A DNA stretch of 64,000 bases from Cyanophora paradoxa CCMP329. Lineage: Eukaryota > Plantae > Glaucophyta. Positions 1-64,000 of the stretch are shown piece after piece. The notes beneath the pieces are model-generated. The model was given only the letters and a program-made list of their open reading frames with translations, was not told the origin of the DNA and searched no databases. The stretch spans positions 44,153 to 108,152 of the forward strand of contig QPMI01000027.1 of the NCBI GenBank assembly GCA_004431415.1, in the 5' to 3' direction. Position numbers and translations under genes: made by a program. Every line of letters begins with the position of its first letter. The stretch's first letter is position 1.

Positions 1-1528
1 AAGGACCGGCTCGTCGGCAAGTCCCTCTTCTTCTACTCTTACGTCTTCGTGCGCCCCCCGGGCCCTGCCGCCACCAGCCCGGCCCTTGCGCGCGCACTGC
101 TGTTTAATTCGCTGACGGCGGCTGCGGCCGGCGTCAGTGCGGCGGCCTCATCCTTGTGGGGACCATCGTCTCGTACTTCACCGTCGGTCAGGTGAGGATT
201 AAATTTAAAGGTTGTTAATGCAGTCGATCGTGCACGAACATGCACATACGTATACACATATATGTATAGAATCATATGCATTTAAAAAATTAGCCACGAC
301 TGCTGTCGTCTGGTTATAGAAAAATTGCAAGAGCCAGCTGCGCATGCCGCGCGTGGCGCACGCGCGCCCGGGCGGGTGTGTGCTATGCTTATGCACGTGC
401 ACATACGTATGCTTATACATACACATGCTTATAAAAAATTACCCACGACGGCTGTCATGCTCTTATCGCGTACACCGTTCCCGGTATCGATATCGCCGCT
501 AACCATTGATCCTCACACATACATTGCCGCTGAACGCATGCAAGTCCGAACTGACGGGCGTGAACTTGCGCAGCTCGAGGGGCTCACCCTCAAGCAGCTC
601 CCCGGGTGCGTTGCAGCCGTTGGAGCAACCATGGCCTGCAGCTGCCGTCAATTCACGCCGTCGCTCACCTGATTGAGCGCCCGTGCAGGATGGCCGCGAA
701 CTGGGAGAAGAAGGACGCGGATCTGACGGTGGCGGAGCGCGCCGTCTTCGTCGACAAGGCGAGCGCGGGCCGGGCGACCTGCCTGAGCCGCTCACCCGCC
801 GCCGGCTGAGCGTGTGCTCGCGCCGCGCAGGACGGCCTCTTCATCGACAAGGCGCGGCGCGAGCATATCGGCTCCATGTGCTGCGCCGCCGTCTTCATGG
901 TCCCTGCTTCCATGCATTAATATTGCTATCAGTGGCTTTCGCTGACGCCGCGGGCAGTCGATCATGATCGGGCAGTACGGCGTCCTCATCACCTCCAAGA
1001 CCCTCAAGCGCTCCGTCTTCTCCATTAGCCACTGGTGCGCGGGAGACGTGCGGGGCGTCGCGGCGCGCGCGCGTGCGTTGCCTTGTCGCGCGCTGAAGAG
1101 CACGTGCACGATGCCGGCGGGCAGGTACAACAAGGCGATTCTGATCTCGGTCGCTTTCGAGACGGTCGTCTGGATCCTTATGCTTTACGCCCCGGGCGTC
1201 CAGGTGACTGCAGCCTACCGCGCCTTCTCGGTGGGCGATCGCGATGTCAACCTCTCTCCTTGTTTCCGCATGCGCAGGACGTCTTCAGAATGCCGAAGAA
1301 CCCGGCCTTCCACTTCCAGTGAGCCCGCTTAAAAATTTCATGCTTTAAATTTCTGTACACGTCTCTCTCTGTCCGCCACATGTACACTCATTTACTCTAC
1401 CTCCTCCTCGTAGGTACCTCCTCCTCTCCGTGCCCTCGACACTCCTCATCATAGCGCTCGACGAGGCCCGCAAATGGCACATCCGCACGTACCCCGGCGG
1501 CTTCTTCGACCGCTGGACCAGCTTCTGA
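1..1528 (+). CDS. 3' portion of a P-type IIC (Na+/K+-like) ATPase alpha subunit, copy A (spliced; 5' part outside window)
   Basis: Spliced exons give KDRLVGKSLFFYSYVF...SIMIGQYGVLITSKTLKRSVF...DEARKWHIRTYPGGFFDRWTSF* (TGA 1526-1528), matching the TM7-TM10 C-terminus of Na,K-ATPase alpha. Near-identical to 13807-15586. Confidence 0.9.
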
Positions 1529-2188
1529 AAAGCTGTCTGTTTTTGGCTGGATCTACATAATTATATTACTCCAGCGGTAGCGGCGGACGTGTAGACACCA
1601 TGACCATGATTACTCGGGCCCATGCAATTAGTGGCCTTGATTATATCGATATCATTGATGTTTCACTACAGCTATTCTTTCGATTTATCGCTATCGATTG
1701 CGTTATTTCATCCCGCTCCATGTGCATGTCACGTTGGTCTCGGAAATTCTTTTTCTCTTTTGTAGCAGGTGTGCGGTACCTTAAGCTAGTTTGCTTTTGA
1801 TCGTAACACATGATATCGATGTTCGCTAGCGGCTTATTGTAACTATTACTTGTAGCACATCTGCGGTCTAGATCTACGCCGTATACGCCGGGCGACAATG
1901 AGTAGGCTATTGTCGAAGAGATCGACTTTCTCTATCAACTTCTTTTTTTTACTACGGAGTTAGGCTTAGGGCTTCTCTTTCATTTTTGAAAATTCGCTGT
2001 TTTGAACAGAGTCGATGTCTAGATCTACCCCCTCGCGCAATATGCAAACATGGGGGCAAATTAAATGAATGTTACCTGTACCCATATCGATGCCATATCC
2101 CATGATATCCGATATCCGATGAAATGCTGACTTTATGCATTTGCTACTAGTATCTCGCACCGGGCCACACGTGCACGCCGTGAGTTAA

Positions 2189-2480
2189 TTTTTTTTTGAG
2201 AGACTACGGTGGGGCGAACCCCCCCGTAGGTAGTGATATTAAGGACAACAAAGCAATCACAAATCAAAGATACAGTAAACTAGCACAAAATACAGAATCA
2301 AGAGGGATCACAAGAAGGGACACGTGTACGATCAGAAGAACGCAAAAGATAAGGAGAACGAGCACGAGGCGAAGGAGTAGAAGAGCTCAAGGACGTCGAC
2401 GCAGACTCTGAGAAGTAGTACTGAAGTACTAGTCAGTGTAGTAGTCACACAGACTCACACTAGCCCTAGTAGAACGACGA
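2189..2480 (-). mobile_element. 3' end of a LINE/SINE-like retroposon (5'-truncated)
   Basis: On the minus strand, a pyrimidine-rich tract is followed by a stem-loop with a TTCG tetraloop (2204-2229) and an A9 tail (T-run 2189-2197). CACGCCGTG occurs on both sides (2174-2182, 2481-2489) but is not flush with the tail. Confidence 0.5.
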
Positions 2481-2599
2481 CACGCCGTGTTCTGCATATT
2501 CAATTTATATATAGTGCTAAATTGGCCTGCATGCGCAACCTCCTGGTGCCTGGCGGCCCATGGCCAGTGCTGGCCCAGCTGCCCCAGCAGTGGGCCAGC

Positions 2600-4641
2600 T
2601 AGGGTTGCCGTGGTGAAGTTTCACATCGCGTAAACTTCACTACTTCAGTGAAGTTTCAGTTTCAGTTTCACCAGGCCTGCTGAAACTTCACGTGAACTTC
2701 AGGCTCCCATACAAAACTTCTTGCTGGAGCCCCTCGCGCTGAAGGCGGAAGCGGCAGCGGTTCAAGGTCTTAAACAGTACCTCCAGCCTGTAAACTCATT
2801 TTATGCTTATCTGACAGCAGAAAAGGGTCACTCTCGCACTTGGTTGGCCCACATGTGGGTGTACCCCCAAATGGCAGCAGTACTTCTTGTCGTCCTAATA
2901 CCCTGCGTTTTTCGAGGGTGGTGGTACCCCCCCTGGGAGCGACCGGGGGGCGGGTGGGGGCGAGGCGTGCGGGGGTACGGGTGCGGGGAGGCACGGGGAC
3001 GGGGGGTGATTGTGACGGGGACGCGCGGTATGCGTATATGTATACACCCTGTGAATGGACATATACCCGAATATATGCCTATTGAGTTGCGATTATTCGG
3101 CTATTGAGCGGGGTAGGGGTGCCCTGGACGGGGCGTGAAAAACGGATCAATGGGGTTGCGCGGCGTGGTGGGGGTACGGCGACGCGGGGAATCGGCCCGG
3201 GTGGCCCTGGCTGGGGTGATTCTGGCGGCAGTGCGGGGCTGGGGGGCCCGGGACGGGCGCACTCTGGCGGCGATGGCGGACGCGGCGAAGACGATCACGA
3301 AGACGACGGCGCGGCCGAAGCGGGCGGCGGCGGCCGCGGGCAAGAGCAAGGGCATTGAGGCGGCGAGGGCTTCGGCGAGGGCGGCGAACCGGCGGAAGTA
3401 CGTGGAGCGGAAGATCGCGCTGAAGGAGCGGTCGCTGCGGCTGTCGCCGAAGGAGCTGCGGGCGGCGGCGCTGGTGCGGCAGGAGCAGGCGGAGGCGGGG
3501 CTGTCTGCGCAGCTGGGCATCTTCCACACGGGGCCGGTGATGCCGGTGCTGGACATGGGCGGGCCGGGCAACCTGTACTGGGAGGCGGTGACGCTGGACA
3601 TCTTCCGCGACCTGGTGCACGGGGCGCTGCGGCGGACGCCGGGCTACGTGCGGCACGAGGTGTGCGCGGAGGACGCGGCGGAGCTCGGCGCGGAGGTGCC
3701 GGAGGGCGCGGACTCGGTGCCCTGGTGCTTCGGCGTGGTGTCGCTGGAGATGGCGCGCGGCGAGAGCGTGCTGAACGTGCCGGCGATCATGCTCAACGGC
3801 ACGTACGCGAGCGGGCGCTTCTTATCCTTTCATCTGGTATCAATGGCGAATCAGGCACTGTGGCTGGGCTCAGGCCTGCTCGTGGGGCTCGGGCTCGCGG
3901 GCTTCGGTGCATTTTCGCTGTTCTGGCGAGTCCACAGCGCCTACGGCTGGCAGGCGTCGGCGCCGGTGCTCGTGCTCATCCTGGCACTGCTGGTCCTGTA
4001 CCGCCAGCTAATCGCCGTTGCACTAATGGGCGCAGTGGTCGCCATGGGAGTGAGTCAGCCGAGTCATTATAATTAGTGATTCATGTACATATACCATGCC
4101 TCTCGGCACCCTATTGGTGCTTTTTGGCGGTCTGTATCTGCTAAGGCCATGGCTTGAATTGACGGTACAATACTACTACAGTACTTACTTCCGAGCGACG
4201 ACGTCACCATGACGTCATTCCGGACTCGCCGGTTCGCCGCCGGTCCGACCACCGCCCGCGTCACGGGTGCCACGGGAGTCACGGGAGTCACGCGTGGCGG
4301 TGGCGGGTCGGCGTACCCGTGGCGGGCCACGCCTGGCTCGACCCCCCCGCACGCCGGTCCCGGGGGGGTACCGCCGACCCATGAAATCCCCAGGGTTCCG
4401 AGTTGACAATCTCCCTCCAAATCTCGCATATCTTAGCAGAGCTCACATTTACAAAACATCTACAACAGTCCAGGAGGCTTCTACGCACGCTTTTGAGTCG
4501 TTTAATTTGGAGGGCAAATCTCGCAAGCGTGTGTAGTGAAACATGCAAAAATAGTGGAACTTCACGTGAAACGTGTGAAGTTTCACGGTAGTTTCAGTTT
4601 CACCCCGGGCTTGTGAAACTTCACGTGAAGCGGCAACCCTA
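2600..4641. mobile_element. Non-autonomous hAT transposon carrying a cargo ORF
   Basis: 11-bp TIRs TAGGGTTGCCG/CGGCAACCCTA, perfect 8-bp TSD GGGCCAGC (2592-2599, 4642-4649), and subterminal GTGAAGTTTCA/TGAAACTTCAC repeats at both ends. No transposase. Confidence 0.92.
3272..4076 (+). CDS. Intronless hypothetical protein inside the hAT element: basic N-terminus, 2-3 C-terminal TM helices
   Basis: Open frame 3135-4076 with likely start MADAAKTITK, strong GC3 codon bias and a hydrophobic C-terminus. No family recognised. Confidence 0.55.
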
Positions 4642-4983
4642 GGGCCAGCACTGCGGCAGTGGGCCGTGGCGGGCAGTGGCGGCCCTGCCACTGGGTTGCC
4701 AGTGGCCCGGGCCCAGTGCCGCAGTGCTGGCCCACTGCTGGGGCAGCTGGGCCAGTGGCCAGTGGCCACTGGCCACAGTGGCCAGTGGCCACTGCCGGGC
4801 CGCATGATGGATATGCATCCGATGATCCGGCCGCCCGGCGGCCGCGCCGGGCATGGGCCCATGGCCTAGGACGGTGGCATGGCCCATGGGCCGGCGCCAT
4901 GGCACATCGAGCCTGGCCAGGCTGGCCATGGCCTGGCCGGGCTGGCCCAGTGGGCCCATGGCCCATGGGCCATGGGCCATGGC

Positions 4984-5364
4984 TAGGGTTGGGCTTACTC
5001 CGGTAATACCCCGTCCGGGCCGAGTAAGGGTAAAGTACTGAAAGTATTACCCCGAGTATTACCGAGTAAACACCGCTCCTCCCCCCCCGGTCCACTGAGC
5101 TCGAGCTGAGGCGGAGGCATGTCCTGCGACGTGAGCCAGCGCAACCCGGCTGGAAAGCTTCTGAATCGATAGCTGATCAACGCTATATGCGCCAAACTGC
5201 GCTCCCCGCGCTGCTAGAGCCTGCCCCTCCCCCCTGACGTGTCTGCAGCGGTGTACCCCCTCTTATTTACTCGAGTATTACTCGGTCGGGGTCCGAGTAA
5301 GGTACGAGTATTACCGAGTAAAGGTAATACCTCGGTTTACCGGTAAAAGTAAAGCGCAACCCTA
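4984..5364. mobile_element. hAT-type MITE (381 bp)
   Basis: TIRs TAGGGTTG(G/C)GCTT, 8-bp TSD GCCATGGC (4976-4983, 5365-5372), subterminal CCGAGTA/TACTCGG repeats. Confidence 0.9.
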
Positions 5365-6049
5365 GCCATGGCCCATGAGCCATGGGCCATGGCCAAGTTC
5401 CAGGCCAACTTGCAAATCATCAGAGTCCGGGAATCGATCCGATGATCCATGATCGGAAAATTGCGATCTTGAATCATTGTTGCTTCATGGTTGATTCGGA
5501 AAATTGCGACGGAAATTCGGGCTGAATTTCCGACTCCGAAAGTTCGGACCGAAACTTCCCGTTGACGTCCCAATGATTGCTATTTCAGATCAATTTCACA
5601 TCACATCATGCGCCGATGATGCGCACATCATGCGCCGATGAACGACTTGCATTTTAATTATCACCGTAATATTCTGATGAAATTCATGATTACGAACCGG
5701 TACGTAAATATACGACGTCGACTCCGGATCCGTGTGAGACTGTACGTATACCGTAAAAGGTCCGTAATACAGAATATTATTAAAAAGGAATGGGAATTCT
5801 ATTAAGGTCTGCACTTTATTATGTCATCCCAAATTATGTCGCCTCGGACGTGATATAACGACACAATTTGGGGCCGTCATACTATGATAAAACGGCCCGG
5901 CGGATATAGTAAGTCGCCCCATAGTAGGGGGCCTACTAGGGGCCAAACATTTTACCACGCGCCGAGTCGTCGCCGACTCTCAGAGTCTACGTACGCAAAT
6001 TAAAGTACCAGCCTCGGAGCAATTGCAAGCTTACTAGTAAGCGCCGCTA

Positions 6050-6319
6050 CCGTGTAACACTAAATTAACAGCCCGTTAATTAACAGGTTATAAAATCTGG
6101 CCCTCCCGGAGTCCCATAGTCGAAATAACAGAGCCCCAAATTAACAGATCATCAAAATTTAGGATTGTATGGGGCGATAATGTCGGGGGGTAGATTGTAT
6201 GGGACGGCTGAGCAGCAGCGAATTAGCAGAGCCCCAAATTAACAGATTATGTCAAGATTTCGGTCTGTTAATTTGGGGCTCTGTTATTTAAGTCAGCCCA
6301 TTAATTATATGTTACACGG
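6050..6319. mobile_element. Tc1/mariner-type MITE
   Basis: TA|CCGTGTAACA...TGTTACACGG|TA termini, with internal direct and inverted CAGAGCCCCAAATTAACAGA repeats. Confidence 0.8.
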
Positions 6320-7377
6320 TACTAAGCGGCCGCCGGCCCGCCGGGCACTGCTGCGGCAGTACTAGCTAGTAGTGCTACTAGGCTAGCGCTGGCACTGTCA
6401 CAGTGTGCCACGGTAGTGACGGTACCGGTGCTGCCAGGCTGCGCATGCGGCACCCGCCGCCCGGTGACCGAGGCGGCACTTGCATCATCATGGCATCATA
6501 CTTTTTTCCCTGCTGTTAATTTTCAGTGATTTTTCACTACGTAGTGGGCGACAGCGAATTTTCGGAAATACCGTACCGCCGGTACCGGTAGTACGGCCCC
6601 GCACCGTCACGGCGTGGGCCGTGGGCCGTGGGCCCGTGGCCCGTGGGCCCGTGCACGTGGCATCACTGGCATGCCTAGGACTCCGGGTCCGAGTCCGGGA
6701 TCCGGAGGCTAGCCTAGTAGGACCGTCGGACGTACTACGGTACACGGTATCCGGTGCCGCAGTGCACGCGTACGCCGACAGCAGCGCTAGCTGCAGACGT
6801 TGCCAAGTTGAAGCAGTTGTTGCCAAACTTGGCAAAGTTGCATGCAGCCTGTTCAACGGTTCAACGGTTGCCGCGGCGCGCGCGCGCACTGTGACACACA
6901 CTGTGACACCCAAACCTGTGCCGTAATAATGCAGCAGCCGTCACACGGCGTATAAGCCCCGTACGCGTGCCAATTGCAACTTATAATTAAAGCGTGCAAC
7001 TTCGAATTCGGTGCAAGCGATCATGACCTTGAAGCAGCGCTAGCTTTAGCAGCAGCTGTGCGAGAAATATATGCTGCACGCGCAGCATGCGCACTAGCAC
7101 TGCAGCTATAGATACGTATACGCATTACCCAAATCCCGGCCGTACCGTCGGACTTGAACATGCACATGTGTTCCTGAGCTGCCGCTGAAATTACAATCAG
7201 TATAAGATACGTAACAGCTGCAGCCTGCAGGTCGCGTTGGTTGACATTTATATTCGATCGCGACACCACCCAGCCGCAGCAGCAGAAGTGTGCAATCTAG
7301 CCGATCGCGCGCGCACGCACACCCGCTTTAATTTCAGCTGCAGCACCCCCGCGCACTGCGGCAATTAGATTTATGTT

Positions 7378-15586
<8,209 letters not shown>

Positions 15587-16212
15587 AGAGCTAATCGATA
15601 TATATCATGCATTTTCAGCTAGGAATCCTAGGATATCGTCGTCGTATCGATCCGGATCCGGAGTTCGAGGCAGGAAGGGGCCCCGGGGTTGCAATTGGCC
15701 CCCTCCCTTCGCGCCGTTGTTTTCAGCGGCTCGGCGGGGCCGGCGCCGTATACGTGTATATATTATGAACCTAAATTATGCTATTCTATTATAATTATAA
15801 GCTTGTATAGATAGATCTGTATAGATTATATGCATAGCGCTAGCGTTATAGCTAGCTGTAAATTGCAGAGGGCTGCGTGCGCTCGAGCTCGGCAGATCTC
15901 TCGGCAGATCAGCATGCGCAGATCGATATCACTGCCACAGTGTCAGTGTCATATAGCTAGGATACTAGGCTATTCCTAAATAGCTAGTAGCTAGCCCACC
16001 GGCCCTGGAGCTCTCTAGCTGCTCATGATCATCTGGCCATGGACAGCCGCCGGATTCCGAAGTTCGTTCCGACACTCGAGCTCGAGCTCGGCTCGACACT
16101 GCGTCCCCTCCGGATCCCGCGGCCCCCTATAGCTACTTGAGCCGCCGCCCGACTTCGACTCCCCGGCCGTACGCGACCCCGGCCGACTGCGACTGGTGAC
16201 CCGGCAGAAAGT

Positions 16213-16246
<34 letters not shown>

Positions 16247-17132
16247 TCCCGCCCCCCGCCCCCGCCTCCTCTTCCGGACGAATTCGAATCCGGGCCCTTG
16301 ACAGCAGAAAACGCGCGGAAAATTTAAATTAGCCCGGCCCTTAAAGCTTGCAGAAATGCTCCCCTTCCCCGCCCCCGCCATTTTGCGCCTGGGAACCCCA
16401 GCAGGCCTACCCGGGGGGCCCGTCCTCTGCGCCGCCCTAGGCATCAACAAAAAACCAGCTAGGTCCGGATCCTCAATTCAGAGAGATCTCGCACTGCTGC
16501 GCATGCTCGAGCTCGACCAGCACCTCGACCTCAGAGCAATTTGGAGGGACCGCTGTGCCCGTAACCATATGCATGCCTGCAGCTGGCCATATGCCGCAGT
16601 GCATGGGATCCCGGAGATCCGACGAGGCATCATATGCATGATCACCGGTACCGGCGTCGACAGGACTCATTAATATATATATATATATAAGCGTCGATAT
16701 CGATATATATATATCGATTCCGTAAACGTTAACGCCCAACTTCGAATTCCCCCCCCCCCCCCCCCCCCCCTCCCCCCCGAATCTAAGCCGAGCCCCCGCC
16801 CTCCACCGGGTACCCCCGGCGGTCCCCCGCCTCAACGTTAACGGAGGGCCAGGTTTGACACCGCGTTAATTTACCGTTCTACGGTAGTACGCCGCAGTAA
16901 GTGCCCGACGGTAGCCCCCCGGCCCATGGCCAGGGACTTCGATTAAAAGAGGAAATTACACCGTTTAATTACACGCGAAAATAAAATTATACACAATCAC
17001 AGGCATGCATATACATGCATCTGTGCTCAGAAATTTCGCTCAACGGTTGCCGCGGAAATTTCATTGACAAGTTGCAATCATTGGTATCAGAAATTTCGGC
17101 CTGCGCAGTGCGCATCCAGGCTGATCCAGCTA

Positions 17133-17373
17133 CTGTAAAACGAGAAATGTCCGGCGTCACTTTATTTCGGCAAAACCCGAAAAATGCGCCGAAATTGTGG
17201 TTCGTCGGCATCATATTTTCGGCAACACAGATAGTCCGCCTAGGCGGCGGGTACGTTGATCCCTCTTCTGCCATACATCTGCACAATTCTGGCAGTTTCA
17301 AATATTCGGCGCCGCGAGGCTATGCCGAATAGCGCCGAATATTAAGTTCTGCCGGACATTTCTCGTTTTACAG
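17133..17373. mobile_element. Tc1/mariner-type MITE (241 bp)
   Basis: 23-bp perfect TIRs CTGTAAAACGAGAAATGTCCGGC flanked by TA on both sides. Confidence 0.92.
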
Positions 17374-17942
17374 TAGTTAGGCACTACCGACGTCTACCGT
17401 TAGTACCGTAGTTACGGCGTAAGTATACGTACTACAGTACGTATACTGTACTACTACTGTACGGTACTACGGTACTACGGTGCGCCGGCGCCCTGAGCGC
17501 CGCCCTCACGGCGGCGCCGCGGCGTTGAGCCTCGGAGCGGCATGCGCATGCGCAGGCGCCGCCGCGCCGGCGCCCGGCGCCGGCCGCGCGCCGGCCGCGG
17601 CTCGGCGCCGGATCCGGATTCCGGACCGTCGGACCGGCGCGGCGGCCCGCCGGCGGCCGCGGGCGGCGGCGGCGGCTTTAACTCAGTTACTCAATCGGCC
17701 GTGCACGTGCCACGGTGCAATATTAACTTAGTACTATTAGCTGCGCATGCAGATCTAGAGCTCCCGGAGTCCGATCATGATCCGATGATCATCGGATGCT
17801 CGAGCAATTCGCAAGCCGCTGAGCTGGAACTAACTAAGTTAAGCTTGAAGGCAGCGCGCAGTGTCCGTATACGTACATACAGTACTAGTATCCGTTCACG
17901 TAATCTACATCCGGTTGTGAACAAATATATATATACACGCAT

Positions 17943-19390
17943 ATGGCGAAGAAGACCGAGGACGGAGGCTGGCCCTCGGAATTCTTTGAGGAGGGCGAAG
18001 AGGAAAAGGCGGAGAAGCTGGAATTGGTATGTCCCATCTGCTTGAAAGTGATGCGAGAACCGGTGTGCACGTGTTTTGCGCTTCGAATTCGATTCTGCTC
18101 CGCTTTTAGATCTGCTGATCTGCTACATGTAATGTGTGCACATGTATATCGCGCGCAGACAGCAATTCGGTGCACGAACGAGCATGCTCTGTGCCGCTCG
18201 TGTGCGCTCCTGCTGGTGCGGGAGACAGGCGATGGCCGCGGCCACCCGTGCAATTGGCGAGACGTCGACGAGAGCAAGTGCACGAAACGCCGGCTCAAGT
18301 GCCCGCTCGACCGCGAGTTCATCGACAGGAATCGCTTCGGGCCCGCCGCCTACCACAGTCGCCGCATCAACGAGCTTAAAGTGCAGTACGTGCACGTGGT
18401 TTGTCATACTCGACGTCGACCGCTTGTTTATATATTTCTGACCATAAGATTGATTTCAACGCCCCCGGGGCCATAGTTGCGCTTACAAAACCCGCGGATG
18501 CGGCTGGATTGGCGAACTGGGCTCCTTTCTGTCACACGCCAGCAGCTGTAGCGTTGGGCGCGCCCGCGAACGCGCACGGTGCCCAGGCTGCGCGCAGCTT
18601 GTTCTCTCTGTCGATATGCCGGTGCGCCCCCAGGCCCATACATGCGCATATGCGTCTGGCCATATGCATCAGGTTATTACTAAGTTAGCTATACAAGATA
18701 GTATTAAGCTTAAGGAAGCTAAAGAAATCGCCTTGACGCTCCCGACAATTGGGGCCCACGCACAATACACTCGCGCGTGACCGTGGGACCCGACGCGACG
18801 CGCAGGCGCACGAGGAAGGTTGCCCCCTTATTCTCCATCCCTGCCCGAACGCCAAATATGGTTGCCGCGTCTCAGTACCTCGGGCTGGCCTCGACTTGCA
18901 CCTTGGTGCGAACGCGGGTCACAGCGCCTCGCGAGAACTTGAATTAAATTGATTTTGAAATCGGACTGTGCTGGCGCCGTTTCTTAATGATCATGAAATA
19001 TCAATATATGAATATTCGAACGTCGCAATTGATCTCCGCACGAACGTGCATGCAGAAACCTGCGAATGCTTGCAGAATCTCGTCGTCCGCCTGAGCAACC
19101 GAAAACGTCCGATCGCGAACCGTCCGGTGGCTCCGTCCGAAGCGTCCGGTTGACTTTCGTACGCAGGAGAGCTTGAATGCAAACGAGTGGTGCTTGGGGT
19201 CCTACTCGTTTTCCTTTACATTTCGCTCTGGAGGTACATTTTCGGAGGCGTGATTCTCCTCATCGTGCTGCTTGAGAAGGCCATTCTCGCCGCGCTATCG
19301 CAGTGGAAATATTACTTTACTTTTATCGCGTCAGTATTAGTCTTGTACGTTGCGATCTCCTACATATATGACGAAGACTGCTATCTGTAA
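17943..19390 (+). CDS. RING finger + TRAF-type zinc finger protein with C-terminal TM helices (probable E3 ligase; spliced)
   Basis: CPICLKVMREP..CTNEHALCRSC..CPLDR (RING); CAYKTRGCGWIGELGSFLSHASSC and HEEGCPLILHPCPNAKYGC..LDLHL (TRAF zinc fingers); hydrophobic last exon 19187-19390. Confidence 0.85.
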
Positions 19391-21214
19391 CAGGTATATT
19401 GAATATCAGAGCGAACACATACATATGCATGTACATGCATACGTATACTACGCAAACGTGACTAATCGGCCTTGCGGAAAGGAGAGGCCCTTAGGTCTGT
19501 TGGTATCTTGTCACAAATTTTAGAAAGCGAAATTCGTATATTTGAAGACACCTACTACCCCATTTTTGACCCTGGGGAGCACGTTGGTGCGGCCCGTTTT
19601 CCTATGAGAGGCCTCTAATGGGCAGTAACAGCACGTCCAAAAGCACAGAAAAGCATTTTCCCGGAAAAAATAGAAAGCGCAAATCACATTGGCCTTCCAA
19701 GTCGAAATTTGAAAATTACTAGTGGCCCGGCCGCGATTTTCGCGCCGGGGGTGCAAGCGGGGAACCGGGATCTAATGAAAGAGTCCTAGTGGCACGCACA
19801 TGCGCAGAGTCCTCCCCTCGGGCGTGCTCGGCTGCGGGCAGCGGCGCACGCGGTACTGTGGTATAAGCTCGATTTCGGCGGCGTGCTGAGCGCAGCAAGA
19901 GAGCACGGTCTGGACGGCCGGGCGTGCTCGGCTGCGATCAGCGGCGCAGCTAGGCAGCGGCGCAAGCGGTTTTGCGGTGCAAGCTCAAGCGCTAGCACGA
20001 GTGCCGGGCAGCGTGCTCGGCTGCGGGCAGCGGCGCGTGCTCGGTAGGCGGTGCTGCGGTGCAAGCTTGATGCCGTGAGAAGTAGTCCAGGCGGCACGGG
20101 TACCGTGCGGCGTGCGCGGCCGCCGGGCGCAGTGTGAGGAAGCGGAAATCTAGAGGAGACAGCTAGGGAGAATTTAAGTGGTTTCATGCAGAACCGCGCA
20201 AGGAAGAGCCCGGAGTGAGAGAGAAGTTGGTTTTCCCCTCGAAAACCACTTTTCGCGAGTTCGAGAGAGCTCTCGCGAGCTCGAGTTTGACGCTCGAAAG
20301 TCGAGGGCTGACCGGTTCACCGAGCCAATCGGATCGCGAATAAAGCACCATTTTTTCCGGTGTTGCATACTGGACCTCGAAAACGGCCTCATAGAAAAAT
20401 TTTGGCTGAAGCGAGGGAACGGGATTCCGGGAAGCAAGCTGGGAGAAGCCCTTCGGTCTTCGTCCCCCCTTGCAATTAATTTCAAGAGACCGCACCCCAT
20501 TCGCTAGGAAATAGTTTCCAACTTAACGGAGCGCCACGTTGCCGTTACCTGGCGTTCGGAGCGCTTAAATTAAAAAAGCGCCACCTGGCGTTCCAGCAAA
20601 CTTGTATGAGACAGGGTCGCAGTGTGCCACGATGTGGGATTTAAAAGTATTTGATGCGTTAGTTGAAAGATTATCAAAATAAACAATTTAGACAGAGCCT
20701 TGTTACTAAGTTACTGCGAATTACATTCAAATGATTCATAGATAAATATTAACCACCTCCAATTTGGCAAAAAGCGCCGAAAGTCGTTTTCATTCAGCTG
20801 AGACGACCAATATGGGCCCCTCGGGGCCTGTACTCGGTACAATTGCGGCCGATTGGGCCCCGCATCGATATCTGTACCCTTGCGGCACAATTCTGTACCC
20901 TCTCACTTGAGTGTGTACCCTTGCCTAGTGGACCCCCTGTTTCTCCTCCCCCCTTCCCCGTATACGTAACCGCACGCGGTTGCGGGCGCCGGCCCCCGTT
21001 TAAAAACAAAGAGCTGCCACCCTCACGCCTTGAAGCCCCAAGACCCAAGACCACTCCTGCTTCGCAGGGACTCGCTTGTTATAATTGTTACTCAGTACTA
21101 GTACTGTAACTTAGTAATGTGAATATAAGTGAATCTTTGCAATCTTACTCATTCAATGATTGGCAATCGATATCGTTGCACGACATGCGCAATCTTTATT
21201 CACGATTCTTTATG

Positions 21215-22638
21215 AACGGAACAGGGACACTGCTGTCGCAGTGGCCCTGTTGGAGGGGAAGGACCTCTAAGTTCTGAGCAGGAAAGGGCAGGTTTAGGTT
21301 ACAATTAAGAAGTAGAGTCTGGATCACTAGCTATAGCAGACCGCGGGGGGGGGGGGGGGGGGGGGGCGAACCTGGACTCGACGAAGCTGAAGCATCCGGC
21401 GGCCGCGGGGCGGCGAAGCTGAAGTAGCCGGCGCGGCGGGCGAGAAAGCGGGCGGAGCGGCAGGTGGCGTCGGGCCCTGCGCATAGCCTGCGCAAGGCCC
21501 TGAGGCCGAGGCCTCAGCTCGCGCCAGACAGCGGCCGGGCGGCGCGGGGGCGGGGCCCAGCGGCAGCGGCCGGGTGAGATGCGTAGCATGCGCAGCAGCG
21601 GCGGGGCGAACCTGGAGTCGACGAAGCTGAGGCGGCGCGCGGGGCGGCGGCCGCGGGCGGGGAAGTCGATCGAAGCGGGTGGAGCGGCAGGGCCGAGGCG
21701 TCAGCGCGCCCTGGAGAGCGGCGGCGCGGGGTCGAGGCCCAGCCCGGCGCGGTGTACTAGGAGCAGTTGCGAATACTGCGACGCAGCTGCAGCCACCATC
21801 TCGGGTCGCTGGCCGCGCGCGCGCGGGTCAAGACGCGCGGGTCAAGACACGCACTCGCGGCGCTTGAAGGGCTAGAAAACGCCGAGCAGGAGTCTAGATG
21901 TGCTTGAACCGGAGTCCGTCAGATACCGAAACGCGGCGCGGGCGCGCGAAGTGCTTCCGGATGCTAGCTAGAGCAGAGCTGAACTTCGCTTGCTCAATCC
22001 GCCAGGCGGCGCCATGCAAACAAGGCTACGCGCACGCTCTCGGCGCAAGGCTCGATGCGAGTCGGGAGCCGATGCGCAGCCCCGGCTGTGTCCGCACGGC
22101 GTCGAGCAGAGCTGAACTTCGCTTTCGGATATGTCAGGCGGCAGGTCCGCACCGCGCCCTCGTCCGCCTCGGCGCGCCATGGCAAGAACGTAGTACTGCG
22201 TACCCAGCAATCGGCTCCCGACTCGCAGGAGCTCTTTTTTCCGGCGTCCGGTACAACAGGTACTTGAGGCGGCCTAGCGGGCCACCCTGTGCTCCTCCGG
22301 TCTCGGCTTGTATGAGATGAATTGTCGGGCTCATTACGCGCATGCAGGCGCACTTGGTCCGGCAGATATACCGCCACTTGGTGAGGCGCTAGATTGCATT
22401 TTGTGAAAATGTGTTATTCCCCATTCCTGGTCGACCCGACGGGACCCGGATCTCCCGGAACATGTTTCCGGACTTCTAGGGGCATGCCTTGCTAGGATCC
22501 GGCGAGACATCCCGGGTTTTGGGAGGTCGGGACATTTCATTTTGGCCTAGGGTGGGCACCCGAACACCCCCAAGTGGGGGAAGGGGAAGGGGGTCCTTCC
22601 CCAACAAGTGGGGGAAGGGGAAGGGGGTCCTTCCCCAA
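21215..22638 (-). mobile_element. Non-autonomous Helentron/Helitron2-like element, family member 1
   Basis: Minus-strand 5' end TTGGGGAAGGACC forms a hairpin (terminal 34 bp duplicated: 22571-22604, 22605-22638). A subterminal inverted copy GGGGAAGGACC (21255-21265) lies next to a 14-bp-stem hairpin (21220-21251). The 5' region resembles 24500-24704. No TSD. Confidence 0.6.
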
Positions 22639-22960
22639 TTATTTCTGATCCACTCATGATCACGATCAAGCTCTGTGGCGACAGATTAATCTGATCATAA
22701 TGGTGGGCGCTCCGAGCCTCGGAGGCATGCGCATGCGCACTGGGGGCGAGCGATCCTGTTGTCGATGGGTATCCCTTCGAAACATCCCTTGGGTATCCCT
22801 AGGCCTCCTATGCGTGCTGTAGGCGAATCAATCGCGAGGTAGAAATACGGCCCTTCAACTCTTGCAGCGCTAGCCAACAATGCTTCCGCTTGCGATTGTC
22901 CTTGCATCAACTCTTGCAGCCAACAATGCTTGTGCTTGCGATTGTCCTTGCATGCATATA

Positions 22961-25510
22961 AAAGGGCCACTGACTTGCCGCGCGCGTCAGTTGGGTCCGG
23001 GGAAGGGCATTTAACCTCGGCGAATCCAAGATCTAGATGCGCGCATGCAGAGGGCAGCTGCAGGGACTTAAACTAGCGCTTAATTAAGCTTAAGAAGGCG
23101 CGCGCACGGTGGCCGGCCGCGGGCGAGCCGCTGGGCCGGCTCCGGCTGAGGCTGGCCATGCCAGGCGAGCTCAGCGGCTGCAGCTGTCCTCGCGATCGAG
23201 GCGAGCTGTCCTCTTAGAGGTAGGCCTCATGATCGGGGCCTAGCGAGCTAGCTCTAGCTATGTAAGGCGCGGGCCTTGAGAAGGGGGAGGGAACCTTGTC
23301 TGGCCATGGACGTGCTCCAGCTCCTGCAGCTGCCAGGCTGCGCATGCCCCGTGGCCGTCGCGCGCGGAGGCGTGGCGGGTGCACGAGTGCGCATGTGCTG
23401 CGGGTGCACGTGCGTCACGGCGTGGCTACAAAAGGGCCACTGACTTGCCGCGCGCGTCAGTTGGGTCCGGGGAAGGGCATTTAACCTCGGCGAATCCAAG
23501 ATCTAGATGCGCGCATGCAGAGGGCAGCTGCAGGGACTTAAACTAGCGCTTAATTAAGCTTAAGAAGGCGCGCGCACGGTGGCCGGGCGAGCCGCTGGGC
23601 CGGCTCCGGCTGAGGCTGGCCATGCCAGGCGAGCTCAGCGGCTGCAGCTGTCCTCGCGATCGAGGCGAGCTGTCCTCTTAGAGGTAGGCCTCATGATCGG
23701 GGCCTAGCGAGCTAGCTCTAGCTATGTAAGGCGCGGGCCTTGAGAAGGGGGAGGGAACCTTGTCTGGCCATGGCCATGGACGTGCTCCAGCTCCTGCAGC
23801 TGCCAGGCTGCGCATGCCCCGTGGCCGTCGCGCGCGGAGGCGTGGCGGGTGCACGAGTGCGCATGTGCTGCGGGTGCACGTGCGTCACGGCGTGGCTACA
23901 TAGCTAGCTATAGGGGCTGGCCGGCGCCTCGGCCTCCGCGCGATCTGGGCGCGGGCACGGGGACGCTGCTCAAGCTCACGTTCCGCTCAAAAAGCGGCGC
24001 AGCGGGCCAGCTCATGATCAGCGGCGCCGGCTGCATGCGCAGCAGGCATGCGCATCGCGCGCGCGCGGGGGCTCTGCGTCGCGCAGCACGCGCGCCGCGC
24101 TGGCATCGGCTTGTTGGAAGTGGCATAGCCCGCCAAGTGCGGCCGGCTTGCGGCCGGCTTGTGCAATTGCGTCGGGGCGCGGTTGGCGCGGGTGAAGCGT
24201 GCGCGGCTGGCGCGGCTAGCCGCTGAGCCACAGCAAGCTGCCGCGCGGGCGAGAGGCGTAACCATTGTTGAGCCGAGCCGAGCTGCGGCGCCCGGGGAGA
24301 AAGCGGCCGGGGGTACTTTAAGAGGTTTTCTCAGGGTAAGTTCGCACTCTCCAATGTGATTGGCTAGCGCGCGCGGCGTCCTCCCACGCGACCGCGTTCG
24401 CGCCCGGCCTCGCTCTCGCAGTACGGAATGTCGAACATGATGCGCGCAACGACCTCGAACTGGTCTGGCCCGTATATCTGCTCCCTGTGCGTCGCTGGAC
24501 CCATTTTTGTCCCGGGTGTTGGTGCCTGTTCCTGGATCACCCTTTGGTCGGACGGGACCGGGAGACATGGTTTCGGGGTCCCCTGGGGATGCGCTTTCAG
24601 GGTGTACCGCGCGGCCCCGGTTTTGCGGAGGTCGGGGAAATGGGATTTGGGGTAGGGTTGGACCCAAGGGACAGGGACAGGGGAAGTGTTTTACCCTTCC
24701 CCAATAGCTAGCTATAGGGGCTGGCCGGCGCCTCGGCCTCCGCGCGATCTGGGCGCGGGCACGGGGACGCTGCTCAAGCTCACGTTCCGCTCAAAAAGCG
24801 GCGCAGCGGGCCAGCTCATGATCAGCGGCGCCGGCTGCATGCGCAGCAGGCATGCGCATCGCGCGCGCGCGGGGGCTCTGCGTCGCGCAGCACGCGCGCC
24901 GCGCTGGCATCGGCTTGTTGGAAGTGGCATAGCCCGCCAAGTGCGGCCGGCTTGCGGCCGGCTTGTGCAATTGCGTCGGGGCGCGGTTGGCGCGGGTGAA
25001 GCGTGCGCGGCTGGCGCGGCTAGCCGCTGAGCCACAGCAAGCTGCCGCGCGGGCGAGAGGCGTAACCATTGTTGAGCCGAGCCGAGCTGCGGCGCCCGGG
25101 GGAGAAAGCGGCCGGGGGGTACTTTAAGAGGTTTTCTCAGGGTAAGTTCGCACTCTCCAATGTGATTGGCTAGCGCGCGCGGCGTCCTCCCACGCGACCG
25201 CGTTCGCGCCCGGCCTCGCTCTCGCAGTACGGAATGTCGAACATGATGCGCGCAACGACCTCGAACTGGTCTGGCCCGTATATCTGCTCCCTGTGCGTCG
25301 CTGGACCCATTTTTGTCCCGGGTGTTGGTGCCTGTTCCTGGATCACCCTTTGGTCGGACGGGACCGGGAGACATGGTTTCGGGGTCCCCTGGGGATGCGC
25401 TTTCAGGGTGTACCGCGCGGCCCCGGTTTTGCGGAGGTCGGGGAAATGGGATTTGGGGTAGGGTTGGACCCAAGGGACAGGGACAGGGGAAGTGTTTTAC
25501 CCTTCCCCAA
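22961..25510 (-). mobile_element. Helentron/Helitron2-like element (1274 bp, 23431-24704) nested inside a near-identical copy of itself
   Basis: A-A-B-B structure (A 470 bp: 22961-23430, 23431-23900; B ~805 bp: 23901-24704, 24705-25510). Minus-strand 5' hairpin TTGGGGAAG, subterminal GGGGAAGGG plus hairpin at the other end. Both insertions lie between A and T with no TSD. Confidence 0.7.
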
Positions 25511-25697
25511 TGAATTGAATGCTATTGATCATGATACCGCCCATGAATTGCCACCGCCTAACCTAACATCATCGGACGGCCCCGGCCCCCCGAGGTCGGG
25601 ATATCTTCAACCCGTCTTGCAGTCGACGTCGCTATTTGACTTCCAATGCCCGGCAGCATGCAGCGGCCCGGCCTCGAGCTCGCGATCGGTCCTATAG

Positions 25698-28600
25698 CTA
25701 CTGGACATGCGCGACCTCGGGCTCCGCGGCGGCTGCCTGCGGAGGGGGTCGTCGCTGGGGGCGGGGGCGGGGCGGGGCGGGGCCGGGGCACCTCGCGGGC
25801 CTGCGCGAGGTACCTGGCCGCGCGCTGCCGCATGCGCTCGACCAGCTGCGCCACCAGGCTGCGGCGGGGGCTCGGCAGGGCGAGGGGCACGCCCCCAGCG
25901 GCGAGGGCGGCGCGCCTGCAGACTTCGTCGGTGCCCGGGGGATCTCTGCCCCACCTGCTTGGCCACCGCCAGCAGCTGCTCCGTGACCTGCCGCCCCCGC
26001 CCCGCGCCGCGGCAGGTGAGCCGGGCGGGCGCGGGGCGGCGGGGGCGGCGGGGCGGCGGGCGGGCCTGGAGGGTGTTCTTCGCGAGGTCGAGCATGCGGG
26101 CGAGGTCGGGCCACACGGCGCTGTCCCCCTCCGTCGCCTCCGCCTCGTACGCCCTGCCCCGGCCCCGCCCGCTCGGCGACGCGAACATATACACCCACAG
26201 AAGCGAGATCCGCGGACTCCAGGGGCTCGCAGAAGGGGGGGGGGGGGGGGGGGGGGGGGGGAGGGAGGAGGAGGAGGAGGAGGAGCGCACGTGCAGCGGG
26301 CCTCCTCGATCTGGCACTGGATGCGGATGAGCAGCAGCTCGTGGATCACCCGCGAGTCCTGCGCCTCCTGCCGCCCCGCCCGCCCCGCCCCGCCGGCGTC
26401 GGAGGGAGCATGCAGCGGGGGCCGGCTCCGGCGGGGCGGGACCTGCGCCCGCTCGAGGTCCTTCTCCGTGACGTTCGCCCTCTGCCGGCCCGCCGCGTCA
26501 GCGCGCCCCCGCCGCAGCGATCGCGTCGAGGCGCGGGCGGATCCAGGCCGAGGGCGCCCCGAGGCCTCTTCGCGGGGACAGGCGCATGGCAAGGCGGCCG
26601 ACGGCGAATCTCTAGGAAGCGCCCCCGTGCACGTAGAAGGGAGGCGGGGCAGATGAAAGGCAGGCGGGGCGGGCTAGGTCTGGCGTGCGGAGGCGGGGAG
26701 GCGGGGGCGGGCGGGGCGGGCCTCGGCCTGGGAGCGGATGGCGGCGACGTCCTCGCGGTACCGCTGCCGCTCGTCCCGCGACACGTTCCCCACCTGCGGC
26801 GCGGGGGTCGGCGGCGCGGCGGAGGCGAGCGGGGCGGAGGGGCGCGCGTTGGCGCGGCGGAGCTCGAGGGCGGCGACGCGCTCGTAGACGTCGGTGATCT
26901 GCGGGGGCCTCGGGCGCGGGAGAGGAGGGGCGGGGCGAGGGGGCGGGGCGGGCGGACGCGGTCGCGGAGGGAGTCGACGTCGTCGAGGAGCGGCTCGTCC
27001 CCGCCCCCGCCCTCCCCCTGCGGCCCCAGCGGCGCCAGCATGTGCGCCCGGTCCCCGAACCCGCCCCGCGCCCCCGACCGCCGCGCCTGCACCGCGGGGC
27101 TCGAGCGGGGGCAGGGGCGGCGGCGGGGCGAAGAGAGGGCACGGCGCACGCGCTCGACGACCTCCTCGTGGTGCCTGTGGAGGCACTCGAGGAACTCCGC
27201 CTCCGCCTCCGCCCCCGCCCGCTCCTCCTCGCCCCCTTGCGCGGGCGGCGCCGGGCTCGCGCTCGAGCCGGCGCCGCCGGGCCCCGCGCCCTCGCCGCGG
27301 CGGCTGCGGAGGCGGCGCTGTATGCGGCGCCAGGTGTCGGGGAGCCAGCTCCACTCCTTCAGCAGCACGCGGTGCGCGAAGTTCTGCGCCCGCCCGCCCC
27401 GCCCGCCCGTCAGCAGCGCCGAGCCCGAGGCCGAGCGCTCGAAGCGAGCTCAAGCTCGTCGGACAAAGCAGGGGAGAGGGGCGGGGGGCGGGGGCGGGCG
27501 CACGGCCTTGGTGTCGACGCCGCAGGGGCAGCTGAGGCCGGCGCCGTGGCTGCGCTTGATGCGGAAGCCGCGCGCCGCGAACTCCACCGCCAGCAGCGCC
27601 TGCGCGCCCCTGCCCCGTCGCCCACCCACCTCCGAGGCCGAAGCCGGTGCGATCTTTTGAGCGCGGCCCGACTTCTGCTTGAGGGCGTCGGAGGGGGCGG
27701 CGCACGTCGCCCACGCGGAGGAGGTTGTTCTCCCCCGAGTACTCGTCCCCCGCCCCGCTGATGCTGCGCCCGCCCCCGCCCCGTCACACCGCGCCGCCTC
27801 GCTCGCTCGCTCGCTCGCCCGTCAACGGGCGCGCGGGGTCTCGCAGAAGCGCGGGGCCCCCCGGGCACCTGATGAAGCCCTCGGAGGACTGGAGGCCGCG
27901 CACGAAGGCCGGCTCCAGCGGCAGCGTCTGCTCCCCCGCCCCGCCCGCCTCGGCGCGAGGCGCGGGCGGGGCGGGGCGGGCCCGGGGCGGGGCGCGCCTG
28001 CATGCCGAGGTAGCGCGAGGCGCCGTGCTCGACCTTCTTGCGCGTCTGCCGCCGCCGCTCGCGGTGAGCGGCGTCTCGGCGAGGCCGCGGGGCGGGCGGG
28101 GCGGGCGCCTCGGAGAGGGCCTTGAGGGAGGCGCCGGGGAGGGCGAAGTAGAGGTGCGCCGTGAGCAGGAACTTCCTGCGCCGCCCGCCCCGCCCCGCCC
28201 CGCCCGTCAGGGGCCGCCGGCGGGGGCCCCTGGAGGGGGAGGGGCCGGGGGGCACCGGACGCCGTCCCCGAGGAAGACGAGCCGCCCGTGGTGGAAGCGC
28301 CCGTCCCCCTGCGCCCGCCCCGCCCCTCAGCCCCGCCCCGCCCACCCCAGCAGAAGACGCCGGACCGCCCACGGCCGAGCGAGGCGGCTCTCCGTCTCGG
28401 TCTAGCGGGGGCGGGGGCGGGGGCGGCGGGCCTCGAAGCGGAGGGCGGCGGTGAGCCAGTCGGCGTGGGGCCCGGGGCCGGCGGGGAAGCCGAGGTCCTC
28501 GGCGAGCTCCTCCAGCGCCCGACGCAGCATCGGCTCCTGCCGCTCTCCCGCCCCTGCCCCGCCGTCCCCGCACCCTTGACCCGGCTCGCCTCGGCGGGGG

Positions 28601-31600
28601 TGTGTGTGGAGGGGTTGCCGCACGCGGCGCGTTGCAGCGCTCCAGGCGCCCGCCGCCCTGCTTCGAGATGCGCTCCCAGATCCCCGGGCGGTACTGCTGC
28701 AGCCCCTGAGCGGGCCGGGGCCCGGGGTGAGGGGGCGGCGAGCGCGCAGGGGGCCCCTCCCTCGGCGGGGCCCCCCAACCGACCTGCTCGAGGATGAAGT
28801 GTGTGACGAAGGTCGCGGCGTCCATGAGCCCTTTCCTCTCCTTCAGGAAGAGGGCCCCTGCCGCCCGCCCCGCCGCAGAGCCCGCGGCGTCAGAGGGCGC
28901 GGGGGCGGCCGGCCGGGGGGCGGCGCACCGATGACGGCCTCGACGGCGTCGCCCAGCATGGCGTCGCCCTCGGCCAGGCGCTCCGTGTTCCGCAGCAGCG
29001 CCCGCCGCACCCCGAGCCGCTCCGCCAGCTGCCGCCCCGCGGGCGTCGAGGGGCGGGCGGGGGGCGGCGGGGGCGGGCGGGGCGGACGGTGCAGAGGGGG
29101 TCGTTGGAGACGAGGGCGTCGCGCAGGTCGAGCAGCTCGAGCCCCGAGAGCTCCTGGCGGGGCCCGTCGGAGGCCGCTCGGGGTCGGGCGGCGGGGGCGG
29201 GGGCGCACGGGGAGCCAGAGGAAGAGCTTGGAGCGGGCGACGAGCTCCAGCACGGCGTCCCCCAGGTGCTCCAGCCCTGCCCCCCCGCCCCCCCGCCTCA
29301 CCCCGCGCCGCCCCTCCCATCCCATCCCTTCCCCCTCCGATGGAAGCGAGCGCTCTAGGCTCGTGCGCGCTCGCTGCGGGCGTGGATGACGGGGCGCACG
29401 CTCGTTGTCGGGGAGGCCGCGGGGGGCCATCGAGGCGTGGGTGAGGGCCTGCCGCAGCAGCGGGATCTCGTTGATCGCGAAGCGGTCCGCCCCCATCACC
29501 CGCTGCGCCCCGGCCGCGCCCCGCCCGTGAGCCGCCCGGCCGGCGCGCGGGGCCGAAGAGGAGGAGGGGGCGGGCGCCTGGACGTTGGAGACGAAGCCGG
29601 CGACGCCGGCCTCCCAGAAGACCAGCGGGAGCGCCTCCGCCAGCCGCTGCCCGAACAGGAACATCCCGCCTGCGCGCGCGCCCCGCGACGCCCCGTCAGC
29701 GCCCCTTCCGCGCGCCACCCTGTCCACTTCGAAGCGTCAGTTTCGTTGGGCTTGCTAGCACTAGCTCAGGTTCGTTGTGTGAACGTTGCGTCGTGTGAAC
29801 GTCGCGACGTGTGAGCGGCGGGAGGGGCCGGCTCGGGAGGGGCGCAGCGCACTCGTCGCTGCAGTGGGGACCACGAGCTCTGGGAAGGCATCCGCGTGAG
29901 CGGCACCGGCGTCAAAGCGGGCGGCGGCGGGCGGGGGAGGGGGCGGGGCGGGGCGGGGGCAGACCGGGGACGACGTAGTTGACGGCGTAGCCCTCGGGGG
30001 CCTCGTCGGGGCGCGCGTTGGGCGCCGCCTTCACCATGAAGGCCAGCGGCGGCAGTTCCGCGTACTCCAGCGCCCGCGCACGGCTCCTGTACCACTCCGC
30101 GACTGCCCCCCCGCTCGCGTGGCTCTGGCGGGGCGGGGCGGCGCGAGGGGCACGCACAGGTCGGCGGCGCGGAGCTGGAGTGCGCGAGCCCGGGCTTGAG
30201 CTGCGCCGGGGGGGGAGGAGGGGCCTCAGGGCGGCCCAGGGCGCGGCGAAGGGCGGCGGCTCGCCCTGAGCCAGGCCGGCGGCACGCGTTTCCTCGACGC
30301 CGGCTCGAGCAGGGCGCGCGTCACGGGGACCCTGCGAGGCCGGGGCTCGTGCGGAGCGGGGCCGGCTGCGCTGCGCGGGGCGCGCGCGGGCGCACAGGGA
30401 CATCGCGTCGTTGCTCAGGGGCACGACGGCGTGCCCGTGGCCGTCCGCCGGCGGCTCCGGCGCCGGCCGCCCCTGCACCCGTCGGCGTGAGGCCGGCGCG
30501 CAGGACGGAGAGAGGAGGGAGCGATGGGCGCTCGGGCGTCGAGAGCGCAGAGCGGGGGGATGTGGAGGGCGGGCGGACCTTGACGCAGACGCGGTCGTCC
30601 ACCGCCGACGGGCTGCGGGGAGGGGGCGCCGGCCGTGAGCGGGGCGGGGGCTGGGGTGGGGCTAGCGGGGCCGGGGCCGCACTCGGTGCGGACGAGCTCG
30701 GCGGCGGTGCGGTCGGAGCGGTACGCGAGCATCAGGGCGAGCGCCTCGAAGTCGACCTCCTCCTCCCGGCCCCTGCCCGCCGAGCCGCGCACCGTGAGGG
30801 CGCCCCGAGGGAGTGCGCCGCGAGGCGGCGCGCGCGGGGCGCACCGGAAGGCCGGGACGACAAAGCACGGCTCCTTGTCCGGCGTCGTCGTCGGGAAGGG
30901 CGGCAGCGGCCGCGGGGCCTTCGCCCCGCAGAACTTGCGCTGCGCCGCGCCGCCCGCCCCGATCCGCCGCGCTGCTCGGGGCGGCAGGTGCGCGGGGGGC
31001 GGACCTGGAAGTCGGAGAGGACGCGGATCTGCTCGGGGGAGAAGAGCAGGCGGTGGCCCGCCTCCGCTTGCTGCGCCCCACCCGCTCGCCTCGAGGAGTG
31101 GCGCGGGAGCGGGCGGGCGCGGGCGAACGTGGACGGTAATGCGCGTCGGCTGGCGCGGCGCGTCCCACCGGGAGTCCTGCAGCTGCGCACGCGCATCAGG
31201 CGCACGGCGGACGGCCAGGGGCAGGCGGCCCCTCTACGCTCCAAGCTGGCCCTCCTAGGCCTGCCGGCAGGGCGGCCCGGGTGCTGGGGAGGGGCGGGGA
31301 GGGCAGGGCGGACCAGGACGTCGCGGGTGATGGTGAGGCGGGTGGCCGCCAGCAGGTGGAACCCCACAAAGGCCCGGCTGCCCCGCCCCCTCCCCGTCAG
31401 TGCACTCCCCCGCAAGCACCGGAGTGCGCCTTGTGTTCTTCGTGCACTGCGGGGAGGGCGCGGGGCGGGGGGCACCTCCCGAGGTGCTCGTGGAAGCGCT
31501 CCTCGACGGGCGGGTCGAACTCGACGCGGTGCAGGTACAGCGGCTGCCGCCGCGCGCGAGCTGGTCACGCGAGCGGCGGCCCCGACGGGCGGGCCCCGGC

Positions 31601-34600
31601 CGCACCTTCCCGCCCAGCGCCGGCCCCGGGGGCGCCGCCGTCTCTGTCCTCGCCTTCTTGCGCGCCGGCGGCGGCCCGCCGGCGCCCCGCGGCCGGCCGG
31701 CTTCGGCCTCGCCTGCGCCGGCTCGGGCGCCGCCAGGCGCTCCAGCAGCTCCTCCGGCGTCCGCGCCGGCGGCCGCTCCCGCCCGGCGCCGCCGCCTCCG
31801 AGCCGGCCGGCTCCGCGGCGGCCTCCTCCGAGCCCAGGCCGTCCCCCATCTCGACGTCGGGGCCCAGCCGGCGCCCGGCCCCTCCTCCTCATCGACCTCC
31901 TCGTCGCCGCTCGCCCCGCCCCGCCCCTCGAACTCCTCCTCCTCCTCCCGCCTCCGCCGCTTGCGGGCGGCGGGGGCCTCGGGGGCCCCGGCTCGCGCGG
32001 CGGCCTCCTTCGCCTCGGCCTCTTCGGCGGCGATGATGGCGTCCCGCTGCGCAATCCTCGCCGGGTCCACAGCTGCGTTCCGCCCGAAGTACCGCCCCTG
32101 CCCCGCCGCCCGCGCCTGCGCCCCCGCCCCCGCCCCCGCGTCAGCAACGGCGCTCGAGTGCGGCGAGGGCGGGCGCACCCGGTTGGGCCGGTCGCGGAGG
32201 GGGCGCGCGAGGATCTCGTCCCGGCGGGCGAGGAGGCCCAGCACGGGCGCCGGCGCCGGACCCGGCGCAGGCGGGCCGACCGCCCTTGTCCCGCCCCGCC
32301 GGCGCCGGCGGGGCCGCGGCGCTGTCGCCCTCGGGGCAGGTGCCTCCTGTGGAGATTCGCCCTGCGGGCGGCGGGGCGGGGGGAGGGCGGGGGAGCGGGG
32401 CGCGGGAGCGACGTGGCGCTCAGGTGCTTCAGAAACGCCATCGCCTGCGGGGCACAGGGTCAGGCGAGGGGCGGCTCGGGGTGGGCAGGAAGCCCCTCGC
32501 CTTGCTGGAGATCTTGAAAGGAAGCGGCGCCGCCGCAGCGGTCCCTGCGGGGGCCACTGACCGCCCCGCCAGAGGCAGGCCGGCGGCGGAGGGCGGCGCG
32601 AGGGCTGCCGGCGCTTCGGGAGTCGAGGCGGGAGCCGTGGAGTCCGTCGAGCTGGCCTCGAGCGGCCCGTTGGCCGCCGCCGGCCCGCGCGCTGCCGGCG
32701 CGCCCGTCGCAGCGGCCGGCAGCGGCGCTCTCCGCTCTACTGGCTCGGAGGCAGGCGCGCCTGCGGCAACGGCTGGTGCGGCGGCAGTGGCGCCCATTGC
32801 CGGCCCATCTGACGGCGGGATTGAAGGCGGTGGAGCTTGAGGCTCAGGCGAGCGTGGCGAGCGTGCGTCAGCGGGGGCCGGGGCCGAGCGAGGGGCCACG
32901 CGAGCCTCGGGGGCGGGAGAGGAGCCGGAGGCGGGGGCGGGCGGCGCCGGGGAGGACGAGGAGGGAGGCGAGTGCCGTCTGGACTTCTTCGCAGCCGCCC
33001 CCACCTCGTCGTCGTCGGAGGAGGATTCGGGCGGGGGGGCCGCTGAAGGCGCCCCCGGGGGAGGCGACGGGCGCCCCGAGGCCGCCGGCGGGGCGGGGCG
33101 GCGAGGGGACGGAGGTAGGGCCCCCTCCTCTTCCGAGGACTCGTCTTGCAGAGCTGCTGCGGGCGGCGGGGGCCGTCAGACCGACCGCAAGAAGGTAGGC
33201 TCAGAGAAGGGGGCGGGGCCCCGGCCGGCGCGCACCGCCCGGGCGATCCGCCTCGCGCGGGGCGCCCTCGCCCCGCCCCTGCTCCTCGCCCCTTTGCTGC
33301 TCGCCCTCGCCCTCGCCCTCGGAGTCCGAGGAGGGGGGCGTGACGGGGGAGCGCGGGGGCGAGCGCGGGGGCGAGGGGTCGTCCCGCGGGGAGGCGCCGC
33401 CCCAGTCGTCCTCCCCGAGGCCCTCGCCCCAGTCCGACATCGCCCGGGGGCGCCCGGCGTGCTCCCCCTCGTCGTCGGAGATGACGACCGCGACGCTCCC
33501 CTCGAACATCTCCTCCATGAAGTCCTGCGCCCGCGCCCCGTCACCCCGCCCCGCCCAGCTGCTTCTCCAAGATGCGGGGGCGCGCACCTCGTCGAGCTCG
33601 AGGTGGGAGCGAAAGCCGGCGCGGGGGGCCGAGCCGGGGCGCGACTCCTCCGAGGAGCGCCGCTGGGGCGCGGGGTGCGAGGAGGAGCCGGGGGAGGGCG
33701 GCGGCAGGGGCAGGGGCGCGTTGGAGGAGGCCGACGAGCGGGGGGAAGGGGAGGGCGACGGCGAGGAGGAGCGCCGCCCGCGCTGCGAGGCCCGCTTTGG
33801 CGTCGGCCCCGAGGGGGAAGAGGCGGCGGCCGACGGGGGCCCCATGGCTGCCGACGAGGAGGAGGAGGAGCGGGGGGAGAAGAGGGCGCCGGGGGGCTTG
33901 GAGGCCGCGGCCGGGGCCGGGGGAGGCGCGGGGAGGGTCCCCTGGGAGGGGGCGACGAGCAGGCGCGTCCCCGACACGTACTCGACCTGGCGGGGGGCGT
34001 GAGAGAGGTGGGGGGGGGAGAAGAGGGAGGGGACGCTCCGGCCCCGGCACCTTCTTGATGACGACCTTGACGTCCTGAAGGGGGTCGTCTGGGCGGGGCG
34101 GAGGAGTGAGCGGGGGAGGGGAGAGGAGGGGAGGCGGGGGCGGCGGGGGGCACCGGGGGTCCAGCCGCGGGCGGCGATTCGGGAGCGGTACTCGAGGCGC
34201 TCGCGCTCCCGGCGCTCCGCCTCCTCCGCCGCCTCCTCCTCGTCCCCCAGCGCGTCCTGCCCCGCCCCCGCCCCTCAGACGCAGCCCCGCGCAGCCCAGC
34301 AGCACGCGCCGCCGCTGCGGCGCGCTTCGAAGCGGAGGGGGCGCGGGCGGGGGCACCGAGGGGCGGGCGGGGGCGGGGCGGGGGCGGAGTCGTCGCCGAG
34401 GGGGCCGGCGAGGGCGGTGCGGTAAAGGACGGGGCGGGCCCCCTCCAGCGCCTCCGGGGGGACCGACGGGCCCGCCCCCCGGTCGATCACGAAGCCCGGC
34501 GACTCCTCCGCCCCCGCCGCCCCGCCCTCGCCCGGCGCCGAGGCAGACGCCGCGGCCGGCGCAGGCGCGTCGCCCTCGGGGGTCGGTGGGCGGGTTGCGA

Positions 34601-37436
34601 AGGGGCACGCGGGGCGCCAGGCCGGGCCGGCCGGGCGTGGAGGCGTTGGCGCCCGTGGCGGGGGCGCCCTGGGGGCCCTGGGCGCCCCGGGGCCGCTTCT
34701 TGAAGCGCTGGACGAGGCGCGCGAACTGCGGCAGCGCCTTCTCCGTGCGGGCCTGCGGGAGCGCGGTGAGCCCGCCACAAGCGCCGGCGGCCCCGGAGGC
34801 TGCCCTGCACGCGCACCCGGACGCTCTCCTGCAGGCGGACCTCGTCGGGCGCCAGGGCGCGCGCCCCCGGCGGCAGGTCCGCCCGCAGCCCGTCCTGCGT
34901 CATGTACACCTGCGCGGGGGGGGTCAACGTCGCCCGCCGTCTGGGGGCGGGCAGGAAACGCGGCTGCCCCACCTCCCCGATGGCCGGCGACTCGTCGGCG
35001 CGGCGGTCCTCCTGCGCGCCGCAGCCCTCAGCAAAGCACATGCAGCGCGGGGGCGGGCGTGAGGAAGGCGGGGCGCAGCGCACGGGGCCGTAGCGGTCGT
35101 TGTGGAGGGCGCGCAGGGACGGCTCCCCCGTGGCGAGGTCGAAGAACTCGTGCGGGCGCACCAGCTGGATGCGAACCTGCGCGGAGGTGAGGGGCGGGAG
35201 AGGAGGGCGGGGATGGGGCGGGGCGGACGGCGCCGGCGGCGTCGCGGGCGGCGAGGCGGAGCTCGTCAACGTCCACGTGCGCGCCCTTCGTCCGCTGGCC
35301 CCACCACGCCACGAACACCCGGTAGCTGGCCCCCGCCCCGCCCCCGCTCAGGCCCCCGCGGCGCCTCCAGACGCCCGGCGGGAAGCAGGGCGGGGCGCAC
35401 TTGTGGTTGCGGAGGAGGCGGACGGCGCGAAGGTACTGGAGGACGATCGTCGCGTTGTCCAGCGAGCCGGCGTCCGGGCACAGCCACACCTGCGGTTCCT
35501 CGCCTCTCTGAGAGGGCGCCGCCCCGGCAGGGGGCGGGAAGGAGCGCCTCGTCGGGGTCCTCGTAGCGGAGGATGGCGCGGAGGGTCTGCGGCGACCCCG
35601 CGAAGTCGCCCCCGTGCCCGCTGCCCCGAAACAGGCTCGACGGGAGGGGCGCGCGGGGGGGGGGGGGGGGGGGGGGGGGGGGAAGGAGGGAGGCGTCGGT
35701 TACACACATGCCGGCGCCAACGAAGAGCAGACCGAAGTGCGAGGCGGCCACGAACGACTTCACGATGCCCTCGCTCAGGCACGCGACCTGCCGGGGGTAC
35801 AGGTCGGGCTGGGGAGAGGGGGGCCGATGGGGGAAGAAGCGGGCCTTGACGAGACGGCGAGTGGCAGGGCAGACAAGGGTCGAGGGGGGTACGGCGTCCG
35901 CCTCCCCCTCCTCCAGCATGGTGCGCCACACAGCGAGGGGCGTCTCCTGCGGCGAAAAGGTCGAAAAGAACGCGGGAGTAGGGGCAAGGGGTGTGAGGGA
36001 GGGCGTGAACCCCGTTCTGGTGCAGGCGGTAGCACGGCTTTTCGTTCTTCTTGCCGGGGGTATCATATTTGGGATCTCCGAGGGGGAGCCTGCGGCGGCG
36101 CGGGGCTCAGGGGGGGCGCGGGGCGGACCCCAGGGGTACGCGCACATGATGATGCACGTGTTTATGTTGCCGTGCACGTCGAGCACGGGGAAGAAGACTG
36201 CCGGGCCCTGACGTCCGGCGTGAGCCCAGGAGAGGGGTTGCGGGAGGGGTTACCCCGTTCGGAATGCCGTGGTGCACGATTGTCTTCCGCCGCTCGTCGA
36301 TGAGTACCCCCGGCAGGTAAGGGTCCACGTGAGCGTGGGCCGGGACCGGCTGCGGGGAGGGAGTCGGCTGGCCGGGAGCGGGCGAGGGGCGGCGGCGGGG
36401 CCGCCGGGGCGGGGCGGAGGGGTAGGCGCCTCGAGGGCCGGCCAGGTCTTGATGTGGTGCCAGCCCTGTACGCGCTGCATCCACTTCCAGGAGCAGCCGC
36501 GGGCCCGCATCGCGATCTTCCCGACCTGGGCGAACGTTCGCCCGCCCGGCTCGAATGGCGGGGCGGGGCGGGGCGCGGGGCGCGGGGGCGCGCGCCTCGT
36601 TGAGGCCGAGCTGCGAGAGGAGGCGGATGTACATCTCGTGGCGCTCGGGCTCCGGGATGAGCTCGCCCTGCGCGATGCGGGCCGAGGGCCGGCGCCCCGA
36701 CGAGAGGATCTTGATGAACTTGTTCTCGTGGGAGCCCGTGTCGGGGATCCGCGACATCTGCTCCCGCACTTCCCGCACCATCTCGATCACCTGCGGCACC
36801 TCCAGGCGCTCCTCTGCGCAGGATTCGATCCGGGCAGGGCGCCGGGCGGCACTGAGCTTCACTCACTTTCGCGCCGTTTGTCCTTGCAGTCGTTGTCGCG
36901 ACACAGCTCCAGCATGTAGTTCGAGTGGACGAACACTTCGCACACGCTGTCCATCGTGTTGTGCCTTTTGGGCGGGTTCGAGAAGCAGTCTGCGTCAGGC
37001 GATGTCAGTGGTGCGCAGCGGCGCGATGCGCGTCCGAACGACGGAGCGCACATGCTTCTGGCACCGAGCGGAAGTAGTAGCGAAGCTTCCCCTGCCCGCG
37101 CTCCGCATCAGCCGCGAGCGCTTGTTACGTGCGGCGGCGCTGCAGGGGCGGGGCAGTGACCGCGAGCGGGTTGAAATGAACTTCCTTCGCTTTGAGATCG
37201 AAGAAGTTGCAGGGCGGCAGGCCGGCACGCTGGCGCTTGCATTGCAGCTCGTGCTTCAGCCGAAAACCGATGTCTTTCACTAGCTCGAGAAATTGATCCG
37301 GGAGCGCGTCGACGAACTTGCCCTCGCGCTTGAGCTCGTCGGGGTTGGGCTCTGCCGGCCAGCGGGGCGCTTCCGGTGCACGCTCATCGGCGGAGGCCCG
37401 TGAGTGCGACGGCCCGCTGGGTCCTGGCAGCACCAT
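25698..37436 (-). CDS. Dicer-like protein: Zn-finger/primase-TOPRIM N-terminus, long disordered linker, platform-PAZ-connector, RNase IIIa, degenerate RNase IIIb, helical C-terminus (many exons)
   Basis: RIIIa: LLRQALTHAS..NE|RLEHLGDAVL..MLGDAVEAVI|GALFL. RIIIb: HGRLVFLGDGV|RKFLLTAHLYF..VGD|ALLAV. Platform/PAZ-like: PLYLHRVEF, FSPEQIRVLSDFQ, CFVVPAF..EEVDFEAL, WYRSRARALEYAELPPL, LAEALPLVFW. TOPRIM: CLSEGIVKS, WLCPDAGS, AWWGQRTK..DVDEL. The single-gene model is inferred from an uninterrupted same-strand exon chain. Confidence 0.7.
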
Positions 37437-37530
37437 GTCGACGTCGCCTCAACAAAGCCAACACATCGGATCGGATCGGTGGCTCTGCCTTGGCTCGCCA
37501 GGCTCGCCTGATCGATGCGTCTACCCCCCG

Positions 37531-38752
37531 ATGTGGAGCGCCGACGAGTCCCAGGATCCCGATCCGTTCTTTGAGGCGGCCGATGATGCGGAGGTGCCAG
37601 CACCAGCGTTCGCACCCGCGGCACCGGAGCCCGGCGCTAGCGCGGACCCGAGCGACGTCGATGTCTCGCGGGACGACGTGCGTGCACTAGCGGCGCCTAT
37701 GTTCGGCGCGCGATGATGGCGCTATATCTCGCAGATCATCGCCCGCATCGAGGCCCTGACAGAAGGCGTCGTTCGCGGCTTGCTTGGCGGTCAACTCTTT
37801 GCGCTCAGAATCGTCCGCCGAGCGCGCGCGCGCGCACGATTGAGAGATTCCTTTCGCGGTGCCGTTGACCAATGCGCCAGCCTCTGCGGAACAGGGGAAA
37901 CGTGCAGCTCCGGCAGGAGGGCGGATACCAACTGGGCCAGGCGGTGCGCGCGAGCTCTGGGCCCGAGTCGCCCTCTCCTCCTGTCCCTGACACGCGCTGA
38001 CGACGAGCGCGCAAAGACGAAGCTCGTCGAGTGCAGCCCGAGCAACGCCGCCCATTACGTGAAGTGTACGCGGTGTTTTCCCGAGCGCTTTCCAGGCGCC
38101 GGCTCGCACATGCATCGGAGTCGGATGCTTCGAATTCGACAGATTGGAAGGTCCTGGACGCGATTGTGCGGCTGCTCCGGAGCGGGAAGAAGGCTGCGCA
38201 GCGGGACCTGTGTGAGCTTTCCCAACCCGCTGCCCGTAGGATGAATTCGGATTGGACTGTGACCCCGCGCCCTGCCCAGACTACATGCTCGTCGACTCGT
38301 TCCGGAGCCAAACCGAGATCAACGAGATCGTCCAAGGTGCGCGCGCAGCTGCAGGCGTTTAAGGAGAATGTGGCACGGTGCGGTTCCCAACTTCCTGGCC
38401 GCCGGTGGAGACCTCGCGGCGATGCTGCGGTGCTCGCGGCACGCCCTCGGGATCGTCGCGAGCTCCCGCGGCTTCGTAGCCGGCCGCCTCCTCTGGCGGG
38501 CGCGCCGCACCACCGAGCTTCCCCTTCCCCCTTCCCCTCCACCCGCCTCGACGTTCCCCGCAGGACGACCCCGACTCTTCCTGGGTCGACTGCTCGCGCC
38601 TGGGTACCCCCTCTCCAGCGGCCGCCCCGGGCCTGGCATGTGAAGCCTCCACCCGCAGGCGCCACGGGCCGGGCCATCCCCGGCGACCTCGACCTCATTC
38701 GCGGCGCCGAGTGCGATCCCAGTACCCCTGCCCGCAACGCGACGTACCCCCT
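37531..38752 (+). pseudogene. SPO11: 5' fragment of SPO11-2 truncated by the duplication junction
   Basis: Identical to the first exons of 41338-43565 (includes QRDL|YY) and cut inside an intron before the TOPRIM domain. Confidence 0.85.
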
Positions 38753-41243
38753 CAACGTCGCCCGCCGTCTGGGGGCGGGCAGGAAACGCGGCTGCCCCAC
38801 CTCCCCGATGGCCGGCGACTCGTCGGCGCGGCGGTCCTCCTGCGCGCCGCAGCCCTCAGCAAAGCACATGCAGCGCGGGGGCGGGCGTGAGGAAGGCGGG
38901 GCGCAGCGCACGGGGCCGTAGCGGTCGTTGTGGAGGGCGCGCAGGGACGGCTCCCCCGTGGCGAGGTCGAAGAACTCGTGCGGGCGCACCAGCTGGATGC
39001 GAACCTGCGCGGAGGTGAGGGGCGGGAGAGGAGGGCGGGGATGGGGCGGGGCGGACGGCGCCGGCGGCGTCGCGGGCGGCGAGGCGGAGCTCGTCAACGT
39101 CCACGTGCGCGCCCTTCGTCCGCTGGCCCCACCACGCCACGAACACCCGGTAGCTGGCCCCCGCCCCGCCCCCGCTCAGGCCCCCGCGGCGCCTCCAGAC
39201 GCCCGGCGGGAAGCAGGGCGGGGCGCACTTGTGGTTGCGGAGGAGGCGGACGGCGCGAAGGTACTGGAGGACGATCGTCGCGTTGTCCAGCGAGCCGGCG
39301 TCCGGGCACAGCCACACCTGCGGTTCCTCGCCTCTCTGAGAGGGCGCCGCCCCGGCAGGGGGCGGGAAGGAGCGCCTCGTCGGGGTCCTCGTAGCGGAGG
39401 ATGGCGCGGAGGGTCTGCGGCGACCCCGCGAAGTCGCCCCCGTGCCCGCTGCCCCGAAACAGGCTCGACGGGAGGGCGCGCGGGGGGGGGGGGGGGGGGG
39501 GGGGAAGGAGGGAGGCGTCGGTTACACACATGCCGGCGCCAACGAAGAGCAGACCGAAGTGCGAGGCGGCCACGAACGACTTCACGATGCCCTCGCTCAG
39601 GCACGCGACCTGCCGGGGTACAGGTCGGGCTGGGGAGAGGGGCCGATGGGGAAGAAGCGGGCCTTGACGAGACGGCGAGTGGCAGGGCAGACAAGGGTCG
39701 AGGGGGGTACGGCGTCCGCCTCCCCTCCTCCAGCATGGTGCGCCACACAGCGAGGGCGTCTCCTGCGGCGAAAAGGTCGAAAAGAACGCGGGAGTAGGGG
39801 CAAGGGGTGTGAGGGAGGGCGTGAACCCCGTTCTGGTGCAGGCGGTAGCACGGCTTTTCGTTCTTCTTGCCGGGGGTATCATATTTGGGATCTCCGAGGG
39901 GGAGCCTGCGGCGGCGCGGGGCTCAGGGGGGGCGCGGGGCGGACCCCAGGGGTACGCGCACATGATGATGCACGTGTTTATGTTGCCGTGCACGTCGAGC
40001 ACGGGGAAGAAGACTGCCGGGCCCTGACGTCCGGCGTGAGCCCAGGAGAGGGTTGCGGGAGGGGTTACCCCGTTCGGAATGCCGTGGTGCACGATTGTCT
40101 TCCGCCGCTCGTCGATGAGTACCCCGGCAGGTAAGGGTCCACGTGAGCGTGGGCCGGGACCGGCTGCGGGAGGGAGTCGGCTGGCCGGGAGCGGGCGAGG
40201 GCGGCGGCGGGGCCGCCGGGGCGGGCGGAGGGGTAGGCGCCTCGAGGGCCGGCCAGGTCTTGATGTGGTGCCAGCCCTGTACGCGCTGCATCCACTTCCA
40301 GGAGCAGCCGCGGGCCCGCATCGCGATCTTCCCGACCTGGGCGAACGTTCGCCCGCCCGGCTCGAATGGCGGGGCGGGCGGGGCGCGGGGCGCGGGGGCG
40401 CGCGCCTCGTTGAGGCCGAGCTGCGAGAGGAGGCGGATGTACATCTCGTGGCGCTCGGGCTCCGGGATGAGCTCGCCCTGCGCGATGCGGCCGAGGGCCG
40501 GCGCCCGACGAGAGGATCTTGATGAACTTGTTCTCGTGGGAGCCCGTGTCGGGATCCGCGACATCTGCTCCCGCACTTCCCGCACCATCTCGATCACCTG
40601 CGGCACCTCCAGGCGCTCCTCTGCGCAGGATTCGATCCGGGCAGGGCGCCGGGCGGCACTGAGCTTCACTCACTTTCGCGCCGTTTGTCCTTGCAGTCGT
40701 TGTCGCGACACAGCTCCAGCATGTAGTTCGAGTGGACGAACACTTCGCACACGCTGTCCATCGTGTTGTGCCTTTTGGGCGGGTTCGAGAAGCAGTCTGC
40801 GTCAGGCGATGTCAGTGGTGCGCAGCGGCGCGATGCGCGTCCGAACGACGGAGCGCACATGCTTCTGGCACCGAGCGGAAGTAGTAGCGAAGCTTCCCCT
40901 GCCCGCGCTCCGCATCAGCCGCGAGCGCTTGTTACGTGCGGCGGCGCTGCAGGGGCGGGGCAGTGACCGCGAGCGGGTTGAAATGAACTTCCTTCGCTTT
41001 GAGATCGAAGAAGTTGCAGGGCGGCAGGCCGGCACGCTGGCGCTTGCATTGCAGCTCGTGCTTCAGCCGAAAACCGATGTCTTTCACTAGCTCGAGAAAT
41101 TGATCCGGGAGCGCGTCGACGAACTTGCCCTCGCGCTTGAGCTCGTCGGGGTTGGGCTCTGCCGGCCAGCGGGGCGCTTCCGGTGCACGCTCATCGGCGG
41201 AGGCCCGTGAGTGCGACGGCCCGCTGGGTCCTGGCAGCACCAT
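38752..41243 (-). pseudogene. Duplicated 5' part of the Dicer-like gene (Zn-finger + primase/TOPRIM module only)
   Basis: Copy of 34924-37436 with frameshifting 1-bp deletions around 39480-40560. Confidence 0.75.
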
Positions 41244-41337
41244 GTCGACGTCGCCTCAACAAAGCCAACACATCGGATCGGATCGGTGGCTCTGCCTTGG
41301 CTCGCCAGGCTCGCCTGATCGATGCGTCTACCCCCCG

Positions 41338-43565
41338 ATGTGGAGCGCCGACGAGTCCCAGGATCCCGATCCGTTCTTTGAGGCGGCCGATGATGCGGAG
41401 GTGCCAGCACCAGCGTTCGCACCCGCGGCACCGGAGCCCGGCGCTAGCGCGGACCCGAGCGACGTCGATGTCTCGCGGGACGACGTGCGTGCACTAGCGG
41501 CGCCTATGTTCGGCGCGCGATGATGGCGCTATATCTCGCAGATCATCGCCCGCATCGAGGCCCTGACAGAAGGCGTCGTTCGCGGCTTGCTTGGCGGTCA
41601 ACTCTTTGCGCTCAGAATCGTCCGCCGAGCGCGCGCGCGCGCACGATTGAGAGATTCCTTTCGCGGTGCCGTTGACCAATGCGCCAGCCTCTGCGGAACA
41701 GGGGAAACGTGCAGCTCCGGCAGGAGGGCGGATACCAACTGGGCCAGGCGGTGCGCGCGAGCTCTGGGCCCGAGTCGCCCTCTCCTCCTGTCCCTGACAC
41801 GCGCTGACGACGAGCGCGCAAAGACGAAGCTCGTCGAGTGCAGCCCGAGCAACGCCGCCCATTACGTGAAGTGTACGCGGTGTTTTCCCGAGCGCTTTCC
41901 AGGCGCCGGCTCGCACATGCATCGGAGTCGGATGCTTCGAATTCGACAGATTGGAAGGTCCTGGACGCGATTGTGCGGCTGCTCCGGAGCGGGAAGAAGG
42001 CTGCGCAGCGGGACCTGTGTGAGCTTTCCCAACCCGCTGCCCGTAGGATGAATTCGGATTGGACTGTGACCCCGCGCCCTGCCCAGACTACATGCTCGTC
42101 GACTCGTTCCGGAGCCAAACCGAGATCAACGAGATCGTCCAAGGTGCGCGCGCAGCTGCAGGCGTTTAAGGAGAATGTGGCACGGTGCGGTTCCCAACTT
42201 CCTGGCCGCCGGTGGAGACCTCGCGGCGATGCTGCGGTGCTCGCGGCACGCCCTCGGGATCGTCGCGAGCTCCCGCGGCTTCGTAGCCGGCCGCCTCCTC
42301 TGGCGGGCGCGCCGCACCACCGAGCTTCCCCTTCCCCCTTCCCCTCCACCCGCCTCGACGTTCCCCGCAGGACGACCCCGACTCTTCCTGGGTCGACTGC
42401 TCGCGCCTGGGTACCCCCTCTCCAGCGGCCGCCCCGGGCCTGGCATGTGAAGCCTCCACCCGCAGGCGCCACGGGCCGGGCCATCCCCGGCGACCTCGAC
42501 CTCATTCGCGGCGCCGAGTGCGATCCCAGTACCCCTGCCCGCAACGCGACGTACCCCCTAACCTTGAAAATTGCAGGCTCGACGTGCAGGACGCGCGGTG
42601 CCTCGTCGTCGTCGAGAAGGACGGCATTTTCCGTACCCCCGACCCCGCCGTCGCGCTCGCGTACCCCGCGCCCGCTTATTTACCGTACCCAGAGTGGCTG
42701 TCCGAAGAGCGCTTCTTCGAGAGCGTCCCCTGCATCCTCGTCACGGGCAAGGCGAGCCGTACCCCGTCCCTTCTCGGCATTCTCGCATACCCTTTTATCG
42801 CGGAACAGGGGTACCCCGACCTCGCCACGCGGTGCACTGGCCTGGGTCTAGTCCGCGCTCGCTGTGAGCCTCTTTCTGATCGGGACCGGCTTTGCCTTCG
42901 GGCAGCGCTCTCGTGCACCGGTGAGACTCTACGGACCCCCCGAACCTTGCAGTGCCACGCCCGTCCGACGCACCCCCCGCAGCCTCCACTCCGAGTTCGG
43001 ACTGCCCGTCCTCGGCCTGGCCGACTACAACCCGTGCGCGTACCCCCTTGAGCCTCAACTCTTCCCCATCTTTATCTGGACGTGCAGCCACGGCCTCCAG
43101 CTGTTGCTTACGTACAAGCTGGGAAGCGCCCGCATGGGCCACGAAGCCTTCCGCTTCGGCGCGTACCCCCGCCAGGCTCGTCTCCCTGCCCCTCAAGATC
43201 TGAGCTCTTGCGTGCAGTCGTTGACTTGAAGTGGGTGGGCCTTCGGGGGGACGACCTATGGGACCTGGGGCTGCCCCCGGAGTGCTCCCAGCCGCTCTCG
43301 GACAGGGACCGCCGCGCGGCGCGCCTGCTCCTCGCCACGCCCTTCGTGCAATCGAGCCCGGCGCACCGGGACGAGGTGGAGCGCATGCTCGAGGGCGGCA
43401 GAAAGGCGCGCCGGGCGGGGCCCGCAGCAAGCCCCAGCGGCCCCACTTTTTGAACAATTTCGTTCCGATTCGCAGGTGGAGCTGCAGGCGCTGCACTCGA
43501 AGGGGTACGGCTTCCTCGGGAACGAGTACCTCAAGCCCCGGATCCTCCACGGCGCGTACATCTAG
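41338..43565 (+). CDS. SPO11: Meiotic recombination protein SPO11 (SPO11-2 type), spliced
   Basis: AAQRDL|YYMLV (catalytic Tyr), LGIVASSRGFVAG, LVVVEKDGIF, PCILVTGK|GYPDLATR, GLADYNP|HGLQLLLTYKLGSARMGHEA, VELQAL; ends HGAYI* (TAG 43563-43565). Confidence 0.95.
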
Positions 43566-43797
43566 GCCAGGCCAGCGTGGGCCATGTGTTCCAATTGCAA
43601 TTGCAAGTCCCGCCGCTCGCGGCCGGCCCCGATAGCCCCGCTTGCTGCCTGCCCGGGCGGCCAGCCGGCCCCCATGCAACCCATGCCCGACGCACGCGCC
43701 TCTCGGGGGTGACAAGCGAGGGGGTGATCGATTGAATCAGAAGCGGGCGGGGCGCCCACGTATGCCGAAGGTCGAGTCAGCGCGCCGCGGGGGCCGC

Positions 43798-45135
43798 CTA
43801 CAGCTTCTGGGCGGCCTCCTTGGCGAGCGCCTTCTTGCGCGCGTCCTCCGCGTGCTGGTGCTTGATGCCCATGACACCTGCGTGCCCGCGCACGGTGGTT
43901 CAGCGACCCGCGCGCCCCGCGAGCTCAGCTCCGGCTCCCATGCGCACCGCCGCCCCAGTGACGGCGCATCTCGTCGTAGCGCTCGTTGAAGTTGGCGCGG
44001 ACGGCCTCGAGGAGCTTGGTGAAGTCAGCCTTGTCCTGCGTGGCGCGCGAGCGAGTGAGCCGCAGTTTTGGGCGCAGCGGGGCGGGAGCGCGGCCAACCT
44101 CGTTCTTGATCTGGGTGAAGGCAACCGCGGTGGCGGTCTTCTTGTGCACCAGCTGGCCGAGGCGCGACTTGCCCTTGACAATCACGTAGGGGATGTCGAA
44201 CTTCTTGCAGAGGGCCGGGAGGAAGATCACGAGCTGCACATCGCGTGCATCGATCAGAGAGAGGTGCCGGAAAAGGAAATGGAACACTGGGCTGCGGAAT
44301 ACGCCTTGCTCGAAGCGGGGAGGGTCCCGGGCCGCGCACCTCGATCGGGTCGACATCGTGGGCGATGACGACGAGGGTGGCTTTCTTCTGCTCGATGAGG
44401 GTGGTGATGTGGTTGATGCCGTACTTCAGGACGATCGGCTTCTTGCTCTTGTCCTCAGCCTTGCCGGCCGCCTTGTCCTCGGCCGCCTTCTTCAGGCGCT
44501 CCTTCTTCGCCGCCTTGTCCTCAGGCTTGTACTTGGTGGCAAGCTTGAAGAGCTGGAGGGCTGCGGGGCGGGGGCTCGGTCAGCGGGGCGGCGGCGGGCG
44601 CGATCATCGCCCGGCGCGATGCGCGGGGAGGCGGCTGGATCGCCGCTGGCGGCGTGCCGCCTACGCTCTGAGCATGCTCCCCCACAAGCTAGCACGTGCT
44701 GGGTCTCCAGGACGAACCGAGGCTCTTGTCCGCGGTGCGGGTGAACTGGGCAATCGCCGGGGGCACCTTCAGGCGCTGCAGGAGCACCTTGCGCTGCCGC
44801 TGGAGGCGAATGTACTTGGGCCACTTCACGAAGCGGCTGACATCGCGCTTCGGCTGGATCTGGTTGCCGATGCCGTAGTTGCGGCTGCGCTTCTCGATAA
44901 GCGGGTTCTTGGACTCCGCCTCCGGCTTCTTGGTGCGCGCATCGTACGGCGCGGGCGCCGGCTTCTTGGACTTCGGCGCCTTCGGCTGCGAGGCGCCTCT
45001 ATGGTCAGCAGCGGAATCGCGAGCGTGCACAGCGCCCGCGCGCGCGGGACCCGCGCGGTACAGCTAGATCTAGGGATTGAAGCCCTAAGGCGCTCCCTCG
45101 GGCCCCCAGCGCGCTCCAGCGCCAGCACACACCAT
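43798..45135 (-). CDS. RPL7A: 60S ribosomal protein L7a (eL8), spliced
   Basis: [102 protein letters not shown]. First exon is the ATG alone. Confidence 0.98.
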
Positions 45136-45436
45136 TTTTGATCCCCCTCTGCACTAACTCTTTCACGTAGCCCGGTCCGGGGGGGGGGCAATCCAGAGGC
45201 GATGCCTTTCGCGATGCCTCGAGGCGATGCCTTCTCCTCGAGCTCTCTCCTCTCGCGAGGCGATGCCTTTTCCTCGAGCTCTCTTCATTCGAGGCGATGC
45301 GGGACAGGCGCGCCGTCGCACGGGCCCTTTGGCACGACCCGGAGGCCCTGCAGCGCGATGGGTGGTGCGCGTGCGCGCGCGCGCGCGCAGCGCGGAGAAG
45401 TGTGCATGACGCATGCGCAGCGCCGAGCTCAGGGTG

Positions 45437-46409
45437 ATGGGTCATGTGCTGGCGTTCCTGTCCGCCTTCCTCGCCACGCTGCCGGTGTCGTTCTTCGCGA
45501 CTCATGATCAGCCGGCGCTCACGTTTCTCTTCGTCTTCTTCGACTGCACGGTCGACCGGCGGCCGTACCACGTCCCCGACTTCCCTCGGCCGGACATCTT
45601 GATCGTCTGGTTCGACCGTGTCGTTGTGGTCGAGGTCGACGAGTTGCAGCACGGGATCTGGAACGGCTTCGCCCACCTGGGGAGCTACCTGTTTGCAAAG
45701 GAGGAGGCAAGGGAGCGCCTCGCCCGAGTTGTATTCGCGCATCTCACCCGCCCGGACCTGCAACACCAGCATCCCGCATCTCCTACACGCCCTGCGGAAC
45801 GCCCTGACGACCCGCATCGACCACGTAAGACGACGTAAGAGAGACCCTGCGCATGCGAAACGCCCTGACAACGACCAGGTCCCGCGGCGCTTCGAGCTGG
45901 GCTACAACGATATGGAGCGCTTCCCTCCTGGTCTGGAGTTCATCGACTACGAGCGCCTGAAGCGTCTGAGGGAAAAGTTCGAGCGCGGGCCGGCTGAGCT
46001 GCAACGGGAGCTGGAGGATCAGCTGGCGAGTCAGGCAGCGGCGGCGGCGGCGGCGGAGCGCGAGCGGGCAGCGGCGGCGGCGGAGCGCGAGCGGGCGGCG
46101 GCGGCGGAGCGCGAGCGCGAGTGGGCGGCGGCGCGGGCGGCGGTGGCGGAGCGCGCGCGCGAGCGCGAGCGCGAGTGGGCGGCGGCGCGGGCGGCGGCGG
46201 CGGAGCGCGAGCGGGCGGCGGCGGCGGAGCGCGCGCGCGAGCGCGAGCGGGCGGCGGCGGCGGAGCGCGAGCGGGCGGCCGCGCGGGCGGCCGCCGGGCG
46301 GCCAGGGGTGATGCGCCGGGTCCCGGACTTCCATCGGGGCTCGCTTAGTTACGGGAGACCCGTCCCCCCTGGAACTGATCTTGCGCTCAGCCGTAGACAC
46401 ATGCGGTAG
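45437..46409 (+). CDS. Intronless PD-(D/E)xK/Vsr-like endonuclease with Ala/Glu/Arg helical tail; one frameshift near 45738
   Basis: RPDILIVWFDRVVVVEVDELQH..Y..KEEARE..VF[A]RISP matches the RPD..EVDE.QH..FIRFNP pattern seen in large DNA virus nucleases. Restoring 2 bp joins it to the 45618-46409 frame. Confidence 0.6.
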
Positions 46410-46546
46410 ACCTAGAAATGCACACCTGCGGTAGACCTAGAAATGCACACTCCAAGCCCGGTTCCCAACTTTGCCAAGCCAGGCCGCCAGCTTCGGACCG
46501 GAGCGGCTAGAGCATTCGAGCTTGAGCACCCCGCCAGCGAGAAGCG

Positions 46547-47104
46547 ATGCCGGATACCGTTCAGGAGATCCTCGTGCGCCCCCGAGCCGGCCCCGGAACC
46601 TCCGGGCCCGCGAGGCGCTCGCCCCCGCTAGCTACCAGCCCCGGAGCACGCTCTGCCCCGCGCCTGACGCCGGGCGGGTCGGGGCGCCCCCGCGCCGTTG
46701 CGCAGCAAGAGTACGAAACCGAGGGGCAGCCGAGGACCCTCAACCACTACACGGTTCGTCTCTCAGCATATTCATTTCTCTTTCCCTCTTAACGAGTCAC
46801 CCTGCATGCAGCCGAAGGAGGCCGTGCGGCCCAGAAATGCGGTTTTGCAATTGTAGTTTCCGAGGGTGAGAACCACTCGCAGGTCCGGAACGCTCAGCTT
46901 GCCTTCATCAAGGGCGCAGTGAACCTCGATGCCGTGCACGTACGCTCCGAGGCTCGCTGCATCGAGCGGTCCGTGCGTGCAGCTGACGTGCCCTCGCGCG
47001 CGTCCCCACGTCCGCAGCACCTGAGCGCACTTCACTCCACCCACTTCGCCGAAACGCCCGAAATTGAGGCTCGCATATCCCTCGTCTCCGCCCCCAGCCC
47101 TTGA
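46547..47104 (+). CDS. Possible small spliced hypothetical protein
   Basis: ATG followed by four genome-typical GT..CAG introns. The frame stays open only if one base is missing at the first donor. Confidence 0.3.
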
Positions 47105-47560
47105 AAATCCGCCGAGGCCCGAGCGCAGCTGGCTGGGTCGCTCTTCGTGGAGGGGCCGAGTGAGGGTGCCCTCTGCGCCGCCGACCTGTCTGGGGACTTG
47201 CCTTGTGCGGAGGAGGCTTCACTTGAAGCCGACTTCGAATCAATGTGGGTATAGGATAGGGGGCCCGGCCCCTCGCTCCCCGGCCCCGTCCACCGGTCCC
47301 CCCGTCTATTCTCTTTTTTTCAAAAAGCCCAGCCGCCGGGCCCGGGCCCTGGCAGATTGAGGCAATGACCGTTTCGAGCGAAATACACACTCCGTCCGTC
47401 TACTCTGACACCGGGGAGCTCTGCTCCGTACCTGACACCGGGCGGGGCGCCGCGGTTGCGCAAGCTGGATCCGAAATCTCTAAGGCGAATTTGAAGCTTT
47501 TCTCGAATTGTCGAAAATCAGGCCAGGCGGCTGCAGCTGCTCGAGAACAAATAAAATGCG

Positions 47561-50500
47561 CTACGAGGCCGGCTGGGAGGTAGGGGCTGCGGGCCCAGGG
47601 TTGGACGCGGGGGCGGGCGGCCGGGACTGGAGCGCTAGCCGGGCCTGCGCGAGGGCGCATATCTTCTGGTAGCTGTGCGCCACTTGCTGCACCAGGTTCT
47701 GCGATCCCTTGAGTCTCGAGGCGCGGGGTATGGAGGAAGGGCTCCGAGTTACCACGTGCTCCAGGAATAGCGACATCTCCGGGGGGGATACGGGGATCTC
47801 CGCGGCGGGCGCGGTCTCCAGTATTCCCCGGAGGACATCAGCCGTGTTGTAACGGAAGAACTCCTGCACGGAGGAGGTGAGGCAGGGATGCGTGGGTTCG
47901 GGAGGGGGGTACGCGCACCTGGAGGTCGACGCGGTCCTCGACAATGAGGGCCTCCTGGGGGGGCAGCTCGGGGGCCGGGGGGGGCGGCGAGGGGGCCTCC
48001 GGGGGCGGCGAGGGCTGGCGGCCACGGAGGCGCGGCGCCGGGGGCGCGACACGGACTCCCGGCGGGTCCGCTGGGGCGTGCGTGACTCCGAGCGCCGGCG
48101 GGCGAAGCGGCGGGCGCCGGCGGGGCGGGCCGGGGCCGGAGCCGGGAGTTGCGCCTCGGCGGGGGCCTCCGCGGACCCGTCTGAGCTGCGCGCCCCCGCC
48201 TCCTCGCCCTCCTCGTCCGCCTCGGCCGCCGGGCGCCGCCCCGAGGCCGCCGACGCCGGCCGCCGCCGCTGCGGCTCCGCAGGCGACCGGGCGGCTCGGC
48301 GCGCCTCGCGGGCGCCGTGCGCGGCCGCTCGGCATCCTCCTCGGGCTCGGCCGCGGCCTCGCTCGCGAAGGAGGCCTCCGCTCGCCCCGGCGGCCGGCGC
48401 CACGCCTTGGGACGCGGCCAGAGGCGCCTCTCGAGCGCGCGCGCCGCCTCCTCCCGCTCCCGCGCCGCCGCAGCCCGCAGCACCTGCGTCCTCGTGATCC
48501 GCTGCGCGCTCTCCACAGCCCCCGCCTGCCGCCTGGAGCTCGCCCCGCCCTCCTCCCCTCCCGCGTAGGGTACAGCCGCTGCCAGAAGGGTTCTCGCGGG
48601 GCGGCGGGCGCGGGCGAGGCGCGCGGCGGCTGCGCCTCGGGAGCTGGCGCGGCGGCCTGGGGCGGGGGCGGGGCGGAGGGGACGATGCGGAGGCCTTCGG
48701 CGGCTTCGGAGAGGACGCGGGCGTCCTGCGAGGCAGCGGAGGCGCGCGGGTCGAGGAGCGTCTGCGGCCCGCCGCCGCCCCCGCCGCCCCGCTCCGCCGC
48801 CGCCGCCCGCTCGGCGCCCCAGGCCCGCGAGCCCCTCGGGGCCCCTCCAGCTCGTACGGCGGCGCCCACGCCTCGCGCGGGGGCGTCGGGCGCCGCCCCC
48901 GCGCCGGCGAGGCGGGCGCGGCGCTGCCGGCCGCCGGGGAGGGGGAGACGATCACCACGGGCTCGCCCTCCACTTGCGCTCCCTCCAGCTCCAGCTCGGC
49001 GGGTACGGGAGGAGGCTGCGGAGCGGCGGCCGCCGGAGAGGGCGCCGGGCGGGGGAAGGAGCGGGCGGGGGTGTGCGGGTGCGGGGTTGGGGTAGCGGGG
49101 ACGGAGCGCGGGCCGGGGCGGGAGCGGGAAGGGGTCGGGGAGACGGAGGGGGAGCGGAGGGAGCCGCGGCTGTCTGTGGCCCACGAGGTGCGCTGCGGCG
49201 AGCGGACCGAAAGGCCGCGCCCGCCCCGCCGCGTGGGCGGCCGCTGCGAGGGCGAGGGCGGCCCACGCTCGGGAGACGGCGAGGACGGTTGGTCTGCCCG
49301 CGCGTGAGACGATGCGGCCTGCAGGGTAGAAGGAGGGGTACCGGCGACGTGGCCGAAGAGGGCATCGCCCACGGGCTGAACCTCGCACTCATCGTCTTCG
49401 ACGTCTGTACCCCCGTGAGGCGGGGTACGGGTGGCGAGGAGGGGGTACGGCGCACGGGGCTGCTCGAAGAAGAGGTTGTCCGGCCGAGGGGGCTGCCCCG
49501 GCGCCCCGCGGGGCGGCCGACGCTGCCCCTCCAGGGCCCGCCGCAGCTCCGGAAGCAGCGCGGAGACCGGCGGGATGGGCCGCGGGCCCGCCGGCGCCGG
49601 GCGCGGCTCCCGCTTCGGGCTGGCTGACTTGGCCGCCGGGCCGACGCCGGCGCTGGCCGGGCCGGCGGAGCGCGCCGCTTGTCCCTCGTAGTATAGCGCG
49701 GGAGGGCGCCGATCCCCGCCCTCCGGGGCCTCCGCGTCGGGCTTCACGGCCGGCCCGGCGGCGGCGGGGGCCGGCGCCTCGTCCGGGGGCAGGAGGTGAT
49801 GGGGTATGGGCTCGCGGCACACCAGCCGCGTGGACAGGTGCACGGCGCCCGTCTCGTTGCCCTGGCGGGACTTGGCGAGTGAGCGCGACGGGGCGCGGGG
49901 CGATCGATTCTTAATTCGATCGCACCACGAGGTCATGGAGGCGGAAGACGCCGGTCCGGAAGCCGGCGAGCCCCGGCAGCGGCCCGCGCAGCGATTCGAC
50001 CTGCGCGGCGGCGGCGCCGTGCGTTTGACGAGGGGGGGCAGCGGCGGGCGGCGCGGCGAGACGGGTGGCAGCGCACGTCGCGCGCAAAGGGGCCGAGGTC
50101 GACGACGGCCGAGCCGAGGAGGACCGCCTTGTTCTCGGTGCCGCCCGAAGACGCGAGGTCGACGAGCGAGACGAGGAGCGGGCACGCCCGCAGCGCCTTC
50201 GCGAGGTTCTCGGCGCTCAGGCGGAACGCGGCGGACTTGCCCCGCCGCATAACCCAGATCCCCGCATTCCTTAGAGGCCGCAGGACGTTCCCGTCGTCCT
50301 GCACGTTCTCCGACTGGTCGGCCGGCTGCGGCGCATCGCCCTTCAGGACGATCGCCGGAAAGTTGAGGAAGCGGAACATCAGCGCCGGGTGTGCAGAAGA
50401 ATTGGCGTTCTTGCTGATGAGCTCCTCCACGAACACCTCGAAGTTGTAGAGGCGCTCGATCTGAATCAGCATCTCGCGAACTGTCTGCTTTGCCGGTGCT

Positions 50501-50634
50501 GCAGACGAGCTAGCTATAGCTGAAGAGACCGCAGGCGATGCAGCCGGCTGGAGCGCGTGCACCGAGCGCTGCGGTGTACGCGCGCCGATGTCGGCCGCAC
50601 CTGCGAGCGTCGAACCGGCCGCGGCTCCATCCAT
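47561..50634 (-). CDS. MAP10-like protein (N-terminal C2-like domain, long Pro/Ser-rich region)
   Basis: LYNFEVFVEEL..PALMFRFLNFPAIVL..RRGKSAAFRL..LRACPLLVSLVD..LLGSAVVDL resembles the MAP10/KIAA1383 N-terminal domain. Confidence 0.7.
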
Positions 50635-50844
50635 CGCCCCCAGGCCCGCTGCAGCTGCCGCTTCGAACCTTCAACTCCCCCGGACTTCCCCGGTCTTCCC
50701 CGGACTTCCCGCCAGCAGGGGGTACAGTCGTCTTCGCGCGCGGCCCCGGCTAGCTAGCGCTATAGCATTTGATCTAACACGGCGAATTCGAATATATATA
50801 TACTTGAAACTAGCGCTACGAGCGCTATATTATCAGGGACACTA

Positions 50845-53800
50845 GAGCGCATTCTGGTCCAAAATTAATACAGCAATTGGGTTGGGAATTATGTGTTGTG
50901 TGATGGCGCAGCGAGGGGGGCAGCGGGCTAGGCGACAGATAGCAGTAATGGAGGTTGCATGCTACTGAACACGATACATTAGGCGGCGTCTAGCCCCGTC
51001 ACCATCGGTTTTCGACCACTGCGGGCGCGGGATTCGCGGCGCGGGATCGGCAAGACAGCTACACGAGTGCTAGGGAATCGGCGCGCATAGGTCCTTTTTG
51101 CTAGCGGATCCCCGCTGCGCGCCCGCGCGCCAAGGTCCCGCGCGCCCGCTTGCGGAGGGGGGGACAGCGATTCCGTCATGCAGTCCGCGCTGCTAGCGCT
51201 CTGGTCGCGTTATGCATGCGCGGTACAGCGCAACGATTGCGCTGTGTACCGCTTCGGGTCCTCCGCGCTGCCGCCGCCGCGCCAGCGCCGGTTTTGGGGC
51301 TGCCCAAAACCGGGGGGACAGCGTTACGAGGCACCAGCTCCAGCCACACATCGCCCGGTGTGCGAAACGCTCGAGCGCGTCGCACTCCCCAGGCGCCGCC
51401 GCTATATCTGGCGCCTCCATCTGGCCCCGCTCGCCGCCGCAGTACACGCCGCACATCGCGGCACATGTACAGCTACTGCTATAGGTCCGTGGCTCACTTT
51501 GCATCGTGCTCGGTTCGCTCACCGCGGGCGATCCGGCGCGGCGCATCTGGCGGTTCGTCGCCCTCGCGCCGCCGCCGCATGTCAACGCGATCCCGTGCGC
51601 GCTCCATCACGAGCCGAAAAGCCGGCGCCGAGGTCTGCACACGCCCGCGCCGCCCCTGCGCCGAGCGCCGACCGCGGCCTGCCCGCGCTCATTTGCGCAG
51701 GGCGATCTCCGTTACCGCGCGTGCTCTGGGGCACCTCGCCGTCGACGCATGGGACTCAATGGCTGCTGGCGTCTTGCGCAGTCAGAGCCAGGATCGCCGA
51801 CGAGCTGCAGCATGCCGCCTCCATGCCCTGCGCGCGCGCGCTTCGCCACAACCACGTATCCGCGGTGCGCGGGCCAGCCGCCTTTGCCCGCTCTTTGATA
51901 TTCAATCGGAGGGTCTTTTTGAGCGTGGCGTCAGCCACGCTGGACGCCGCTCGCGCAGGGATCCCGCCCCCGCCGCCCCGCCAACCACGTACCCCGGTAC
52001 GAGGCCCGGCCGCGCCCCCGGCCCTGGCTCTGCCGGGCGGGGCCTTAGTGCCGCGCCCGGTGGGCCGCCGAATCGCTTGGGAGGCGGCGCTGAACGCTGC
52101 TCCCGCAGGCCCCCGCCCCACACCCCGGCTCTCCGTCGCCCCGCCAACCACGTACCCGGTACGAGGCCCGGCCCGCGCCCCCGGCCCTGGCTCTGCCGGG
52201 CGGGGCTCTAGTGCCGCGCCCGGAGGGCCGCCGAATCGCTTGGGAGGCGGCGCTGAACGCTGCTCCCGCAGGGACCCCGCCCCCCGCCTCCCCGCCCCCC
52301 CGCCAACCACGGCCCCCTGGAGGGCTGCCGAATCGCTTGGGAGGCGGCGCTGAACGCGGTTTCCGCAGGGACCCCGCCCCCCGCCCTGGTTTGGGCGCCC
52401 CCAAAACCGGGGGCTGACGCTGTGACGGGCGCGCGGAGCGCATGCAGCGGCCTTTCATAGCCATCGTGGCACTGCGTGGCAGCGGCCTGCAGCGGCCTTT
52501 CATAGCCATTAGTCGAGAACTGCGACAGGAAGCGTGGCACTGCGACATGTTTATTGAGGTTTTAATTTGTACCAAGCTCTCGACCTAGTATGTTGACATA
52601 CTATGATACTTGCAAGGATGGCTATGTATTGCAAGGATGAGTGCAAGCTTACTTGTCGGATGTCGACATACTTGCAAGCTTAAGGGGCCCGCGGCCGGGC
52701 CTAGGCCTGGCCATGGGTTCGGCGCGGGCTTTAGATCTTGATCATCATCTGATTATCGATATCTTGTAATATTCAATGATTGATTGATCTTGAACTGCCG
52801 CAGTGCGTGATAAATAAGCTTTAAAGCTTCAAACTTCAACGCTTCAACGCTGCGCTCAGCGGCCCGGCGGCTGATTTTTTGTATCATGATCATTTACTCA
52901 TGATCATGATCAGGATCATGATCACTCACTCAGTGAACATGAAACGCCTGCCGTTGATCCCTCAATGCCGCCTATTCAATGATTGCCGCAACTTGCCGCG
53001 AGTTCTGAGTTGCCGCGAGTTGCCGCGATAAATCGCGGATAATTGGATTGCCGCGATTTCTCGCGGAAACCGCAAGTTGCCGCGGGATGCCGCGGGATGC
53101 CGCGGGATGCCGCGGGATGCCGCGGGATGCCGCGGATGCCGCGGAATGCCGCGAGTTGCCGCGAGATGCCGCGAAGAGCCGCGAATCATTCGATTGGCGC
53201 GAGATGCCGCAAAATACCGCGGCGATTTTAAGCAATTGCAATGCCGGGAAATACCCAAATAGCGCATGCATGATATTGTATTAATTATACATCATTGAAT
53301 AATTTCATCATGATCATGATCATCGGATTATAATCATTGAATCGGACTCTCCGGGATATCCATCATCGGATCAATATATTAATCACTTGAATCATTGAAT
53401 GGTCAGACTCTGAGAACTATAGCTATAGCTAGTGCCGCAGTGCACGTACGCGTGTTCTTGATCATGATGTAAAACTTGAATTCGAAACAGCTGAAGCCTT
53501 GAAGTGAGCTTCATGATCGATATCAGGCTTGAAAATCTGAAAACATGTACAGCTAATCATGAGCTGTCATGATCATGATCAGCCGCTGATCATGAGCTGG
53601 GCAGCAGTGTACGTACAGCTGTACAGGCGCTGGCCATGGCTGTACAGCCTGGCAGCTCTTTCACTGATCATGATCATGATCATGACTCGCGTGAAGATCA
53701 CGTCACGGCGTGTACCTAGGAATTATTAACTCGCCGACTCGGCGAGTCGACAGCCCGGGCCCGCGCATGCCAGGCCCTACTGACATTTAAGACGTGCGGG

Positions 53801-56181
53801 CCCTGGATCATCGATATTGGTTACTTCGACGGCGAGCTCGACTCGGCGAGATTCAATTTACCGACCGTAGTGCTAGCGCGACCGTCGGACCACTACAATT
53901 TATGTTCTCACACGCACACGTGCAGCGTCAGTCCCGGTTTTGGGGGCGCCCAAACCAGGGCGGGGGGCGGGGTCCCTGCGGAAACCGCGTTCAGCGCCGC
54001 CTCCCAAGCGATTCGGCAGCCCTCCGGGCGCGTTACTAGGGCCCCGCCAGGCAGCGCCAGGGCCGGGGGCGGGGGCCGGGCCCCGTACCGGGGTACGTGG
54101 TTGGCGGGGCGACGGAGAGCCGGGGTGTGGGCGGGGCCCTGCGGGAGCAGCGTTCAGCGCCGCCTCCCAAGCGATTCGGCGGCCACCGGGCGCGGCACTA
54201 AGGCCCGCCCGGCAGAGCCAGGGCCGGGGCGCGGGCCGGGCCTCGTACCGGGGTACGTGGTTGGCGGGGGGCGGGGGCGGGGGCGGGGGCCCTGCGGAGC
54301 AGCGTTCAGCGCCGCCTCCCAAGCGATTCGGCAGCCCTACGGGCGCGATATTAGGGCCCTCCAGGCATCGCCAGGGCCGGGGCGCGGGCCGGGCCTCGTA
54401 CCGGGGTACGTGGTTGGCGGGGCGACGGAGAGCCGGGGTGTGGGGCGGGGCCCTACGGGAGCAGCGTTCAGCGCCGCCTCCAAATCGATTTGGCGGCCGT
54501 CTGGGCGCGGTACTAGGGCCCCGCCTGGCAGAGCCAGGGCCGGGGGCGCGGGCCGGGCTCGCACCGGGGTACGTGGTTGGCGGGGGGCGGGGAGGCGGGG
54601 GCGGGGCCTGCGGAAGCAGCGTTCAGCGCCGTCTCCCAAGCGATTCGGCGGCCGTCTGGGCGCGGTTCTAGGACCCGCCAGGCAGAACCAGGGCCGGGGG
54701 CGCGGCCGGGCCTCGTACCGGGTACGTGGTTGGCGGGGGGCGGGAGGCGGGGCGGGGTCCCTGCGGGAGCAGCGTTCAGCGCCGCCTCCCAAGCGATTCG
54801 GCGGCCTCCGGGCGCGGCACTAGAGCCCCGCCGGCAGAGCCAGGGCCGGGGGCGCGGGCCGGGCCTCGTACCGGGGTACGTGGTTGGCGGGGCGACGGAG
54901 AGCCGGGGTGTGGGCGGGGGCCCTGCGGGAGCAGCGTTCAGCGCCGTCTCCCAAGCGATTCGGCGGCCCACCGGGCGCGGCACTAAGGCCCCGCCCGGCA
55001 GAGCCAGGGCCGGGGGCGCGGGCCGGGCCTCGTACCGGGTACGTGGTTGGCGGGCGGCGGGGGGCGGATCCCTGCGCGAGCGGCGTCCAGCGTGGCTGAC
55101 GCCACGCTCAAAAAGACCCTCCGATTGAATATCAAAGAGCGGGCAAAGGCGGCTGGCCGCGCACCGCGGATACGTGGTTGTGGCGAAGCGCGCGCGCGCA
55201 GGGCATGGAGGCGGCATGCTGCAGCTCGTCGGCGATCCTGGCTCTGACTGCGCAAGACGCCAGCAGCCATTGAGTCCATGCGTCGACGGCGAGGTGCCCC
55301 CAGAGCACGCGCGGTAACGGAGATCGCCCTGCGCAAATGAGCGCGGGCAGGCCGCGGTCGGCGCTCGGCGCAGGGGGCGGCGCGGGCGTGTGCAGACCTC
55401 AGCGCCGGCTTTTCGGCTCGTGATGGAGCGCGCACGGGATCGCGTTGACATGCGGCGGCGGCGCGAGGGCGACGAACCGCCAGATGCGCCGCGCCGGATC
55501 GCCCGCGGTGAGCGAACCGAGCACGATGCAAAGTGAGCCACGGACCTATAGCAGTAGCTGTACATGTGCCGCGATGTGCGGCGTGTACTGCGGCGGCGAG
55601 CGGGGCCAGATGGAGGCGCCAGATATAGCGGCGGCGCCTGGGAGTGCGACGCGCTCGAGCGTTTCGCACACCGGGCGATGTGTGGCTGGAGCTGGTGCCT
55701 CGTAACGCTGTCCCCCCGGTTTGGGCAGCCCCAAAACCGGCGCTGGCGCGGCGGCGGCAGCGCGGAGGACCCGAAGCGGTACACAGCGCAATCGTTGCGC
55801 TGTACCGCGCATGCATAACGCGACCAGAGCGCTAGCAGCGCGGACTGCATGACGGAATCGCTGTCCCCCCTCCGCAAGCGGCGCGCGGGACCTTGGCGCG
55901 CGGGCGCGCAGCGGGGATCCGCTAGCAAAAAGGACCTATGCGCGCCGATTCCCTAGCACTCGTGTAGCTGTCTTGCCGATCCCGCGCCGCGAATCCCGCG
56001 CCCGCAGTGGTCGAAAACCGATGGTGACGGGGCTAGACGCCGCCTAATGTATCGTGTTCAGTAGCATGCAACCTCCATTACTGCTATCTGTCGCCTAGCC
56101 CGCTGCCCCCCTCGCTGCGCCATCACACAACACATAATTCCCAACCCAATTGCTGTATTAATTTTGGACCAGAATGCGCTC
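50845..56181. mobile_element. 5.3-kb foldback element with very long TIRs (PIF/Harbinger-like termini)
   Basis: Arms 50845-52422 and 53923-56181 are inverted copies starting GAGCGCATTCTGG, with a 3-bp TSD CTA. Inner arms hold ~160-bp tandem units (3 left, 7 right). No transposase. Confidence 0.9.
53079..53165. repeat. (GCCGCGGGAT)n minisatellite within a TGCCGCG-rich block in the foldback spacer
   Basis: Five to six near-perfect 10-bp units. The block is bounded by TATTCAATGAT (~52974) and ATCATTGAATA (~53291), so it may be a small MITE. Confidence 0.75.
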
Positions 56182-56521
56182 CTAGATCCCTAGCACTATA
56201 TACCACTCATGATCTCAGAATTCGAAGTTCGGCCGCGCGGAATTCGGAATTCGCGCTCGAGCGCCGAGCTTGCCCTGCGGCCAGCCGCTAGCTAGCTATA
56301 GTATATAGGTGGGCTCTTGCCAAGGGTCGAGCTCTCGAGCTTGCCCCTTCGCTGTCAATGCATTGTTAACCCTCGGAGGTTGATGAGTCACGCGTTGCGG
56401 AGGTTGCATTGTTATATTGCATTCGGGGAGGCAGGGGGACTAACACGTCCAATGTACCCCCCGGGGGCCTCCCGGCCTCTAACTAGGCTCGGACTCTAAC
56501 TGAATGCTGTACCCCCTGCGG

Positions 56522-57272
56522 TTACTGCCCGAGCCTAGCGAACTTGCGTAACTCGGCCTCGCCCTGTACCCAGTGACTGGTGTCGTCCATCCATTCGCGT
56601 ACCTCCCTCTGACGCTTGAGTGACTCACGCTGCTCAGGTGAGGGGGAGGGGGGGCCGTAGAGGAGGGGCCGCGGCGGGGGTACCATGCCAAAGTTTGCCC
56701 ACTCGGGGGGTATACCGAATTCACCGTGATCGATTCTCTGAGGCGTGAAGTACTGGCCGTCGCTCAGCGCCAGGTGGTAGAAGGCGTTTCGCAGTCGTCT
56801 GAGGAAGCGGGGCTGCACAGTCTGCGGGTCAAGGCTCTCGAAGCGCCACGGTGCCACAAAGTCAATGATACGCTCCTGCACCCGCGCGGGCAGAGCGAGG
56901 ATCTGGCTCTTGCGGTTCGCAAAGGCCATCCACAGTGCTTGTAGGTCCGCCCAATCGCCGTTCAGATCCCTGCGTTCTCGCCTGCCATGATTGCGTGGAT
57001 TGATCGTCATACCCATGAAACGTGCTGCGCCGATGGTGTTTTGATCTGGAAACTCTTGATCGTCGTTAAACTTATCTCGTATCCAGCGCACGAGGTACAG
57101 CACGCGTTCCATAAAGTTCTCCCGGGCGATCCGCTCCCGAATCGGGGCCCATCGCCCATCGCCGCCGGTGCAGATCGGATTGTGCGTCGTCCAAGTCCAC
57201 GGTCCGCTGTAGGATCTCACCGATGATGGGGCCGTTGTTGTACAGCACGTCGGACTCGCGTGTCCGCGCCAT
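56522..57272 (-). CDS. Intronless orphan protein B (paralog of the adjacent gene)
   Basis: 232-aa open frame plus a frameshifted N-terminus MARTRESDVLYNNGP; contains WIRDKF. Confidence 0.6.
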
Positions 57273-57310
57273 GCTCGCGGCTCGCTGAGAATATCTACCC
57301 GTACCCCCTA

Positions 57311-58009
57311 TCACGTCCACCTCCACGTCAGGCGATTGTTCTCGAAAACGGGGTACGCCTCCTCCTCTGGGGGTATAGTGCCGACCTTTGCCTCACCCGG
57401 CAGACGGTTTCGATCGTCCTGCAGCCAGTCGCGCAGTCGCTTGCGCTCGTTGATGGGGGGCCTCGAGTCAAAGGGGGATACGTAGGCGGGGGCGGGGGTG
57501 GGGCGGGCGGAAGCTCTTGCCAGCTCCGGGGTACGAGCTCGCGTGGAATCTCGAGCTCTGTGTACCGTGAGCCGTCGTACTGTCGGACACCGCCTTCGCC
57601 TGTACGCATGTACCACTGTATCTCATTTCGAAGCCCATTGATCACATCGCCTTCGCGCCGTCTCTACCTGCGAGTAAGAAGTTCATGATCTTCAATCTGG
57701 CCTCGTTCGGCAGACGGGCCACGCGGCTTCTAGGCGACATCAGCGCCACGTACAGGGACGTAAGCACACTGCTGAAGTCCCAGTTCCGATCATAGGATGG
57801 GGGGCGAGCCTCACGGTATCCGCAGCCCCTGGGCTGCAACAGGGGCTAGCCCCTCAGCGGAAAGGACGACGTTCCTATCCGATTTCGCATCCCCTCCTTG
57901 AACTTATCTCGTATCCAATGGGCCAGGCCCTAACGCGAGTCAGGAACTCTTCGGGGCTCGAATCTTCGTCCATCTGCGGGACCGGGCTCGAATCTTCGTC
58001 ATCCGACAT
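57311..58009 (-). CDS. Intronless orphan protein A (several 1-bp frameshifts)
   Basis: MSDDEDSS..EEFLTRV..WIRDKF..LTSLYVALMSPRSRVARLP..LRNEI..ERKRLRDWLQDD aligns by eye with gene B. Confidence 0.55.
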
Positions 58010-58061
58010 TTGCAATTGCACACAACGAGAAATTCTAAACGCTACTGCGAGGCTACGAGCT

Positions 58062-58630
58062 ATGGACCTACAACAGGGGAGCGCGGCGTGGCACGCTGCG
58101 CGCCGCGAAAAGCTAACCGCCTCGAACTTTGCCGCCGCGTGCGGCATCAACCCGTGGAAATCCAGGGCCCGCCTCTGGCGGAGCTGAGCGGGATCGCGGA
58201 GGAAAACAACTTTGACAACCCTGCCCTAACCTACGGGCACGACTACGAGCCCCTCGCGGTCTCTATCTACAAGGCACTGAACGATAACGTGGACATTCAA
58301 CACACTGGACTGCACGAACACAAAGAAATGCCGTTCCTCGCCGGGAGCCCCGACGGACTGATAGGAAATGATAGGATTTTAGAGGTGAAATGCCCTTACA
58401 AGGGCGAACTTTACGATAGCGTTCCTACCTATTACATGACTCAACTTCAGGGCCTGCTGGACATAACGGGCCGCGACTGGGCCGAACTTTTCTGTTTCAC
58501 GCCTCTGCGCGTGCAAACGTGGTACGTCAGACGGGACGAGAGGTACATCGAGCTCATGCGGCGGTGCTTACATCTATTTTGGATGCACGTGAAGGCTGGA
58601 ACTCCGCCCGAGCCTACAGCGATCGAATGA
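58062..58630 (+). CDS. YqaJ-like viral recombinase / lambda-type exonuclease (frameshift near 58180)
   Basis: QQGSAAWHAARREKLTASNF..G.NPWKS, YGHDYEPLA, FLAGSPDGLI, LEVKCPY, YYMTQLQGLL. Intronless. Confidence 0.92.
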
Positions 58631-58680
58631 AGTCAGAGAACCTCAGCGAGGAGCAGGCGGCGCTGCGCGAGTTTAAGTCG

Positions 58681-59030
58681 TACGCCTCCTCTAGTGTCCC
58701 GACCCTCTCAGATATTAATTTAAAGATCTGGGAGGGTCGGGACACGTCTCTTGGTCAGACTACTTATGTACGCCCTCCTCTAGTGTCTCGACCCTCTCAG
58801 ATATTAATTTAAAGATCTGGAGGGTCGGGACACGTCTCTTGGTCAGACTACTTATGTACGCCCTCCTCTAGTGTCTCGACCCTCTCAGATATTAATTTAA
58901 AGATCTGGGAGGGTCGGGACACGTCTCTTGGTCAGACTACTTATGTACGCCTCCCTCCTCTAGTGTCCGGACCTTTCCAATAATCTATAAAGAAAGTAGG
59001 GAGGGTCCGGACACGTCTCTTGGTCGGACT
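58681..59030. repeat. Array of ~89-bp units, each with a 20-bp-arm palindrome around an AT-rich spacer (origin-like)
   Basis: GTGTC(C/T)CGACCCTCTCAGAT-ATTAATTTAAAG-ATCTGGGAGGGTCGGGACAC at 58694, 58783 and 58871, with a degenerate fourth unit at 58963. Confidence 0.92.
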
Positions 59031-59306
59031 CACCGTAGCTTGGTGTAGCTCAGGCCCAGGCGGGAAGGCGAGTCTGCAATGAATCAGACCCACAGGATTT
59101 GGTTGAGCTGCTCTTTGCAGGGGGCAGGAAGGCGGCCGCAGAGGGCTAGGGAGACTAGATCTAATTAGTAATCCCACACCGCGCATGTGCAAGCGACAGA
59201 GAACGAAGTGAGTAAATGCAGATCGATGATACGGCAATCATGAGTTGTTCAGAAAAGGTCGGGACACATAGAGAGTGCATGCCCTCACTCTCGTCCGCCC
59301 TCGCAA

Positions 59307-59356
59307 TGTCCCGACCCTCCCAGATCTTTAAATTAATATCTCAAAAGGTCGAGACA
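59307..59356 (-). repeat. Single inverted copy of the origin-like palindrome
   Basis: Reverse complement matches 62652-62701 at 49 of 50 positions. Confidence 0.9.
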
Positions 59357-59402
59357 TTCATTGATCATATGCATGACGTCACTTGAATTCGCACGTTCGT
59401 AT

Positions 59403-62400
59403 TTACACACTGGCACGCGCATCCCGTTCGCGAAGTCCACACTGTGACATCCGACAATCACACGCGCCTGTGAATGAGAGCATAGCAGTCGGAGAAAACG
59501 TTGTAAACCTCTGGAAGCTTGGCGCCATGCCTGCCCTTGCCTGCTTAGCCTGGCGCTCTACTGCGTCGTCGAGCATGTCTTCCTCCCACGTGATGTAGCG
59601 TCGCTTTCGGCTGCCCATTTGCCCTCCGTCCGCGTCGGAGAAAGCGCGTCTCACTCCGAGGTACTTCTCCAGCAGGTACTTGATGACTTGCCAAGACTGC
59701 TGCGAGAGCCGCTTCTTCTCACCGTCCGCTGCATCGAAGCGGGGCGCGCGCTCGTCCAGACTCTGCAGAGCCGCGTACGCCTCCCGACCCTCCGGCGACG
59801 CCAGGGCCGCGTAGGCTTCGTCCGACCACAGAGCACGCCCCGCGAGCTTTCCATACCCCGCCAGCCGAAGAGTTTCTTGAACAGCGCGACGACCTTCGAT
59901 ACCTTGAGGCGCTCAGCAGTAGGCACGATCTCGGCAACGTCCGCGCCATGCTTCAGCACCAGCGTGACCACGGCAGTGAGCGGGATGGAGTAGAACGAAT
60001 CCCACATCCAGGCGACGTCTCCTTCGGTCAGCTCGCTCGGATCCTTGGCCAGGAACGCGGCGATCGACGTGCGAGCAAGCGAAGCAACCTTCTCGATGTC
60101 CAGCTTAGCGAGAGACTCGCGGGACTGCCTCCAGGCCAGCACCGTGCTCCACAGATCGACGGGCTCCAGCGCGCCCGCCTCCAGCACGCTCCTGATCTCG
60201 CGCAGCCGCTGCTCCTTCTCCTGCTTCGGTCCGCTCGGGTTTTGATCCTCCGTGACTTGCACGTTCATCAGCGCGCAGGTCGACATCAGCCGCAGGCGCG
60301 CTGCCACTGCGAGGCGCCGAGTGGGCATGCCGGCGCGGCGGCTCCCGCGGTGGCTAGCCTTCAGGTCCAGGTAGCGCTGCATGTCGTCCGAGCTCTCGTC
60401 GTCGTCGCTCTCACGCCAGTGCGCAGCCGCCGCGCCGACCGCAACCGAGGCGTCCGGTTCTTGCGCACGGCGACGAGCAGGTGCTCCCGTCGGGCGTGCT
60501 GCGTTTGCGCAGCCTTCTGACTCGAAACAGCAGCTGCACGATGTCGTCCGCCTCCAGCTGCGCGGCTCCGCCTGGAACACGCCGTAGACCTTGTCAAAGT
60601 GCGCGTCCGAAAAGTCCACGCCTGCCCGAGCGCGGAAGTTGCGATGAGCACGTCGCAGGCCTTGTACGCGCCCTCCTCAGACACATCGATCGACACGATG
60701 CGCACTGGGCCTCGTTCGTGAAGCGCACGCTCTTCTCCTTGGCCTGCCCAACGATGAGCCGATCGTGAACGGTGCGCCGCTGCCGTCCTCGGGCCCTGCC
60801 TCGAGCTGAGTCACGTACTGAGCGCCGCCCAGGCTGAGCTGCTCCAGCGCCTGCTTCGCAATCTTCTCCTGCAGCTCGATCGCCTTGGCCGGCGTCTCCG
60901 CGATGATCATGGCCCGCGAGCGCCCAGGTCGGCACTGCACCATGATGTCCGCCTCGACGTGCGCCGGGCTGTCTGACACGCGCATCTTCCAGTCGCAGGT
61001 GCGATGCGAGTTGTACAGGAGCCCCAGGCGCGCCCCGACCTCCTGCGCCGACTCTGCCAGGTACGCGAGATCGACCGACCGAACGAAGCCGTCCATCGCC
61101 ACGATGCGCGATGCCTTCATCACGCCGCGCCATAGGCCCACGCAGCGCGCGTTTCGAGGCACTGACCGCATACCTAGGTGCAGGCCGGTGGGCTCGAGGG
61201 TGCCGCTCGAGGTGAGGTGCTTCGTGAGGGAGGAGAGCTCGTCCAGCACGACAGTAGCGGCGCCGTCGACCAGCCCTCCCAGTCCTCGAGCACCTTGTGC
61301 AGCGAGTCCCATGTGATGACGACGCACCTGCACTCCTCATGGCGGAAGCCCACTTGCCATGCGATCCCTTTGAGCTCTCCGGTGGCTTCTTGATGTCCAT
61401 GTAAAGCACGGCGTCCTTTGACAACTCCGCAGCATCAATGCGACGCTTGAGGTCGCGGGAGAAGGCCCGGCGGCAAGTCACGAGGATCACTCGCCAGCCG
61501 CCTGCGAGGGCCGGGTCCAGGTACGCATCGATCAGCGCCTGCGTCTTCCCGTGTTGAGTCCCGAGCAGATGACGTCGACCTGCGGCTGAGCGGATCTCGG
61601 GTTCTGCTCCAGCGCCCCGAATGCGGAGGTAAGGATCTTGCACGAGAGGTGGCGTTCATCCACTGCATTGACGCAAGCCTCCAGGCCCGTCGACTCGAGC
61701 GCGATCAGGAGGGAGGGGAGGGCAATGTCGAAGGCGACAGGCTGCGAGGGATCGGTCACATAGCGGGTCTGTGCCACGCTGCCCGACTCCCCTCCGGTCC
61801 CTCCCCCTCGAGCTCGACTTCAATACCGTGCGCCTGGATGGAGATTCGAGCCGCCGGCGCCCCGGCTGACTCCCGCCCAGGACGAGGGTGATGGACCCGT
61901 CGGGCTCGACTCCAAGGTGCTGAACGCGGCGGGCGTCGTGCAGGCCAAGGTCCGCGCGCAGCTCTGCCCCGCCTTCCAGATCTCGTCCCTCACCGCCTTG
62001 TTCTTGCGCAGGCGGTCCAGGAGCCGCTCCAAGGCCGGCAGGCTTGGGCTCGAATCCAGGAGAGCGCCCGGCTCCGGGATGGGCTTAGCGCGGGGCGCCG
62101 AGCTTCTGGATGGAGTGGGGAGGAGCTCCGCTCGCGGCCCGGGCGCCGGCCCCGCAGAACGTAGCCCCCGTGCCATCCACACCGAGCTCCAGGCCGCTCG
62201 AGCTCCCAAAGAACCATGCCATGAGATCGCAAGCCTCCGGGCTCTGTAGGACGTAGGCAGCCTTGAATCCATTATCCAAGGGCGAGAGAAAGTGAAGCCT
62301 CCGAACTTGGTTGCAAAGGCGCAGGCTGCCGCGGTGCTCGTCTCATCCTCGGCACCCGAGAAGTGGCTGGGGGTGATGCAGGGCGGGTGGAAGACGCAGA

Positions 62401-62561
62401 AAGCCGTCCCCAGGGTCGGGCTGCAGGCCTTCTGGACTTCGACGAGAGGGAATCGAACGAAAAAGCTGCACTCCTGCTCGCTCAGATCTATCTGCTGTAC
62501 CCCGGCCCGGGCATACGGGCCAGGAAGGCGTCGACGTCGAGAGACACGCGTCCGTTGCCAT
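59403..62561 (-). CDS. Origin-binding-protein (herpes UL9-like) SF2 helicase, intronless, ~1000 aa, many 1-bp frameshifts
   Basis: Motifs in the correct order across frames: SGLNTGKT (I), VILVTCRRAFSRDL (Ia), VVITWDSLHKV, VVLDE (II), IVAMDG (III), DVLIATSALG.GVDF..HFDKVYG (V), DIVQLLFRVR (VI). Confidence 0.85.
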
Positions 62562-62651
62562 GGTCGTCTCTCTATAGCTAGGCTTGGAAAATTCTAGATC
62601 TACTAGGCTAGTCAACGTCTGTTGGCTAGCTATAGTCGACGTCTGGACTGC

Positions 62652-62787
62652 TGTCTCGACCTTCTGAGATATTAATTTAAAGATCTGGGAGGGTCGGGAC
62701 AGGCTCTGGTCCGTCTGGATCCGGACTGCTCAGCGGCTGTCTCGACCTTCTGAGATATTAATTTAAAGATCTGGGAGGGTCGGGACA
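62652..62787 (+). repeat. Two further copies of the origin-like palindrome
   Basis: TGTCTCGACCTTCTGAGATATTAATTTAAAGATCTGGGAGGGTCGGGACA at 62652 and 62738. Confidence 0.92.
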
Positions 62788-63389
62788 GGCTTTGGTCCGA
62801 CCTTAAGCGCTCAACTAGACCCGGTTGACACCGTCTTGATCTCTCCTTCTTGGCGCAGCGGACGATGTGACGCGCAGACCGTCGGCCCGGCGGACGGGGA
62901 GGCGCGCGCGTAGAACTTCGGAAGCGCTAGCCCCTTGCTTGACCGAAGCTTAGAAAGTTTTGAGCGCACGTGAATGCGACACGTGTAGAGAGAAGGCAGA
63001 GCGCGCCGGAGCTAGCTTGCGCGGCCGAGCGCTCGACCGCCTTTGCTCCTAAGCTCAGAAAGTTTTGGGCTCACGCGGTTGCTCCACGTGTTTCGACTCA
63101 AAACACAGTACCCCAACCCGAAAAAAAGCGCCCGGGCAGCGCATCTCGCAGCGCCCGGGCCCAGCGCTCCTTGCAGCACTTGCCAGAGGCACTAGCTTGC
63201 ATTCCGCTCAGCCCGGAGAGCCGCCGCCTCGCTCCTTTCGATTCGGAGGTGCGCCTCACTTCGCAACCTCTTTCTCCGCACCACGGCTAGCTCCGGACCT
63301 CAGATTTTGGGCGCTGGAAAGCTCTCTCGACGCCGCACTCACGCCGCCACGCGCAGGGTCGCTCGCGCCGGCCGGACCTTCGAAAGCTC

Positions 63390-64000
63390 GATGGCGCCCG
63401 AGCCGGAGCACTCCGCCGCATCCCGCAGGTGCCAGCTCGCTCTCTTGCCGCTCTATCCCTTGCATTTAGCACCTAGAACATGCCCCGCAACCTCGCGCTC
63501 GATTCGCCCGCGTCCGCTGACATTTGGTCTCTGAGCAGGTGCCGAGATTGGCCGCCGCGCCTTCCGCAACTCGAGCCGACGTTCGCGGCGACTTGCGCAC
63601 GCTTCTAGATCTCGTTCTCAAGCCCGCGCATCGATTCGGCGGCTCCGGCTCGCCTCCCCGCGCCTCCAGCCCGCGCCCCACACCCGTTCTTGTCCTAGCT
63701 AAGCCCTCCCTTGTCCGCGGCCAGTCGCGGGCTACGCGCATCGCGGATAGCATCAGTGGAGCTACGTTTCAGCGCTGGACGCAGGCCCCCCCCCTCTCCA
63801 CCCCCGCTCGCAGCACGCTCACTGGGCCGCAGGCAGCTTCGCGGGGAGCCGCTGGATTCGAAGCCGCGCACCTTCCCCGCCCGTCCCGACGTCGTACGCG
63901 CTAACGTCGCCCGCGCCGCAGGTGGCCGCCAGGCTCCTGCATCCAGGCCTTCGAGCCGGTGTGGCTGCGGAGAAGCGCCTCGCCTTCTGGCAGGAGACGG
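63390..64000 (+). CDS. Possible 5' exons of a spliced host gene running off the window
   Basis: Typical intron 3' end CTAAC..CCGCAG near 63920 followed by VAARLLHPGLRAGVAAEKRLAFWQET. Start uncertain. Confidence 0.3.

Follow-up and report, generated by a model that had tools for sequence, protein, structure and literature searches.

A single nuclear gene on the minus strand, running from ~37436 to ~27700 and encoding a protein of ~2000 aa with an N-terminal primase-type module and a C-terminal Dicer-like nuclease, is the reading that we favor for this region, with a probability of about 0.6. The window, i.e. the whole stretch of 64,000 nucleotides that was analysed, originates from the glaucophyte alga Cyanophora paradoxa, and public protein models were those of EukProt EP00741. 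In the original prediction, a primase module took the place of the Dicer helicase in a gene that also encodes two RNase III domains. This structure holds well, and all parts would be translated as one protein; the fusion at this locus we infer, because no single RNA contig joins 35.3 kb to 29.3 kb. The primase-Dicer combination was absent from the searchable literature.

Two C. paradoxa protein models are referred to below. P0001, a stand-alone protein of 506 aa, is the only public model at the locus and maps to 41243-38698, in the truncated second copy of a tandem duplication; the gene-model search found no public model for the Dicer half of this locus. P0002 (1999 aa) is a diverged paralogue with 31% identity in which finger, primase core, low-complexity linker and RNase III follow each other in one public gene model. 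The features of the region are given by window position:

38752-42562, minus strand: tandem duplicate of 34924-38756 (self-comparison, 99.4% identity)
37161-37436, minus strand: first coding exon with the ATG at 37436, corresponding to residues 1-92 of P0001 (exact peptide mapping)
36868-37091, minus strand: two exons with a Cys-His-Cys-Cys zinc finger, C-x7-H-x19-C-x4-C at 36987-36886
36310-36811, minus strand: exons joining the finger to the primase core, including the block FAQVGK..HIKTW (36564-36412) that is conserved in the paralogue
35084-36198, minus strand: seven exons of a DnaG-type primase core, N-terminal subdomain plus TOPRIM (phmmer, AlphaFold, Foldseek, VIA-align)
34753-35011, minus strand: small exon 35011-34973, followed by a predicted 220-nt intron (34972-34753) with donor and acceptor both in phase 0
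31606-34752, minus strand: low-complexity Ser/Pro/Ala/Glu-rich linker of ~880 codons (RNA contigs, GT-AG introns)
29852-31605, minus strand: middle domain made of exons of 35-96 nt (RNA-confirmed introns, open chain)
28924-29668, minus strand: RNase IIIa (partial matches to Pfam PF00636/PF14622 on an exon-bearing ORF, translation)
27784-28536, minus strand: degenerate RNase IIIb (translation, P0002 match), ending with an in-frame TGA at 27786-27784
25698-27783, minus strand: region of the proposed helical tail, beyond the ends of the RNA contigs and not colinear with the P0002 tail

The primase core contains the motifs SEG..K, GxGG.F, PDAG..N, WWGQ..K and DVDE. With phmmer, 379 homologues of the core were retrieved, mainly bacterial proteins of 1000-1300 aa, some of which belong to the CyRepA1 family. 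E values against bacterial proteins ranged from 2e-15 to 1e-7, and some of these proteins, P0003 and P0009 among them, carry the NCBIfam CyRepA1 domain; in P0003 (E 2.3e-15), the match is located N-terminal to that domain. When bacterial relatives were used as tblastn queries, matches within the window were confined to the exons between 36198 and 35084, and nothing in the window matched their helicase halves. The family-invariant E, K, D, N, Q, K and D-x-D are retained in both Cyanophora proteins. Among 36 sequences, few or no exchanges occur at E76 (SEG), D127 (the single Asp of PDAG) and D169/D171 (DVDE), which are candidate equivalents of the acidic metal ligands of DnaG.

The AlphaFold model of the core (pLDDT 75, pTM 0.71) gave DnaG, T7 gp4 and T4 gp61 as top Foldseek matches with a probability of 1.00. 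In VIA-align, comparison with B. subtilis DnaG yielded a Z of 11.4 and an rmsd of 3.8 for 178/216 residues. The DnaG match covers the whole model, whereas generic TOPRIM proteins (Z 7-8) match its C-terminal part only. The 379 phmmer homologues and the DnaG-like RNA-polymerase-domain fold thus bear out the proposed TOPRIM/primase module, which is of the cyanobacterial plasmid kind. From the primase half, neither individual exons nor the ORFs that contain them found a match in Pfam, PHROGs or NCBIfam, nor did the spliced model P0001 in Pfam or PDB; single-sequence AlphaFold of P0001 reached a pLDDT of 40.

CyRepA1 and CyRepA2 are cyanobacterial plasmid replication proteins in which an N-terminal DUF3854 Toprim-related domain is combined with a DEXDc helicase (PMC10079941). 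The N-terminal domain of CyRepA1 proteins is homologous to residues ~279-471 of P0001, and the family-invariant residues are all shared. In contrast to the CyRepA1 proteins, the Cyanophora proteins lack the helicase/CyRepA1 domain and possess a Cys-His-Cys-Cys finger that none of the 151 bacterial matches contains, and the Cyanophora gene is intron-rich and nuclear. Pfam DUF3854 left the Cyanophora proteins unmatched and matched 2/36 family members, weakly. With NCBIfam no match was obtained for P0001 and RNase III only for P0002; CyRepA1 was absent from both. The best explanation is that the primase module was derived from cyanobacterial plasmid replication proteins of the CyRepA type, specifically from their N-terminal domain; the bacterial helicase half was lost, and a long disordered linker and the Dicer-like nuclease took its position. 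With DnaG-type primases (DnaG, T7 gp4, T4 gp61, mitochondrial Twinkle) the modelled core appears to share the RNA-polymerase-domain fold (Z 9-11.4). Judged from sequence, the Cyanophora protein likewise seems to have a zinc-binding element before the core and acidic residues at TOPRIM positions. It differs from these primases in (i) a core identity of just 12-20%; (ii) a finger that is not a CHC2 ribbon by Pfam; (iii) a DxD that reads PDAG; (iv) the absence of a helicase-binding or helicase domain.

The predicted zinc finger was located as the four-ligand pattern C-x7-H-x19-C-x4-C at 36987-36886. Only P0001 and P0002 contain the pattern among the 153 proteins retrieved. It aligns colinearly, though weakly (E 0.038), to the paralogue finger (C-x6-H-x20-C-x4-C), and Cys and His are in register. 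Pfam, zinc-ribbon families included, gave no match to the finger, and an atlas match to Zn_Ribbon_Prim scored 0.80, which is chance level and a lead only. The UL52/PrimPol-type zinc finger of human PrimPol reads C-x6-H-x19-C-x4-C. Its ligand spacing is almost the same as that in the window, a likeness of pattern with homology unconfirmed by any tool; in PrimPol/UL52 an archaeo-eukaryotic primase domain comes before the finger, whereas in Cyanophora the finger comes before a DnaG-type core. A hand-built finger exon starting at 37057 was discarded, as the paralogue alignment backs the small exon 37091-37053 of the public model. In this copy, homopolymers at 36354, 36386, 36411 and 36565 contain surplus G's that disrupt the frame between finger and core.

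Downstream of the linker, the middle domain is colinear with P0002 residues ~1190-1530 in short matches, and a frame slip is found in a C-run at 29917-29967. In the tblastn search with P0002, run with filters off, low-complexity matches dominated and few short colinear matches were usable. The platform, PAZ and connector that had been assigned to this part were not confirmed by Pfam, PDB or atlas, even with the full-length paralogue: Pfam returned no PAZ at E<=10 in P0002 1100-1999 (the window exons are too short for single-exon searches), and the PDB sequence search and atlas features of the Dicer region detected RNase III alone and no PAZ. Of the two RNase III domains foreseen, IIIa has an intact signature, NER/LEHLGD (exon-split) ... 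GDAVEAVIGA at 29502-28924, in which residues of the catalytic type appear to be present. It matches P0002 1540-1560, within a domain that exceeds the Pfam threshold. The second domain is present and degenerate, with HGRLVFLGD in place of ERLE.LGD (RLVFLGD at 28284-28264) and SSEGFIRC in place of D..E. P0002 shows two RNase III stretches above the Pfam threshold and an equally degenerate RNase IIIb. Three RNA contigs of the Dicer half stop 1289-1365 spliced nt below 29968, and the mRNA end was therefore placed near 27.6-27.8 kb, just past the in-frame stop at 27786. The helical tail postulated at 27.4-25.7 kb is probably not part of the gene; the P0002 tail had no colinear match in 25698-27783, which is probably a separate downstream gene.

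Canonical Dicers have an N-terminal DExD/H helicase and a C-terminal dsRBD, both of which are missing in minimal Dicers. As in Dicers such as Arabidopsis DCL1 and Giardia Dicer, two tandem C-terminal RNase III domains follow a non-catalytic middle region. The Cyanophora protein differs from Dicer in that (i) DExD/H helicase, dsRBD and a detectable PAZ are missing; (ii) RNase IIIb is devoid of catalytic glutamates; (iii) its N-terminal part combines a primase module that includes a zinc finger with a disordered linker of ~880 aa. The expected absence of helicase and dsRBD agrees with the Pfam searches, in which no such family was found in P0001, P0002 or the window ORFs.

The predicted minus-strand chain of small exons is substantiated by spliced RNA contigs from three runs with at least 12 GT-AG or GC-AG introns, and at least 12 of the introns in the RNA contigs listed are missing from a DNA run. 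These contigs tile nearly the entire span, and the assertion that there is no intergenic-type gap is nearly true; among the RNA contigs listed, 33847-34495 and 32337-32496 are uncovered. The linker itself is transcribed and spliced (RNA contigs, GT-AG introns) and has the anticipated S/P/E-rich composition, with A in addition. Its RNA contigs are 34751-34496, 33846-33587, 33514-33236^33156-32915, 32881-32497 and 32336-32178^32114-31606, and further exons are predicted at 34256-34154, 34088-34051 and 33986-33847. A joint in the RNA contigs lies at 34751/34752. GC3 peaks in the predicted frame of the linker, codon-position GC is consistent with the predicted frames, and two RNA-supported inserted G's restore a linker frame.

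Alternatively, the region might comprise two or three separate minus-strand genes whose read-through or overlapping transcripts mimic continuity, with a stand-alone gene for a zinc-finger/primase-like protein up to ~34.3 kb, a Dicer-like gene from ~32.4 kb onward and perhaps a gene for a low-complexity protein between the two. We consider this unlikely, although several observations fit it. No contig bridges the linker among the RNA contigs listed from the three runs, contig depth falls 2- to 5-fold from the flanks to the linker (11-20 versus 2-8), and a TGA at 34277, inside the uncovered stretch 33847-34495, is in frame unless the predicted intron is spliced. ATGs are found at 33845 and 32441; the latter is in good context and could start a Dicer-only product, and over 32444-32295 an RNA contig and the window differ by two bases at sites that are not listed exactly. 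At a G+C content of 79%, frames easily stay open by chance, and gene prediction may have joined neighbouring genes, in the P0002 model as well. That P0001 is a stand-alone protein of 506 aa also fits this reading, but this model describes the truncated copy, and the primase-side RNA contigs of the copy considered here reach at least 34496, past the P0001 model end. The coding-like exons at 34256-33847 do not have an ATG of their own (none occurs between 34903 and 33845, i.e. in 1058 nt of coding-like linker), and the spliced linker includes an ORF of 469 codons that is open in one frame only. RNA-confirmed introns excise the stops of both adjoining frames, and the primase and Dicer halves have equal contig depth in each of two runs (10.9/10.9 and 15.3/16.0). 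Moreover, the 31%-identical paralogue retains this domain order within one 1999-aa model that is colinear with the window.

Even if the fusion is real, its primase-like module may have ceased to polymerise. It may instead be a domain of the TOPRIM type that binds nucleic acid or works as a metal-dependent nuclease, guides the RNase III part to ssDNA or RNA ends and does the sensing in place of the lost helicase. This reading appears somewhat unlikely. TOPRIM also occurs in topoisomerases, OLD nucleases and RecR, folds which score Z 7-8; the DxD of DnaG reads PDAG across the whole family; and the related DUF3854 domain of CyRep proteins has no known function (PMC10079941). Against these points, primases rank first among the fold matches, and these matches extend to the N-terminal subdomain, a part missing from topoisomerases; the core has a zinc finger in front of it, like true primases; and both paralogues keep all residues that are invariant in the bacterial relatives. 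It is very improbable that the fusion is an artefact of the long-read assembly, caused by a mis-join or a falsely expanded repeat. The window assembly does contain many homopolymer-length errors that break frames, and the primase half is present twice because 34924-38756 is repeated in tandem at 38752-42562. All differences between the copies of this 3.83-kb unit (17/17) concern homopolymer length, with 0 substitutions, and the second copy carries the promoter region and the primase half. However, independent DNA and RNA contigs (2012-2020) cover the region piecewise with 0 other letters, and a DNA contig of an independent run departs exactly at the duplication breakpoint, 34924, which falls within the predicted intron 34972-34753; the second locus with identical domain order likewise speaks against an artefact. 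Upstream of the duplicate, at 42.5-50.6 kb, ORF-level Pfam searches detected no PIWI or Argonaute, a weak test given the small exons there.

For the single primase-Dicer gene that we favor, a tentative and on balance doubtful mechanism can be envisaged, in which a family of Cyanophora primase-Dicer enzymes uses a captured cyanobacterial plasmid replication domain to make silencing RNAs directly from DNA in an RdRP-free manner. Zinc finger and primase core would bind single-stranded nucleic acid, most likely ssDNA arising from R-loops, replicating invaders, transposons or breaks, and the core would lay short complementary RNAs on the bound strand. RNA forming duplexes with nearby transcripts would then be cut by the tethered RNase III module, which might work as a dimer or a nickase given one active site per chain (IIIb being dead). 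The resulting small RNAs could feed the Argonaute pathway, and no RNA-dependent RNA polymerase would be needed. That RNA is made on DNA templates and supplied for dicing is conceivable by inference only. To our knowledge, Dicers carry either a helicase or nothing at the N-terminus, and we know of no DnaG-type primase that feeds an RNase III. In C. paradoxa itself, genes for Argonaute and RdRP are present and small RNAs are abundant (PMC3700990). If true, a complete primase module on a Dicer-like enzyme would represent a new way to choose or create RNAi substrates and would link DNA, in the form of replication intermediates, R-loops or foreign replicons, to small-RNA production. A lineage at the base of plastid-bearing eukaryotes would also have captured a replication domain from bacterial plasmids, furnished it with introns and remodelled it as a eukaryotic silencing gene.

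Phylogenetic analysis did not group the two Cyanophora primase modules, both of which are on very long branches, and a single clade of the two was not rejected by the AU test (p 0.41). C. paradoxa has at least two genes of this type, one of them within the recent tandem duplication.

Exon-by-exon searches of the N-terminal half of the locus against Pfam, PHROGs and NCBIfam gave no match, nor did Pfam and PDB searches with P0001, a public 506-aa model of Cyanophora paradoxa (EukProt EP00741 tig00000128_g7221.t1) identical to the exons of this half. An exhaustive phmmer search with P0001 yielded 379 matches at E<=1e-3, the conserved part comprising residues about 279-471. The majority were bacterial proteins of 1000-1300 aa. 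Two of the bacterial relatives, P0003 and P0009, have an NCBIfam CyRepA1 plasmid-replication domain C-terminal to the region matched by P0001, and the cyanobacterial P0007 combines a CHC2 finger with an origin-binding-protein helicase. CyRepA proteins reportedly consist of an N-terminal DUF3854 (Toprim-related) domain followed by a DEXDc helicase (PMC10079941). The Pfam DUF3854 model matched weakly in only two of 36 family members, and in neither P0001 nor its C. paradoxa paralogue P0002.

Alignment of the 36 sequences revealed the motifs L.EG.LKP, GAAGG.FA.SP, PDAG..N and WWGQ..K...DIDEL; every invariant residue is retained in P0001 and P0002. The first structural matches of an AlphaFold model of the core derived from this alignment (pLDDT 75, pTM 0.71) were DnaG RNA-polymerase domains, T7 gp4, T4 gp61 and Twinkle; Foldseek gave E 1.6e-5 and a probability of 1.00. 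In VIA-align, B. subtilis DnaG (Z 11.4, rmsd 3.8, 178 of 216 residues) was followed by gyrase and topoisomerase TOPRIM domains (Z 7-8), which covered residues about 57-216 only. The stronger and fuller match to DnaG argues for more than a TOPRIM fold, and the predicted assignment of the module as a DnaG-type primase core is well supported. The primase-like or TOPRIM identity proposed in the original prediction is thus borne out by homologues, invariant residues and predicted fold.

Upstream of the core, a C-x7-H-x19-C-x4-C pattern (36987-36886) was confined to P0001 and P0002 among 153 retrieved proteins. The two fingers align weakly, with ligands in register. We take the spacing to resemble that of the UL52/PrimPol finger; an atlas lead from the finger to a primase zinc ribbon scored at chance level.

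In the nuclease half, the RNase IIIa signature residues are intact (NER/LEHLGD, LVSN, GDAVEAVIGA). RNase IIIb reads HGRLVFLGD and SSEGFIRC and therefore lacks the glutamates, a loss shared with P0002. The proposed platform/PAZ found no support in the middle domain from Pfam, PDB sequence search or atlas features. An in-frame TGA at 27786 and the lengths of three RNA contigs suggest that the mRNA ends near 27.6-27.8 kb, so that the 'helical tail' placed at 27.4-25.7 kb is probably part of another gene rather than of the Dicer-like one. The following features lie in and beyond this stretch.

Features at the downstream end of the locus
25698-27783, minus strand: protein-like helical exons, e.g. 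AEFLECLHRHHEEVVERV and QITDVYERVAALELRRA, probably a separate downstream gene
23900-25511: tandem repeat, ~806 bp x2, 99.8%
22957-23900: tandem repeat, ~470 bp x2, 97%, adjoining the former

P0002 (C. paradoxa tig00020510_g9828.t1, 1999 aa, on a different contig) was the top match of P0001 (E 3.8e-17, 31% identity). Its order is finger, primase core (about 400-520), low-complexity linker of ~600 aa, middle region, a first RNase III (1539-1684, above the Pfam threshold) and a degenerate second RNase III. Short colinear matches connect it with the window, and the primase exons of the window likewise align with it.

Colinear matches between P0002 (residue) and the window (position)
1190: 31534
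1221: 31382
1540: 29460
1596: 29114
1745: 28284
1813: 27891

An identical domain order at two loci diverged to 31% identity favours a fused gene over chance neighbours, with the caveat that P0002 is a predicted model and GC-rich DNA is prone to merged gene predictions. In the tree the P0001 and P0002 modules did not group, both branches being very long; a single clade of the two was not rejected by the AU test (p 0.41).

Three RNA runs (X1, X2, X4) and one DNA run (X9) were compared with 29401-35400. RNA contigs omitted segments of 55-183 nt which, read on the minus strand, start with GT (twice GC) and finish with AG; the DNA was unspliced. Each RNA run contained a ~2.4 kb contig that spans ten listed introns; its upper end lies at 31909-31922 and its lower end 1289-1365 spliced nt below 29968.

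Further RNA contigs
31883-32114 joined to 32178-32336
32497-32881
32915-33156 joined to 33236-33514
33587-33846
34496-34751: two contigs, 1092 and 1997 nt, both running on upstream over the splice acceptor at 34752

The 1997-nt contig has a further 1739 nt that are not among the pieces listed; this length is close to that expected for the N-terminal coding part. Among the contigs listed, none covered 33847-34495 or 32337-32496.

The region has 78-80% G+C, so long ORFs crowd every frame and ORF lists alone carry little meaning. Exons were chained computationally for stop counts and codon-position G+C, while searches used the spliced public models P0001 and P0002. RNA contigs from three runs each carry one extra base at 31674, 31777, 31858 (also in a DNA contig), 34587 and 34601. 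These single-base deletions of the window shift reading frames, and the assembly has homopolymer-length errors; a further frame slip in the C-run 29917-29967 is best read as another.

Exon 35011-34973 is followed by a phase-0 donor, matched in phase by the acceptor at 34753. In exon 34752-34357, two protein-like stretches share one open frame only when two RNA-supported G's are added. Across the RNA gap, exons 34256-34154, 34088-34051 and 33986 onward are predicted from canonical sites with matching phases. A TGA at 34277 would fall inside the first of these introns (69-nt GC-AG or 100-nt GT-AG), and G+C at codon positions 1/2/3 of 34256-34154 is coding-type (0.86/0.56/0.97). The minus strand contains no ATG between 34903 and 33845, so no separate ORF can begin in these exons. 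Once the RNA-confirmed intron 33235-33157 is removed, just one frame is open between 33986 and 32501, over 469 codons; the intron takes out a stop of both the preceding and the following frame. A 56-nt GC-AG intron (32500-32445) agrees with an RNA contig end. No frame path was assigned across 32444-32295, because RNA contig and window differ there by two bases at unlisted positions. The corrected sequence is open from 32294 to 31606 through the RNA-confirmed intron 32177-32115. Between 31070 and about 29990, the chain of exons defined by RNA reads through without a stop and looks protein-like.

A 3.83-kb tandem duplication (34924-38756, recurring at 38752-42562) has its breakpoint 34924 within the intron between exon 35011-34973 and the 34753 acceptor. 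The copies differ at 17 sites, all lengths of G- or C-runs, with no substitution. The upstream copy carries a truncated, primase-only gene; it is this shortened copy that P0001 models, its final exon lying just beyond the junction (38727-38698). In the 2012 run, a DNA contig departs from the window exactly at 34924, so the junction is present in independent data.

The domains and their order (finger/primase core, linker, middle domain, RNase IIIa, RNase IIIb) are real. That they form a single gene is likely, at about three in four: same-strand spliced RNA, open frames and the paralogue's order speak for it, but no RNA contig listed from the three runs over 29401-35400 bridges the primase-to-Dicer span. 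The flanking contigs were equally deep in two runs (10.9/10.9 and 15.3/16.0) and the linker contigs less so (2-8); equal flank depth weakly favours one gene, contig depth being a poor measure. An ATG in good context at 32441 could give a Dicer-only product. A single primase-Dicer protein might, as proposed, couple RNA synthesis to dicing. In the draft genome, Gross et al. (2013) reported a single BLAST match to AtDCL1, its architecture undescribed (PMC3700990), and the literature searched contained no paper in which a Dicer is joined to DUF3854 or to a primase domain.

A Pfam search of ORFs upstream of the locus (42.5-50.6 kb) returned no PIWI or Argonaute domain, a weak negative given how small the exons are in that part. 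Elsewhere in the window, the following features were observed.

Other features
117-1534 and 13938-15592: direct repeats ~14 kb apart, three blocks, 94-98% identity
49933-50634, minus strand: ORF barely above the Pfam MAP10_N cut-off (E 1.9e-4, 21.9 versus 21.5 bits)
50826-52282 and 54404-56200: nested inverted repeats, arms <=321 nt, 91-100% complementarity

The inverted repeats build a large palindrome at about 52-54 kb, which adjoins the replicon-like region noted earlier at 56-63 kb.
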